Shown here: positions 1-64,000 of the stretch, piece by piece | Position numbering within the stretch: the first letter of the stretch is position 1 | Layout: the number at the start of each line of letters is the position of its first letter | Origin: Paramoeba atlantica | Lineage: Eukaryota > Protista > Discosea | Reading direction: 5' to 3' | Length of the DNA stretch: 64,000 nucleotides | Assembly (NCBI GenBank): GCA_977017575.1 | Contig: CDRNVI010000039.1 | Span: forward strand, 682,001 to 746,000 | The notes under the pieces: generated by a model | Seen by the model: only the letters and a program-made list of their open reading frames with translations | Database searches by the model: none | What the model was told of the DNA's origin: nothing | Made by a program: the position numbers and the translations under genes

Positions 1-129
1 TATACGAAGTTTGTTCTCCTGTTGAGCCATTTGTCGGATACATCTCCGAAGCACGCGCTTGTGTTCTCGTTGTGAATCCTCCACATTGGGTGAAGAGCGG
101 AACCAATTCCAAGGCAACCAGTTCCACAT
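1..129 (-). CDS. 5' part of a probable ESCRT-III (Snf7 family, VPS2/VPS24-like) gene, running off the window
   Basis: Manual translation from ATG at 129: MWNWLPWNWFRSSPNVEDSQREHKRVLRRCIRQMAQQENKLRI, a basic helical N-terminus resembling CHMP2/3. Same strand as the rest of the cluster. Confidence 0.35.
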   Translation of the reverse strand, partial: MWNWLPWNWFRSSPNVEDSQREHKRVLRRCIRQMAQQENKLRI

Positions 130-487
130 GTTCGTATTAATTTAATGCATAAGTTATATTCTCTTGAAAAAGAAATCAAATCTTTTTTGTCGTTTCGATC
201 ACCAAAGTTTCGAACTAAAATTGCGTATAAGTTCACGTATTCGTTCCGAGTAATCATCCTAGTAGAATTGTGCTTGTATATTGTCACCTTGTGAATTTAC
301 TCTATACACACTATCCACCTAGAGCCAAAAAGCTCTTATCCGTAAACTGTTACCCTCCGTCCCACTGTATACGATCCACGTATTTAGGGACCGCAATGGA
401 GAGAAAGGGACGCCTAGGTTTCCTTAGCTTCTCTCCCCTCTTTTCCTCACACGGGGTAAGTACGGTTAGCACACCTTTTGGATTCCT

Positions 488-1045
488 CTATCTATCCACA
501 AAGTGCGCATTACGAGAAGGCACCGAAAACGGGGCTAAACACTGTGCCGGAATCGGCAAACCCGCCCCCAGCGGCGTGGGCTTTAGTTGGATCTTTCGCA
601 TGGAGTTCTGGACATACGCGCGGAACAGCTCGGGATCCACCCACAGCGTCCAGTCACACGTCGTCAGGAACGTGAGCTCGAGTTTATTCACCTCCTCCCG
701 GGGTATCCCCCCAATATGGCCATAGTACCCGTTGCTGTAGTAAATGTCATCCCGGAGTTTCGCGGCGACCATCACGGCGATGAGAATCAGCCGGTGGGCG
801 TTGAAAAAACTTAGACTCGTTTTCGTCTCCCGCAGGAACCGGTCGATATAGACCAGGGCGAGCACCAGGCACTCCGGGCTGCACTTGCTGTACCGCTGGA
901 TGCGACTCACGTAGTCGGAGATGCTGATCGGGGGGACGCGACAGCTGTGGAAGGAGGTGCGGAGGGGGCTGGTTTGGGCGTTGTCGTTCGCCGCACAGTG
1001 CCATTGTAGGACGTGGGAACACAACTCAACGTAGTCTTGACTCAT
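488..1045 (-). CDS. PHO80/PCL-like (P/U-type) cyclin
   Basis: Cyclin-box motifs PPISISDYVSRIQRYSKCSPECLVLALVYIDR and HRLILIAVMVAAKLRDDIYYSN..Y..IGGI...EVNKLELTFL. The ORF is open to 1171, but MSQDY at 1045 is the more plausible start. Confidence 0.9.
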   Translation of the reverse strand: MSQDYVELCSHVLQWHCAANDNAQTSPLRTSFHSCRVPPISISDYVSRIQRYSKCSPECLVLALVYIDRFLRETKTSLSFFNAHRLILIAVMVAAKLRDDIYYSNGYYGHIGGIPREEVNKLELTFLTTCDWTLWVDPELFRAYVQNSMRKIQLKPTPLGAGLPIPAQCLAPFSVPSRNAHFVDR

Positions 1046-1251
1046 GGAGGTGGGGAGAGAGGGGTAGCAAAAAGAAAAACAGGCTGTGAAAAAAAAACAA
1101 GTAAATAGGCCCAACTTGGTATTCGTACAAATTCGTTTTTTAAGAGAATTTGGAACTGGTTCTACATGCATGTGTGTAAGGGTTCTTAGGAATGATTTTA
1201 CAAGAATACATGACTAAAAGAAAGCCAAGCACTCAAAGAACCAATCTCGCC

Positions 1252-1668
1252 TCATGTCCCCTTTGCTCTAGTCTCAAAAGGCCACCGCTTATCTTTAGGC
1301 TCCACAATATCTGAGGCAGGCGGGGCAATCTTAGGCGGCAGCACATCGGGATGAAACCTCGAGGTGAAGTTCATTCGGGAACGTCGCCCTCCTCGTTCGT
1401 TACCAAATTGCTGAAATTCCTTCTCCTCCTTATCTTGAAGGAATTTCTGCCCCTCTGTGTTGTACCACTCCTCCATTTCCCGCCACTGCAAACGGGAGGT
1501 GTGCGTGGAGAGTGTCTTGTGTGCGGTGAAATCCTCCATGGTTCGGTACCGCGAGAAGCAAAGCGCACAACTCAGTTGTGCGCCGAACTTCAGCGGAGGC
1601 GGACCCTTTTTACGTTTCGTACTCAGCGCAGGTGCAGCTTTGAAGCGGTTTAATGAGAGTGTAAACAT
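1252..1668 (-). CDS. Small C2H2 zinc-finger protein, possibly mitochondrial
   Basis: C-x2-C...H-x5-H (CALCFSRYRTMEDFTAHKTLSTH) with a basic N-terminus from MFTLS. The ORF is open to 1713. Confidence 0.6.
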   Translation of the reverse strand: MFTLSLNRFKAAPALSTKRKKGPPPLKFGAQLSCALCFSRYRTMEDFTAHKTLSTHTSRLQWREMEEWYNTEGQKFLQDKEEKEFQQFGNERGGRRSRMNFTSRFHPDVLPPKIAPPASDIVEPKDKRWPFETRAKGT

Positions 1669-1945
1669 AAAACACCGTATGAAGAATAAGAGAAAAGATC
1701 TAGTGTACTTCATTCATTGTGGTTCATGCTTCGTCAAGCACTATTTTCTCATTTTAACGTGATATTTATCCTATGAGTTTGTCGTACGTTGTACAGAAAT
1801 AAGTTTTTTAACTTTACATTTTCATTCTTTCTTCTCACCTATCTTCTTTCCTTGTAGAACAGGGTCATGCAGGTCCCTTTCCACTTCCACAAGTCCTTTG
1901 CTACTTTACTTCAACAAGATTTCACCCCACCCCATATTTTACCTC

Positions 1946-2275
1946 TTACTTTTGCTTCGGTCGTGCTCGTACCGGCGGGGTGCGCACGCGACGTAGGGTG
2001 TGGCTTCGGGGCCGCACAATCCGGTGGTGAATCGCACAGCTCACACAGTAACGCTGTTTCATGTAAACTTTAGGGAGAAACACAGTGCTGGTGTTGTACA
2101 CCACGCTGGCGTCACTGATGTCACGCACAGCGGCGGCCTCTACCATGTTGCGCACCACAAATCGCTTCACAGCCTTGTCCTTCGGGGTGAGTCGACCACA
2201 GTTCACACAGTGGACCGGTTTGGTGTGGCCACAGCCCATTTTACTGCGGCCATGGTTACGTCGTTTGATTGCCAT
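1946..2275 (-). CDS. RPS26: 40S ribosomal protein S26 (eS26)
   Basis: [51 protein letters not shown] signatures. Confidence 0.97.
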
Positions 2276-2499
2276 TTATGTAGGTAGAGTTTCCTCGGGG
2301 GATAAAGCGTTTTAAGGAAACAAGGTTCTAATCAAAAGAATCGAAGGAAATAACATGTGTTTGTAAAAGTGGTTGATACAAAAAGAGCTGAAGAACTATT
2401 AAAATAATGTCATTAAAGAGATCTAAGGCATCCGCCTAACAAAAAGATGCCTGACTCACAAACGTTTAGTAGGCCTTTCTTTTAGCCCTCTCTGGCCAT

Positions 2500-2937
2500 C
2501 TAGCTACCGGAGGAACACCCTTTACACCCGCATAAGGAACAACCTGTAAATGTATCGTCACTATTTCCAGAGTGGGGAACGCGACAACGACAGACCGTCC
2601 GGAAATTTGAGTTTTTCGTATCTATGCAGCGCACGCAGCAAAGGGATTCATACCCACGCGTGGACCATTTATCGATCAGAGAGGACTCCGCAAAGCCTTG
2701 GTTGATACAGAATTGTAACGTCTCATCGTCAATTTCCTCGTCCCGGTGGGCGTGAAATAAATATCGTGTGCGCTCTCTCGACACACGAAGCACAGGCCAC
2801 GTGCTTTGTGACTTCGGAACGTGTCCCGATGGTGCTAACACAACCTCGCGCATCTCGTCCTCAAATTCTGTCAAACGGTCCTCGACTTTAGAGAATCCTG
2901 TCGGTACCTTTCGGGTGCCCGGCCGCAATCGAACCAT
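2500..2937 (-). CDS. BUD31: BUD31/G10 splicing factor
   Basis: WPVLR....RTRY, LI.KW...GYESLCCVRCI, C.CRVP and terminal C..CGCKGCSSG cysteine cluster. Confidence 0.92.
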   Translation of the reverse strand: MVRLRPGTRKVPTGFSKVEDRLTEFEDEMREVVLAPSGHVPKSQSTWPVLRVSRERTRYLFHAHRDEEIDDETLQFCINQGFAESSLIDKWSTRGYESLCCVRCIDTKNSNFRTVCRCRVPHSGNSDDTFTGCSLCGCKGCSSGS

Positions 2938-3071
2938 GAAAAATATTTAAAATCTCGACTTTTGTCCTCTAATAACTTGAATAAAAAATTGATTTTTATG
3001 AGACGAGGAATCTATTTAGGACGGCTGATTAATGATGGATTTTCTTCCAATAAAAACTGTTCACGTAAAGC

Positions 3072-3476
3072 TTACGTAAGCTTGTAGTTAATTTTAATGC
3101 GGTCCATATTTTCGTTCACAAGTTCTGGTCCACATTCCAACAGTTTCTTCCAAACAGAGCTGGACTGCAAAGTCTCAGGAACTTCTTTCTTTTGACGCAT
3201 AATTAGGAATTTATACAAATCGCGATCTGAAGTTTGCAGGATCACATCCCACTCGTTCAGTTCCTTGGATGTCATAGTGGGCAAATATGCGGTGGCAAAA
3301 TTTCCAATATAGTAATCCATTTCGGCCATTCCCCTGTACGTGCTTTGAAAAAGGAGACGCTTGCGTTTGCCTTCAAGATCTGTGTCCTTTCTCGCCTGAT
3401 CTATAACAGGCGAAGTGGCTACTGCACTGAGAATTTTGGGAAGTTCTCTGCATAGAAAAACGCTCGTCACGTACAT
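3072..3476 (-). CDS. SDHAF2: Succinate dehydrogenase assembly factor 2 (Sdh5 family)
   Basis: RKRLLFQSTYRGMAEMD (RKRL.Y.S..RG..E.D motif) and L...D.DLY. Confidence 0.88.
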   Translation of the reverse strand: MYVTSVFLCRELPKILSAVATSPVIDQARKDTDLEGKRKRLLFQSTYRGMAEMDYYIGNFATAYLPTMTSKELNEWDVILQTSDRDLYKFLIMRQKKEVPETLQSSSVWKKLLECGPELVNENMDRIKINYKLT

Positions 3477-3670
3477 TTTCCTCTATAATTCAAGATAGTA
3501 ATCACGCAAAAATGTACATAAGAAACTAAACGAAATACTGACTAGAAGAAAGGGGGGATCACAGTACCGAAATATCGAAACAAGCCCCGATCACGTTGAC
3601 TCAGTTTTACTAAGACCCAACATGTTTTGATTTTCCATGTATTAGTTTCCAAAATGTACAAAAACTACAC

Positions 3671-4573
3671 TCAAAACTTAAATACCTCATGGGGGGCGTA
3701 TTTTGCCTCTCGCAACAGCCCCCTGAGCGCACCCTGACGCGAGGGTGTGGTGGTAAAATCCCTGTCCCCCGATATCGCCTCCATAAACCCCGGAGGCCCA
3801 CACACCAGCGTCACCGCATCCCGCGCCCCCGGCTGTGGCAGCACATTCCGTATCATATCCGGATTCACATGGCCCAGCCCCCCACTCCACCCCTTCTTCG
3901 GCCTCGACAACGTAATATACACATAGAAATTCTCCCGCCGCCCGAGCTCCGCCAGCTCCCTCGCCAGCAGCACATCCTCCTCCCCCCTGCAGCTGTAGAT
4001 CAGCCTCACCCGGGTCCGGTCCTCCGGGTCCGCTGCGATCGCCCTCATCAGCTGCACCATCGGGGTCACCCCCGTCCCCGCGGCGACCATCCCCACCTCC
4101 TTCCACCTGTTCCGCTCGTAGGGGAACTTCACGAACGGTCCCTTCACCTCCACCGCGTCCCCGGGCCGCATCCCGAACAGGTGGGACCCCATGCGGCTGT
4201 CGGGGTAGCGCTTCACCAGGAGCTCGAGGGCGCCGCGGGAGGGGGGGCCGCTCAGGGGGGTGTAGGGGCGCACGACCTCCGTGCCCTCGGGGGTCACGTA
4301 GCGCAGCACGACGCAGCAGGCCGGGGGGGTGGGGGCGGGGGTGTCGGGGTCGGGGAGCGCGAGACGGAGCCGTTTCGTGTCCGGGGACTCGTAGGTGGCG
4401 TGGAGGAGGGGGAGGGGGGTGTAGGTGGAGGGGGAGAGGGCAGGGGGAGGGGGAGGGGGGGAAGGGGGGGAGGCCTGGACAGGGGTGTAGACCAGGGCGG
4501 TGGTGGTGGTGAGGGCGGTGGTGAAACCGAGAGCGAAACGGAACCAGGGGCGGTGGAGGGGTTTAAGGGGCAT
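3671..4573 (-). CDS. NADH-cytochrome b5 reductase (MCR1-like, N-terminal membrane/targeting segment)
   Basis: FAD motif VRPYTP, KGP, NADH motif AAGTGVTPM, VCGPPGFM and terminal VFKF. The ORF-track start (4717) lies inside a MITE fragment, so MPLKP at 4573 is used. Confidence 0.92.
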   Translation of the reverse strand: MPLKPLHRPWFRFALGFTTALTTTTALVYTPVQASPPSPPPPPPALSPSTYTPLPLLHATYESPDTKRLRLALPDPDTPAPTPPACCVVLRYVTPEGTEVVRPYTPLSGPPSRGALELLVKRYPDSRMGSHLFGMRPGDAVEVKGPFVKFPYERNRWKEVGMVAAGTGVTPMVQLMRAIAADPEDRTRVRLIYSCRGEEDVLLARELAELGRRENFYVYITLSRPKKGWSGGLGHVNPDMIRNVLPQPGARDAVTLVCGPPGFMEAISGDRDFTTTPSRQGALRGLLREAKYAPHEVFKF

Positions 4574-4653
4574 GGTGGTGGTGGGGAGAGAGGATGAAGA
4601 GACAAGTAAAAGAGTTCGTGTCGTGAAAAATCCGGTATTGGCATCACTCTGTT

Positions 4654-4975
4654 GTATTCTTTTGGATCGCATAAGAGGGTTGAAACCTATGAAAGACAAA
4701 ACCCGCATATTTCTCATTGACGTGGCGAAGAAAAGTACTCCCCCCTAGTTATCTGTCACACGTCACCCCCCCTAGTTATCTGTCACTTTTTGGCACTTCG
4801 ATTTTTTTTCGTTGACTACCCCCCTAGTTATCTGTCACTTTTTAAAATTAGGTAAAATGGCTGTTTCCAAAAAAAAATCATAAAAAGAAACTTCCAGTTT
4901 TTCTTTTTGTGTTTCAAGCGAATGGTCGTGCGTGGTGCTAATATAAACCGTTTCTGTAATTCGTTTCTTGCGTCA
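4654..4975 (-). mobile_element. Internal fragment of the 8924-9443 MITE family (inverted copy)
   Basis: Near-identical reverse complement of about 9074-9378, with three CCCCCTAGTTATCTGTCAC motifs. Confidence 0.9.
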
Positions 4976-5120
4976 TGAAGTGCATTCAAGACAACTATGG
5001 TCTTCCCTCCCCCGAAGAATTTGAGTAAGTGAGTTCCGTCAGTTGTGCATCGGACTACGAGGGATATTAAATACCCGTACACAGGCAGTACTTTTTTTGT
5101 GCATTAGAGTATAAGGAACA

Positions 5121-5151
5121 AAAAAATACTGTATATTATACAGTATTTTTT
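5121..5151. repeat. Perfect 31-bp hairpin (15-bp arms) resembling two fused MITE termini
   Basis: AAAAAATACTGTATA-T-TATACAGTATTTTTT; contains TA|CTGT...ACAG|TA, as at the local MITE ends. Confidence 0.7.
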
Positions 5152-5830
5152 GCTGAGACTCAGAGCTCAACCTGGCTGGCTAAAAAAACAAGAACTGACT
5201 GGTAAAAAAATGTGTTGGGCACTGAAATTTTCTTACATGCAAGGCACTAATCCTTCAAGACCTAAAGATACTGTTTCTGTCCTTACCGTCCCTGTTGGTA
5301 CGCGCCAGGGATCTTACCGTTTCGCTTACCATTAACCTTGCTTACTAAAAAACGTTTCCGAAAACCGCTCGTTCAACGTTCAATGAATTGAGTGCCAGTT
5401 CGTTGACTCTTCAACGAAAAATCGATACATCTTCTTCGCGTTTCCGTTCCTCGAACAGGACGTGCTGCACTCCACTCATCAAACTCATTGCTCGTTCGAT
5501 GACCTTGCAGTCCCCAATAGTCTTTTATACTGCTGGCAATGCTCCTTCTCCACGTACGAAGAAACGCGGACGTCCAACAGGCTCACAGCCCCCCCCCCAC
5601 GTACAGTTCAAACCTCCGAATTGGAGGTTGACGAATTACAAAAGTCAAATTCCGGAAAGTTTATGTATCGAAAATTCAAAATTGTAAAGAAAAGTCTACT
5701 CTAGTGTAAGATAAAGAAAGACCTTTTACTTAGGTAAATAGGACCTTTTACTGTAAGATAAATAAAGACTTTTACTTGGTGTCAAAGGACATTTCGTCAG
5801 AAGAATGGTGCATAGCTTGTATTCTCGAGT

Positions 5831-6127
5831 CTAAGCTGAGGAGCCTGAATCCCGCCCCAAACACATCTCCATAAGCATACAAACCGCACTAACATACGCG
5901 AAAACGGCTCGACCGTCATCCAAGAGGATGCGTAGCTCATTATATCCTTCAGTACTCAAATGTATCCTTCGATACATTTTCGTATACTCCTGAGTAATTT
6001 CAGCCAAAAACGTCGGTCCTTCCATCGCGATGCGGAATCTCTCAAACTTGCAACATTTCGCCAACATAAGAACAGAAAGAAGTGTTCTCCATATGCTCCC
6101 ATTTGAGTTAGACTGGCTTAGCTTCAA
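5831..6127 (-). CDS. Hypothetical protein (weak resemblance to an RNase PH-type exosome core segment)
   Basis: On the cluster strand; ILLDDGRAVFAYVSAVCMLM loosely resembles the DDG..AA..A..LAL motif. Not verified. Confidence 0.3.
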   Translation of the reverse strand: MKLSQSNSNGSIWRTLLSVLMLAKCCKFERFRIAMEGPTFLAEITQEYTKMYRRIHLSTEGYNELRILLDDGRAVFAYVSAVCMLMEMCLGRDSGSSA

Positions 6128-6230
6128 GTATGCTAAAGTATGCTTTAAGTAATTCCTAAGAGATTAAGGAATCAAAAAGAACATTACTTAATGCATGAAA
6201 CTGCCAAATGGAGTTCTTCAAATACAACTA

Positions 6231-6470
6231 CTATTTCGCATCAGCAAGCTTTCGAAGTTGATCAAGATGATACTTATGCAAAATCGTGCTTTTATACGAG
6301 AATTGCCCTCGACGGTGCATGTCCAAGTGCTTTTCGTAGTCTTCGATTGCATTCATTCGAACTATCTTCGACCCGATCATAATGACGGGCACCGCAACTA
6401 ATCCAGCAAATACATATTTTGCCGACATTATGAAAAAAGAGAAAAGTCTTTTTTTGAAAGATATGGTCAA
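6231..6470 (-). CDS. Hypothetical small single-pass membrane protein
   Basis: On the cluster strand; hydrophobic YVFAGLVAVPVIMIG followed by a charged tail. Likely start MSAKY at about 6428. Confidence 0.45.
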   Translation of the reverse strand: MTISFKKRLFSFFIMSAKYVFAGLVAVPVIMIGSKIVRMNAIEDYEKHLDMHRRGQFSYKSTILHKYHLDQLRKLADAK

Positions 6471-6726
6471 AAGAAGCTGAGTGAAATATTATTAAAGGAA
6501 TCGAACCTTCAAATCCGGCATGAGTACACCATACAAGAATACCAGCTTGAAATATCGTACGTACGTTTTAGGTAAACAAGACGTATCTTTAAAAAAAACC
6601 AGCGCTCTGTACTTGAGCTCTGTAAGTGAATCTTTACTCCTTCCCTTTACCTTGTGGAGTGTATATTCCTCAAAATAGATGCGACATCTCCACGGAAGCA
6701 ATAAACAACTGTTGGTAAAGTCACAC

Positions 6727-8157
6727 CTATTCATCATGTCGAACTCTTTTCGCACGCTTTTTCCTCAACGAGCTCTCGGATAACCCTAAATCCACAATGG
6801 GAGCCGTCTCCATCCCGAACCCCGCCGCTACCTTGGACAAATCCAACGCGTACACGTCAAACACCACTTTCAGCGAGTGCGTCGCGTAGCTCTGCAGAAA
6901 CGACTTATACGCCTCATGCGCGCTTCTTCTCAAATAGTAATTCTTCCCTACGAGCGATTGCAACTCCATTTGCAGTGCCACATTCAGTTTTTTCGTATCC
7001 ATCGCATACTGCTGCAGTGGATTCGTCAATTTCGCCGTTAAAAAATCCAAAAACGGCGTTTCCTGGGGGCTCAGCATCAGCAGTGCGTTGCCACAGCCCT
7101 GTTCCCCCCGGGCGGTGCGGCCCACCCGGTGGACATACTTCGTCACACTCTCCGGCGCATCCAGCTGGACCACCCAATCCACCGCGGGGAAGTCCAGCCC
7201 GCGGGCCGCGACATCCGTAGTGAGCAGCGTCACCCCGTGGCTGGCCGCACAGAACTGGTGGAACGTGGAGGTGCGGGTCGACTGCCGCAACTGGCCATGC
7301 AGCGGGGTACACGGGATGTCCAGGTAGTTCAAGAGATCCGCAAAGTAGCGTACTTGGTTACAGGTGGCCACAAAGACCAGCACTTTTTGTCCACTCCTGT
7401 GGTATTTTTTGAGTAACGTGTAGAGCAGGAGGAATTTGTGTTCCGGGGGGACCGCGACGAAGCCGTGGGCGAGGCGGTGACAGACATCGGAGGCGTTCTT
7501 GTGGGTGGAAATGTGCTCGAGGGTGCCGAATTGTTGAATCACACGTTGCATGGCGTCACGTGCTGTGTGGTCCTGGGTGGCGGAAAAGAGCATGAGCTGG
7601 AGATCTGTTTTCGGGAGCTTTGAGAGAATTTCGGTGACGTGCTCTTCAAAGCCGCTGTCAAGAATGCGATCTGCCTCATCCAGGCAGAATACTTTGAGGG
7701 AAGGAAATTTCCATGCCGTGAAAGACTGCATGTGGTCCAACACACGCCCCGGACACCCAATGACAATATTGGCCTTCAGCAGCCGAGCGTGGTCCTGTGA
7801 CTTTTTCGTACCCCCGATGACAGTGACCCATTTGATTCTTCCATCGAACCCCGTCAAAAGTTTTTCCAAAATTTTTTCAGTTTGTAATGATAGCTCTCGA
7901 GTGGGTGATAGTACGATGGCGTATGGACATGGATCTGCACTGCGCTTATGTTGCTGTAAGCGAGAAACGATCGGTATAAGAAAGCAGAGCGTTTTACCCC
8001 CGCCCGTTTCGGCTTGCACGCTACAACTGCGCCCAGATAATAGCGCAGGGAGAGCGGACGACTGAATTTGAGTGGGGCTTGTGAATTTGAACTCAGTGTG
8101 TAACGTACGGAGTACGTTGGGGTCGATCTGTGGGACAATGGAGCTAAAAGACGACAT
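6727..8157 (-). CDS. HAS1: DEAD-box RNA helicase HAS1/DDX18
   Basis: Q motif, AETGGGKT, PTREL, DEAD, SAT, ARGLD, YVHRVGRTARG and the HAS1-type C-terminus (NYYLRRSAHEAYKSFLQSYATHSLK.VFDV..LDL.KVA..FG). Confidence 0.93.
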   Translation of the reverse strand: MSSFSSIVPQIDPNVLRTLHTEFKFTSPTQIQSSALPALLSGRSCSVQAETGGGKTLCFLIPIVSRLQQHKRSADPCPYAIVLSPTRELSLQTEKILEKLLTGFDGRIKWVTVIGGTKKSQDHARLLKANIVIGCPGRVLDHMQSFTAWKFPSLKVFCLDEADRILDSGFEEHVTEILSKLPKTDLQLMLFSATQDHTARDAMQRVIQQFGTLEHISTHKNASDVCHRLAHGFVAVPPEHKFLLLYTLLKKYHRSGQKVLVFVATCNQVRYFADLLNYLDIPCTPLHGQLRQSTRTSTFHQFCAASHGVTLLTTDVAARGLDFPAVDWVVQLDAPESVTKYVHRVGRTARGEQGCGNALLMLSPQETPFLDFLTAKLTNPLQQYAMDTKKLNVALQMELQSLVGKNYYLRRSAHEAYKSFLQSYATHSLKVVFDVYALDLSKVAAGFGMETAPIVDLGLSESSLRKKRAKRVRHDE

Positions 8158-8923
8158 GTGGAAGTAAAATAGTTTAGAAGTGAGATACTGGAGTATTCAT
8201 TTAATAGCTGAATATTCAGTCGTATTCTTTAAAGCTTTGTCAAAATTCAAGTAGATAATTCCCGTAGGCTACTAAGAGGGTTGAAACAGGTGGGTGCATC
8301 CGGGTGCTGCTGAGCTAGGGGAGGGGTGATTTTTTTATGAACTTGCGTTCACAAAAACGAACGTTGTGAAATTGACGTATTTAAACCCTCCACAGCGAAA
8401 ATTCACCCCCGCCCTCACGAACTTTGCAGCCAAGTGACCGTTTGAGCTGATTTTTGTTGCATTTTGAAGATCTCAACACAAAGACTTTGCGTGCTAAAAA
8501 CTGGAATCAAAAATATCTTTAAGGATGGTTTTTATTTATAATACATTTATCATTTTTTCGCTTTTTCGCCATTCAATTTTGTACACGCTTTGAGGCGAAT
8601 ATCGAAACTCAAAAAAGTTTTATCAATCATTTTTGTAGAAAACGAGACCACGCCTTGCGTATACATCGTGCATCGGATGAGTGAAGGTTTACCTGGATTC
8701 TGCTCGTCCACTACCTCTTGGACCATTGATCAAAGGTTTTCTATAGGGGAAAGGTCTGGTGAATTGGGGGAACTGTTTTCAGTGTACTCCTTGGCGGTAC
8801 GTGCGGTGTATGCCGTGGCCCCGTCTTAATGAAAAATACAATTCCGTGGGAAAGGTACCTTTAGTAACGTTGTAATTAGGACATTCTCGTGATGGACAAA
8901 GCAGAGTCCAGAACAATGAAGTA

Positions 8924-9443
8924 CTGTACCCCCCCCCTACTTATCTGTCACTACTCTTCGTGAAAAGGTGACAGATAACTAGGGGGGGTAGGGGTGTGAC
9001 AGATAACTAGGCGGATCAGTGTGCGACAGATAACTAGGGAGGGTGTCTGTCGCAAAAAAAAGTCAGAACATGGAATTACAGAAACGGTTTATCATAGCAC
9101 CACGCACGACCATTCACTTGAAACACAAAAAGAAAAACTGGAAGTTTCATTTTATGATTTTTTTTGGAAAAAGCTATTTTAGCTATTTTTAAAAAGTGAC
9201 AGATAACTAGGAGGGTAGTCGACGAAAAAAAATCGAAGCGCCAAAAAGTGACAGATAACTAGGGGGGGTGACGTGTGACAGATAACTAGGGGGGAGTACT
9301 TTTCTTCGCCACGTCAATGAGAAATATGCGGGTTTTGTCTTTCATAGGTTTCAACCCTCTTATGCGGTCTAAAAGAATAAAAAAAAGTTTAAAAGAATAA
9401 CAAAGGGGGGTTGACGTGTGACAGATAACTAGGGGGGGCACAG
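8924..9443. mobile_element. 520-bp MITE, TA target duplication, about 28-bp TIR, many subterminal GTGACAGATAACTAGGG repeats
   Basis: TA|CTGTACCCCCCCCCTACTTATCTGTCAC ... GTGACAGATAACTAGGGGGGGCACAG|TA. Confidence 0.9.
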
Positions 9444-9967
9444 TATCTTCACCCTACTCCTATAGCACCCCAAACTTGCCATCTAGGCGCCCAGCGTACT
9501 TTTTGACGTGGGGCGACTTTTTCACCGGGTACTATCCACGTACCCGGTTTTATCCTCGGTTTTATCCAACGTAAAATGAAGACTTACGCACAATCAGGCA
9601 TGTTCCACACCGATCGATATCAGTGTCTTCCAGTCTGAGCCGGAGGAGCGCTACATGAAAACAAAAGACAGTTAATTCGAGCGCTAGCCGATGCCTCTCA
9701 GATGGATCGTCAAGTGGTAGAACAGTCTTTCAAACTGAAATTATAGGACATCGACGGAGCAAGATATTAAGCCAATTGCGTAAGTATCTAGACTGATACC
9801 GTGTATAAGAAAATCAGCTTATAAAGCCCAATTGGTTAGCACAAAAAATACCAGGGGTCCCTAAAACTTTATATACATATACTGTATATAGTTTATAGTA
9901 TTTCAAAAAAAAAATAGTACTATAAATGCCATTTATAGTACTATAAATACTTTAAAGTGTTTGAGAA

Positions 9968-10058
9968 ACTTTAAGGGAGAAACTTTTAAGGGAGGCTAAA
10001 GGGAGAAACTTTTTTAAGGGAGAAACTTTAAGGGAGAAACTTTTAAGGGAGGCTAAAA
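9968..10058. repeat. Short tandem repeat of GGGAGAAACTTTTAA / GGGAGGCTAAA units
   Basis: Repeated units read directly from the sequence. Confidence 0.8.
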
Positions 10059-10303
10059 GGGGTTCAAGAAGCCCAAAATTGTATTGGATGTTGTAAGGGG
10101 TGCTCATCTCGGGGGCCTGGCGTTCGGCTCGCAGTTCCGGGGTTGAAAACCCTTTTCTGAGATGGCAGTCTCAGGGAGGCTCCATGTTGAGGGTGTCAAA
10201 AGCTTACCGAGAACTAGTTGGTCGGCGTCTGTACCATCAGTGAGATGGCAGTGTCAGGGAAGACCACGAGAAGGTCCCGACCTTGCTCCCCATGTTCAGG
10301 GTG

Positions 10304-10522
10304 TCAAAAGCTGAGTAAGTTGTTGATCGTACTTTCCCCAGGAACACAGCGCAGTCCCTTCGTAAGAAGCCACTTAAGGTTTGGGTCCTGCAAAGCAGCA
10401 TTGCTAACCCCATGATTGATTTTCCATAGGAGGTGTCGCTGAAATTCCTGTAATTGTGGTTTCACGGTGAAGGCATCCAAAGTTCCTCGTTCCACACGTT
10501 TTTGACGCTGAGTGCTTAACAT
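10304..10522 (-). pseudogene. Possible hAT-like transposase fragment
   Basis: QRQKR...TLDAF...FQRHLLW.I..G.S...LQDPNLK.LL...VPGESTI resembles the region following the BED finger in hAT transposases; short and unverified. Confidence 0.3.
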
Positions 10523-10968
10523 CCACTCTTCAAAATTGGAGGAAGTGCACCTACAATCTTACACAAGGGCAAATCGGCTCAATCCGTAATGACGGATGTC
10601 GCACCAAGGGGGTTTAGCACGGACCCTGTCGGTAGAGGGGGTCCAGGCAACTCGCCCTCTCTTTACGCAGCCGGAGGGGCGCACTGCAACCGAGCGCTGC
10701 CTCGCGATAAGACGAGTCAGAGCCACGCCCAGTGGTCCTCAAGGGAGGCCACCGTGGTGCATGGCTCCCCGGGAAGGAAAGGCGCGAAGGTAAGAAAGCC
10801 GGGGAGGGAAGTAAACTCATTCAAAGAGTGATCCGGGAAGGAGTGAAGGGGTGGAAACGCGTCCCCTGCTTCGCCGAGAAAGAGGGACAGTTTCGGCCTT
10901 AGTGCCGGCCGGCAACGGGCATATAAAACAGCAAGACTATGCCCGTTGCCGGGGAAAGAAAAGATGAA

Positions 10969-11256
10969 CTAAAGGAAAATGTGCCAACAAGGTACAGAAA
11001 CTGTACCTTGATAATCAATGTTTCTAATGGAAGCTTTGCAAGGATGAAGGTAGCCTAATCTGTTAAATGCAGCAAGAAAAACATCCGGATGAGATAATTC
11101 CGAGGATCCTGCAGAGCTATCTTCTGTCTCAGTTTCATTGGAGTCATCTGTTCCAGAAGATTCGCTTGCTTCTGTTTCAGAAGAATTTTCCTCAGATCTT
11201 GCTTCGTTGAGTGTCGCATCACTTGTTCTAATATTGGAAAAATCATCATCTGACAA
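10969..11256 (-). pseudogene. Acidic Ser/Glu-rich N-terminal gene fragment that runs into an SL-derived junction
   Basis: The last codons of the ORF are encoded by the SL fragment at 10985-11010. Confidence 0.35.
10985..11005 (-). other. Genomic copy of the spliced-leader exon 3' part, with snap-back extension
   Basis: TACAGTTTCTGTACCTTGTTG on the minus strand, not followed by a GT intron; preceded by an inverted copy of its own CCTTG. Confidence 0.8.
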
Positions 11257-12539
11257 CGCGTCCGCTCAAACAGAGCTTGCTTCACCGTCGCTCGGAACAG
11301 CACAATATTGTTTATTATTACTGTGCTCACCCCCACTTATAGTGCCGCGGTTTTCGACCAAACGGCAATATAAGTGGAGGGGGGTAGCATGTTTCAGGTC
11401 GAGGGTGAAAATTTTTCCACCCTCAAAAAAAAAAAGCGCGCCGCTTCGCGGCGCTCATCTTTCTATTACAGTAAAAGTCACAATTCTGAGAATCGTCAGT
11501 TGCACATTCCCGCGTAAAAGAGCACTTTGTTGCAGATTTTCGTCACAATTCTCAGAATTGACCTGTTGCACGTTGACAGCACTTTTTTAGTAGAAATTGG
11601 ATAGATTCTCATTTTTACTGATTTTCTTTTTTCGAAAAAAAATGGTAGCCACAAAAAAGGGAGGTACATGGAAGAATATAAAATAAAGTAAATAAAAACC
11701 CTCTTCAGCAGCACGTCCTCATTGACGTCAACAACTTTGTTAATGAACCTAGCGAAGCCCAAGAAGAACTCTACGGAAAGAGAATGAGTATGAGACAGTG
11801 AAATTCATTTTTCCATTCACTTTTTCCCGAATTTAATTTTCATGATTTTTTTAGTGATTTCAACAATTAATTAATCCCATGTTGTTATACGCTTTAGCTA
11901 TGAGTCTCATTAAATTACGATCTTTGAATTATCATCCCTATGTCTTATTCCCTAGAAAATCGTTGGCCGATAAGCAAGTACATCATTCAAAGCCCCCCTT
12001 TGCCAAGAACCGGGGCCGTTGCAAGTCGTATGAATTCTTTTCCAGTCTCGGCAACGGTAGCTCTTTCCACTGAAGGCAAACGAGACAACGCTAGGATAGG
12101 GGGAGAGTAATATTAGGTATAAAGAGGAAGTGCAGAAGCTGTATGGAACTTTTTTGGCCTTTCTCATTTTTGGTTCGTTTTCTCATTTTTGGAGTTGCAC
12201 GTTGAGATGGCCATTCAGAGACGCATTCTTATTTTTCCTAGTTGCACGTTGACAGCCCAATTCTCATTTTTAGTGATTCCATGAAGTACGTGACTCGATT
12301 TGGAAGAGATTCGGAAGAGAAATCTACAAACTGTAAACCCGAACACCCCTTACTCATGGCGCGGTTACAGAGAAGGGCGACATTTTGCCTTCCCCGGACA
12401 GTCTGGCTCAGCTCCTTGAAAGGGGCTCGCTGCGTACACTATACGCAGTCCAATGCCCTGCATGGAAGGGCCACGAGTGCGCGTTTTGTCCGGCGCCTCG
12501 TTTTCGTGAGAACCAGCAGTCATGGAATGGATGAAGGTA

Positions 12540-13287
12540 ATTAATAATAAAGAGTACCCAATCTCACTTCTCGGCACAAAAGAGAAATTTGCAATCCCCC
12601 CCTGAACTCCCCGCCCAGCTATCCCCGTATACCGCGGCGGTACCAGTCTTGTACCGCCGCCTGCACGATCTGGGCATTGCCCTTCTGAATGGCCACTCCG
12701 AAGGCCATCAGGAGGTGCGAAAGACATCCGTTTTTGTCGGACGTGTGGGCCCGGGCCATCTTGTTAAGGAAGTTCAAGGTCTCTGGGCCCGGTATCCCGT
12801 ATGTGGTGAAGGCTAGGGGGTAAAAGTCCATACCCCTAACGGACGCCACCTTTTCATGAGTGCGCCGTTTGTTGGCCTCCGCCATCCTCAAAGTATGGGA
12901 CGGCTCCGCGGCCTCCTTCTCCACATAGGACGGGGCCAGTGGGTTTACGATGGTGACATCTCCCAGGGCGAGCCTCCGTCCCAGTTGGAAGCAGATGTTC
13001 GGCCCCCTGCCATTGTCGAACCTCGGTTCGCAGAGATCGGGTTTGAACCCGTAGTGCACCAAGAGGTTTCTGAAGGCCTCTTTGACCTCTTTGTGACGGG
13101 AGGCCTGTGTTTTCCCCTTGACCTTGCAGTCCAGTGCGTGTACGCAGAACTCCTCGTTGCGGAGGGTTGCACCGCACACGCACTGGAGCTCAGGTTCCGA
13201 GGTCGGGGCGACCAGGTACCGGAGGCGGGCCGTAGTCTCCCACTGCGGGTCCCGCATGTAGTACTCCGGCCTGTTCGGCAGGGCAGT
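12540..13287 (-). mobile_element. 5'-truncated CRE-clade non-LTR retrotransposon: CCHC plus restriction-like endonuclease (ORF 12619-13257)
   Basis: CVCG...HALDC...RH, RGPN(D)I...GDVTIVNPLAPSY, K...F.PLAFTTYG..G, AIQKGNA. Confidence 0.85.
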
Positions 13288-14631
13288 TTATGAAATGTAG
13301 TAACATTTACTTCACGCAATATAAATTCCAAATGAATGGACGAGGCAGTGCCGAGCGCATATTCCCCAAATACTATTAGTAATTACGTGTAGAACGGTTT
13401 TTTACTCATATGGGTCAACACAAGTTGCTGCACTACAATCAGCATAGGAAAGATTTCTCCCAATCTGTTTTCCGGTTGTTCTGGAGTGCAGAGCGTACGG
13501 AAAGTTCACCAGGTGACACTGTACGACGACTCCGTAGAATTCTTGGATTCCACACATCCCGTCGCTAGAGCATGGGATTTTCGAGACTTTTGTTCTTGTC
13601 GTTTTCAGAAGGGTGACAAAAAATATATAAACCGTGTTCTGGGTTATTGTGCCCCCCGGCACAATAACTAGCTACAGCCACAATATCTACCATTTAGCTT
13701 CTGATTGATAAAAGAATGTCAAATTTGCGAGACAAAAATCATATCTTGGTGGTTCATGAACCATAAATCAGCATCAAGCCTTTGTACACTGGTCGTCAGG
13801 ATAACAATGTACGTATATACGGCCCCTTTTTACATGATACACTTTCCCATGGCATATAAATCAAAGACACGTGAATCGAAACATCGAACAATTGAGGACG
13901 TTGATCCCAATCAGCCTTCTGAAAGTAACTCTAAGTTAGAGTTAACCCGACGCAGTGTTAGTCTAACACTGCGTCAAGTGAGATTTCGTCAGCGAAGACC
14001 ATTCCTACAGATCTAACATCGCGAAAGGCGGGACGCGATGCTACGGTCGTGTTGGAAGAAGCCTTAAAAAGCTCACCCCAACAATCTCAAGTCCAAGCAA
14101 GAGCTCGTAACACAGAGGACTCGGGCATTCCAATCCGGGTGGGCAAAGAAAACAACCTTCTGTCGAGTCCTAGTGTCATAGTACAATGGGGCATTGTTCT
14201 GCGCAAAACGTCGAATACGAAATGTGCCAAATGGCTTCGGAAAACTGAAACTTGTGAGAATACCCCCCCTGAGACAACATAGACCAGCATGTGCACCTGC
14301 AGTGTAAAACGTGCAAAACGAAAGAAGTGTAAGTGTAACGCACATCGATAATAACATTAGGACCGTGAATATTAATTCGGAGACTCCGGATAGATTTGCA
14401 CATGCGGTACTTCCTCCCCTTTTTTCAACAACTTCCTTCCCCGTATCTTCGTTCCTGAAATTTATCAAAATGTATGAGCAGCACCGACCCGTCATGTCCA
14501 CTGAGTCAGCTATTCAAGTTCTTCTGAAAGACGCCTGTGTGCTCAAAGCAATCTAAAATATACTGAACTTACAAGTGACGGTTTTGTAGTATGTAATATA
14601 TTTTATTACTTTATGTTCAGATGACATGCTA

Positions 14632-14907
14632 CCGTATACCCCCCAGTAATAGAATCGATTTTGTACCCAAATGGCCAAATCTCTCTTACTGAGGGGTTTG
14701 CTTTTTTGGTGGGAAAAGACCTTTGTTGTTCATGGATGCATTGATTTTCTGCTCAGACAAGCCTGCAACTACGCCATTCGCTCCCGCGCAACGACCCTCA
14801 CCCAGCCCAGCGCCCCCCACCCGCTCAAACACCCCCTCCCCCCTCCAACCACCCTCCCGAACCTAATCTCTGTTACTGTGGAGGTCTATTATTGGGGGGG
14901 TATACGG
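14632..14907. mobile_element. 276-bp MITE, TA duplication, about 22-bp TIR
   Basis: TA|CCGTATACCCCCCAGTAATAGA ... TCTATTATTGGGGGGGTATACGG|TA. Confidence 0.88.
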
Positions 14908-15385
14908 TAGTAGCAGTAGTAAGAGCTCCTCGCCCTCACCCCTTGTCACCACCCCGTCAGCACTTTAGTTACTTTTTATTTTATCATGCCTTCAAAAGGC
15001 AGAGAATATGTAGATAAATCCGGGGGGCGCATATGACGCTCCCCAGGCTCATCTTTCACAGACACTAAACACGCGCTTCTGTTCTTGTTCATGAACCATC
15101 AAGGCATGAACAATGAAGCCGCTCCAATAAGATGGAGCGGCCTTATTAGAAATTGGTTAAGCGCAGAGATTAGCATATCCTGACTGATTTCTTCGCTCTT
15201 ACGTATGTCGTTCCATTGCCGTAACTGAATAACGTCGCCGTCAATCACAACAAGGAGTTTTTCGGTTTAAAGGGCCTTTTTCGAAGGTAAAGGGCCGCCG
15301 CACTAACCATGCTGAAGCCGTACTATTAACCCGGTGACTTCTGCCTTTCTAACCCAGTCCACGTTTCGTGCATTAGATTGCACAC

Positions 15386-16465
15386 TTATTCGACTATTAT
15401 ATTTTTGTACTTCCCTTTTAGACCATCTTCATAATCAAACCGTTCTGGAATTCTCCAATGCGCTCCAAAATATTCCTCCAAATAAAGAATAGGGGGCACA
15501 TAATATTGTTTCCCACTAAAATCACAAAGTTCAGGTTTAAATGGACTATGTCTATATCGGTACTTACCATATTTTCTCCTATCTGCATCTCCGTAGTAAG
15601 TGGCACACCACACGTAATCTCCGGATACAACAAAGTTCGTTTTCGAAACCGAATCGTACATTTTTACGCTGCCTTTATCGTCGTAAAAAAGATTGACATC
15701 AAGTAATACTTTCGTCCAGCGATGTCTGTATCGTAGTTCTAGGCCGTGGTCGAATTCTCCCAAGACGTCGAAGAGCAAGAAGTTTCGTTTCATGCAAGAT
15801 TGCAATTCCAAGAAGGCATCATGTGAAGTTAGATCCCTGCGAAAAATGCCAATATCGATATCGTTGTCATGTGAAATAAATTTTCCTTCACGATGCGCTC
15901 CCAGTGCAGTTCCAGCGGCAAGGAAGAAAGGAACGTTCGATTCTTCTGCAGCGTATCGAAAATCAGTTAGTGTGGTTTTAAAAAGAGGTTGCTTCACTTC
16001 GTCGGCTTTGTTCGTGTTACCTGTGTCGCTATTTGTGGATGTTGTCATACTACTTTCGGAAATTACTCGGGCTGTTGTTTCGGACGTTGTCCGAGGAATC
16101 TTCATATTGGAAAAACGATCGAAACTGTCCACAACTTTATTTAGGTCATACGAAGCCTCGGGATTTCTTATAAAAGCGGACATTAGCTCGTGGTCGTCGC
16201 GCGACACCATATTTGCATCATGTGTCTCCGGTTTCATTTCCATATATTGTCGATGCTCGACGTTCAATGTATCAGATTCACGGAATCCTCCACTCGGGTC
16301 ATAAAGTTCTCGTTCGCAAGTTGATACACTACTGAGAGTACTATCCCCAGGATTGTATTCACCGCCACTAGCGATTGGTATAAATTTGGTAGAGTGTGGC
16401 AAAATACCGCAAGAACGACATGAAGGTCCTTTGTGAACGTGGGCTAAAAAACGACTAGATGACAT
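15386..16465 (-). CDS. LicD/fukutin-family nucleotidyltransferase-fold protein with low-complexity N-terminal extension
   Basis: FFLAAGTALGAHREGKFISHDNDIDIGI (G-T-L-L-G...PWD.DID motif), VLLDVNLFY, YLEEYFG..WR.P. Confidence 0.8.
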   Translation of the reverse strand: MSSSRFLAHVHKGPSCRSCGILPHSTKFIPIASGGEYNPGDSTLSSVSTCERELYDPSGGFRESDTLNVEHRQYMEMKPETHDANMVSRDDHELMSAFIRNPEASYDLNKVVDSFDRFSNMKIPRTTSETTARVISESSMTTSTNSDTGNTNKADEVKQPLFKTTLTDFRYAAEESNVPFFLAAGTALGAHREGKFISHDNDIDIGIFRRDLTSHDAFLELQSCMKRNFLLFDVLGEFDHGLELRYRHRWTKVLLDVNLFYDDKGSVKMYDSVSKTNFVVSGDYVWCATYYGDADRRKYGKYRYRHSPFKPELCDFSGKQYYVPPILYLEEYFGAHWRIPERFDYEDGLKGKYKNIIVE

Positions 16466-16999
16466 ACAGTGCGGACAACTAGTTTTGTGCTAAAAAAATG
16501 GCAGAAGATCATATAAATGTGACGGAAGACATGTAGATAGTTTTCTCCTTTAATTCTCCTACAAATCCAACATTTTTTAGTTCAGGTCAATGTGGTAAGT
16601 ATCCTCCAAGTAAAATTCTGGAAAAAGCAAGACCTCTAATAGAAATCACATACACGTAATGTATGTTTATCATACACGTACACGTAATGTATGTTTATCA
16701 ACGTAATGTAACATTATTTTCTCTCCCCCTGGTGCAGATCACCTCATCCCACTCAGCCATCATCCCGGTACTGCGGCCTGTGCCATTTGGGCGTTTCCCC
16801 GTTAAGTGTAACATTTCTTTCTTTGAACTTACGGTGTAACAATCAAAGGTTCCTTACGAAGCAAAATGAAACCTATTGCTTGCTTCCCTGTCTCTATGCG
16901 TGATATTCTGTAAAACTGACTACAAACTAGAAGAACTGTCTCTTTTGTCTTTGTTACCCACTATCAGTACTACGCTGTACTATTAACTGTTAACTAGTA

Positions 17000-18089
17000 A
17001 TGTGACCCCCCCTTTAATATGCACACGTTTTTGGGGTTTGTGCGTATTAGGGGGGGGGGGTAAGAGGGGGAAGAACCCGCCCCTCCGGGAAAAACATTGC
17101 GCCGCTTCGCGGCGCCTTTATTTCCTGTGCGTTTTTCGAACTTGATTGATTGATTGATTTTAAGGGCACATATGCCATAGGGACGTACCCTCCCGGAGAT
17201 AGCCGGGCACTAATTTTATTATTATTCCAAAATACACTTATTATTCCAATTTTTTTAGTATTCTGCCACCTGAAAGTTTTCTCAAATTATATTACATGGA
17301 TGCCTTTGTGCCTGGCTACATAGAGAATCTTTTGTATCTATCTTTGGAGAATGCACAAGAAGAACGACGCGGCTACGGCCTAGGGATCGTAGAAGGCTCA
17401 AGCGATGACGATAGTGATTCTGTTTCTTCCGATGAAGAACATGGTAGCGATATAAAAAATGTTAGCCTCGAAACCCCTGATGGGGTTCTACCACTGATGA
17501 CGGCAGTGATAACGAGGAAGGTTTGGAATTTCTAGCAAACTATTTGCAAACTATTCAGTTATTCATCGAAGAAGCAAAAAAGGGGCCACGAGATTCTAAT
17601 TCCATCAAGCGGTGTCAAAAAATCTTGACTAAATACGGCTCACAATGCATTCAGAAGCAGTGTGAAATTTTTTTGAGCGAATGTAGTGAACTACATGCGG
17701 CACTCAAGGAATTTAGTGAAAGCAAAGATACTCCTATGGCCACACACGTTTGCCAAATGTTGGAGCATCTATACGAAATTTCCGAAGGTACAGGAGCACC
17801 ACAAGGATTACGATCATCCCTTTTGCACCACAAGAAAAGACTAGATAAGAATCATAACATGCGTCTCTGGAAACAGGTAATGTCGTTTCGACCAAGTTGG
17901 GTTGTCCTGTTCGGTCGGCCAATACGTCAACATGCTTCGTGATATTGGCGAACTGAAATTTTGTCTGCGCAACCACCGAGAAAAAAAATTATTTTGTTTT
18001 GGGAGGAAAAAAAGTCCACTTTCACCAAAATTTGTGCATATTAAGGGGGGAGGGGGGAAGGGGGTGCATATTAAAGGGGGGGGTCACAG
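17000..18089. mobile_element. 1090-bp TIR element with TA duplication, carrying a frameshifted plus-strand ORF (17296-17535 and 17523-17942)
   Basis: TA|ATGTGACCCCCCCTTTAATATGCAC ... GTGCATATTAAAGGGGGGGGTCACAG|TA. Confidence 0.82.
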
Positions 18090-18230
18090 TACCATAACGT
18101 ATCCCAGGGAAAATGTATTCTGAGACTGATGTGCCGCCTATGTTCCCGAAAAAATTCGAGAAGAACCCGTGAAGATAGGCGAGATAACGAGAAAGACCAT
18201 TTCAGCAAGCGTGGCCATTTAGCAAATTAA

Positions 18231-19964
18231 TTACGCATTGGATAAGGCAGAGCGAATTCTTTCCGTTTCTTTCAAGTATTCCGAAGCCTTCGATATCTTT
18301 ATGTTTTGCTCTGCTGTTCGGTTTTCTAAAGGTTCCGATTTTAGTTGTTCAATCTGACGCAACTTTTTTTCTAAGCCGCGTAAACGCTTAGAGAGATCCT
18401 GCGCATCCGAATCCGACAGCACTGGCGTCACTGGACTCTTCAATGACATAGGCTTCTCGCTTGATTCATGACCCCTGCCATTTTCACTACCCGGTAGTTT
18501 TACCTCACGCGCTATCATCGCTCCAGGGGTACCCGCGTGACGAGTATGGTTTTCTTTTCTAAATGCTGGCACGCCACAAATCTCGCTTTGGACATCCGAT
18601 CGCGAACGCTGCAGCAACAAGGATGCCGTCACGCTCTTATTCTTGGGAACAAAAACACCACTTTTTGAGGGATTCGTATTGAAGGGAATATACACAAACT
18701 CTGGAGTAAAGGATGGCAGCGAGGGATTCGGAAGCCACCGAGCCTCCCACAGGCATTCAAACCCTACTGAGTGTATTTTATCCCCATTGTGGGAATAAAT
18801 CACAATCCGGTTCTCCACACGGGAGCGCTCTTGCACCACACTGCATAGAATGTACCGAGAGCACGGGGACCACTCGAATTGACTGCATTTCATTGAAAAC
18901 GAGCCCAAGTGTCCGGCGCTTTTGCTGGAATCCCCGAGAGCATGCCGGTCCCAAATCGAAAACTGTCCTTGGAGAGCGCCAATGCCACCGAGCGCTACCA
19001 TCCGTCCACTGGGGGTCCACCGCACCTGGTTTCGAGGAGCGACCGGAAAACGAAACAAGACAATCCCAGTGCTATCCAGCACGACGCACTCATTGTTTGG
19101 CATTTTTCCGTAGAGCACAACAAGCTCGACCTTGTGGGGGTGCCACGCAAAATCATGGACATACTCGTCCAGGTTTATTACGAGTTTCATGGATTTCTTC
19201 GTGGCACTGGCCAGGCGCAGTGCGCTTGTTCCGTAATAGCTATTCCCGGTGCTATCTCGCGATGTGGTGGAATGAATAAGAAACGTATCCTGGTCGACAG
19301 CATAGACAATTTTCCCATCCTCGACATCCGGTATTCTGCGAGTGAAAATAGATTTTCGTGGGTCGCACAACGAGAACGTAAACAACGTCCCTTTCTCACT
19401 CACATAGCTTGTCGTAAGAACCGTAAGAAACCTATCCGATAAACCAACAAGATAGGTTTGCTTCTCAGTGAGCGAGAATGGAAATTGCTCCTCCGAGCTC
19501 ATCTCCGAAGGATCGTCAAAGGATCTAAAAAGGCTTATACGACTCCTTCCTAAAGTAAGGCAGTGCGTCTCATCCGACGTCCACAGGAAAGTCGGCCATC
19601 GAAAACTCCCGAGGCTTGCTACGCAGTGTCCAGCTTTTACCCCCCATACGACTGTATTCTCATTGTTGAGATGAGTGGACTGTCCATGCAGATAGGTTCC
19701 GAGCGGTGAGAGCATGGCGTTGCTAAGTTTATCTTTTTTGACCTGGAGAACGAATTCACCAGAGGAATTCCAGACGTTCGCATACATGTATTTTGCAGTA
19801 TGTGCAATACCAAAGAGTCGACCATCTGCACAGAATGTGATGGGTGTTTCAACAAAGTCATTACGCTCACTCAAGATTTTACTTTCAACAAGTCCATCCG
19901 GTGAAATAGATGAAAGGACTAATCCATTGTCCGCCTTCGAAACGAATTGCTCAGAACTTGGCAT
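18231..19964 (-). CDS. EIF2A: Translation initiation factor eIF2A (beta-propeller)
   Basis: SPLGTYL, WP...W..DE, TG.SYYG, VHDFAWHP...VVLYG.MP, PRNQV.W.P.GR..ALGG.G.L.G....WD, W.PC.RY, R.RV.N; coiled-coil tail LRGLEKKLRQIEQLK. Confidence 0.93.
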   Translation of the reverse strand: MPSSEQFVSKADNGLVLSSISPDGLVESKILSERNDFVETPITFCADGRLFGIAHTAKYMYANVWNSSGEFVLQVKKDKLSNAMLSPLGTYLHGQSTHLNNENTVVWGVKAGHCVASLGSFRWPTFLWTSDETHCLTLGRSRISLFRSFDDPSEMSSEEQFPFSLTEKQTYLVGLSDRFLTVLTTSYVSEKGTLFTFSLCDPRKSIFTRRIPDVEDGKIVYAVDQDTFLIHSTTSRDSTGNSYYGTSALRLASATKKSMKLVINLDEYVHDFAWHPHKVELVVLYGKMPNNECVVLDSTGIVLFRFPVAPRNQVRWTPSGRMVALGGIGALQGQFSIWDRHALGDSSKSAGHLGSFSMKCSQFEWSPCSRYILCSVVQERSRVENRIVIYSHNGDKIHSVGFECLWEARWLPNPSLPSFTPEFVYIPFNTNPSKSGVFVPKNKSVTASLLLQRSRSDVQSEICGVPAFRKENHTRHAGTPGAMIAREVKLPGSENGRGHESSEKPMSLKSPVTPVLSDSDAQDLSKRLRGLEKKLRQIEQLKSEPLENRTAEQNIKISKASEYLKETERIRSALSNA

Positions 19965-20265
19965 AATGGAGAGTAGTGTTACCTATTTCTATATGATTAT
20001 TTTTTAGATTGCAACAAAACCAAGAAAATCTAAGAACGACCTAATAGCGTGTTTAAGATTCTTGTTCAAGTTCTCCCATATGTCTTCAGGTGAACACATA
20101 CGACGTAAGGAATCCCATTAGTACATTCATAAGTATAGATTTTCTAAATTAACTCTTCAATGTCATGATCTACAAGTATCATCACTACAGAGAGAATCGT
20201 TGCTGGGGACAAAACTTGGAAATTATGACTACCGTATAGAGATCATAGGGGTTGAAACTCGGACA

Positions 20266-21270
20266 TCAGTCCTCTGCATTAGGTGCCAAGTAGAACGTTA
20301 ACGTACTCCCGTTTTCTGTTTTATACTGCAATACACATGGCGTATCTCTTTTAAGCTGAATCACAACTTTTTTAGCACACTTATGCGCCTTAGAGAAAGA
20401 GCTCATAAACCGTAAGGCGAACCGCAATTCCACTGGTTGTATTATCTCGATCCCGATATCATCCGATGGAAAAGGAATTTCATCTTCACCATTCTCATGT
20501 TCCCTCTTTATCTCCTGCTCCCTCTTTATTTCCAGTTCGTTCTTTATTTCCGTTTCTTTCTTTATCTCCTGTTTTACGATGCTGAATTCTCTGGAATGTG
20601 GAGCTATGGCTTGAGCAACGAGTCTTAGTCGGCCACATCCGTGATCTCCATTGCCTCCAAATTCGATGTAAGGCCCTGCACATGAAATTTCATCAAGGAA
20701 TCCATTTTGAGTTTTTCCATGTGTGCTTTCCAAGTTTGTTTCAACGATTTCATCATCTTCAACGTGCTGATCAATTTTTATGTGTATTGTATCTCCGAAC
20801 TGTCGTAAATCTTGACAGTACCGAAGCAGTAGTGTACTCGGCATCACCACCCGAGTGCTGTAACCAAGACTTGGAGTATCCGCAATATCAGGTGTCAGTG
20901 TGCGCAACAATATAAGGAAGACACTCAAACGGGAAACACTATGCTCAATCTCTACCTCGATGGATTCTGAGGCCGTCAACGCGTCGTATCGCAGGGTAAC
21001 GGAGAGCGTATCCCGTTCCACCCCTTTGAGCGCGGTACGAAGGTGAGCCATACTCAACCCAACGCACACATTTCTCTCGCATTGGAACTTCTCTATACGA
21101 TCCGCTGGGACTTTGAAGGATACCAACGCGACGTGCGAGGTGTCCATGCCTTGAAACACCAGCCCGCCAGGATCACCCACCAAGGCAGTTTCGGGAAAAA
21201 TATCCGTAATGCACTCAATCACACTCCTCACTTCGTACGCTGCTGCTCCGGAGAACGTGGCTTCCAGCAT
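20266..21270 (-). CDS. PCNA: Divergent PCNA sliding clamp with two long insertions
   Basis: MLEATF, QGMDTSHVALV, MPS..L...C.DL.QFGDT, V.LRFALRFM..FSKA, P..L.Y......L.FYLAP; 334 aa versus about 260 aa in typical PCNA. Confidence 0.9.
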   Translation of the reverse strand: MLEATFSGAAAYEVRSVIECITDIFPETALVGDPGGLVFQGMDTSHVALVSFKVPADRIEKFQCERNVCVGLSMAHLRTALKGVERDTLSVTLRYDALTASESIEVEIEHSVSRLSVFLILLRTLTPDIADTPSLGYSTRVVMPSTLLLRYCQDLRQFGDTIHIKIDQHVEDDEIVETNLESTHGKTQNGFLDEISCAGPYIEFGGNGDHGCGRLRLVAQAIAPHSREFSIVKQEIKKETEIKNELEIKREQEIKREHENGEDEIPFPSDDIGIEIIQPVELRFALRFMSSFSKAHKCAKKVVIQLKRDTPCVLQYKTENGSTLTFYLAPNAED

Positions 21271-21464
21271 ATGGGGGCGGATAGCAGTAAAAAAGCTTTT
21301 ATTATAACTTTTATGTGCAAAAAAAGTACTTGGCTAAGAAATAAGGAATTCACGTACCGCACGTAACATTCGGTACGAAAGTACATTGTACCCCTTTTGC
21401 ATATTTGAGTACAGTAGGTCGAGGTCGGTATACCGAGTATCTCGGGGAACAAAAGTCTGACGGA

Positions 21465-21893
21465 CTATGTTAGGGAATTTCTCTGCAAAAACTGAATATT
21501 GGAAAGTGCGGCATGCTGTTCGTCAAGTTGTCGCAAGGTGTAAAAAAGTTTTTTCGCGGATGAAAACGCAGATATGGAAGAGGACATTAATACACAGCCT
21601 ATACAAAGTGTCCAAGGATTCGTACAACGTAACACAGAAGAAGATAATTCTGGGACAAAACTAAACCGATATAGTACGCTTTTTGTTGGACTAGAAAAGG
21701 ACCATAGTCTCCTATATGCTGCGACCGACAATGATATACAGAATATGCCTCCTGCTAAGCCGATGCAACTACTTTTGTGTCCAGCCTCGGCATCCCTTAA
21801 TCCCATTTGAAACAGGTCATTGGCATACTTTAGTTCTTCGGTTAGACGACTTGGCTCCGTAAAAGTATTACGCTCATAATTCTCATATTGCAT
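21465..21893 (-). CDS. Hypothetical protein with two hydrophobic segments
   Basis: 142-aa ORF on the cluster strand with short intergenic spacing; no recognised domain. Confidence 0.55.
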   Translation of the reverse strand: MQYENYERNTFTEPSRLTEELKYANDLFQMGLRDAEAGHKSSCIGLAGGIFCISLSVAAYRRLWSFSSPTKSVLYRFSFVPELSSSVLRCTNPWTLCIGCVLMSSSISAFSSAKKLFYTLRQLDEQHAALSNIQFLQRNSLT

Positions 21894-22241
21894 ATCAAAT
21901 TAGATGTATAGATTCACGAAAAATGTGGAATCGGCAGTTTAGATTTAAGACCTAACTTGGATTTAGATTGTATTTATAAGACCCTTGTACATACTACATA
22001 CATTATACATGACATGTCATGTACTATACAGGGGGTGACACGAAATTATAAGAGGGGGTCAAAATTCGTATAAATTATCCAATTTTGGAAAGTAGCATCG
22101 CAGTCGAGAGCTCTCGCAGAGATACGTGTTACTTGATACTGCATTTCCCGCATTTTTAAAGTTTTAATTTTGGACAGAAAAATCCGTTTTTGGAGCTTGC
22201 AATTTTCTTTAGTCTCATCGATTTTTCCTATATTTTAGGTA

Positions 22242-22570
22242 CTGTGACCCCCCCTTTGTACTTCGCCCATTTTGAGCAGTAACGAAGTATAAAGGCGGGG
22301 ATCTGAATATTTTCCCCGCTGTAAAAACAAGTGTAAAAAAAGGCCGCGCCGTTTCGCGGCGCGGCTCATCCAGTTTTCCTGTCTTTCCTTCTATATCACC
22401 TTCCATTTCTAGAAGGGAACACTTAGAACGTTCTTATTTTTTTTCTAAAAATTTTAGAAAAATTACGAAAATTTTAAAAAATAATTGTCTCCCCTTCGGG
22501 GGCACACGAAAAACGAGGTACTATAAAAAAAGGGGGAGTCTGACCAGCGAAGTATAAAGGGGGGTTACAG
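22242..22570. mobile_element. 329-bp MITE, TA duplication, about 25-bp TIR
   Basis: TA|CTGTGACCCCCCCTTTGTACTTCGC ... GCGAAGTATAAAGGGGGGTTACAG|TA. Confidence 0.88.
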
Positions 22571-22934
22571 TATTTTCCTTCTATTCTTTTACTTTCCCGC
22601 CTCATTATCCCACAGAAACGGGATTACCGGTGTCGCACATTACAACGTAATTTAAATAAACAATGCTTTTATTAACAAAGCATAAATTAACAAAGTAATT
22701 AATTTTTACTGAAAATTGGTGAAAAATAACTAATAATTAATGTTTTTCTCAGGCCACGGTCCGGTATGGGATCTTTCGTGCAGACACCGTTGGAGACAAC
22801 ACCGGTCTCCTCAGAAGTTCGTCATTTAGTGGAAAATTACTCTACTAAAAAAAAATGAGACAAGCTCTGTAAAACGCCGAAAAACGTGGAGTGAGGAAGT
22901 TCAAAGTTTCCAGAGTCTATGCAAGAGGCATAAT

Positions 22935-23497
22935 TTGTCACAGGCCGTTCGCTCTTGGAATTTATCCCAGGAAAAGAAAATGAGTATGAACACCGCTTAC
23001 GTACTTCGTGGGCGCGATCCTATCGATCAGCGCGGAAGACCTCTGTTACTTACTGAATCTGAAAATGCAGAGTTATTGACAGCAATTAATTACTACAACG
23101 GCCAAAATCAATCTGTGGATACTCCGTTTGTCGCCAGTATTGCTAAAGGACTTCTTGACAAGACTCTGAAGTTTTAGAGGAGAACGGGGGCCCGTTTGTG
23201 GTAAGTGATTCATGGGATCGAAGCATGCAGATTCTTCATGCAAACAACTTTTCGTTCCGCGCTGCAACTTCCGACCGGCGTGTCACACCACCCGAAGTAA
23301 AGAAACAGGGTGAAATATTCTTTCGAGAATTGGAAAAGCATGCTCATGTTCGATGCGAACTCGTGTTTAACATGGACGAATTTTTTTGTCACCTTGATCA
23401 AAACAACCATAAATGGACTTGGGTGCGACCTAAAAAAGGCAAGCCAATTCAGATAGGGTCCTCACGCCTCGGCTTTACATGCAGAGTGATTTCATAA
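22935..23497 (+). pseudogene. pogo/Tigger-like transposase remnant (HTH region plus start of DDE domain)
   Basis: GRPLLLT..E..EL...I, then NFSFRAATS and the first catalytic motif LVFNMDE; broken by stops. Confidence 0.7.
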
Positions 23498-23738
23498 AAA
23501 AAAGTGCCGGAGAAAAAGTCGGACAACGAGGGCGTCCGAAAAAGCGCGGCAATCAACGATGCCGCCTACTGAAACGTTTCAAAAAAACAAAAGGAGATAT
23601 TAGCGAATCAAACCTGTATTTGATGAAAGGTTGTTTTGTATGAAACAGGTATGTTTCGACAAGTGGACCTTTGCTTCATGTTTACCATAGCAAGCGGAAC
23701 ATGTTCTCGTCTTCTTTCGAACAAGTACACGAAAGCAG

Positions 23739-24353
23739 ATGCTGTATTATCATTTTAATTACTCGTATTCTACGAAAGAAAGAACCTTGCAGCTATCTCT
23801 TAAAAGGCGCGAAGCTCGTGTCCACTTCAGTTCTTGTCTTTTAAGCGAAGATGCGGTTGTCCACAAGTCAATGTGGCCGAACTTAGTGTTTTCGGACGAG
23901 ACGTATTCTCAGGCAGGAGACACAGCACGAAAGAGTTGGCAAAGTCCTACGGACGGGGTCGCAATGAGTAAAACTCACCACCCCATTAGAGTGATGTTAT
24001 GGGGATCTATTGATAATGAAGGGAACATACTGTTTCATTTTCCCGAGTTTTATTCGCGTGACTCTATCCGTCGCCTGCTTCCGGCAAGAAAGCGAGAAGT
24101 TGTCCCTGATCAATTGAAACTTGGAAGTATTTATTACCGTAAAGAAATATTGGAGCCCAAGTGGCCTTACAGTTTAAATCACCAGAACGCCATACCCCCC
24201 CATTTGAACCACTGGGTTCCATTGGGGAGTATTCATTTTAGGCCCCGGTCCGGTTGGACGCCCGGTGCGCGAGCGCAACCCCGAATACTTCTTGCCCAAA
24301 TTGAAAAAAGAATTGCATCACCAGAAAATGTTACAAAAAAGGGCTGTACGTAA
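23739..24353 (+). pseudogene. Tc1/IS630-like transposase remnant
   Basis: LVFSDET followed by K..HP..VMLWGSI...G. Confidence 0.65.
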
Positions 24354-25211
24354 TGGGCTAAAGTGCTTTATGCTAAAATCGCGTCTTTCTGATATTGATT
24401 GTGTTTTCTTGATTCTAATTTCGATCTATTTTGATGGTTTTGGCTAGTCTTTATTTTTACGCTTTTCAAGAGTTTCAGTTTGTTGGGCTTAACGAATCTT
24501 GTAAACCCCATTTTTCATTTACAGTGATACTTGTGTTGGGCATCCTCTTGTTTGACACCTTTATTTATGGAGCGTAGTTTATTTCACTGGGCTGAACAAA
24601 GTTACATATCGAGATTCCGCGTAAAAAAATCTCACAAAACATTTTCTTACATACTAGAAACTAAAATTAACAATGCTTATTTAACAAAGCATAAATTAAC
24701 AAAGTAATTAATGTTTTCAAGCGAACTTTGTTAATAAATGTTATTGTTAGAAAATGCGTTACTGGTATTCCAATAACAAGGGTGCACAGCACCGTGATCG
24801 GCATTGTTACAGTGCTCGAGGACAGCTTAAAGTCACTCACCGCATACTTTTAGTAAGGAAGTATGAAGAAAACATTTGTGGGATAAATTATCAATTATCA
24901 TAATTGATGCCCACAAAAGCTCAGTATGCCCCGCAAATCGGTCAGAGTTGCCTTACCTGGGTAAGAGTGAGCTGACATTTCGAGGGCAGAAGAGGAAACT
25001 CCAGCGCGTATCGGGCTCGACAAGTCCACGGGGGGTCCCGGGGGTGGGGGTCCAGGGGGGGCATACATGTACGTCGCGAAATGTTTTTTTCAATTTTTTT
25101 GCTTTTTAAAATCGAGCGCTGGGAAGTGGTAGAGTATGCCGCGGCGATAATTTTCCACCCCTCCCACCACCTGGGGGTGACCCCCCCCCGGTACGCGCAG
25201 GAGGGGTCCGG

Positions 25212-25622
25212 CAAGCACACCAACGCACATGTGGAACCGGCTCTTTCATGCGTTCAGGGCCGGACATAGTAATCCATTGGCCAGCTGGTGATATACATGT
25301 ATACTATGACTTCACTGTAATTCACAAAATGTCGTCCTCAAATCTAGGTAAAACGGGGATGCGCCTTATGAAGGATGCAATCAGTCGTAAAACGAAAGCC
25401 TACGTCAACACAGGCTTGATCTCACAAGAACAATTCGTATGCATTCCTGCTTTCGGGTGGAGCCCTCCACAACAACACGAAGCTCCTCCTCAAGTCTCTT
25501 GTCGATGTATGCAGATTGAGACGAGAGGAAGTTGTCCAGGATTTCGCCCTACAGCTACAGGAATTGAACGGCGTGGTAATGTTCTCCCAGCTGCGGAAGT
25601 ATCTCGGCGCACGAGTGGGTGA
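25212..25622 (+). mobile_element. CRE-clade endonuclease fragment, same family as 60676-61539
   Basis: QRTCGTGSFMRSGPDIVIHW...YYDFTVIH versus EKTCGGRSFHRSGPDIVIYW...YYDLTVIH. Confidence 0.8.
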
Positions 25623-25953
25623 GATCGGTGAGTTTTAGATAAGCGTTTTTTATCAGGATACAAGTTCGAAAATTCCGAAATTTTTGGGGTGACCCCCCAA
25701 AACAAAATTGACCGAAAAAAAAGTGAAAACAAGATTTTTCCGAAATCGATTCCTAAAACGTATTTTGAGAGTTTGAGACCTCAGCTACCATTCTACGACG
25801 TTTTTTTCGTCAGATTCGCCTCCTATCCCTACTGGTAAGGCATCAAAAACGGCTTGAAACGTGGGGTAAAATTTCGCAATTGTCGCAAAAAAATCGATCT
25901 TTTTCACCCAAAGAATAGATTCTTCATGATGTTTTGGTGATTGTTCTTTTTTA

Positions 25954-26048
25954 GTCGCTTTGTTAAACGCGGAGGTAGTTTTCAACGCTAAGCGCGCACC
26001 ATGAATGGCTTCTATGTTGAAAACAACCACCGCGTTTAACGAAGCGAC
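25954..26048. mobile_element. 95-bp fold-back MITE (variant termini GTCG/CGAC), TA-flanked
   Basis: TA|GTCGCTTTGTTAAACGCGG ... CCGCGTTTAACGAAGCGAC|TA. Confidence 0.85.
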
Positions 26049-26252
26049 TATTATTAATGGCAGGAGTATACAAATTATAAACATGCAGATGAAGCGGAGT
26101 TTGTGGTAATAATTTTACAGTTGGAGTCTGCAGTAGTAAAACTCTAGTTGTTACCTTTAGCATGATCTACAAATCTCTATAATGGCCTTTCAACTTTGAG
26201 CACAATAGAATTGCGAGCACGCCTATTTTCCAAGAGGACCAATTAGTCGTAC

Positions 26253-26678
26253 TTACAATGGACATTCAGGATGTGGTATTCTCATTTCCTTTGGAATTTC
26301 CTCTTCAATTTCTTTCAGCAAAGCTGCAAACTCGTGGTGGGGCAGCCTAAACCTCCAATATTCCCTATGAATCATGAACTGAGCTTGCGTGTAGGCTGAC
26401 TTTCCCTTTGCACAAATAGCAGATATCCATCTATCAGGCATCCAAATCAGAAATATTGCAGTTAAACATGCATAGGGGACCCATTTTCTCATGAAAAGCG
26501 GAGGCTTGCTGCACATTTTATTTCTTGAAAGCGCACTGTGCATGCGCAGTTCCGCTTCAAGCTCATGGGTTATTGAATCCACACTGTGTCGTACATCGCA
26601 TTCTCTTTTTCGGTTTGACTTTGTGAAAGCAACTACCATACCAACGAAAAGTCTAAAAACTGTAGTGACAAACTCCAA
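26253..26678 (-). CDS. Hypothetical protein with one hydrophobic segment
   Basis: Isolated ORF with gene-like composition (KWVPYACLTAIFLIWMPDRW); start uncertain. Confidence 0.5.
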   Translation of the reverse strand: MEFVTTVFRLFVGMVVAFTKSNRKRECDVRHSVDSITHELEAELRMHSALSRNKMCSKPPLFMRKWVPYACLTAIFLIWMPDRWISAICAKGKSAYTQAQFMIHREYWRFRLPHHEFAALLKEIEEEIPKEMRIPHPECPL

Positions 26679-26757
26679 AAAGTATCTCTAAGTTCTAAAA
26701 ACGCTAAAAGGGGTATCTAAAAAAAGACTCTTGTGTAACTTCTGCTGCTTAGTATTA

Positions 26758-26927
26758 CTATCCCCCCCCCCTATCCTAGCGTTGCCTGGTTTTGGGAAAA
26801 AGCAACGCTAGGAGGGGGGGTCAAAAAAAATCGCCACTTCGCCGCAAGAGAGTCTTGAAGAGACAGTCTAAAAAACAACGCTAATGAGGGGGGGTACTGA
26901 GGCAACGCTAGGCTAGGGCGGGTATAG
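26758..26927. mobile_element. 170-bp MITE, TA duplication, internal CAACGCTA repeats
   Basis: TA|CTATCCCCCCCCCCTATCCTAGCGTTGCCT ... AGGCAACGCTAGGCTAGGGCGGGTATAG|TA. Confidence 0.8.
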
Positions 26928-27767
26928 TACTAGTAAAATTAATTGCGGTGGTTGTAAAACTACCGCTCTACACTCGATTATTGATAAAAAAGTGAACAAA
27001 AACAGTGAAAATATAAAGAGGAACACAGTAATATAATAGAAGAAAAAAATATAAAAGGGGGCTCCGGTGGTCCAAAACTGAAAATTTTTTTTGAAAAAAA
27101 TGGGGGGTCCATGGGGGGGGTCCATGGGGGGGGTCCAGGGGGGGGGTCCAGGGGGGGGGTCCAGGGGGGGGGGGGCATGGTCGAGCAAATTTTTTCGAAA
27201 AAATTAGTTTTCGAAAAAAAACCGCAGAAAGGGTAGCCGGGGTCTTGGCGCGCATTTTCCACCCCCCTACCCGGGGTTGACCCCCCCGCGTATCCGCAGG
27301 ACGGGTCCGCCAAGTTCGGAATTTTTCGGAAAAAATTTTTTGAAAAAAATTTCAACTTGGCGAAAAAAATGACAAAAAAAATATTTTTCCAAAATCGTTT
27401 CCCCTATTGTATTTTGATAGTTTGGGACCTACACTAGCTTTCTACGCAGTTGTTTTCGCAAGGTATCACTTCTTCGAACTGTGGTGCGCCCCTCAAAATG
27501 ACCCATTTTTGACTAAAAAAGGTGAAAAAGTATTTTTCGGACCCAAAGGGGCATTTTTGTGTCGAAAGAATGGTATGGTTGGAGTCGCATTCTCTACCCA
27601 ATACGTTCGGTAGGCTTTCATTCATGCCTGCGAGTGATTTCCCACGCGCAAATGTCGGATTTAGTGCTCTGAGAGCAAAAATATGCGAAAATGACCCCAT
27701 TTGTACCCGAAATTCGGCTATTTTTGGCTATAATCTTTCCGTTTTCCCGGCTAAATTTTCTTTTTTA

Positions 27768-27862
27768 GGCTCTTCGTTAAACGCGGCGGTAGTTTTCAAC
27801 GCGAAGCGCGCAGCACGAGTGACTTCTAAGTTGAAAGCAACCACCGCGTTTAACGAAGAGCC
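27768..27862. mobile_element. 95-bp fold-back MITE, TA-flanked
   Basis: TA|GGCTCTTCGTTAAACGCGG ... CCGCGTTTAACGAAGAGCC|TA; further copies at 28419-28513 and a half copy from 30686. Confidence 0.88.
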
Positions 27863-27976
27863 TAAAAAAGAATTTGAAAAATTATAATACTATAAGCGAC
27901 TTTCGTAGACTAAAAGTTAGTACTAGAAATTTGCACATTTTATGAAAGCTGCGCATCTTAAAAATATGATAATAGT

Positions 27977-28044
27977 CTTATTGGTGCGGAGGGGTTGTAC
28001 AAGCAACCCCCAGTTGTACCAGCAAACCCCTCCGCACCAATAAG
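27977..28044. repeat. 68-bp hairpin with perfect 20-bp arms
   Basis: CTTATTGGTGCGGAGGGGTT ... AACCCCTCCGCACCAATAAG. Confidence 0.85.
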
Positions 28045-29553
28045 GCACCCACCAGCCAAGCATCCTTTTCAGCCAAGTGTCCGTTCGGGCTGTTTTTTGT
28101 TATATTTTTCAGATCTCAACACAAAGACTTTGCGCGTGAAGAAATGAGACAAAAAGAAACGAATACGTACATTTTAGAGAGAGATTACCATTTTGTCAGT
28201 TTTTCTCCGCTACTCGCCACACCGCTTTACCCTCGATTATTGAAAAAAAGTGAACAAAAACAGTGGAAATATAAAGAGGAACACAGTAATATAATAGAAG
28301 AAAAAAAAATAAAAGGGGGCTCCGGCAGTCTAAAACTGAAAAATTGAAAAAAATGGGGGGTCCAGGGGGGGTCCAGGAGGTGTGTCCAGGGGGGGTCTAG
28401 GCCAAATTTTCTTTTTTAGGATCTTCGTTAAACGCGGTGGTAGTTTTCAACGCGAAGCGCGCAGCATGAGTGACTTCTAAGTTGAAAACATCCACCGCGT
28501 TTAACGAAGAGCCTAAAAATATAAAAGGGGGCTCCGGTGGTCCAAAACTGAAAAACAAATTGAAAACAATGGGGGGTCCGTGGGGCGGCTGTAGGGGTGG
28601 GGTCTATGGAGGGGCCAGGGGGGTCTAGGGGGGGCATACCGCACGAATTTTTTTTTTCGAAAAAATACCGCAGAAGGGGTAGCCGGGGTCTTGGTGCGCA
28701 TTTTCCATCCCCTACCCGGGGGTGACTCCCCCTCGTATGCGCAGGACGGGTCCGACAAGTTCGGATTTTTTTGGAAAAAAAATTGTAAAGAAGTTCAACT
28801 TGGCGAAAAAAATGGTAGAAAAAAATATGTTTTTAAAATCGATTCCCTTGTTGTATTTGTTAGTTTGTGACCTATACTAGCTATTTACGCCGCTGTTTTC
28901 GCAAGATATCCCTTCTTGTAGCCGTGGTATGTCTTCCGAAATGACCTATTTTTGACCAAAAAAGGTGAAAAAGGATTTTTCGGACCCCAAGGGACCTTCT
29001 TGTGTCGAAAGAATGGTGTGGTTGGAGTCGTATTCTCTACCCAAAACGTTCGGTAGGCTTTGACTCATTCCTACGAGTGATTTCCCACACGTAAATGAGG
29101 GAGTTGCTATGCCCTGTCCATGGTATTTAGGGGAACTGCAACTCCCCATTATCTCGGCGTAGTAAGCACGCCTTGGCTTGCCTGACACTTCCGAAATATA
29201 TTTTCGGTTCATTTCGTAGCCCAGTCGCTTCCCACTCAAGGGGCCCGCTCCCACAACCGAGTGATCTCCCCGGCAGCACAGTTTTACCCATGCGTCGAGA
29301 AGGCTGGGGTGTGAGACCAGGGTACATTTGTAGAAAATTTTCGGAAGAAGAAATACGAAGGAGACTTTACTGTATAATGGAGTAGAAAACTTTGAGCGCA
29401 ATAGAACAAAGGGTTGGCGTAAACTTTTGGTCAAAGTTTTTTTTGGGGGGGGAATTTACTTTCTTTGCCATTCCTCATGCTATCCACTCATAAATTTTAT
29501 TAATTACTCTTGATTCGTGTATTTGTTTCCTTTTGTTACGCTTTCTATAATTC

Positions 29554-30057
29554 TTACATAGGGTCTACATGTACATGGCCAGCTCTTGGAGCTGAGCTCA
29601 GGAGTCCTTCTTTTATGTCATAATTATGCTCTTCTCGGGTCAACCCGTCCGCTGGGTTTTCTTTAGATTTAATATAGAAAATTCGAAAAGAATGTCCATG
29701 TTTCCCTATCTGTTCATCCATTTCCGTGATCTTATTACATATCGATCTCCTAACTGATGTACGCCCCGATTCTGATGGTATTTCACTCTGGTGAAACCAG
29801 TGTCGCATATCAGCGGATAAAAAGTTTACGTTGGGGAAATTTTCTATTACATGGATAATTTCAGCGATAGCTGGAAAATTCAAGCAAGGAGGGCGATTGC
29901 ACATCTCATTTAGTGGTGTTCCATCCGCAATACTTCTTGACAATTCCTCCCCTTTTGATGCCTCAAAGTAACGTAAATATAAACGTGATGATGATCGAGA
30001 GTCGTGTGCCACACGTAGCACCCCGCATTCCACGAGGTCTAATAAATGTTGTAACAA
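29554..30057 (-). mobile_element. Internally deleted RT/RNase H remnant of a DIRS-type YR retrotransposon (third family)
   Basis: LVECGVL, RSIADGTPLN, SADMRHWFHQ joined directly to the RNase H end YIKSKENPADGLTR. Confidence 0.8.
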
Positions 30058-30059
30058 TG

Positions 30060-30315
30060 GGCCTCGTTACAGAGGATGAATATATAAATGCAACGGCAAG
30101 TGTGCCCCGAAGGACACGGAGCCCATGGGCCTCCCAGCACGAATGCTGGGGCGGTGGTACCCCGAAGGGTACGGAGCCCATGGGGCTCGTTACAGAGGAT
30201 GAATAAATGCAACGGCAAGTGTGTCCCGAAGGAAACGGAGCCCATGAGCCTCCCAGCACGAATGCTGGGGCGGTGGTACCCAGAAGGGTACGGAGCCCAT
30301 GGTCCTCGTTACAGA
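30060..30315. repeat. About 120-bp tandem repeat (about 2.1 copies) with three hairpins per unit
   Basis: CTCGTTACAGAG at 30064, 30186 and 30305; the minus strand carries C(TTCG)G-capped stems. Confidence 0.85.
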
Positions 30316-30482
30316 GACTGGAGTATTGCCAGGCCGGGGCCAAGCGAATTGATGCGTGACATTTGCAGGCGTGTAAGATTGTTTAGTTAAATGGAGCTAA
30401 ATGTAGTAGTTCTACTGGATACTAGAAACAAGTAGTTCAGTTATATTCTTAAGTTCATAATCGTGCTATAGTTGTGTTGAAA

Positions 30483-30553
30483 TCTTCACCCTCACACTCC
30501 GCCTAATATGGCGGTGCCGGGCTTGGGACCGGTAACAAACGTGTTTATGAAGA
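30483..30553 (-). ncRNA. Twister ribozyme, type P1 with P5 stem
   Basis: TCTTCA-TAA-ACAC-GT-TTGTTA-CCGG-TCCCAAGC-CCGG-CA-CCGCC(ATATTA)GGCGG-A-GTGT-GAGGG-TGAAGA. P1, P2, P4, P5, both pseudoknots and the catalytic G are all present. Confidence 0.9.
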
Positions 30554-31041
30554 GTGATAATGTCGGATTCAGTGCTCTGAGAGCAAAAATACGCGAAAAA
30601 CACCCCATTTTTACCCGAAAATCTGCTACTTTTGGCGCAAATCCTTCAGTTTTCTTCAGCTTTCCAGGTCAAATTTTCTTTTTTAGGCTCTTCGTTAAAC
30701 GCGGAGGTAGTTTTCAACGCGAAGCACGCAGCATGAGTGACTTCTTTTGAAATTGTGCAACACTTTCAAAAGTTGCAAAAAAAAATCACAAATTTTTGCG
30801 AACGCAGTAATAGGTCATGTTTGGCAGCAATTAAGAAGAGATCAACGAAGTCAGATGGGATCAACATTCTATTTCTATTTCTATTTGTCAGGCCGTTTGT
30901 CCAACTAGGGATATGGCCTCACCAGAGAAGGCTGGTACGCCCCTTCCAAGATTACTTTGGTGTCTGTTGTGCTCAGTCCGATCGAGAAAAGTCATCGAGT
31001 CAGCGACTGATTGGCGTGCACTAAGAACACCGATGAACCGT

Positions 31042-31278
31042 ACCCTAGTTGCCTGTTGTCTGGTTATCTTGACACCGGGTGGTTCACCACGAGAAAGATC
31101 GCTACCCTAGTTGTTTAGTGCCTTGTTATGTTGGCACCGGGCAGTCTCTTTACAAAAATATTCCTAACACCCTAGTTATTTAACGTCTCGTTTTGTTGAC
31201 GCCGGGTGCTGGAATTTCAGAAAGCGATAGTGTACGCTCACCCTAGTCCTTTAGCGTCTCGTTATGTTGACGCCGGGT
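31042..31278 (-). ncRNA. Array of four structured hairpin motifs of unknown family
   Basis: 38-bp cores at 31042, 31104, 31169 and 31240, separated by 24, 27 and 33 bp of unique sequence; covarying 5-bp inner stems. Confidence 0.7.
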
Positions 31279-31329
31279 GAGTTAGCTCGGGAGGCTGGGA
31301 TCGCTAAGTCCCATCATCCGACATAAGCC

Positions 31330-31425
31330 GGATGCTCTGATTGCTCTGGCAGATGCATGTGGGATGATGCGCAAGCGCATCTATGCCGAATTTCAGCTGC
31401 TGCTACAGGAACTCAATGGGGAGGT
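31330..31425 (+). mobile_element. Short CRE-clade endonuclease C-terminal fragment
   Basis: ALADACGMMRKRIYAEFQLLLQELNG matches ALADACGMQRKRVYAEFQLLLQELNG of 60676-61539. Confidence 0.85.
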
Positions 31426-32059
31426 GGTTTATTCACAACTCAGTGAATACCTCCACAAGGATGGTAAAAGTCGCGCTTGTGCGTTCTAAGATGTGTAACG
31501 GTGTGCCGCCTGGGATCAACATTGAATTGAAACAGTTATTAAATTTTCTAAAAAAGACGGAAATAGCAGTTAAACCACATTAAGTATCTACCAAAAAGAA
31601 CCCTGCAGATCCGATAAGTCGTCAATAAATATTCGCCCTTGGGAAATAAACAAAAAAAAAGAGAGAGGTGGATGGCGGGTTAGGGCATTCTATATAACAA
31701 CGAGCTAAAGGGACAGAACAATGACTGGCGAAAGGGTGGTCCCCGCGTGGACACTCGTTCGCGTAAGGAAGAGATAAATCTCTTGGCGGTGGAGTTCAGT
31801 GTTGATATGTTTTATTGGTTATCTTGTTGCGGTGGTTGTATAACTACCGCTCTACCCTCGATTATAGAAAGTATCTCCCCGCACGAGAAACGCCTTAGCG
31901 CTTGCTGGCTCGGAGACGAACTTGGTGCGGGGAGATACCATTTCTTTTCAGTGGGAATCTGCCACGCCTGTTGCTTCGTATCTCCCTCGCCCCTTTCAAT
32001 CTGGGTTATCTCCCAGCTGGCCACCTTTCCATAACATGGCGATCTGTAACAACACTCTC

Positions 32060-32710
32060 TAAATGGAACACCAGTGCAGCCACTGGTGGCGCACGGTCTC
32101 TCATGTGGGTGTTTCATGTGCAGCCACCTGCACCCACGTTCCACTCTAGCTACACACTGCATCAATACAGTCACCGCCTCACGTGGCAGTACACTTACTC
32201 TCGCACTTGCCACTGTAGCTACATTGCATTACTTCAGTCACTTCCTCACGTGGCAGTGCACTTACTCTCACACTGCAGTCACTGACTCTCTCACGCGCCA
32301 CTGCATCTGCACTGCGTTCACTGCCTCACGTGGCAGTACACTTACTCTCTCACGTGCCACTGCATCTACACTGCGTTCACTGCCTCACGTGGCAGTACAC
32401 TTAGAGTACTCTTTCACGTACCACTGTACTTACAGTGGTAGTGCACTTACTCTCGCACGTGCCACTGCAGCTGCACTGCATCACTGCAGTCACTTCCTCA
32501 CGTGGCAGTGCTCTTACTCTCTCACGCGCCTCTGCAGCTGCACTGCATCAATACAGTCACTGCCTCCCGTGGCAGTACACTAACTCTCTCAAGTGCCACT
32601 GCAGCTGCACTGCATCACTGCAGTCACTTCCTCACGTGGCGGTGCACTTACTCTCGCACATGCCACTGCAGCTACACTGCCGTCACTGACTTTCTCACGC
32701 GCCACTGTAT
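32060..32710. repeat. Degenerate minisatellite built from CACTGC / CTCACGTGGCAGT / CTTACTCTC units
   Basis: Recurrent imperfect units of about 55-60 bp. Confidence 0.8.
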
Positions 32711-32742
32711 CTACAATAAAAATTCCCGCTCACGTCTGTGGC

Positions 32743-32839
32743 CTCCTTTAACCCTGCTTATAGTATAAGCAGGGCAATAATATACCGGTCCAAAGCCCGG
32801 GACCCACAAGGACACAGTGGGGAATGGTGATGGAAGGAG
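32743..32839 (+). ncRNA. Second, slightly degenerate twister ribozyme
   Basis: CTCCTT-TAA-CCCT-GC...A-CCGG-TCCAAAGC-CCGG-P5(CCCAC/GTGGG)-ATGGT-GATGG-AAGGAG. T1 pseudoknot is CCA/TGG instead of CCC/GGG; P2 is imperfect. Confidence 0.65.
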
Positions 32840-32886
32840 CGAAATAGAAAAGCTAGTCCAAGAAGGTTTGGGTATGAATCCTTACA

Positions 32887-32980
32887 GGGTACGTTCGTTG
32901 AGTACTCAACGAAAATCCGACGGTTCGTTGAGTACTCAACGAAAATCAGGTTTTTCGTTGAGAACTCGACGAACGTACCC
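32887..32980. repeat. 94-bp fold-back unit with three 20-bp palindromes at 30-bp spacing
   Basis: TTCGTTGAGTACTCAACGAA at 32894 and 32924, degenerate at 32954; ends GGGTACGTTCG / CGAACGTACCC. Confidence 0.85.
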
Positions 32981-33012
32981 CCAAGCCGTGTAGATGTCAT
33001 TCTGACAACGCA

Positions 33013-33077
33013 GAATGGGTGGCACCGCCCGGTACCGAATATAACAAGGTACTAAGAAACTTGGGTGGGTGCCATTC
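33013..33077 (+). ncRNA. Single copy of the unknown hairpin motif (homologous to 38567-38627)
   Basis: GCCC-G-GTACC-GAATATAACAA-GGTAC-TAAGAAACTT-GGGT; lower stem GGCAC/GTGCC versus GACAC/GTGTC in the other copy. Confidence 0.7.
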
Positions 33078-33196
33078 GAGATAAAATTTTATATCCAATT
33101 GGCACTCCTGTATACACCACACAGGGGTGAAAACTTCCATCTGGGCGGGTGTCTAAAATTTGTAAAATACAAATAAATAAACTTAGAATTTTTCAA

Positions 33197-33544
33197 TTAG
33201 CGGACACCCGCCTTCCTCCACTCTTTTACCGCGGAGGATAGTATCGCGGGGTTGCCTTTTTGAACAGCCACATTAATGGCTTGTAGTGCATGACGCAGGA
33301 AACCTTTCCTGTCATACGTATACCTTGCGATCTCCTTTAGGAGGAGTACGGTGCGCTTCCCTGCCACACCAAAAACGGTAAATGCAAGGGGGTAGAAATG
33401 CATACCCCTTTTCGTGGCCATGTCACTGTGCGCTTTTACTTTCAAGCTTTCCACCCTTTCTAGAGTGTTGCCAGGCGCTACCCATTCGGCCTTAACATAA
33501 GAAGGGGCGAGGGGGACATTCGGGATAATCTTTGGAATGTGTTT
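33197..33544 (-). mobile_element. CRE-clade endonuclease 3' fragment
   Basis: PLAPSYV, K...GMHFYPLAFTVFG..G, AVQKGN; similar to 12619-13257. Confidence 0.8.
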
Positions 33545-34432
33545 GAATTGCGCTTCGAGGAACATATAAAACAGTAGAAAGAACAATAGAAAGCTTTATA
33601 AAATATCACAAATATACTTCCCTCATTTGCACACTACATTCCTCAGATTTTCTCTTGCCATAAATCCTTTCAGAAAATCTGCATACTTGCTGTAAAGTAG
33701 CTAATAAAAACAAGATCACCAATACAACATATCAACCCTGAACTCCACCACCAAGAGATTTCTTGGTGGTTCAAAGGAAGTTTTCTTCCTTACGCGAACG
33801 GGTGTCCACGCGGGGAATGGTTATGGGGGTTGGTGGGTGGGGCAAAAAATTTTAAAACTGGAAATGAAAATGTTTTCTATAGATACACGTATACTCAATT
33901 CCAAACGCTTCAAATTCTTATGAAAGTCATAATAAAGAAATATTATGTGCCCCGCAGGGCCAGTTATCACTCTTATAAACCTCTTGCACAATTCTTTCCG
34001 TAAACTTTTAGAATTGCGCTTCGAGGAACATATAAAACAGTAGAAAGAACAATAGAAAGCTTTATAAAATATCACAAATATACTTCCCTTATTCGCACAC
34101 TACATTCCTCTGATTTTCTCTTGCCATAAATCCTTTCAGAAAATCTGCATGCTTGCTGTAAAGTAACCAATAAAAACAAGATCACCAATAAAACATATCA
34201 ACCCTGAACTCCACTACCAAGAGATTTCTCTCTTCCTTACGCGAACGTGTGTCCACGCGGGGACCGCAAAAAATTTTAAAACTGGAAATGAAAATGTTTC
34301 CTATAGATACACCTATACTCAATTCCAAACGCTTCAAATTCTTATGAAAGTCATAATAAAGAAATATTATGTGCCCCGCAGGGCCAGTTATCACTCTTAT
34401 AAACCTCTTGCACAATTCTTTCCGTAACCTTT
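33545..34432 (-). mobile_element. Non-autonomous mini YR element consisting only of split direct repeats A1-B1-A2-linker-B2
   Basis: 466-bp-period duplication. Shares the G-rich linker, the B|A junction (CGTAAACTTTTA|GAATT) and AAATATTATGTGCCCCG.AGGGCCA with the TATE-like element. Confidence 0.8.
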
Positions 34433-34904
34433 TTTTTTTGGTGTTTTTTTATCCACCCTCAAAAGATAGGGTGGTTTTTTTTTGTCAAGGGGCACCTTAT
34501 TTGCATTACCTAAGGTGCAGGGGTATAGCGCACCCCACCTCCCTAGCTGTAACCTAACTCCTCTCCAAGCGGAGGTCAGCCGTAGCTTGTTATGGCTGGC
34601 TCTCCGGATACGTCGAAAGACGTATTCGGACTGCCCGTTTGGGGAGTTGAGGGGCCATAACGTTTCGGAGTCAAAAGGCCCAATACATCATCATCATCAT
34701 CATGAATCCTTTCCAGAAAACAAGAGGGGGGCGCAGAAAGTGGTTTTGGTCCAGCAGGGTTAAAGGAGGCCACAGACGTGAGCGGGAAGTATGGCGTCAC
34801 GCACGTGACGCTCACTTCTTGTCTCTCCACCGGAGCTCGATCCTTCGCCTTGACGTGGCGCTCCGGCTTACCACCCTTTTGGGTGAACCAAGAAGGGATC
34901 AGTC

Positions 34905-35367
34905 ACGTAAATTGTACCAGACGCGGTACAGAGGGAGAGGGCGACACCCCTGACGGTTTCATAAATAGTACCAGACGCGGTACAGAAGAGTAGGGCGACA
35001 CCCCTAACGGGTCGCATAAATAGTACCAGACGCGGTACAGAAGAATAGGGCGACACCCCTAACGGGTCGCATAAATAGTACCAGACGCGGTACAGAAGAG
35101 TCAGGTGACACTCCTGACCGGTCGCATAAATAGTACCAGACGCGATACAGAAGAGCAGGACGACACCCGTGACGGGTCGCATGAATAGTACCAGATGCGG
35201 TACAGAAGAGTAGGGCTACACCCGTGACGGGTCGCACAAATAGTACCAGACGCGGTACAGAAGAATAGGGCGACACCCCTGACGGGTCGCATAAACAGCA
35301 CCAGACGCGGTGCAGAAGGTGAGAACGACACCCCTGTTGGTTACAATAACCGTACCAGACGCGGTAG
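34905..35367. repeat. 55-bp tandem repeat, 9 copies, two hairpins per unit
   Basis: GTACCAGACGCGGTAC at 34914, 34968, 35023, 35078, 35133, 35188, 35243, 35298 and 35352. Confidence 0.92.
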
Positions 35368-35823
35368 TAGGTGGTTCAAAACACGAATTCCATCACAAAT
35401 GGTACCGTTGACGAAGATTGTTGTTGAATGTTGTTAGGCTTTCTATCCCATTCGGGATGTTGCCTCCCCGGAGTAAGCCGAGGTAGCTTTGGGGGAGGCT
35501 ATTACTCAAAGGTGGATTTTCATCCACCTTGTCCGCTGAAACTATCTTAACCCTTTCAGGTTGAGACATTCAAATCCAAGGACAGCATGCAAAATCCAAG
35601 GACTACATAAGTGTGTTCCGCAGGACCGAGAGTGGCCTCCCCCGGAGTAGCCGCCCATTACTGCTTGCTGGCATAGTTCGGGAGCGTTGAGTCTCAGCTT
35701 CAACAGTTTAGACTCCTCAGCTTCAATGGACCAAGTCTTCTAGGGTGTTATACAACAACAACAACAAATACACTGAGTCCTTTTTAGTGGACCAGTTAGG
35801 GGCTCTCGAGTAGGTTTTTTTAA

Positions 35824-35941
35824 GAGTACAACACTCAGGGTTCCCGAGCGATCGCTCACCTCAGTACTAACTGAGCCTGACGGTGCTTAACTTCACAAAG
35901 CGAACGGGATGTGGTGTTTTCACCGTAGTATGGTCGTACCC
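35824..35941 (-). rRNA. 5S rRNA copy 1 (118 nt)
   Basis: GGGTACGACCATAC...CCCGTTCGCTTTGTGAAGTTAAGC...GTTAGTAC...GGGAACCC..GTGTTGTACTC; kinetoplastid-type 5' end, helices pair. Confidence 0.95.
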
Positions 35942-35954
35942 TTTTTTTTAAAAA

Positions 35955-36072
35955 GAGTACAACACTCAGGGTTCCCGAGCGATCGCTCACCTCGGTACTA
36001 ACTGAGCCTGACGGTGCTTAACTTCACAAAGCGAACGGGATGTGGTGTTTTCACCGTAGTATGGTCGTACCC
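35955..36072 (-). rRNA. 5S rRNA copy 2 (118 nt)
   Basis: Identical to copy 1 except one structure-compatible change (U.G to C-G); 13-bp T5A8 spacer. Confidence 0.95.
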
Positions 36073-36302
36073 CCGTGCTATACCCCCGAGTGGCCTTGGC
36101 TTCTCAGCTTCAAAGGGCTAAACCTCGGCTTCAAAGGGCTCCTATCTCTCCGAATTCTGACCCTAACCCCGTTTTAATGGGTTATTTGCAAGCCGCAGAT
36201 GAGCGGTACCCAACCCGAAAAGCGGTATGAAGTTCCCCTTAGGGGCTCATCTTCAGGTGCATTTCAGGCCTATCCATTACAGGGTCTAGCGTTCACACAG
36301 TT

Positions 36303-37254
36303 TTAGTTCCTTGGGAATGATTTTTTAGTACCTCTGTTTAACGTTTGGGTTTTCGTGCTCTTTCTATATTCATCTATTGTCTTTATCCAACTTTTTTTAT
36401 TCTGGGCTTTCAGTTTCGATGAGCAATCTGTTGTTATCCCAACTCTTTCCAGTGCAGCTACAAGGCTTCTACTATAGCATGGCAGGCTTCGTTTATATGT
36501 ATTTCCTCTATTTTGAGTTGATCGATATTTGCCGAATAGCACTCTGTTCGGGAATCTATCTGGACCCATTCTTGCGACGTGTCCAGCAAACAGTAAACTT
36601 CGGGCATCTATTTGTGGCTGGAGTGGGTCCATTCCTGCGATCGATAGGCATTCCTTCTGGGAGGTATATCTTATTGCATCCTTCGCAGATTCTTGGTGTT
36701 GTTTATCATTGGAGTCGCTATTGTCGTTCTTGACCCATGGTATGCCGAAAGATGTTTTGATGTATCTTATATAGGCGCGGTTGAGTTTCAGATGCTGGGT
36801 TTGTGTAAGCGCCCACGTTGAGCTCGCATATAGTAGAATTGGTACTATACAGACTTCTAGGATGTCTTTTCGTTTTCCTTGTGATAGCCTTATCTTTCCA
36901 CAAGTCTCTAAATTTTCTCATACCTGCGCAAGCTCTTCCTATTCTGTTTTCTATTTCTTCTTCCAATGAAGCATCTTCACTGATGACTGTTCCAAGGTAT
37001 GAGAAGTTCCGTACTTGTTCAATAGTTTCTTCTTGTGCTTTTATCTCGGATGTGTAATACTTTTCAGCTTTGCAAGGTTGAATTACCTGTGTTTTAGTTT
37101 TCCTTGTGTTTATCCTTACTCCCCATCGGTTCATAACCCCTACTACTGACGAAGACTGTACCGTTATCATTCCACCCATGCGACTGCATAAGATGGGATT
37201 CCGACAACATTGTATAGATGCTGAAATGAATTTTGATAGACCAGACAGAAGCAT
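36303..37254 (-). mobile_element. RTE-like non-LTR retrotransposon 3' remnant (RT end and thumb), frameshifted
   Basis: GVRINTRKTK, IEQV..FSYLG..IS......EEI..RI..A, and LLFAGHVARMGPDRFPNRVLFG. Confidence 0.88.
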
Positions 37255-37789
37255 TTCTTGTTTTTCGAAGTGATTACCGAAACATGAGAAATCCTTTAGA
37301 TGGTAATTGCGGCACTTTGATCTCGCCCCGGTGGAGAGACAAGAAATGCTTCTAGGCTCAGCTCTGAAGACTAGAAGCTAACTTCTTGGCTTGACATTGA
37401 GGGAGAGTCCTTCATCATCTACTAATGCAATGTAGAAATACGAGTGTGATGAAATGTGCCAATATGAATATGATCCACCGCAATATGAGAAAACGTGTAG
37501 CCTACATAATTTTATAGGTGATATCAAACGGTTGCGTACAATTTACATACTATATGTCAGACTCGGAGACGGACATCGCTATACTCAACTGCATCGAGGG
37601 CGAGTACAAGGTTCTCGAAAAGTACGTTCTACTTAATATTATAGAAAAGAAAAGTGGACACCCCTTTTCATTGCTTTACATAACAATTGGCCAAAGCGAC
37701 ATTCCTTCACTCTCTCCGTGCTCAAAGCTGTGGGAGAAACCATTCCCGATGCTGAAAAACTGGATGTTGCTAGTCTAGTTGAAGACGGC

Positions 37790-38429
37790 AAATAGGATGA
37801 CAAAAAGGTGACGGGAAAGCTCCTTCTCGAAATTGCGCGAAACGCGCTCAATAAGATAGAGGTTGATCGCGCGGACGAAGAAGCGAAACCGAAGATGCAT
37901 GAGACAAACTCGTCAGAGGAGGGTGTACTCTTCGCTCTCATCGGAAACTACGCGGCACCTAAACTCTCTCAGACGTTCATTGACTCGATAGCACCACCAG
38001 GGGTTATCGCCACCCGACAAAGTTTGGGAATGAAAAGGGCGATTGCTGACTCTCTGGAAGTAGGGGAGGAAGCTTTATTGGAAGAACACGCTGTCGGCGG
38101 AGCGGGATTGCTGAACGCAAAATGGTTGACACGAGGTGTTCATCAAATGGTATGGAAGCTACTGAGCAAGGTAGCGGGAAGGGTGATGAACGGAACGGGG
38201 AAGCCATCAAAACCTCATGGGAGACAACGATACCGCTAATATTGTACGCAATGCGGTTGCTAAAAAGGCAAAAATGATGTTAACAACGCAGCGGTTGCGC
38301 ATGAAAAATATAAATGCACTCAACAACAATCCATCATTACTGGACAGGAGAGCGTATCTCCCCCCGTATGTCAGGGCATTCGACTTTTGTCGAATGATGG
38401 GGCGTAGCGACCCCAGCTTCCCTAGCTAA
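37790..38429 (+). mobile_element. Degenerate non-LTR RT thumb-region remnant whose 3' UTR carries the hairpin array
   Basis: LIGNYAAPKL...MKRAIADSL...HAVGGAGLL resembles the Y..PKL...GGLGL thumb pattern of REL-type elements. Confidence 0.5.
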
Positions 38430-38432
38430 CTC

Positions 38433-38627
38433 ACCCGGCGTCGCACAACAAGACGCTACATACCTAGGGTGGGTACGATCAAGGTCCCGCGGATGACGCT
38501 ACCCGGTGCCAGCAAAACAAGGCACAAAATAACTAGGGTAACGGTCACCCAGACATCGCAGCGTGAGAATGACACCGCCCGGTACCGGATATAACAAGGT
38601 ACTAAGGAACTAGGGTGGGTGTCATTC
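38433..38627 (+). ncRNA. Array of three copies of the unknown hairpin motif
   Basis: Cores at 38433, 38501 and 38577; inner stems GCGTC/GACGC, GTGCC/GGCAC, GTACC/GGTAC. The upstream 45 bp is homologous to the flank of the 31042-31278 array. Confidence 0.7.
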
Positions 38628-38969
38628 AGCATAATCTTTAGAGTGTGTTGTGTTTTTTCACTTCAAAAGAAGTGTTTTTTTCATAAAGAAGATTTTCTTG
38701 TAGTATATAAAAGGGGTTAAAAAAAAAGATAAGCTGGCTGCTCGCGCTCGATCTGGTCAAATCTTCGGATTTGACCAGCGTGCTGCGTGGCACAGCTCCT
38801 AGCAAGCGATAAGGGGGGGCTTGTTCTAGGGAGGTAACATCTCCTCGGAGATATAATGCCTAAAAAATCAAAATCATGACCGCGGAAAGAGCGAAAGGAA
38901 GTGTCATGCATCAACAAAATTGGGATGGAAGCATGTCAGGCTCACGAAAAGACCCTTCTCTTTTTTTGA

Positions 38970-40452
38970 TTGAACGTAGGGCCAAATGATACGATTACTC
39001 TAGGAAATTACGGCATTGTACCAAGGGTTGACTCATATCGATATCTAGGCCACATGAAACACTCGCATAAGAATCGAGCCACTTTACAAGACCGTATACA
39101 ATTAGCTTGGAGAGCATTTCATCGCTTAAAGCCGCTCTGGAGGGAACATTTAAGTGTAACGCTCCGCCTGAGAATATTTAATGCTCTTGTAACATCAGTT
39201 TTGTCGTACGGTTTAGCCTCTTTGGTTCCGACAGGTGTAGAATTAAAGATACTTGACACAGAAGTCAATAAGATGCGCAGAATAGCGACAGGGACGCCGT
39301 TGTGGGATGGTTATAAGCAAATACCAACATGTGCGCTGTATAGGGGAGAACCGAAAGTTTCAACGCTCCTGAGAGTCAACCGCGCTAAACTAGTTGGACA
39401 CCTTTTGCGGCATGATTCCCCTTTTGCGAATGTTGCATTATGGAACATAAGGGAAGAGGCACGCATACGCTCATTGTCTGAAGCTTGTGCCCAGGATCTA
39501 GCAATAGATCCAATAGAAATGCACGAACGGGCACTTGATCGATGTTCTTGGCGTAATCTTATTCAGAATTTGTACCAACGACTAGAACCTATCGCCTATT
39601 ATAATCCTTTTGATTCAACTAAAAGAATAGCAGAAGTTGCAAAGATTTTGCAATCGAATCAAAACTCTCTGGAAAAATGGCACGCATTGCAGTTTCAAGA
39701 GGAGAGTGAGACACTTTGGCCCCATAACAACTTGCTTCATATATATTGTGATGGTTCAGTGAGAAAGCTTTCGAACAATATATTCGCAGGGGCATGTGCT
39801 GTAGCCTTCGAAGGAAACGAGATTCTAGCGACTAACGACAAAACGTTGGACTCTATTAACGCAACACCAATACGGGCAGAGCTTTCAGCTTTCTTATTGG
39901 CATTATCAACTGGTCAAGAGAAGAACGTATCTTTCATAGTACACGTAGACTCCGAGCATACATGGAATTTCTGGCACAATTACCGTCGCGCATATCAATT
40001 GGGTCATTATGATGGACTTGAGAATGCCGATTTGTTGATTCAAATAAACAGTCTAGCACAGGAAATAAACAAGAAACATGAAATTCTAGTTGTCAAAGTC
40101 AGAGCACATTGTGGTAATTCAAGGAATGAACATGTGGACCAAATTGCAAAGGAAAGTGCAACATCTGAGTCTATAAGCGTCGCGGAGCCCTATATGAATA
40201 TATGGAGTATCATTCTGGCACAGCAGCACAAAACATCGATGGCTCCGTCAATTTCGTCTGAACGGCAGCATCCAACAAACATATCGCCTGTGAATATTGC
40301 GTGTAAACATCCGTGTAAAGATAAAAGAACGTGTGGTCATAAGTGTTGCAAACGACATTTGTGAATAGCATTGAAAGGTTATTAATTTAGTGACATAATC
40401 AAGGACTCTTAGCCACTTATAACACAGTGGTGTATTATTATTATTATTATTT
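38970..40452 (+). mobile_element. 5'-truncated RTE-like non-LTR element with RNase H and terminal Cys cluster (ORF 38970-40364), (TAT)n tail
   Basis: YRYLG, RIQLAWRAF..L..LW, LVGHLLRH, R..WR; RNase H IYCDGS...RAELSA...VDS...NADL...VRAH.G..RNE.VD.IAK; CKHPCKDKRTCGHKCCK. Confidence 0.88.
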
Positions 40453-40745
40453 AATCGCCAGCCTTCGAAATGTTCTAACTGTAATCGGTTAGGACATGTC
40501 GCACGCGAGTGTCGTGCGCTGACGTATTGCTTCAAGTGCAGAGGCAACGTTGGACACAAGGGGGGTGACGCGAAATGCCCCAAGAATTGACTAGACTAAG
40601 GAGAACGACGGTGGAAGATGTAAGGGAGAAGCAGAAGCAGAAGTCGAGAAGACCAGTATAAAGTCACACGAAATTAATTTTCTGTACCTTTCTGTCCCTC
40701 TACATCACATTACTTTAAAACTGATTTAACTAACATAAAAGTTGA

Positions 40746-41687
40746 ATGCTTAAAAAAGTCTCCTTGAAAAGGGTCCGGGACGAGCTTCAACAAGCAAACA
40801 AAAACTCTTACAGAATAGAGCAACTTACAGACGCGGCTGTGAAAGCTTCCACGGCTCGGGAACGAACTAGGGACTGGCGCATCCTGATGCATCTGCTTAG
40901 CATAGAACACGTATCTGAAATCACAATGTCTAGGTTTATTGATGTACTGGCAATTATTGCTGAGCACTATAGTCCCTCTAGACTTGAAAAGATGAGATCG
41001 GCCCTTGTTCACCGACAAACTCTGGATTTGCCGGAGTCCGAAAGGTGGACTCAGGATAGTAAATTCAGAATTGCGTTCCGAGGGCTCATCAGTGAATGCG
41101 AGCGACGCGTGAAATGCATCACAAAGAGCAAGTATAATACCAACTCAGAAGAAGCAGGAACACAAGGCCCGATTTTTGGTCAGAAATTGCAGGAGTTACT
41201 TCTCACATGCGTGGAACAAAGAAGGGGAATCTAGGCGGGAGCAGTGAAACTGGGTTTCGAAGGCCTTCTCAGGAGTTCAGAGATCAGGACGCTTCGAAAG
41301 GAACATCTGATAAGAACGGAGAACGGACGGTGGTACGTTCGAGCCGTTGGAGGGAAAGGGAGAAGGGAAGATGAGATAAAAGTGTATTTGCGAGATACAG
41401 ACGCCAAGATCGAGAGAATGTGGATGATCTTAAAGAAGGGATGTCCAGATGAGTTAATCTTTCCAAACTGGAGCGCCAGGGAAGCGAACAACATAATAAA
41501 TGACGCTGCCATCGAATACAAATGGGATCCAAAAAGAATTTGGTCCATGCATTCACTGAGGCATGGTAAGGCGACTGACCTAAAGTTGAGGGGTGTTGAA
41601 CCCGGAGAAAGGAAATCCTTGGGACGATGGCGAAGCGCAACTGCCGAACAACATTACAGCCGACACCCCAATCAACATAACCAATAA
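40746..41687 (+). pseudogene. Tyrosine recombinase of the VIPER-like element, with one in-frame TAG at 41232-41234
   Basis: GFEGLLRSSEI, GGK, HSLRHG, LGRW.S...HY catalytic R-K-H-R-W-Y set; both ORF-track pieces are in the same frame. Confidence 0.9.
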
Positions 41688-42743
41688 GAGGGCCGAACAT
41701 GCCATAACATTAGTAAAAGTAATTTAAGGAAATGTTCTCGCCGATACCTCTAGTGATATGTGATATCTCTAGTGTATGTGAGTAAGTAGTATCTACACGT
41801 ATGAGAGGTCCCAAATTCTACAAAAAAGTTAGAAGTTGATGGTACAACTGATATGATAGAATAGTAGTCTCCCACATTACAGTATTCCTTCATGTGTAGT
41901 ATGACAGGCGACATGGAGTACGTAGAGCAACGGCGAGGTGACCATTTAAACACATCGACAGGCTTATACCACCGTACTTTAGAGGAATTCGATATACGAA
42001 TCGGCACATCACACACCGAATTGCCGCTCGATCCGATAAGTGTTGCTGGTTGTGTTCTCCTTGGACGACTGAGAGTATGGTCGAGCTCGATGAATATACA
42101 CTGGCTCACAGAAGCCACAGACATACTTTCACGAGATGAGGTCTTCAATTCCGTGCTCCAACCGGAAGCAAGAAAGTGCCATTTTGATAAGACGTTCGCC
42201 TTGTCTACACTAGATATTAGTCAAATTAAGAAATGTGGAACTCTGCGCGATATCGATAGAGAAATCAACGTCTTCTCTCCCCTGCATCATAATGAAAGTA
42301 AACCATGTTAAAACCAATTTTCCTAGTAATATATCGCTTCAATGAAAGTTTCAGTCCAATCATCCCGACTATTTTTAGTTTCCAATAAACTATATCTATC
42401 TGACGAATTATCAAGGTACCTGGCCAATATAATAAAAACAATCACAGAAACCCAGTCAACAACTCCTCAAACTTACGAACGGGCATCCCGTCCACCAACT
42501 CCGCGAACCAACCCGTTCGCCCGTAATCCAAACTCCCGCGCGCACGTGTTTGTAGCAAATGGTGGCGGCCAATTACTAAAAACTCGTAACGTTTTTCAAG
42601 AATTCCTACCGCGTAATAAAATTGAATAGTATATATTTTCTATATAGCTAATTTTTTTTTTTTTTTGATTCTATATAATGAGTTTTACTAATTAATGGTA
42701 CATTCATACCTATGCGAGTTTCCATACATGTATGTATACATGC

Positions 42744-45650
42744 TTATCCGGTGCGGCTGATAGGGTCCGCTGGGTTTTCGGCAGATCTCACATAACGTGC
42801 CATGATACATACGCCAAGGTTCTGATTTGTCTTCAACACACGCTTGAGCTCTCCGGCAATACTGTCGGATTTCGCGATCTTGCGGTTGAATGCTGCTTGG
42901 CAAGAGGTGTTGTCAATAAACAAATCAACACAGGTTCCTTTTTGAAAGTGGTGTGTCAGTTTTTCAAACGCAAGTCGAACGGCCATCGCCTCAGCGTGAC
43001 TCACTTCGTATTTGAACTCAGGTTGCCATTTATCGCCAACAATAATCACTTGTCCGTCGTCCCGGTAAAGAACCGCGCCCCATCCTTTAGCCGACGCATC
43101 CGTGTACAGTCGGTGTTTATGCGGGACAACGTCAGGATGCGGAGGTGGTGATATAGGCTCATTTACCAAAATGATATCACGCCAATTCGCGAGAATCGAT
43201 CGGGTGGCTGTCGGAAGAGGAACCGGTTGATGTGCGAGTTCGGGGCATCGGTTTAACTCATTGACACGTCGTCTAACAATCTTTAAGGGGAAATGATAGT
43301 CTGGTATAATATGACCCAAGACCGCTGCTGCATAGAGGAGGCGCCCCACCGCCGTCTCCAATTGAGAGTACGTAATATTACGAAACCGATCTCGTGACAT
43401 TTTCCGTATAACCCTAGGCCCCAGGTTGACCTTATGGGTTACGTGATTGTAGAAGACGCCGTTAAAAACATATTCAGTGGAGGGGTCAAAACCAGCCTCC
43501 TTGAACAAACCTCCCACTTCCTTACACCGTGAATCCACGAATTTCACAAATTTATCAGCTTGTTCTTGAGATCCTGCGAAACGAATCCCGTCTATATAGA
43601 CGTCCACAGATCCAATGCATGAAACTAGTTCGGGTTTGCATACCGCCAGATCGCCTGCTAGTGTAGCTGTAATCTTGTGCATAATTTCAGGGGCGCATCG
43701 GTGCCCCATTGGCATAACCTTCATCTGGTGTAAGACGCCATTTAGATCTCGAAAGCGAAATTTGGCACGAGCCTGGCGCGGAATTGGAACTTGATAAAAT
43801 CCACATCGGAGATCGCGCTTCACCCCCACTTCTTCGGCAGCCTTATGGAGATAACGAGAAGGATGCAACAAAGGCACGTCTGGCTTGTAGTCTTTTAATC
43901 GCAAGTTATCATCCTTGGTCCATGATATGAAACGGCGCCTATCGTTGCCTTCCTCGTCGGATTCGACTACCGTGAATGGAATTACGTATTGCAGCGTTGG
44001 GTACCGGCGTATGTCGTCCTCCTCCACTCTTTCTATCACTCCGGCTTCAAGTAAACCCGTGATGTCGGCATTTACAAGATTACCTTTTGTTGAAGGCTCT
44101 GGTTGGGCTCCTAGTCGTGTATTAAATAATTCACCTATTACCGTTTCAAGCCGGCGGCGCGCTTCAGGGGTCATCCAATTCTTTACTTTTTGTACATCCA
44201 TAACGGGTATTCCAACTTTAACGTGTAGGGGAAGGTCCATATCTTCGGTACGTGCAAGACGGGATGTACGGCGCGCGCAAATAATGCTGTATCGTCGAAC
44301 GTGCGGTATTTGATCAAAACAAAGATTTACATCCTCTTGAGTCATTGTATTGGGAGGAGAACCGAGGCTCGCTGAGTACCGAGGGCTTTCGCCGTCGTAA
44401 TAAGGTTGCCGTTGTATCGCAAGAGGGAGTTTATGCATTGATGCTTTGCTATGTTTTGAACGTCGGAGAGAGCGACGTGTCCGAGCGCCACCTCGCTGAA
44501 AAGGTGAGTTATCGCGCCGCGCTTCAGGGAATGTGTTCCAAATCCCGGACCTAGAATCCTCTGCATCTTTCGGTCCATCTCCCGAACCGTTGTACTCGCT
44601 ATGTGTTGGCCTTCCCTCATGAATTGGACGTAATTTGCAATCTCCTGAGTTCCTTCCCCTTGGATCGCTGTGCACATCGATAGCCGGTACGGGTTGAGAC
44701 GCGTCGATTTTGTATTCCTCCCCCAATAAATTATTACTTCGTTTGGTTGATGTCGCACAAATCGTTCCAGAGTCAGTTCGGCCACCTCTGTCCATCTGGC
44801 CGCAGCCTTCCAACAAATCAAGGCGGCTATCCCTTCTCTTAACGACAATTTTTCCCTGAGCCGGCGCAGCTGCCATGGAGTAATCGGTTCCATCTGACGA
44901 GTAGGCTCGAGAGCCCCCCTTGCTTGTAGGGCTTTCGCGAACATTTTGAGTGAAATTGGATCCTTTTGGCTTAGTTGAAACACCGTCTGGAGATTTCGGG
45001 TGTAGCTTAACAGTGTTGCTGGTGCGAGATCGAGTTGATTTAAGAAAAGGACGGCGTGTACTGGATCTCGCGGAAAACCGCTTTGTAGACAAAACTTTTC
45101 CAGTCTTTCCCAAAGTCGCGCCCTCGTTAGCCATGTAGCATTTGTCCACATTGGATTGATTGCGCTTTGAATCTGACGTGCGATAGGACTCAGAGGCGGT
45201 AGATTTAGAATTGTATATGTTAGTTTTTGCTGGACTGAGCGCAATTTTGTTTCCCTGGTGTTGTCTCCCGCGGGTCGTATTTCTTGAGGTTTTTTGGCTT
45301 GCGGTTGTAGGCGTTGGCGCTTGGCTTGAGGGATATTTGACTTTGTCATTAATTCCGCCACCGGATTCCGTGGCGAATGCAGTACCGTTCCGTGACATGC
45401 CGTGAAGGCACGCACCTTCCCTGCAGAGTGCAGTGATGAATTGCAGAATATACCTGGATAAATCACCCGCCGCTTCTTCAGCGGACAGGCACGAGCGATA
45501 TAAGGGGTGGGGAACCTGGCCTATTGGCTCCTCTTTGCACCTGTTGTGCCGCTCGTCACCCCGCCCCGAAAACCCGGGGTCGAACGAGTAGAAGATTGAT
45601 TTAATGGGCAGTTGGCGCGAAAGTGACCTGGCTTGTGGCATCGATAGCAA
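42744..45650 (-). CDS. RT/RNase H ORF of TATE-like copy 1 (N-terminal half overlaps YR and gag in other frames)
   Basis: LLEAGVIE, KRDLRCGFYQ, MPMG, YIDG, LYTDAS..GWG, HAEAMAV, IDNTS, NPADPISR. Confidence 0.93.
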   Translation of the reverse strand: MLSMPQARSLSRQLPIKSIFYSFDPGFSGRGDERHNRCKEEPIGQVPHPLYRSCLSAEEAAGDLSRYILQFITALCREGACLHGMSRNGTAFATESGGGINDKVKYPSSQAPTPTTASQKTSRNTTRGRQHQGNKIALSPAKTNIYNSKSTASESYRTSDSKRNQSNVDKCYMANEGATLGKTGKVLSTKRFSARSSTRRPFLKSTRSRTSNTVKLHPKSPDGVSTKPKGSNFTQNVRESPTSKGGSRAYSSDGTDYSMAAAPAQGKIVVKRRDSRLDLLEGCGQMDRGGRTDSGTICATSTKRSNNLLGEEYKIDASQPVPAIDVHSDPRGRNSGDCKLRPIHEGRPTHSEYNGSGDGPKDAEDSRSGIWNTFPEARRDNSPFQRGGARTRRSLRRSKHSKASMHKLPLAIQRQPYYDGESPRYSASLGSPPNTMTQEDVNLCFDQIPHVRRYSIICARRTSRLARTEDMDLPLHVKVGIPVMDVQKVKNWMTPEARRRLETVIGELFNTRLGAQPEPSTKGNLVNADITGLLEAGVIERVEEDDIRRYPTLQYVIPFTVVESDEEGNDRRRFISWTKDDNLRLKDYKPDVPLLHPSRYLHKAAEEVGVKRDLRCGFYQVPIPRQARAKFRFRDLNGVLHQMKVMPMGHRCAPEIMHKITATLAGDLAVCKPELVSCIGSVDVYIDGIRFAGSQEQADKFVKFVDSRCKEVGGLFKEAGFDPSTEYVFNGVFYNHVTHKVNLGPRVIRKMSRDRFRNITYSQLETAVGRLLYAAAVLGHIIPDYHFPLKIVRRRVNELNRCPELAHQPVPLPTATRSILANWRDIILVNEPISPPPHPDVVPHKHRLYTDASAKGWGAVLYRDDGQVIIVGDKWQPEFKYEVSHAEAMAVRLAFEKLTHHFQKGTCVDLFIDNTSCQAAFNRKIAKSDSIAGELKRVLKTNQNLGVCIMARYVRSAENPADPISRTG
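44342..45466 (-). CDS. Tyrosine recombinase of TATE-like copy 1
   Basis: CWKAAARWTEV, TK, HSLKRGA, AKHQ...LLRY. Confidence 0.9.
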   Translation of the reverse strand: MIYPGIFCNSSLHSAGKVRAFTACHGTVLHSPRNPVAELMTKSNIPQAKRQRLQPQAKKPQEIRPAGDNTRETKLRSVQQKLTYTILNLPPLSPIARQIQSAINPMWTNATWLTRARLWERLEKFCLQSGFPRDPVHAVLFLNQLDLAPATLLSYTRNLQTVFQLSQKDPISLKMFAKALQARGALEPTRQMEPITPWQLRRLREKLSLREGIAALICWKAAARWTEVAELTLERFVRHQPNEVIIYWGRNTKSTRLNPYRLSMCTAIQGEGTQEIANYVQFMREGQHIASTTVREMDRKMQRILGPGFGTHSLKRGAITHLFSEVALGHVALSDVQNIAKHQCINSLLRYNGNLITTAKALGTQRASVLLPIQ

Positions 45651-46561
45651 AGAAAGGCCGGGCGATTAGTGGCGATTTTTGAAACACTCATGTGGCGCAG
45701 CTTTTCCTCCGCAACTGCCTTCGAGTACGCATCCTTAGTGTCATCATCCTTGTGGAGTTTTAATTGTACACGTTCGACTTGAATTCCGGATGAGGCCCAA
45801 TAGTGGTTTCGCAGTTCTTCGATGGCTGTGCGTACGATTTCGAGAAAATGTTCCTCTCGCCATAGGGGAAAAACTCGTGCCGCTTGGATCCACTCTTGGA
45901 CTATTTTAAATAGACGTTCACGGATAGGAGGAGCGTTCAGTAACAAACCAAATTCAGGATGGACGCGTAAATCACGGATAAGGTCTCGTACGCGTAACTC
46001 ATCCTCGGATTCTAGCCACGGGCCCCATGTTAGAGGATCGTTTGCGGTGAAACGAGCCGGATCGGTGATAGGCGCATTAGGAGTCTTAGGTTCTTCGTCC
46101 GCTTTGCGCCCTCCAGGCATTTTTGCTCGCACCCGGGTAATTTCCAACGAATAATATTCGATGTCTGGAAAAGGAAAGTCGTATGCCATGCCGGGATCAT
46201 CGTTCCAAACGGCTTCCATGCCTCCTGAATCGTCGGATTTCAGACGAACGTTGCCAATCACAGTTTCGCGCACTGCATCCCCATGGTGACCCCACACGGC
46301 TTCTACAGACACATCGTAACCCTTAAGGATCAAAGTCCGGACTTTTTGCGCGAATTCCGCCTTATCCTCGTCAGACATCGCTGCAGAGCCTGTTCCCCCC
46401 CGAAGCAAAGCCGCCACTTGCTCCGGGTTCAGCGTCGTACGTTGTCCCCCGTATTGCAGACTCGGATCGACAGGGTTGGGAGATGCCGGATCTTCTCGTA
46501 TAGGACTCTGTGGCCTCCCCATCGACAGCGTGCGACGAACAGTATTAAGAATGCTGGTCAT
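45521..46561 (-). CDS. Gag-like protein of TATE-like copy 1
   Basis: C-terminal CCHC knuckle CYRCHKPGHFRANC. Confidence 0.88.
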   Translation of the reverse strand: MTSILNTVRRTLSMGRPQSPIREDPASPNPVDPSLQYGGQRTTLNPEQVAALLRGGTGSAAMSDEDKAEFAQKVRTLILKGYDVSVEAVWGHHGDAVRETVIGNVRLKSDDSGGMEAVWNDDPGMAYDFPFPDIEYYSLEITRVRAKMPGGRKADEEPKTPNAPITDPARFTANDPLTWGPWLESEDELRVRDLIRDLRVHPEFGLLLNAPPIRERLFKIVQEWIQAARVFPLWREEHFLEIVRTAIEELRNHYWASSGIQVERVQLKLHKDDDTKDAYSKAVAEEKLRHMSVSKIATNRPAFLCYRCHKPGHFRANCPLNQSSTRSTPGFRGGVTSGTTGAKRSQ

Positions 46562-46596
46562 AACGCAATTTGAAAAGGGTAAAAGAAGGAGTGTCG

Positions 46597-46637
46597 CAAC
46601 AAGGTACAGAAACTGTATCTTTATCGTTAATCTTTAT
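46597..46637 (-). other. Near-complete spliced-leader exon copy at the gag trans-splice acceptor
   Basis: ATAAAGAT-TAACGATAAAGATACAGTTTCTGTACCTTGTTG|CGACAC; the sister copy has ...GTGTATAG|CGACAC at the same point. Confidence 0.9.
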
Positions 46638-47215
46638 CGCAATTTGAAAAGGGTAAAAGAAGGAGTGTCGCTATACACAAAAACAATATATATTACTTCA
46701 TCCCGAGTACTACTAAATTATAAATTTCATTACATCTAACAACGGGTGCCCCTTTCGGGGCCACAATCTGTAAAAACAAATCATAATATAAATATTATGT
46801 GCCCCGAAGGGCCATTATGTCAATCATCCTAAATTTCTAAACGTATACTTCTAAAAAGCGTAACTAGTTGGGCGAGAGCCTTCAAAACACTGAAAAATAG
46901 AACTGTTGCTCGGCTCATTATTAATGCCAAGGAAGCGAGTCGACTTGTTAACGAACCTCCGCACATCGAACTTCCTTCCCCAGAGGACATAAGGAAAGAA
47001 CTTTTATGCCTCTTTGTTATGTGACAGGAGACCTTCGTCATTGGTTTTATCAACTTCCCATTTGCGATAGAAATCCACGCCGAGGGGGCTCCATGAAACA
47101 TATAGGTAACAAACAAATATAAGTAAATACCTATGACTAATATAATCACACTTCCAAATCGTCCCAAAATCAAAGAACACATAATACGATATATAGATAG
47201 AATTCACACGCATAA

Positions 47216-47235
47216 ACAGTTTCTGTACCTTGTTG
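47216..47235 (+). other. Spliced-leader 3' fragment fused to a copy of the retroelement RNase H region (47236-47429 matches about 39720-39920)
   Basis: ACAGTTTCTGTACCTTGTTG|CCCCATAAC. Confidence 0.8.
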
Positions 47236-47743
47236 CCCCATAACAACTTGCTTCATATATATTGTGATGGTTCAGTGAGAAAGCTTTCGAACAGTATATT
47301 CGCAGGGGCATGTGCCTTCGAAGGAAACGAGATTCTAGCGACTAACGACAAAACGTTGGACTCTATTAACGCAACACCAATACGAGCAGAGCTTTCAGCT
47401 TTCTTATTGGCATTATCAACTGGTCAAGAGGACCTCATTGTTCTAGGGAGGTAACATCTCCTCGGAGATATGATGCCTAGGGTACTTTGTTGACTTTATA
47501 TATACCAGATTACTGATATGCTGCAGGGAGGAGAGCAGATGCGAATTTCACGAGGTAATATCAGAAAGCTGGCTATGGAATACACGGGAGTACTCGGACG
47601 GGTTGTGGCCGAGAGTCAGGTTGGCGACACTATCGCTGTTTTATGGTCCTCAGACAAAGTATTTTCAAAGCAAATCATATATACTTAGCCCTCATCTAAA
47701 ATGACATATCCCTCCGCAAGCCAACGTTCGTGTTTTCAAACTG

Positions 47744-49042
47744 ATGTGGGACGCCAGCGTGCAACAAGATACGGCCCATACCACACAAACTGTCAAATGC
47801 CGACACACAGAAGACGATTTGAACCTGGAGCCAATGCCAACTCTGCGCACAGTTGCACCGGAGTTTATCCCTTGCGTGATCGCAATCTATAGAGATATAG
47901 TACGTGACTATGCCGATAGCGCGTATCCCCAACGCCACCGAATTTGGCACAAGCTCTTTTCCGCCATGAAATACTCGTTAACCACGATTCGTAAAGTCAC
48001 TGTCAAGCGACGTCGACGACGCCCCCTACAATCCATGGAGTCACAAACGCCATTTCTAGACAATATTTACAAAGATTCATCCCTCAGTGCTGATGAGAAG
48101 TCGAACAAGCTTAGCGACCTTCACCCCAAAGGTCCCTTACCACAAAACATCGATGGAGACTTCCCTCGAATCGGGGTAGTTGATCAATCGGAGGTGCGTC
48201 AAGCGACGGCGAGGCTATCAAAAGGAGCATCGCCAGGGCCCACAGGATTCAGTGAAAACATGATGAGACTTCTGGTAGAGGATGAGGAATCGTGTCTCGC
48301 ACTCTGTCACATGTTCCGCGACGTCATCAACGGAGATCTCGCAGAAAACGTTCGTCAACGCCTAACTCGCTGCAGGATCATCGCGTTAGCAAAACCTCAA
48401 AACGGGATACGACCAGTGGCAATGGGAGACACTATCCTCAAGATCTGCGGAACGATTCTTTTAATGCGACACAACAATACAGTGGAGAAATTTTGCCAGT
48501 CAGTGCAGCGAGGTATTCTTCAACGGAATGCGTGTGAATCAATAGTTCATGAGCTTTTGGACGAACACGACACCGGCTACACGATTCTCACAGTGGATTT
48601 TAAGAATGCCTACAAAACACCGCATCGTACCGCAATTGCTCAAGCCCTACTACAACAGCCTTCGATCTTCAAACCTTTCATGAGAATGTTTTACCTAGAA
48701 TACGGCAAGCCTTCAGATCTCCTTTTCTTCGCAAACAATTCGTTACACTCCGTGATTGAAAGTTCATGTGGGTTCAGACAAGGGTCCGCCCTATCCTCGC
48801 TCTACTTTTGTGCGTTACTGCAGGGTCCTTTGAAGGAAATCGCCAGTCTTTACCCGGAAGTCAAGATAAGAGCATATCAGGACGACGTGACAATGAGTTC
48901 AACAAATACGACATCCCTAGAAGCAGTATTCCTCCATTTGCGAGAATCAACTCAGGATTTGAACCTAGAAATCAATTTCAACAAGTGCGAATGGTTCAAA
49001 TCTTCAAAGAAACAAGAATTTGAATTGCTCATCAGAATATAA
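47744..49042 (+). mobile_element. CRE-clade RT fragment, same family as the 60253-64000 element, truncated after the last RT motifs
   Basis: ASPGPTG, RIIALAKPQNGIRPVAMGD, VDFKNAY, GFRQGSALS, AYQDDVT. Confidence 0.9.
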
Positions 49043-49132
49043 TTTTAATAAACAAATAATTAATTTGTAATCACTAAATATAATTTATCAAATACGAGGC
49101 ACCCAAATACCTGTGTTTTGAACGTTACTATA

Positions 49133-49326
49133 AATCCAGGCTAAAGTGGACGAGGGAGATACTAAAGGCACCTTTGGAAAACCACCACAAAAATGCAACA
49201 GTATCTCCCGTTAAAGATTCTTTTGTCCCATCCGAATCCTTTACAAATCGGGAGATACCATTCCAGTTTCGAGGTAGTTTTCCAAAGGTGTCTTTAGTAT
49301 CTCCCTCGTCCACTTTAGCCTGGATT
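49133..49326. mobile_element. 194-bp fold-back element with about 55-bp near-perfect arms
   Basis: AATCCAGGCTAAAGTGGACGAGGGAGATACTAAAGGCACCTTTGGAAAAC ... inverted copy ending CCTGGATT; target duplication unclear. Confidence 0.8.
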
Positions 49327-49399
49327 ACATAGCCATCCGGACATGCTCCCTATGGCGCTTTACAGCTTCCCATGCGAGGAAGTCGTATGGCTCCGCCTT

Positions 49400-50050
49400 C
49401 TGCCTTTTTCCCTTGCGCCTCCTCCTTCCTCTAAGGCCTTGCGTGTCACACACTTCCAGGTAAATTTTGGACTATGTAGGTTGTATCGGAACAGGGTGGA
49501 GAAATATCGAATGAAGCCAAAGCGTATACACGTATATCAGGCCCCAAACTCTCAAAAAACGGTCTAGGAGTTGATTTGGGAAAAAAATATTTTTTCGCTT
49601 TCACCCATAAATTTTTGGTTTTTTTTTTGAAAATTTCAAAAATTGCTATGATCACCTTGGTGGGGGGGGGCAGGGGTACCCATCGGAATTGTTGAAAAAC
49701 TAGTGATCTCGTCACTCAATTCGATTCATACGTCTGCATTTTTTCCTTGCGCCTCCTCCTTCCTCATCGGCCTTGCGTGTCACACACTTCCGGGTAAATT
49801 TTGTACTATGTAGGTGTATTATCGGCACAGGGTGGAGAAATATCGAATGAAATCAAAGGATATACAGGTATAGAAGGCTCCAAACTCTCAAAAAACGGTC
49901 TAGGAGTTGATTTTGGAAAAATATTTGTTTTCACTTTCACCCACAAATTTTTAGTTTTTTTTTGCAAAATTTCAAAAATTCCTATGATCACCAGGGTGGG
50001 GAGGGGGGGGCAGGGGGTACCCATCGGAATTGTTGAAAAACTAGTAATCT
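49400..50050. repeat. Two diverged direct copies of an about 345-bp unit
   Basis: CTTGCGCCTCCTCCTTCCTC...GCGTGTCACACACTTCC...GGGGTACCCATCGGAATTGTTGAAAAACTAGT occurs twice. Confidence 0.85.
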
Positions 50051-50154
50051 TGTCACCCTTGTTGACCCTTTCTTTTGTTGTTTTTTTTAAGTTTTTAAAC
50101 CTGATGTCTGCCGGGGGCACGCGCCCCATCATTCGAAAGAGGAGAAAGGCTCCC

Positions 50155-51170
50155 GGAAAGCTACGGGAAACGTGCCATGAGGACTTGTCTGCGCGAAGCG
50201 TGTCGTTGTCTTATCCGCAGGTTGTGATTTCTGGCCTCGAGCGCCCAAACCTCCTTTCAGCTCGGCTGGGTTTCGTCAACTTCCGGATGAGCAATCTTCG
50301 CGCTCACGGAAAGCTACGGGAAACGTGCCATGAGGACTTGTCTGCGCGAAGCGTGTTGGTGTCTTATCCGCAGGTTGTGATTTCTGGCCTCGAGCGCCCA
50401 AACCTCCTTTCAGCTCGGCTGGGTTTCGTCAACTTCCGGATGAGCAATCTTCGCGCTCACGGAAAGCCACGGGAAACGTGCCATGAGGACTTGTCTGCGC
50501 GAAGCGTGTTGGTTTCTTATCCGCAGGTTGTGATTTCTGGCCTCGAGCGCCCAAACCTCCTTTCAGCTCGGCTGGGTTTCGTCAACTTCCGGATGAGTAA
50601 TCTTCGCGCTCACGGAAATCTACGGGAAACGTGCCATGAGGACTTGTCTGCGCGAAGCGTGTTGGTGTCTTATCCGCAGGTTGTGATTTCTGGCCTCGAG
50701 CGCCCAAACCTCCTTTCAGCTCGGTTGGGTTTCGGCAACTTCCGGATCAGTAATCTTCGCGCTCACGGAAAGCTACGGGAAACGTGCCATGAGGACTTGT
50801 CTGCGCGAAGCGTGTTGGTGTCTTATCCGCAGGTTGTGATTTCTGGCCTCGAGCGCCCAAACCTCCTTTCAGCTCGGCTGGGTTTCGTCAACTTCCGGAT
50901 GAGCAATCTTCGCGCTCACGGAAAGCTACGGGAAACGTGCCATGAGGATTTGTCTGCGCGAAGCGTGTTGGTTTCTTATCCGCAGGTTGTGATTTCTGGC
51001 CTCGAGCGCCCAAACCTCCTTTCAGCTCGGCTTGGTTTCGTCAACTTCCGGATGAGTAATCTTCGCGCTCACGGAAAGCTACGGGAAACGTGCCATGAGG
51101 ACTTGTCTGCGCGAAGCGTGTTGGTGTCTTATCCGCAGGTTGTGATTTCTTGCCTCGAGCGCCCAAACCT
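50155..51170. repeat. 153-bp satellite, about 6.6 copies
   Basis: Unit starts at 50155, 50308, 50461, 50614, 50767, 50920 and 51073; joins the 18-mer array through a shared ACCT. Confidence 0.95.
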
Positions 51171-52655
51171 TTCCTTATTGTAAGACCTTTCCTTATTGTA
51201 AGACCTTTCCTTATTGTAAGACCTTTCCTTATTGTAAGACCTTTCCTTATTGTAAGACCTTTCCTTATTGTAAGACCTTTCCTTATTGTAAGACCTTTCC
51301 TTATTGTAAGACCTTTCCTTATTGTAAGACCTTTCCTTATTGTAAGACCTTTCCTTATTGTAAGACCTTTCCTTATTGTAAGACCTTTCCTTATTGTAAG
51401 ACCTTTCTTTATTGTAAGACCTTTCCTTATTGTAAGACCTTTCCTTATTGTAAGACCTTTCCTTATTGTAAGACCTTTCTTTATTGTAAGACCTTTCCTT
51501 ATTGTAAGACCTTTCCTTATTGTAAGACCTTTCCTTATTGTAAGACCTTTCCTTATTGTAAGACCTTTCCTTATTGTAAGACCTTTCCTTATTGTAAGAC
51601 CTTTCCTTATTGTAAGACCTTTCCTTATTGTAAGACCTTTCCTTATTGTAAGACCTTTCCTTATTGTAAGACCTTTCCTTATTGTAAGACCTTTCCTTAT
51701 TGTAAGACCTTTCCTTATTGTAAGACCTTTCCTTATTGTAAGACCTTTCCTTATTGTAAGACCTTTCCTTATTGTAAGACCTTTCCTTATTGTAAGACCT
51801 TTCCTTATTGTAAGACCTTTCCTTATTGTAAGACCTTTCCTTATTGTAAGACCTTTCCTTATTGTAAGACCTTTCCTTATTGTAAGACCTTTCCTTATTG
51901 TAAGACCTTTCCTTATTGTAAGACCTTTCCTTATTGTCAGACCTTTCCTTATTGTAAGACCTTTCCTTATTGTAAGACCTTTCCTTATTGTAAGACCTTT
52001 CCTTATTGTAAGACCTTTCCTTATTGTAAGACCTTTCCTTATTGTAAGACCTTTCCTTATTGTAAGACCTTTCCTTATTGTAAGACCTTTCCTTATTGTA
52101 AGACCTTTCCTTATTGTAAGACCTTTCCTTATTGTAAGACCTTTCCTTATTGTAAGACCTTTCCTTATTGTAAGACCTTTCCTTAGTGTAAGACCTTTCC
52201 TTAGTGTAAGACCTTTCCTTATTGTAAGACCTTTCCTTAGTGTAAGACCTTTCCTTATTGTAAGACCTTTCCTTATTGTAAGACCTTTCCTTATTGTAAG
52301 ACCTTTCCTTATTGTAAGACCTTTCCTTATTGTAAGACCCTTCCTTATTGTAAGACCTTTCCTTATTGTAAGACCTTTCCTTATTGTAAGACCTTTCCTT
52401 ATTGTAAGACCTTTCCTTATTGTAAGACCTTTCCTTATTGTAAGACCTTTCCTTATTGTAAGACCTTTCCTTATTGTAAGACCTTTCCTTATTGTAAGAC
52501 CTTTCCTTATTGTAAGACCTTTCCTTATTGTAAGACCTTTCCTTATTGTTAGACGTTTCCTTATTGTAAGGCCTTTCCTTATTGTAAGACCTTTCCTTAT
52601 TGTAAGACCTTTCCTTATTGTAAGACCTTTCCTTATTGTAAGACCTTTCCTTATT
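51167..52655. repeat. 18-bp tandem array (CTTTCCTTATTGTAAGAC)n, about 83 units
   Basis: Near-perfect repeat with rare single-base variants. Confidence 0.98.
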
Positions 52656-54106
52656 GAAATCAACGTCTTCTCTCCCCTGCATCATAATGAAAGTAAACCA
52701 TGTTAAAACCAATTTTCCTAGTAATATATCGCTTCAATGAAAGTTTCAGTCCAATCATCCCGACTATTTTTAGTTTCCAATAAACTATATCTATCTGACG
52801 AATTATCAAGGTACCTGGCCAATATAATAAAAACAATCACAGAAACCCAGTCAACAACTCCTGAAACTTACGAACGGGCATCCCGTCCACCAACTCCGCG
52901 AAATGGTTGGGGGTTGGTGGGTGGGCGCAATTTGAAAAGGGTAAAAGAAGGAGTGTCGCTATACACAAAAACAATATATATGACTTCATCCCGAGTACTA
53001 CTAAATAATAAATCTCATTACATCTAACAACGGGTGCCCCTTTCGGGGCCACAATCTGTAAAAACAAATCATAATATAAATATTATGTGCCCCGAAGGGC
53101 CATTATGTCAATCATCCTAAATTTCTAAACGTATACTTCTAGAAATCAACGTCTTCTCTCCCCTGCATCATAATGAAAGTAAACCATGTTAAAACCAATT
53201 TTCCTAGTAATATATCGCTTCAATGAAAGTTTCAGTCCAATCATCCCGACTATTTTTAGTTTCCAATAAACTATATCTATCTGACGAATTATCAAGGTAC
53301 CTGGCCAATATAATAAAAACAATCACAGAAACCCAGTCAACAACTCCTGAAACTTACGAACGGGCATCCCGTCCACCAACTCCGCGAAATGGTTGGGGGT
53401 TGGTGGGTGGGCGCAATTTGAAAAGGGTAAAAGAAGGAGTGTCGCTATACACAAAAACAATATATATGACTTCATCCCGAGTACTACTAAATAATAAATC
53501 TCATTACATCTAACAACGGGTGCCCCTTTCGGGGCCACAATCTGTAAAAACAAATCATAATATAAATATTATGTGCCCCGAAGGGCCATTATGTCAATCA
53601 TCCTAAATTTCTAAACGTATACTTCTAGAAATCAACGTCTTCTCTCCCCTGCATCATAATGAAAGTAAACCATGTTAAAACCAATTTTCCTAGTAATATA
53701 TCGCTTCAATGAAAGTTTCAGTCCAATCATCCCGACTATTTTTAGTTTCCAATAAACTATATCTATCTGACGAATTATCAAGGTACCTGGCCAATATAAT
53801 AAAAACAATCACAGAAACCCAGTCAACAACTCCTCAAACTTACGAACGGGCATCCCGTCCACCAACTCCGCGAACCAACCCGTTCGCCCGTAATCCAAAC
53901 TCCCGCGCGCACGTGTTTGTAGCAAATGGTGGCGGCCAATTACTAAAAACTCGTAACGTTTTTCAAGAATTCCTACCGCGTAATAAAATTGAATAGTATA
54001 TATTTTCTATATAGCTAATTTTTTTTTTTGATTCTATATAATGAGTTTTACTAATTAATGGTACATTCATACCTATGCGAGTTTCCATACATGTATGTAT
54101 ACATGC

Positions 54107-57013
54107 TTATCCGGTGCGGCTGATAGGGTCCGCTGGGTTTTCGGCAGATCTCACGTAACGTGCCATGATACATACGCCAAGGTTCTGATTTGTCTTCAAC
54201 ACACGCTTGAGCTCTCCGGCAATACTGTCGGATTTCGCGATCTTGCGTTTGAATGCTGCTTGACAAGAGGTGTTGTCAATAAACAAATCAACACAGGTTC
54301 CTTTTTGAAAGTGGTGTGTCAGTTTTTCAAACGCAAGTCGAACGGCCATCGCCTCAGCGTGATTCACTTCGTATTTGAACTCAGGTTGCCATTTATCGCC
54401 AACAATAATCACTTGTCCGTCGTCCCGGTAAAGAACCGCGCCCCATCCTTTAGCCGACGCATCCGTGTACAGTCGGTGTTTATGCGGGACAACGTCAGGA
54501 TGCGGAGGTGGTGATATAGGCTCATTTACCAAAATGATATCACGCCAATTCGCGAGAATCGATCGGGTGGCTGTCGGAAGAGGAACCGGTTGATGTGCGA
54601 GTTCGGGGCATCGGTTTAACTCATTGATACGTCGTCTAACAATCTTTAAGGGGAAATGATAGTCTGGTATAATATGACCCAAGACCGCTGCTGCATAGAG
54701 GAGGCGCCCCACCGCCGTCTCCAATTGAGAGTACGTAATATTACGAAACCGATCTCGTGACATTTTCCGTATAACCCTAGGCCCCAGGTTGACCTTATGG
54801 GTTACGTGATTGTAGAAGACGCCGTTAAAAACATATTCAGTGGAGGGGTCAAAACCAGCCTCCTTGAACAAACCTCCCACTTCCTTACACCGTGAATCCA
54901 CGAATTTCACAAATTTATCAGCTTGTTCTTGAGATCCTGCGAAACGAATCCCGTCTATATAGACGTCCACAGATCCAATGCATGAAACTAGTTCGGGTTT
55001 GCATACCGCCAGATCGCCTGCTAGTGTAGCTGTAATCTTGTGCATAATTTCAGGGGCGCATCGGTGCCCCATTGGCATAACCTTCATCTGGTGTAAGACG
55101 CCATTTAGATCTCGAAAGCGAAATTTGGCACGAGCCTGGCGCGGAATTGGAACTTGATAAAATCCACATCGGAGATCGCGCTTCACCCCCACTTCTTCGG
55201 CAGCCTTATGGAGATAACGAGAAGGATGCAACAAAGGCACGTCTGGCTTGTAGTCTTTTAATCGCAAGTTATCATCCTTGGTCCATGATATGAAACGGCG
55301 CCTATCGTTGCCTTCCTCGTCGGATTCGACTACCGTGAATGGAATTACGTATTACAGCGTTGGGTACCGGCGTATGTCGTCCTCCTCCACTCTTTCTATC
55401 ACTCCGGCTTCAAGTAAACCCGTGATGTCGGCATTTACAAGATTACCTTTTGTTGAAGGCTCTGGTTGGGCTCCTAGTCGTGTATTAAATAATTCACCTA
55501 TTACCGTTTCAAGCCGGCGGCGCGCTTCAGGGGTCATCCAATTCTTTACTTTTTGTACATCCATAACGGGTATTCCAACTTTAACGTGTAGGGGAAGGTC
55601 CATATCTTCGGTACGTGCAAGACGGGATGTACGGCGCGCGCAAATAATGCTGTATCGTCGAACGTGCGGTATTTGATCAAAACAAAGATTTACATCCTCT
55701 TGAGTCATTGTATTGGGAGGAGAACCGAGGCTCGCTGAGTACCGAGGGCTTTCGCCGTCGTAATAAGGTTGCCGTTGTATCGCAAGAGGGAGTTTATGCA
55801 TTGATGCTTTGCTATGTTTTGAACGTCGGAGAGAGCGACGTGTCCGAGCGCCACCTCGCTGAAAAGGTGAGTTATCGCGCCGCGCTTCAGGGAATGTGTT
55901 CCAAATCCCGGACCTAGAATCCTCTGCATCTTTCGGTCCATCTCCCGAACCGTTGTACTCGCTATGTGTTGGCCTTCCCTCATGAATTGGACGTAATTTG
56001 CAATCTCCTGAGTTCCTTCCCCTTGGATCGCTGTGCACATCGATAGCCGGTACGGGTTGAGACGCGTCGATTTTGTATTCCTCCCCCAATAAATTATTAC
56101 TTCGTTTGGTTGATGTCGCACAAATCGTTCCAGAGTCAGTTCGGCCACCTCTGTCCATCTGGCCGCAGCCTTCCAACAAATCAAGGCGGCTATCCCTTCT
56201 CTTAACGACAATTTTTCCCTGAGCCGGCGCAGCTGCCATGGAGTAATCGGTTCCATCTGACGAGTAGGCTCGAGAGCCCCCCTTGCTTGTAGGGCTTTCG
56301 CGAACATTTTGAGTGAAATTGGATCCTTTTGGCTTAGTTGAAACACCGTCTGGAGATTTCGGGTGTAGCTTAACAGTGTTGCTGGTGCGAGATCGAGTTG
56401 ATTTAAGAAAAGGACGGCGTGTACTGGATCTCGCGGAAAACCGCTTTGTAGACAAAACTTTTCCAGTCTTTCCCAAAGTCGCGCCCTCGTTAGCCATGTA
56501 GCATTTGTCCACATTGGATTGATTGCGCTTTGAATCTGACGTGCGATAGGACTCAGAGGCGGTAGATTTAGAATTGTATATGTTAGTTTTTGCTGGACTG
56601 AGCGCAATTTTGTTTCCCTGGTGTTGTCTCCCGCGGGACGCATTTCTTGAGGTTTTTTGGCTTGCGGTTGCAGGCGTTGGCGTTTGGCTTGAGGGATATT
56701 TGACTTTGTCTTTAATTCCGCCACCGGATTCCGTGGCGAATGCAGTACCGTTCCGTGACATGCCGTGAAGGCACGCACCTTCCCTGCAGAGTGCAGTGAT
56801 GAATTGCAGAATATACCTGGATAAATCACCCGCCGCTTCTTCAGCGGACAGACACGAGCGATATAAGGGGTGGGGAACCTGGCCTATTGGCTCCTCTTTG
56901 CACCTGTTGTGCCGCTCGTCACCCCGCCCCGAAAACCCGGGGTCGAACGAGTAGAAGATTGATTTAATGGGCAGTTGGCGCGAAAGTGACCTGGCTTGTG
57001 GCATCGATAGCAA
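54107..57013 (-). pseudogene. RT/RNase H ORF of copy 2, split by a CAA-to-TAA stop at 55352-55354
   Basis: Otherwise near-identical to 42744-45650. Confidence 0.9.
55705..56829 (-). CDS. Tyrosine recombinase of copy 2 (intact)
   Basis: 374 aa, two substitutions relative to copy 1. Confidence 0.9.
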   Translation of the reverse strand: MIYPGIFCNSSLHSAGKVRAFTACHGTVLHSPRNPVAELKTKSNIPQAKRQRLQPQAKKPQEMRPAGDNTRETKLRSVQQKLTYTILNLPPLSPIARQIQSAINPMWTNATWLTRARLWERLEKFCLQSGFPRDPVHAVLFLNQLDLAPATLLSYTRNLQTVFQLSQKDPISLKMFAKALQARGALEPTRQMEPITPWQLRRLREKLSLREGIAALICWKAAARWTEVAELTLERFVRHQPNEVIIYWGRNTKSTRLNPYRLSMCTAIQGEGTQEIANYVQFMREGQHIASTTVREMDRKMQRILGPGFGTHSLKRGAITHLFSEVALGHVALSDVQNIAKHQCINSLLRYNGNLITTAKALGTQRASVLLPIQ

Positions 57014-57925
57014 AGAAAGGCCGGGCGATTAGTGGCGATTTTTGAAACACTCATGTGGCGCAGCTTTTCCTCCGCAACTGCCTTCGAGTACGCATCCTTA
57101 GTGTCATCATCCTTGTGGAGTTTTAATTGTACACGTTCGACTTGAATTCCGGATGAGGCCCAATAGTGGTTTCGCAGTTCTTCGATGGCTGTGCGTACGA
57201 TTTCGAGAAAATGTTCCTCTCGCCATAGGGGAAAAACTCGTGCCGCTTGGATCCACTCTTGGACTATTTTAAATAGACGTTCACGGATAGGAGGAGCGTT
57301 CAGTAACAAACCAAATTCAGGATGGACGCGTAAATCACGGATAAGGTCTCGTACGCGTAACTCATCCTCGGATTCTAGCCACGGGCCCCATGATAGAGGA
57401 TCGTTTGCGGTGAAACGAGCCGGATCGGTGATAGGCGCATTAGGAGTCTTAGGTTCTTCGTCCGCTTTGCGCCCTCCAGGCATTTTTGCTCGCACCCGGG
57501 TAATTTCCAACGAATAATATTCGATGTCTGGAAAAGGAAAGTCGTATGCCATGCCGGGATCATCGTTCCAAACGGCTTCCATGCCTCCTGAATCGTCGGA
57601 TTTCAGACGAACGTTGCCAATCACAGTTTCGCGCACTGCATCCCCATGGTGACCCCACACGGCTTCTACAGACACATCGTAACCCTTAAGGATCAAAGTC
57701 CGGACTTTTTGCGCGAATTCCACCTTATCCTCGTCAGACATCGCTGCAGAGCCTGTTCCCCCCCCGAAGCAAAGCCGCCACTTGCTCCGGGTTCAGCGTC
57801 GTACGTTGTCCCCCGTATTGCAGACTCGGATCGACAGGGTTGGGAGATGCCGGATCTTCTCGTATAGGACTCTGTGGCCTCCCCATCGACAGCGTGCGAC
57901 GAACAGTATTAAGAATGCTGGTCAT
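56884..57925 (-). pseudogene. Gag of copy 2, with a 1-bp frameshift in a G/C homopolymer near 57760 (possibly a sequencing error)
   Basis: Two ORF-track pieces together match 45521-46561. Confidence 0.8.
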
Positions 57926-58143
57926 CACGCAATTTGAAAAGGGTAAAAGAAGGAGTGTCGCTATACACAAAAACAATATATATTACTTCATCCCGAGTAC
58001 TACTAAAAAATAAATCTCATTACATCTAACAACGGGTGCCCCTTTCGGGGCCACAATCTGTAAAAACAAATCATAATATAAATATTATGTGCCCCGAAGG
58101 GCCATTATGTCAATCATCCTAAATTTCTAAACGTATACTTCTA

Positions 58144-60252
58144 GTAATGACCTTTCCTTATTGTAAGACCTTTCCTTATTGTAAGACCTTTCCTTATTGT
58201 AAGACCTTTCCTTATTGTAAGACCTTTCCTTATTGTAAGACCTTTCCTTATTGTAAGACCTTTCCTTATTGTAAGACCTTTCCTTATTGTAAGACCTTTC
58301 CTTATTGTAAGACCTTTCCTTATTGTAAGACCTTTCCTTATTGTAAGACCTTTCCTTATTGTAAGACCTTTCCTTATTGTAAGACCTTTCCTTATTGTAA
58401 GACCTTTCCTTATTGTAAGACCTTTCCTTATTGTAAGACCTTTCCTTATTGTAAGACCTTTCCTTATTGTAAGACCTTTCCTTATTGTAAGACCTTTCCT
58501 TATTGTAAGACCTTTCCTTATTGTAAGACCTTTCCTTAGTGTAAGACCTTTCCTTAGTGTAAGACCTTTCCTTAGTGTAAGACCTTTCCTTAGTGTAAGA
58601 CCTTTCCTTAGTGTAAGACCTTTCCTTATTGTAAGACCTTTCCTTAGTGTAAGACCTTTCCTTATTGTAAGACCTTTCCTTATTGTAAGACCTTTCCTTA
58701 TTGTAAGACCTTTCCTTATTGTAAGACCTTTCCTTATTGTAAGACCTTTCCTTATTGTAAGACCTTTCCTTATTGTAAGACCTTTCCTTATTGTAAGACC
58801 TTTCCTTATTGTAAGACCTTTCCTTATTGTAAGACCTTTCCTTATTGTAAGACCTTTCCTTATTGTAAGACCTTTCCTTATTGTAAGACCTTTCCTTATT
58901 GTAATGACCTTTCCTTATTGTAAGACCTTTCCTTATTGTAAGACCTTTCCTTATTGTAAGACCTTTCCTTATTGTAAGACCTTTCCTTATTGTAAGACCT
59001 TTCCTTATTGTAAGACCTTTCCTTATTGTAAGACCTTTCCTTATTGTAAGACCTTTCCTTATTGTAAGACCTTTCCTTATTGTAAGACCTTTCCTTATTG
59101 TAAGACCTTTCCTTATTGTAAGACCTTTCCTTATTGTAAGACCTTTCCTTATTGTAAGACCTTTCCTTATTGTAAGACCTTTCCTTATTGTAAGACCTTT
59201 CCTTATTGTAAGACCTTTCCTTATTGTAAGACCTTTCCTTATTGTAAGACCTTTCCTTATTGTAAGACCTTTCCTTATTGTAAGACCTTTCCTCATTGTA
59301 AGACCTTTCCTTATTGTAAGACCTTTCCTTATTGTAAGACCTTTCCTTATTGTAAGACCTTTCCTTATTGTAAGACCTTTCCTTATTGTAAGACCTTTCC
59401 TTATTGTAAGACCTTTCCTTATTGTAAGACCTTTCCTTATTGTAAGACCTTTCCTTATTGTAAGACCCTTCCTTATTGTAAGACCTTTCCTTATTGTAAG
59501 ACCTTTCCTTATTGTAAGACCTTTCCTTATTGTAAGACCTTTCCTTATTGTAAGACCTTTCCTTATTGTAAGACCTTTCCTTATAGTAAGACCTTTCCTT
59601 ATTGTAAGACCTTTCCTTATTGTAAGACCTTTCCTTATTGTAAGACCTTTCCTTATTGTAAGACCTTTCCTTATTGTAAGACCTTTCCTTATTGTAAGAC
59701 CTTTCCTTATTGTAAGACCTTTCCTTATTGTAAGACCTTTCCTTATTGTAAGACCTTTCCTTATTGTAAGACCTTTCCTTATTGTAAGACCTTTCCTTAT
59801 TGTAAGACCTTTCCTTATTGTAAGACCTTTCCTTATTGTAAGACCTTTCCTTATTGTAAGACCTTTCCTTATTGTAAGACCTTTCCTTATTGTAAGACCT
59901 TTCCTTATTGTAAGACCTTTCCTTATTGTAAGACCTTTCCTTATTGTAAGACCTTTCCTTATTGTAAGACCTTTCCTTATTGTAAGACCTTTCCTTATTG
60001 TAAGACCTTTCCTTATTGTAAGACCTTTCCTTATTGTAAGACCTTTCCTTATTGTAAGACCTTTCCTTATTGTAAGACCTTTCCTTATTGTAAGACCTTT
60101 CCTTATTGTAAGACCTTTCCTTATTGTAAGACCTTTCCTTATTGTAAGACCTTTCCTTATTGTAAGACCTTTCCTTATTGTAAGACCTTTCCTTATTGTA
60201 AGACCCTTCCTTATTGTAAGACCTTTCCTTATTGTAAGACCTTTCCTTATTG
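58144..60252. repeat. 18-bp tandem array, about 117 units
   Basis: Same unit as 51167-52655; clustered TTAGTG variants near 58535-58650. Confidence 0.98.
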
Positions 60253-63200
60253 TTTTTTTTTTTTGCTAGAACTACATTGTAAATGGAAATATTTGTGGTG
60301 CATTTGTAGGAATTTGGAGTATGCCAGACGCATACGTTTAAACTTTAATATAATAAAATAGCGTCAATTGACGCATGACGTCAGAAACGGAGGGCTGACC
60401 GTCCGGCATAGGATGGCGGAATAGTCGTAGTTTCTTAAATTCAACTTATAGAATGTTGTGTGTTCAAGAAACTCCAACATGAAATTTTCTTAATTTGCGT
60501 CTATAGAAAACCATTTTATACATAAAATATCTTTTTTTTTTTTTTATTGTGCAATTCTTTTCGTAAACTTTTATAGTTTTTTTTTCATTCTTATATTATA
60601 TGTTCTTAGATTCTCAGCGTTAGATTCTCAGCGAATTGAAATCAGTGCACTGGCGAAGGCGCATTGTTCCGTGCTTTAGAAGGCATATTCCCGACTTTTG
60701 TCCTCCTTGCGAAGGTATCGACTCAGCTGTGAATATGCTACCGCCCCATTAAGCTCCTGCAACAATAGCTGAAATTCGGCATAAACGCGTTTGCGCTGCA
60801 TTCCACAGGCATCTGCGAGAGCATCCATAAGAGCCTTCGTGTTTGAATGCATTGCACCCCCTGAGAGGACAGGTATACATTGAAAGCTTTCAGCCATGAT
60901 CTTCCCGGTCTTGACGTATGTGTCATGTTTTCGTCGACAGGCGTCGCGGAATAAATGTGCACACTTTGTGTCAAGGTTTGAGGGTGCCAATTCGTGGATG
61001 ACTGTTAGATCGTAGTATATCTCGCCGGTTGCCCAATATATAACAATGTCAGGACCGGACCGATGAAACGACCGCCCACCACACGTTTTCTCGTGAAGTT
61101 TTCGGTGATTGGGGTTAACGATCTCGTTACATTGTGTGCAGCGGAAAGTTGACAGTGCACGGGGCTCCTTTTCGCACGGAATGCCTGTTTTCATACAGAG
61201 TTCGTAAATGAAGTTGACCAGAGTGTTGTGTTTAGTCGTGGCATTGAGACCACCGCATTTTGTACAGCCCATGATGTGTGTCAAGATTGAATCGGAGTCA
61301 AGAAGAATTCTGCAGCCGGGGCATGTGATGTGTGATGGCAGATCTGGGTGAGCGATCCCCAATCGTGGCATGACGGCGAGACTGAACAGGTGTGATGGTA
61401 TGAGTCGCGCGTCAGAGTGCGTCCATCCGTTATTGCCTTTGTGTGTTACTTTTTCGAGTACCTTCGCTATGTTTGATTGCTCGCAGTAGAATTTCATCGC
61501 AACGAAATTTATCTCAGCAAAACTAGAAAAAGTTAGCATAAATAATGATCGCAGGCACCGCAGACCTGAATATCAAGAACACCATATGCAGTGTTGTATT
61601 TTGATTTTTGAGGTGACATGCATCACGCAAGAGACGTGCACTCCTCAGCAGGAAGAAGGAAACTTCCTGTCTCTTCAGTTTGCCGGAGCGTAAATGGGTT
61701 ATCCGTGCTCATCAACAAACCTCCGAGACAAGAAGTCTCACTTTCCTCTGTTTCAGAGTACACAATCTCATCACTTACCCATTGAAAGCATTCCGCAACA
61801 CTCTCCATCTTTCCAGTTTGCCGGAGCGTAAGTGGGTTTTCCGTGCTCATCAACAAACCTTCAAAATGAAGAGTGTCTCGTCCTGCTTTCAACGAGCACA
61901 TGATCTTTTTGCATGCGCATGCCACACTCAGTGCCTTTTTCACCTTTCCAGTGTCGTTTGCTTCGGAGCGCGGGCGAAAGCGAGGGTCCTCCGACGATGT
62001 GACATTTGAAAGGATCATAAAAGGAATAAAAATCAACAAGGTACAGAAACAAGGTAATCAACAAGGTACAGAAATTGCTCGCGGGTCATCTTTTTCCAAA
62101 TTTTGATGTGCTTTTGAGCCGCCGTCGTGGTTTCGTCTACCGGAGGTATGTTGCTCTGAAGGTGGTCCGTTGATCCAACATTTCGCTCCCTGATTCCATC
62201 TGTCCGAGCTGAATTGTTTTTGGGGCGCTCAAGAACAGAGTGGCATGAGGAGCGGTACGCGGCCTCTCGCGTGGAAGAGCAGTCTGTCAAGCCGAGTCCT
62301 CCTTTTCTTGTGGGCATTCGCAGCAACGCGATTTGTTCATCCGAGAGATGTCCGAACCATGATGTAAGAACGTTTTCTACCTCTTTGTCGAATCGGGTCG
62401 CTAGTTCAGCTGAAGCGGTGGGGTTGTGTGCACGGAGGTGGTAGGCCTGTCTAACGTTTATACATCTGGAAAGCAGATTGCACGATACATTGTTAACCCC
62501 CATCAATTTGAGCCGTCGGAAGCTGTCGTTGTGCTTCGTCAGTGACTGTATTAGGCGTTCGCTGACCGATTTGTCGTCCCCGATGAAAGCCCCAAGGATT
62601 TTTGTTGCTTTTTTTTTGGTGATTACCCCGGCGCTCTCTAATTCTTGTGGTAATGGTTCTTCTTCCAGTCCGCCAAACCAGACACATTTTTTGGGAGCAA
62701 CTATTAGATTTTGTTCCTCTAGAAGCGTTTTTAGTCGGGAGAAGGCACTGGCCAATCGCTCGGGGTTTTTTGACGCAATAGTTACATCATCGACATAAGC
62801 GTTGATTGTGATATCAGGGTGCTCTGCAGACAGAGTTTCAAGGATTGGTTGCAATAGGGCACAGAAATAAACCGATGAAAGTGTGGACCCTTGTCGGACA
62901 CCATTTGTGCTTGGAATTGTTCCTGCATGGTGACCTTGATTTCCGCAGTATAGCAACTCAGATGCCGTTGCGTATTCAGCATGGAAAAACCTCTGGAAGG
63001 GTTTCAATGTAGCAAGACCATATACGGCTTTCGCCAGGGCTGGTCGCGATGGGGAGTTGAAGGCGTTTTTTACATCTACGGATAGGATGCACGAGCCGTC
63101 GCGATATAGGGAGTTTAGCCGATGTACAATCTTCTCGCAGCCTGACTTAGATAGAACTCCTTGTTGGAGCGGCGCAAATAGCGGTTGCAGGGTGGGTTCA

Positions 63201-64000
63201 AATCGCTGAACAAGGACCAAGCCAGAAAGTTTCATTAGGACTTCACCAATTGCGATCGGGCGGATGCCTCCATCAGGCTTGGGAATACCAATTAACCTTG
63301 CTCGTGTTAATCGGCGCATCAGTTCTTTAGTGAGAAATCCATTGATCAGGTCCTGAATCATGTGGAAAAGACTCCCGCAGCATACAGGGTCATCGATGAG
63401 TATGCGTACTATCGTGTCCGTCGTACCAGTTGGTCCGGGGCTAGCTCCTTTGGCGAGGCGCAACCCAGCAGAGCGGAGTTCAGTAGGGGTGAGTCCGCCT
63501 ATTAGGGGGGCGTCACATGGAAGATCAAGTTCGTATGGGTTTTGTGGGTGTAAGTCTTGAAGTTTCTTGAATGTCTCTTCTTCGGATAAGTATTGCTTCT
63601 CAATTTTGCGGTCAAGCACTTGAGCTCCTTTCCTGGCATATCCTTCTATCACGAGCCGTGTTGCTCTTTTAATGGCTCGTTTATCAGAAGCCGTGAGGTC
63701 TCCCTTGTTCTCCGAAAGTTCGTCTCCATTGTCTTCTTTTCCATTCGAACGATCCAAAAGTGCTTTCCCATCTTTCATATTCTGTTGGGCTGAGTCTCGC
63801 GCTGTTTCCTCCGGCGGAAATGGTCGCCGACGTCTGTTGCGATTGGATTGTTGTCGAAGTGTAGCTAAGGATGTTTTCATGGCCGAGAGGACCGCGTGCC
63901 AGATTTTGTGTCTTTGTGGGTAAGGGCTGTTCGCGTAGTCACTCATTATTTCTCGGTATGTGGCGATGACGCCTGGTATTAACTCAGGCCTCATAACTCG
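60253..64000 (-). mobile_element. CRE-clade non-LTR retrotransposon (RT plus CCHC/REL endonuclease), poly(A) tail abutting the 18-mer array, 5' end outside the window
   Basis: T12 at 60253-60264; RT motifs RARLIGIPKPDGGIRPIAIGE, DVKNAFN, GVRQG, AYVDD, GGLGL; REL CPGC..HIMGC..H, PDIV..DLTV. The two ORFs rejoin in frame when 61485-62073 and one duplicated 9-mer are removed. Confidence 0.93.
61485..62073 (-). pseudogene. 589-bp retrocopy of a trans-spliced mRNA (SL fragments, 15-nt UTR, ORF 62018-61623) flanked by a 9-bp duplication
   Basis: GCGAGCAAT at 62074-62082 and 61476-61484; TTTCTGTACCTTGTTG twice at 62034-62074. Confidence 0.85.

Follow-up and report, generated by a model that had tools for sequence, protein, structure and literature searches.

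A tandemly repeated, bulged RNA hairpin of LINE 3' UTRs and short retroposons in a spliced-leader protist, and its putative role in template recognition

What kind of sequence repeats a small hairpin in clusters along protist DNA, and what might the hairpin do there? The stretch analysed here (the window; 64 kb, C39:682001-746000, from the 45.7-Mb assembly, in 248 contigs, of a spliced-leader protist) holds eight units of a bulged hairpin of 39-40 nt at three loci and none beyond these. An earlier note on this DNA had listed eight such instances, and all of them were recovered in place by two routes: a loose pattern (CCCGG, four free bases, a gap of 18-34 bases, and CTWGGGT), which gave eight units in the 64-kb window against 0.2 expected and never eight in 100 shuffles, and a covariance model of the kind that the note had called for (R1), which returned the same eight units only, at 45-62 bits. 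Across both strands of the whole assembly a stricter pattern had at least 369 matches (zero for the reversed-pattern control), and all 150 genome candidates that were scored with R1, distributed over dozens of contigs, matched the model. A search of the window with Rfam 15 produced only two matches at the gathering score, both to 5S rRNA, and no family, the known self-cleaving ribozymes and snoRNAs included, overlapped a unit even at E<=10. A metagenome scan for relatives outside this genome, with a pattern specifying 21 bases, gave a single chance match in a simple repeat (16 bits). All unit copies are located within retroposons, and the units flagged by R1 are a real, structured and strand-specific RNA module of these elements.

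Fold, covariation and strand of the unit

An alignment of 56 distinct units, drawn from the window and fetched loci, was scored with a structure comprising a 4-bp outer helix (ACCC/GGGU) and a 5-bp inner helix. Ninety-seven percent of the cells pair, double-sided changes occur in six of the nine pairs, and the covariation score (0.41 vs 0.24 for shuffled alignments) was attained in none of 500 shuffles; when the 3' partners were slid as a control, pairing fell to 18-43% of cells. That the inner stem covaries, as the earlier note had claimed, is seen in its four pairs with double changes and in at least eight fully complementary stem versions in the genome. The G that follows CCC pairs with the first base of the bulge (G.U in 41 and G-C in 10 of the 56 units); the inner helix is therefore 6 bp long and the bulge 9 nt, instead of the 5 bp and 10 nt given before, the anatomy being otherwise as described. 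The 5' strand of a unit is thus one continuous 10-nt helix strand, whereas the 3' strand bears the 9-nt bulge AA..AACUA, and the loop is A-rich, 9-11 nt long, and ends in AAC(A/G)A. Among the unpaired positions, conservation is seen at A.AAC(A/G)A on the 3' flank of the loop and in the bulge.

The spacers between units form lower stems, as had been proposed, with a mean of 6.9 flank-flank pairs (4.1 with shuffled flanks) and in agreement with minimum free energy folds. The repeat-spacer appearance of the arrays is accordingly superficial, the spacers being the lower stems of the same hairpins. The strand asymmetry reported earlier holds as well: we counted 64 G.U pairs on the A-rich strand and seven A.C oppositions, the counterparts of G.U in the complement, and the fold z-scores of both arrays against shuffles lay far below zero on the A-rich strand (-3.84 and -3.58) but not on its complement (-2.44 and -0.98). 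In the repeat-tailed elements that carry the units, the sense strand is the A-rich one. A degenerate fourth unit (20 bits with R1) was seen at L051:6705-6742 (-) and L035:7277-7316 (+), where an outer helix CTTGTC/GACAAG replaces CCC/GGG and the inner stem reads GTACA/TGTAC; the architecture of the unit can survive full replacement of the outer helix.

Arrays in the window and the retroposons that carry them

The arrays of the window sit in short derivatives or fragments of elements, with no intact RT gene adjoining. Locus 1 lies on the minus strand and opens with a 60-nt leader (31282-31341) that reads as the last 19 codons of a frame plus TAA (IRASGLCRMMGLSDPSLPS and stop), folds into a tetraloop-capped 8-bp hairpin and a GGGA/TCCC hairpin, and is 82-94% identical to the leaders of all families. 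Four units follow: unit 1 (31240-31278; GCGTC/GACGC; 55.0 bits with R1, confirmed by folding), unit 2 (31169-31207; GCGTC/GACGT with one G.U; 57.4 bits, lower stem of eight pairs), unit 3 (31104-31142; GTGCC/GGCAC; 62.1 bits) and unit 4 (31042-31080; an imperfect GTGTC/GACA; 45.4 bits, lower stem of nine pairs). Within the remainder of the element (30866-31041), positions 30866-30886 make up a short (AAATAG)n-like tail, in which the element probably ends. No target duplication was seen around this element, and its body had no homologue among the fetched loci. We considered whether the region upstream of locus 1 might be a LINE ORF and rejected this, stops being present in all frames; within this region, 31342-31489 has a 78% match at 60676-60823.

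Locus 3 is a fragment of 95 nt on the plus strand (32990-33084), cut off on both sides and made up of a spacer, a GTACC-type unit (33027-33066; 54.6 bits) and a lower stem; BLAST matches to many families are limited to this interval. About 150 nt upstream of it, at 32745-32837 (+), there is a weak twister-P1 match (23.4 bits vs a gathering score of 67.2; E 0.22). Repeat blocks also lie between the loci, namely a 67-nt tandem, a 30-nt palindromic triple and a 55-nt tandem of seven copies (32155-32726, 32887-32980 and 34899-35393).

Locus 2, on the plus strand, is a short derivative of about 500 nt (38370-38876) that begins 57 nt before a stop codon. Its leader (38370-38429) comprises the last 19 codons of a frame (VRAFDFCRMMGRSDPSFPS) and TAA at 38427-38429, and this stop precedes unit A by 4 nt. 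Unit A (38433-38470; GCGTC/GACGC; 51.6 bits, confirmed by folding), unit B (38501-38539; GTGCC/GGCAC; 61.2 bits) and unit C (38577-38616; GTACC/GGTAC; 56.8 bits, with a 10-bp lower stem) are followed by the body and an A/ATCA-rich tail (38617-38876), and alignment with copies that are 91-97% identical places the 3' end of the element in the tail at 38858-38876. The array had been described as standing directly after the stop of a non-LTR-like ORF. This is literally so at 38427-38429, but of that frame the element takes in no more than the last 20 codons (38370-38429), and the sequence upstream is unrelated flank; the upstream "ORF", which is not common to other copies and has no Pfam match, was rejected as part of it.

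All of these locus-2 copies share their first base (window 38370, GTCAGGGC...) as well as an A/ATCA-rich tail, and the genome contains at least 41 copies at 92-98% identity, including one with an 11-bp target duplication (L022) and another that is 5'-truncated inside unit A. A second short family (at least 40 copies, 98-100% identical) ends in (ATC)n and includes a full copy with a 6-bp duplication (L067) and a 5'-truncated copy with a 9-bp duplication (L057). Shared ends, repeat tails, target duplications and 5' truncations together identify the short elements as retroposons copied from RNA of the A-rich strand. The unit-bearing short families are about 500-700 nt long. We also looked for the head of a classical SINE: ARAGORN found no tRNA in 30000-40000 and the leader had no Rfam match, and the idea of tRNA-, 7SL- or 5S-like SINEs was abandoned, none of these heads being found and the leader reading as the end of a LINE ORF. 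Two nested events were noticed at the same spot of the unit-A bulge (TACATACCTAGGG): at L017:1400-1475 a tail-only (TGAT)n insert lies between a 13-bp duplication, and at L004:515-546 a new element starts right behind a 3' fragment of unit A.

The link to autonomous elements was read directly in L010 (-), where the C-terminus of a LINE ORF with GHVSRM and DRVKWR motifs (...IGHVSRMGPERMPNRVFFG...AQDRVKWRS...) is followed by a stop, two units and an (AACT)n tail. This C-terminus is 35% identical (E 7e-14) to that of a LINE remnant in the window (36303-36632). The two units, at 827-789 and 762-724, score 48.9 and 48.5 bits, the second being absent from the seed alignment, and they lie about 150 nt from the stop and about 150 nt from the tail. 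Genome copies of this family are 99-100% identical, full or progressively 5'-truncated with staggered 5' ends, and all of them reach the tail, a pattern that marks an active LINE. Another family, about 80% identical, retains one unit together with the last 130 nt of an L010-type 3' UTR.

For the locus-2 family the putative tie to LINE ORFs was drawn from coordinates. When the C-terminal domain of L010 was used as a protein query, 42%-identical matches came up at five loci of this family, in open frames of 1178, 877, 877, 470 and 159 aa, and each match ends exactly 73 nt before the R1 match to unit B, a position that, mapped to the window, is the TAA at 38427-38429. The LINE-linked loci include C66:329.6k, C54:82.8k, C29:115.5k and C43:663.8k. 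Some of the five may be segmental duplicates, and two probably duplicate each other. The short non-coding derivatives are essentially the last 500 nt or so of unit-bearing LINEs. We had also considered the array as the head of a LINE 5' UTR, since in L051 it precedes ORFs that include a 1643-aa R2-like RT and in L057 an 859-aa RT ORF. Genome copies of these two array families stop after about 700 and about 420 nt of the query, respectively, short of those ORFs, which are therefore neighbours and not parts of the elements; the adjacency was put down to nesting and the idea was dropped. Elsewhere in the window two 5S rRNA copies, 131 bp apart (35823-36072), abut the end of a LINE 3' UTR at 36075.

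A putative docking site and competing readings

The earlier note had suggested an RT-recognition or protein-binding module in a retroelement 3' UTR. The 3'-UTR position is supported, by direct reading in L010 and by coordinates in the locus-2 family, and recognition is plausible but putative. From the observed structure, covariation, strand and retroposon context we infer protein binding and a role in template choice, and we favour, with somewhat better than even confidence, the reading that the units are a multi-copy recognition hairpin for the RT or another protein of stringent-type LINEs, common to their SINE-like derivatives. Each unit is an RNA hairpin on the A-rich strand, in which a lower stem of free sequence, ACCC/GGGU and an inner stem of free sequence present two conserved, A-rich unpaired patches. 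One to four of these units would follow the stop codon closely in LINEs whose 3' UTRs end in short tandem-repeat tails. The ORF2/RT of the element, or another element protein, would bind the conserved unpaired bases presented by the helix and so select the RNA as template, and target-primed reverse transcription would start at the repeat tail; units in series might raise avidity, and the short derivatives would spread through carrying the same site.

The combination of a free-sequence helix with conserved A-rich patches, the position in a LINE 3' UTR and the sharing with derivatives fits the rule of stringent-type LINEs. In particular, the units of L010 occupy the 3' UTR of a non-LTR element and precede its short-repeat tail, the units are shared with non-autonomous partners (the short families of at least 41 and at least 40 copies), and their structure is kept by compensatory changes. 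Some observations run contrary to the docking reading: the units are 150-260 nt upstream of the tail, and families with (ATCA)n, (ATC)n and (AACT)n tails all carry them. As families with different tails share units, one cognate RT per family is putative. The 3' UTR and 5' RNA motifs of R2 elements are likewise folded, fast-evolving and bound by the element's own protein to choose the template. These R2 motifs are single large folds, in contrast to the repeated small hairpins described here, and the R2-like ORF of L051 lies outside the unit-bearing element.

Stringent-type LINEs require a 3' stem-loop that is bound by their ORF2 and shared by their partner SINEs (PMC4176376, PMC1636434). The closest parallels are UnaL2/UnaSINE1 of eel and ZfL2-1/2 of zebrafish, in which the hairpin is ORF2-bound and needed for mobility (PMC4176376, PMC1636434). 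The units resemble them in being a LINE 3' UTR hairpin upstream of a short tandem-repeat tail, in being common to non-coding partner elements, and in that stem pairing is kept while unpaired bases carry specificity, the binding being a prediction in our case. However, there is no sequence likeness to UnaL2 or ZfL2, the units have a 9-nt 3' bulge and a loop of 9-11 nt, and they occur in tandem arrays of one to four; whereas the hairpin of stringent LINEs stands beside the tail, the units are 150-260 nt away from it and, in one family, 4 nt after the stop. The units give a defined, covariation-backed RNA motif, absent from Rfam, for retroposons of a spliced-leader protist that has been little studied, and a candidate mechanism by which these LINEs, and the numerous young short elements derived from them, would pick their template. 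Their tandem layout, large A-rich bulge and post-stop position could be used to test multivalent hairpins in template choice, and for annotation R1 picks up several hundred copies of retroposons that escape protein-based searches.

Among the other explanations, the one that survives best, although we think it unlikely, is that the leader and array form an internal promoter, or an RNA-processing or stabilising signal, of an RNA that starts at a fixed G, in the manner of Pr77. Pr77 is a hallmark of trypanosomatid L1Tc/ingi, NARTc/RIME and SIDER elements, and the short elements among them start with it (PMC3383444, PMC4035085); as a precedent (PMC3383444, PMC4748587, PMC8190864) it resembles the present case in being a conserved structured block of autonomous and short retroposons in a kinetoplastid-type genome, with short elements starting at a fixed base. 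Inspection of 43 head starts showed that true heads from several families share one starting G and that the flanks before it are unrelated. Families with different bodies and tails retain both leader and units. In some short copies the first bases of the leader are repeated as a stutter of 14-16 nt, which is what RT would leave on running off a genuine RNA 5' end. Partial leader copies of 14-16 nt were seen directly upstream of complete leaders at L006:1418-1437 and 1945-1964 and at L007:1421-1436, and they resemble the product of end-to-end template jumping at the 5' end of an RNA. The stutter suggests that the fixed base is a real RNA 5' end and, with the fixed start of most short copies, points to an additional 5'-end function beyond the docking model.

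Against a 5'-end signal, compensatory changes and the G.U bias favour RNA structure over a double-stranded DNA promoter, the L010 units occupy a 3' UTR without a leader, the leader reads like an ORF terminus, and the two apparent LINEs with a 5' array (L051 and L057) dissolved when the extent of their copies was checked. The frame of the 60-nt leader (19 codons plus TAA, VRAFDFCRMMGRSDPSFPS in locus 2) is kept in most families, one family having a 1-nt insertion that shifts it, and variable sites number 5, 4 and 8 at the three codon positions, which is no more than suggestive of coding constraint. Pr77 itself is the first 77 nt of a LINE and combines a promoter with an HDV-like ribozyme of double-pseudoknot fold, whereas the unit block lies at the LINE 3' end, shares no sequence with Pr77 and shows no HDV-like match at E<=10 on the units. 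Hence the units were rejected as a Pr77- or HDV-like head, being 3' of the ORF, without an HDV-family match at E<=10, and with both 5'-head candidates discarded. An HDV-like fold of the leader, tried by hand, was also given up: the first 7 nt lack a P1 partner kept between families, and Rfam is silent.

A less probable proposal goes beyond passive docking: the GTACC-type unit would be an antisense mimic of stem-loop I of the spliced-leader (SL) RNA, and the array would capture SL RNA or its proteins for the retroposon, or else the leader and units would be an uncatalogued processing element (such as a ribozyme or nuclease site) that makes the fixed 5' end. We give still less credence to the idea that the units are docking sites for SL RNA or the remnant of an antisense copy of an SL gene. 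The true SL RNA gene was read in L046, within a 1454-bp tandem repeat on contig C3 (near 780.7 kb) that also holds a 5S gene (SL exon at L046:1486-1523 and 2940-2977; 5S rRNA at L046:626-698 and 2478-2550); its 5S gene is identical to the 5S copies of the window. The 3' half of the SL and its stem-loop I find their antisense in the loop AACAA, the arm GGUAC and the bulge AGAAACU. GTACC-type units match the antisense SL in 17 of 19 nt, including the loop of stem-loop I (16 of 19 nt in unit C of locus 2), with a score of 27 against a null maximum of 26 (1000 shuffles x 19 units) and a predicted duplex of -18.4 kcal/mol, at about the first percentile of background 40-mers; the head compared with SL RNA also gave p<0.002 for family 2 and p=0.02 for locus 2. 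However, the other unit types stay at background (-9.9 to -13 kcal/mol), locus 1 lacks the likeness (p=0.28), some of the matching bases fall within the unit's own stem, and no mechanism ties SL pairing to the life cycle of a retroposon. SL pairing was rejected as a general property of the units, being confined to the GTACC type, and is unlikely as a general function; the likeness of the GTACC type may reflect ancestry or chance.

It is more improbable again that the repeats harbour, in these units, a novel self-cleaving ribozyme or the precursor of a small RNA (snoRNA- or miRNA-like). A conserved, structured and strand-specific motif outside Rfam, the sharp 5' end of the short elements and the weak twister-P1 match at 32745-32837 could be cited for it, but no known ribozyme, C/D or H/ACA model matches any unit at E<=10, a plain bulged hairpin with free stem and variable copy number is unlike catalytic cores, and the first unit begins 63 nt downstream of the fixed 5' end. 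One to four units per element and free stem sequence argue for a binding site rather than a catalytic core, and the new ribozyme or small-RNA class that the earlier note had also suggested was not upheld, given the lack of Rfam overlap at E<=10, the copy number and free stems, and the confinement of all copies to retroposons. Least probable of all is an action in DNA, as preferred insertion or recombination sites or as protein-bound double-stranded motifs: the nested insertions in L017 and L004, at the same place of the unit-A bulge, would agree with it, but they are two events only, more than 30 copy flanks have no common target, and covariation with a G.U bias is unexpected for a duplex DNA site.

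Spliced leader copies in the genome

The SL string had no match in the literature. Its last 20 nt occur 877 times genome-wide (e.g., L040:1500, L041:1500 and, in the window, 46600-46640 (-), 47216 (+) and 11005 (-)), and many of these matches are full leaders with an A-run before and gene-like sequence after them, which look like retro-copied trans-spliced mRNAs. A probe of the last 23 nt of the SL plus the GT splice junction had 417 matches with at most one mismatch, the true SL genes included. In an abundant class of elements (L042-L045, L048 and L049, near position 1500) the last 26 nt or so of the SL are joined to GTACATTTT... instead of the SL intron, and the upstream flanks of these elements are mutually unrelated.

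What the first reader, a model, noticed from the sequence alone, without database searches (positions are those of the whole stretch)
46564..46853. Spliced leader fossilised inside a YR retrotransposon suggests how it rebuilds a 5' end lost to trans-splicing
Seen: copy 2 reads ...TTTTTGTGTATAG|CGACACTCC...AAATTGCG-gag, with the AG at 57961-57962. Copy 1 has an extra 74 bp here: a complete 216-bp A module ending AAATTGCG, then 41 nt ending in TAACGATAAAGATACAGTTTCTGTACCTTGTTG, then a second copy of the 33 bp that follow the AG. The SL-like 3' end joins exactly at the acceptor, and the A|SL junction is the same base at which the internal A2 and A3 modules end. Established: kinetoplastid SL exons share AACG near the 5' end, ACAGTTTCTGTAC and a terminal TTG (T. 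brucei AACTAACGCTATTATTAGAACAGTTTCTGTACTATATTG); trans-splicing removes everything 5' of the AG; Ngaro/VIPER/TATE-type elements use split direct repeats. Inference: the replication template is the SL-capped mRNA, and the 33 nt shared by the mRNA 5' UTR and the end of A2 is the strand-transfer homology that normally replaces the SL with module A. In copy 1 the RT read through the SL, stuttered (CGATAAAGAT is duplicated) and jumped end-to-end through a CG microhomology. I do not know of a description of this coupling between trans-splicing and YR-element replication.
Basis: partly seen in the sequence, partly recalled or inferred. Interest (0 to 1): 0.92.

Follow-up and report, generated by a model that had tools for sequence, protein, structure and literature searches.

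The report
Spliced-leader fossil in recombinase retrotransposon
One young copy of a VIPER-like jumping gene carries, written into its DNA, the cell's own spliced leader joined exactly at a splice acceptor; this shows the element copied itself from a trans-spliced RNA and marks where its replication intermediate ends.

Summary
On the minus strand, copy 1 reads: complete 216-bp repeat A (ends AAATTGCG), ATAAAGAT, spliced leader (SL) nt 5/6-38, a second copy of the 33 nt that follow the AG inside A, then TT-ATG of gag. The genome's real SL RNA genes lie in 5S-linked tandem arrays. Their exon is AACTTTAACGATAAAGATACAGTTTCTGTACCTTGTTG, followed by a GTATGAGAAGC intron. The fossil matches exon nt 5-38 exactly and stops at the exon end.

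The element has gag (CCHC), a Cre-fold tyrosine recombinase, RT/RNase H and split direct repeats, and makes no target duplication. This is the VIPER/TATE layout.

This SL junction is unique in the genome for this family: 1 SL junction against 6 clean ones. The same architecture, complete A then SL then post-AG segment, recurs in two other families. One of these is shown to be a related VIPER-like family; the other is unclassified. The SL 3' 20-mer occurs 743 times genome-wide.

Trans-spliced RNA as the reverse-transcription template is well supported. The rebuilding of A from the internal A2 through the 33-nt redundancy is plausible but inferred. The A end behaves as a fixed replication terminus, and a conserved C-rich linker follows it. 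No RNA or long-read check was possible.

This scan had already noted the same kind of junction on other DNA of this genome. I found no published description.

The parts
46638..46853 (-). Repeat A (A1) of copy 1, 216 bp. It starts TAGAAGTATACG and ends CAAATTGCG. It contains a T-rich tract plus the AG acceptor at 46672-46671 and the first copy of the 33-nt post-acceptor segment (46670-46638).
   Evidence: It is 98.6-99% identical to A1, A2 and A3 of copy 2 and to about 20 other A modules in the genome.
46631..46637 (-). Filler ATAAAGA(T). With the CG that ends A it reads CGATAAAGAT, which equals SL nt 9-18. This is a stutter of the SL 5' part. CG is the microhomology at the A|SL joint.
   Evidence: Similar SL-proximal stutters occur in L007, L010, L025, L008 and L024.
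46597..46630 (-). SL fossil, an exact copy of nt 5-38 of the 38-nt SL exon (nt 5 is ambiguous with the stutter). It ends at the exon's last base TTG. No intron follows it and no SL promoter precedes it.
   Evidence: The SL gene exon is AACTTTAACGATAAAGATACAGTTTCTGTACCTTGTTG followed by GTATGAGAAGC.
46564..46596 (-). Second copy of the 33 nt that follow the AG (CGACACTCC...CAAATTGCG). This is the 5' UTR of the trans-spliced gag mRNA.
   Evidence: The SL-to-33-nt joint CTGTACCTTGTTGCGACACTCC occurs once in the 45.7-Mb genome.
45521..46561 (-). ORF1, gag-like, 346 aa, with a CCHC knuckle CYRCHKPGHFRANC. It is open in copy 1.
   Evidence: zf-CCHC scores 19.8 bits, just under the cut-off, and the motif is visible in the sequence.
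44342..45466 (-). ORF2, tyrosine recombinase, 374 aa. Candidate active-site residues are R224, K253, H-S-L-K-R316, H342 and LLRY.
   Evidence: AlphaFold2 model with pLDDT 72. The Foldseek top 40 hits are all Cre, Xer or integrase chains, best E 6.6e-7. Pfam gives no hit.
42744..44402 (-). ORF3, RT plus RNase H. The mechanical ORF runs to 45650 and the true start is not determined.
   Evidence: RT_RNaseH scores 28-29 bits, above its cut-off. RVT_1 scores 21-23 bits, below its cut-off.
42261..42507 (-). Repeat B of copy 1, ending GTTGATTTC. Copy 1 stops here. It has no A2, no linker, no B2, no poly(A) and no target duplication.
52656..58143 (-). Copy 2, without an SL. Its layout is A1 57928-58143 (AG at 57962-57961), gag/YR/RT, B1 53628-53874, A2 53412-53627, linker 53389-53411, B2 53142-53388, A3 52926-53141, linker 52903-52925, B3 52656-52902. 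It is inserted in an 18-bp satellite with no target duplication.

Best explanation
Copy 1 is a young, precisely integrated copy of a VIPER-like tyrosine-recombinase retrotransposon. Its cDNA was made on an element RNA that had been trans-spliced at the AG inside repeat A. That RNA therefore began with the capped SL followed by only the last 33 nt of A.

Shown: the SL copy is exact. It stops at the exon end. It is joined at the AG. It is flanked by two copies of the 33 nt. Its upstream neighbour is a complete A that ends at the very base where internal A2 copies end.

Inferred: the 183 nt of A lost to trans-splicing, which hold the polypyrimidine tract and the acceptor itself, are normally restored from an internal A. 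The 33 nt act as terminal redundancy, like R-U5 of an LTR element. The SL is normally discarded.

In copy 1 the reverse transcriptase copied the SL down to about nt 5, near the cap. It slipped once, re-copying nt 18-9. The product was then joined end to end, through a CG microhomology, to a molecule that ends at the A end. This is comparable to a 2-LTR-circle junction or to an RT template jump. The resulting circle was opened by the recombinase at the B|A junction (GATTTC|TAGAAG) and inserted without target duplication.

The A end is thus a fixed terminus of the replication intermediate. The conserved C-rich linker that follows internal A copies is a candidate priming site.
For: The SL identity rests on real SL RNA genes with a GTATGAGAAGC intron in 2.56-kb arrays with 5S rRNA. 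The fossil equals nt 5-38 of the exon.

The acceptor logic holds in three families. Family 1 reads tttttgtgtatAG|CGACAC. Family 2 reads attagacAG|ACTTTTC. Family 3 reads attactcAG|GTTTACT.

The design of complete A, then 0-12 nt of filler, then SL, then the repeated post-AG segment recurs. It is seen in family 2 (C1 tandem units). It is seen in family 3 with two different fillers (C9, and C42/C77). In family 3 an internal A2 (L020) ends at the same base...AAAAGTTTC, and is followed by a C-rich linker.

The element type rests on gag, a Cre-fold YR and RT/RH, and on split direct repeats with clean ends and no duplication in three copies.

SL-bearing junctions are a minority: 1 of 7 in family 1. 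In family 3, 3 SL junctions behind a complete A stand beside 11 clean A-to-gag junctions.

SL-proximal stutters and a snap-back occur in other fossils.

Reverse transcription of SL-capped RNA is pervasive here. The SL 20-mer has 743 genomic matches, only about 56 of which continue with GT, a set that includes the SL RNA gene arrays, and many lie behind A-runs.

The linker CCC(A/G/T)CCCACCA(A/G)CCCCCAA(A)CCA follows internal A in at least 4 families.
Against: There is no RNA evidence for this family. The one possibly-RNA run held SL-headed contigs of other genes only.

No read bridges the junction.

Copies that contain the linker are numerous, so the linker is copied during normal replication. 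That does not fit a simple model in which minus-strand synthesis always starts at the A2 end.

The linker/B hairpin of family 1 (z -3.4) is not conserved in family 3.

In kinetoplastids polyadenylation is coupled to the next downstream trans-splicing. A2's own acceptor should therefore often cut the RNA before A2. An RNA that carries both the SL and A2 would then be a minority species.

Copy 1 and another copy (L076) are solo A-int-B units without A2. How the full split-repeat form is regenerated is not explained.
Confidence: 0.68

Rival explanations
1. This is a by-product only. The normal replication template is an unspliced read-through transcript that already contains a full A. Copy 1 and its analogues would arise when the RT occasionally uses or switches to the abundant mature SL-capped mRNA. 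In that case the fossil says nothing about how the 5' end is normally rebuilt.
For: Only 1 of 7 family-1 junctions carries the SL, and in family 3 3 SL junctions stand beside 11 clean A-to-gag junctions. This genome's RTs copy SL-capped RNAs of many kinds, including unspliced SL RNA itself (L033) and an mRNA retrocopy of family 3 behind an A-run (L039). Tandem arrays A-int-B-A-int-B exist, and read-through transcripts of these would contain a full A.
Against: The upstream partner is the exact A end in family 1 (this copy) and in both independent family-3 events; in family 2 the duplicated segment ends at the corresponding point, but no internal A was available to confirm it is the A end. An occasional switch should land anywhere. 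A frequency of 15-20% is high for an accident. Any transcript that crosses A is exposed to trans-splicing at this AG.
Confidence: 0.22
2. This is an assembly artefact. The 74 bp would be a chimera introduced by mis-assembly or by cDNA-derived reads.
For: No unitig shown bridges 46588-46637 in four runs of one study. The joint is unique in the genome.
Against: A cDNA read cannot supply a complete A upstream of the SL. The same design is present at C1 (4 tandem units), C9, C42 and C77 in other families. Both flanks continue at 99.5% identity with copy 2. Unitigs of k=31 must break here because the SL and the 33 nt are multi-copy.
Confidence: 0.03
3. This is a retrocopy of the element's mRNA, made by a LINE, that happened to land beside a solo A. 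Alternatively it is DNA-level capture from an SL RNA gene, as with SLACS/CZAR/CRE-type association.
For: LINE-type SL-headed copies behind A-runs are common. Family 3 has one such mRNA retrocopy (L039).
Against: Copy 1 ends at the exact B end with no poly(A), starts at the exact A start, and has no target duplication. The SL copy lacks the intron and promoter and stops at the exon end, so it derives from RNA. A landing exactly at the A end by chance is very unlikely, and it is repeated in other families.
Confidence: 0.03

Closest known systems
VIPER / TATE tyrosine-recombinase retrotransposons of kinetoplastids (with SIRE), DIRS order
   Same: The ORF order is gag-like, YR, RT/RH. The split direct repeats are A1 ... 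B1-A2-B2. There is no target duplication. A short A-linker-B unit corresponds to SIRE, which is A2 plus about 30 bp plus B2 (PMC6681497, PMC12278014). From memory, not checked here: T. cruzi SIRE was reported to supply a trans-splice acceptor to neighbouring genes (Vazquez et al. 1994).
   Different: No paper I could search links the repeat's acceptor, the SL, or trans-splicing to the replication of these elements. Here a DNA fossil places the RNA 5' end 33 nt before the A end. Clade membership (VIPER or TATE) was not tested by phylogeny. Protein identity to anything named was not obtained.
Ngaro/PAT/DIRS split-repeat replication model (Goodwin and Poulter; from memory)
   Same: The RNA lacks the outer part of A1. 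An internal B1-A2 supplies the missing sequence. A circle is made and is inserted by the recombinase.
   Different: In that model the 5' end is set by transcription initiation. Here it is set by trans-splicing, and the fossil gives the first sequence-level marks of the ends: the AG and the A end.
LTR-element R/U5 redundancy, and 2-LTR-circle junctions of retroviruses
   Same: A short terminal redundancy (33 nt) lies between the RNA 5' end and a fixed terminus. The aberrant product looks like an end-to-end joint of a linear cDNA. A conserved sequence sits just 3' of the terminus, where a primer-binding site would lie.
   Different: There is no tRNA-type TGG... site. The linker is C-rich and its partner is unknown. 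Integration is by a tyrosine recombinase at B|A and not by an integrase at the ends.
Spliced-leader relics in dinoflagellate retrogenes
   Same: DNA copies of the SL at the 5' ends of retro-copied genes prove an mRNA intermediate (PMC5585692, PMC12014239).
   Different: Those are cellular retrogenes. Here the relic lies inside a retrotransposon's own terminal repeat structure, in a euglenozoan, and bears on the element's replication mechanism.
SLACS/CZAR/CRE site-specific LINEs in SL RNA genes
   Same: A retroelement sits next to SL sequence.
   Different: Those elements interrupt SL genes at the DNA level, so both gene halves flank them (PMC12278014). Here the SL copy is exon-only, is joined at a splice acceptor, and lies inside the element.

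Membership tests
Tyrosine-recombinase retrotransposon (DIRS order; VIPER/TATE-like) | Encodes a tyrosine recombinase | tested here: met
   The ORF2 model matches Cre, Xer and integrases (top 40 hits, best E 6.6e-7). R, K, HxxxR, H and Y are in the expected order. Pfam misses it.
Tyrosine-recombinase retrotransposon (DIRS order; VIPER/TATE-like) | Encodes RT and RNase H | tested here: met
   RT_RNaseH scores 28-29 bits, above its cut-off. RVT_1 scores 21-23 bits, below its cut-off of 29.6.
Tyrosine-recombinase retrotransposon (DIRS order; VIPER/TATE-like) | Split direct repeats A1 ... B1-A2-B2 | tested here: met
   Copy 2 is A-int-B-A-linker-B-A-linker-B. Copy 1 and L076 are solo A-int-B forms.
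Tyrosine-recombinase retrotransposon (DIRS order; VIPER/TATE-like) | No target-site duplication | tested here: met
   Three copies have different flanks and no repeat.
VIPER clade or TATE clade specifically | Phylogenetic placement of RT or YR with named VIPER or TATE sequences | not tested
   No named relatives were returned and no reference sequences were at hand.
Kinetoplastid-type SL RNA / SL trans-splicing | SL RNA gene consisting of a short exon plus a GT intron, in tandem arrays | tested here: met
   There is a 38-nt exon followed by a GTATGAGAAGC intron. The arrays have a 2.56-kb unit with 5S rRNA on C97, C107, C74 and C11.
Kinetoplastid-type SL RNA / SL trans-splicing | The SL is found on the element's transcripts at this AG | tested here: inconclusive
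   Only Logan contigs were available. The one possibly-RNA run shows SL-headed contigs of other genes and none of this element.
SLACS/CZAR/CRE-type insertion into SL genes | The element interrupts an SL RNA gene, with promoter and intron halves flanking it | tested here: not met
   The fossil has no promoter and no intron, and the joint is at the exon end and an AG.
SL-relic retrocopy (as in dinoflagellates) | A DNA-encoded SL at the 5' end of a sequence copied from mRNA | tested here: met

The most novel reading that the evidence does not exclude
VIPER-like elements would replicate in an LTR-like way, with the roles of transcription start and primer site re-assigned. The trans-splice acceptor in A would define the start of a 23-34-nt R/U5-like redundancy. 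The A end would be the first base copied, that is the 5' end of minus-strand DNA. The conserved C-rich linker behind internal A would be the primer-binding site for an unknown G-rich primer. Solo A-int-B copies, canonical A-int-B-A-linker-B copies and A-SL-a copies would then be the integrated counterparts of 1-repeat circles, 2-repeat circles and end-joined read-through products. This would give the first mechanistic map of YR-retrotransposon reverse transcription and would explain what SIRE-like A-linker-B units are.
Probability: 0.2. Interest if true: 0.85.

Novelty: new variant of a known kind. Interest (0 to 1): 0.7.

Why it matters
How DIRS, Ngaro and VIPER elements reverse-transcribe and rebuild their ends has only ever been modelled from repeat geometry. 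Here natural failed products preserve two coordinates of the intermediate. One is the RNA 5' end, which is the SL at an AG inside A. The other is a fixed DNA or RNA terminus at the A end.

The fossils also show a simple logic for a mobile element in an organism without gene-specific promoters. The terminal repeat carries the splice acceptor in place of a promoter. The internal repeat copy would restore what trans-splicing removes.

Both points are directly testable with 5' RACE, direct-RNA sequencing and circle sequencing in a culturable protist. They can also be looked for in T. cruzi VIPER/SIRE.

Tried and rejected
1. Read support. One read-laying run on 45000-47300 with four runs returned only k-mer unitigs that break at the SL and at the 33-nt repeat. 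It neither confirmed nor contradicted the junction. The possibly-RNA run had no contig of this element.

2. More genomic copies. I could not fetch the 3' ends of other family-1 copies, the other SL-bearing family-3 copies, or an internal A of family 2. I used junction-specific pattern counts instead and did not try to read flanks out by other means.

3. Self-priming hairpin. The linker pairs with the start of B in family 1 (z -3.4). The pairing is absent in family 3 and is not compensated in the L073 family. I rejected it as a conserved structure.

4. tRNA-type primer site. The sequence after the A end starts CCC, not TGG. I rejected this by inspection.

5. Pfam for ORF2 gave nothing. BLASTP against the neighbouring integrase fragment gave nothing. 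A PDB profile search was only marginal, E 0.78. The fold search settled the question.

6. The homologue search returned six unnamed metagenomic proteins, so there was no organism or clade name.

7. Literature. The exact SL and its 3' part are in no held paper. The VIPER PNAS paper (PMC15765) is not held. The SIRE acceptor statement therefore rests on memory.

8. Family 2 (the C1 tandem array) showed no protein similarity to family-1 gag, YR or RT at E 1e-4, so its class is not established.

Full report
**What is there**

Read on the minus strand, copy 1 of the element has a complete 216-bp repeat A (46853-46638). Inside A, a T-rich tract is followed by the first AG (46672-46671), and then by 33 nt, CGACACTCC...CAAATTGCG, that close the repeat. 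Directly behind the final CG come ATAAAGA (46637-46631) and then TTAACGATAAAGATACAGTTTCTGTACCTTGTTG (46630-46597). A second copy of the same 33 nt follows (46596-46564), then TT and the ATG of gag (46561).

Copy 2 (A1 at 57928-58143, AG at 57961-57962) goes straight from A to the ATG. It is otherwise 99.5% identical over 4.3 kb.

**Is it the spliced leader?**

The 20-mer ACAGTTTCTGTACCTTGTTG has 743 matches in the 45.7-Mb assembly. Extending the pattern by GT picked out tandem arrays on C97, C107, C74 and C11. Each 2.56-kb unit of these arrays holds a 5S rRNA gene and a gene that reads AACTTTAACGATAAAGATACAGTTTCTGTACCTTGTTG|GTATGAGAAGCTTCG... behind a conserved upstream region. This is a kinetoplastid-type SL RNA gene with a 38-nt exon.

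The fossil in copy 1 equals exon nt 5-38 without mismatch. It stops at the exon's last base, has no intron behind it and no promoter before it. It was therefore copied from spliced RNA and not from an SL gene.

The bases ATAAAGAT, together with the CG that ends A, repeat SL nt 9-18. Such slips near the SL are common here. Examples are L007, L010, L025, L008 and L024, plus a snap-back inverted copy in L029.

**What the element is**

ORF1 is gag-like with a CCHC knuckle. ORF2 gets no Pfam hit. An AlphaFold2 model built on seven homologues (pLDDT 72) matches Cre, Xer and phage integrases in all of the top 40 Foldseek hits, best E 6.6e-7. The R, K, HxxxR, H and Y residues lie in the expected order. 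ORF3 has RT and RNase H.

Copy 2 has the layout A-int-B-A-linker-B-A-linker-B and lies in an 18-bp satellite. Copy 1 and a copy on C2 (L076) are solo A-int-B units. All three start TAGAAG and end GATTTC, and none has a target duplication.

This is the VIPER/TATE design: gag, YR, RT/RH, split direct repeats A1...B1A2B2, and no duplication. SIRE corresponds to A2 plus about 30 bp plus B2 (PMC6681497, PMC12278014). I did not test which clade it belongs to.

**How often, and is it systematic?**

In this family the SL-to-33-nt joint occurs once in the genome. Six other A1-gag junctions are clean.

The same design recurs in other families.

- Family 3 has a gag about 30% identical to this one. On C9 it reads ...attactcAG|GTTTACTGTTCTCGACAAAAGTT(TC)|TTTAACG...TTG|GTTTACTGTTCTCGACAAAAGTT|CTCGACAAAATG.
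- On C42 and C77, family 3 shows the same joint with a 12-nt filler, TTTTGTCTCTAT.
- An internal A of family 3 (L020) ends at the same ...AAAAGTTTC and is followed by a C-rich linker.
- Family 3 has 13 post-acceptor-to-gag junctions and 4 SL joints. Three of the SL joints sit behind a complete A, and one sits behind an A-run, which is an mRNA retrocopy.
- Family 2 is a 5093-bp tandem unit on C1. It reads ...attagacAG|X34|TG|SL nt 2-38|X34. Its class is not established.

In three families the SL is joined after an AG. In family 1 and in both independent family-3 events the upstream partner is a complete A ending at the base where internal A copies end. In family 2 the upstream copy of the 34-nt post-AG segment ends at the same point as the downstream copy, but no internal A was available, so the A end is not confirmed there. 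If the upstream joint fell at random within a 216-bp repeat, even one such hit within 2 nt would have a chance of about 1.4%.

**Reading**

The robust conclusion is that these elements are reverse transcribed from RNA that was trans-spliced at the AG inside A. Such an RNA has lost the first 183 nt of A, including its own polypyrimidine tract and acceptor.

The second conclusion is that the A end is a fixed terminus of some replication intermediate. The SL-bearing copies are end-to-end joints of that terminus with the copied 5' end of the RNA. This is comparable to a 2-LTR-circle junction or to an RT template jump.

That A is normally restored from an internal A2, using the 23-34 nt between the AG and the A end as redundancy, is the natural inference. 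It fits the classical split-repeat model, but nothing here shows it.

The AG-to-A-end distance is 33, 30, 25 and 34 nt in the four families I could read.

A C-rich motif, CCC(A/G/T)CCCACCA(A/G)CCCCCAA(A)CCA, follows internal A in at least four families. That is the position where a primer-binding site would lie if the A end were the first base copied. Three things count against that reading. The motif is not tRNA-like. Its pairing with B is not conserved. Linker-containing copies are themselves multiplied, which a simple start-at-A2 model does not explain.

A further difficulty comes from established kinetoplastid biology: polyadenylation is coupled to the next acceptor. The RNA should therefore often be cut before A2.

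**Rivals**

The main rival is that unspliced read-through RNA is the normal template and that the SL-bearing copies are accidents. The exact A-end joint and the 15-20% frequency argue against it, but only RNA and cDNA data can decide.

An assembly artefact is unlikely because the design recurs at other loci. However, the one read-laying run could not bridge the repeats.

LINE-mediated retrocopy and SL-gene capture are excluded by the precise ends, the missing poly(A), and the exon-only copy.

**Known or new**

SL relics that mark retrogenes are known in dinoflagellates (PMC5585692, PMC12014239). SL-gene-specific LINEs are known in trypanosomatids. The split repeats of VIPER/TATE have been described. 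I found no paper that links trans-splicing or the SL to the replication of YR elements, and no paper that contains this SL sequence.

Within this scan, the same kind of A-SL-a junction had already been noted on other DNA of this genome (s1-381664, s1-369850, s1-381643, s1-369998). I re-derived two such families independently.

I rate it a new variant of a known kind. It is real, recurrent and mechanistically informative, and the mechanism is still inferred.

Noticed in passing
window 47216-47235 (+), continuing to about 47430: The last 20 nt of the SL (ACAGTTTCTGTACCTTGTTG) are fused to a 5'-truncated copy of an RNase H-bearing element. The full version of that element is at 38970-40364, and 39719-39920 is 96% identical. 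In the full copy the joint is preceded by TTTGG, not AG. This looks like an RT template switch onto SL sequence, or non-canonical splicing, and not normal trans-splicing.
   Followed up: partly
window 10985-11004 (-): Another 20-nt SL 3' end is followed by a T-rich segment and a long GC hairpin (ccggcaacgggcat...atgcccgttgccgg). L022 has a related copy. It is probably a short SL-headed non-coding retroposon.
   Followed up: no
genome-wide (G000); loci L001-L030: The SL 3' 20-mer has 743 matches, and only about 56 of these continue with GT, a set that includes the SL RNA gene arrays. In a 30-locus sample about a third sit directly behind long A-runs and head LINE-like 5' UTRs (AATTATTTTC...). 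These are head-to-tail or A-run insertions of SL-capped retroelement RNAs.
   Followed up: partly
L033 (G000:C6:27088-27121, -): This is a retrocopy of the unspliced SL RNA itself. It holds exon nt 3-38 plus the intron GTATGAGAAGC...GGGGCTT, ends in an A-run, and lacks the gene's upstream region.
   Followed up: no
L029 (G000:C2:553085-553104, +): The SL is preceded by an inverted partial SL, which is a snap-back. It is joined to AAATTTAGGATGATTGA, the sequence that follows a second AG at nt 16-17 of an A-like repeat. Repeat A therefore offers at least two acceptors.
   Followed up: partly
window 52903-52925 and 53389-53411 (-); L020:509-535; L009; L073/L074: A C-rich 23-25-nt linker lies right after internal A repeats and is conserved across at least four diverged YR families. 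It is followed by a conserved GGACGGG..CCCGTTC hairpin at the start of B. It is a candidate cis signal, possibly a priming site. Its pairing partner is unknown.
   Followed up: partly
window 51167-52656 and 58138-60253: Long arrays of an 18-bp satellite (AATAAGGAAAGGTCTTAC on the element's strand) flank copy 2 on both sides. The element sits exactly between two units.
   Followed up: no
window 33542-34433: A tandem dimer of a coding-free A'-spacer-B' mini element of another family (222-bp and 168-bp repeats, 96-98% identical). It is the SIRE-like form.
   Followed up: no
L048/L049 (G000:C12:~621158 and C2:~430445): These are deletion derivatives of this family. The gag 3' end is joined to the last 6 nt of A2 (ATTGCG), then linker, then B, giving a gag-only non-autonomous form. 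They are present in two near-identical segments on C2 and C12.
   Followed up: no
window 41244-41687 (+): A fragment of a different tyrosine recombinase (Pfam Phage_integrase, E 3e-11) lies on the opposite strand just beyond the 3' end of copy 1. The region is a nest of YR elements.
   Followed up: no
window 56884-57927 and 54107-57013 (-): Copy 2, which lacks the SL, has a frameshift near gag codon 55 and an interrupted RT ORF. All three ORFs of the SL-bearing copy 1 are open.
   Followed up: partly
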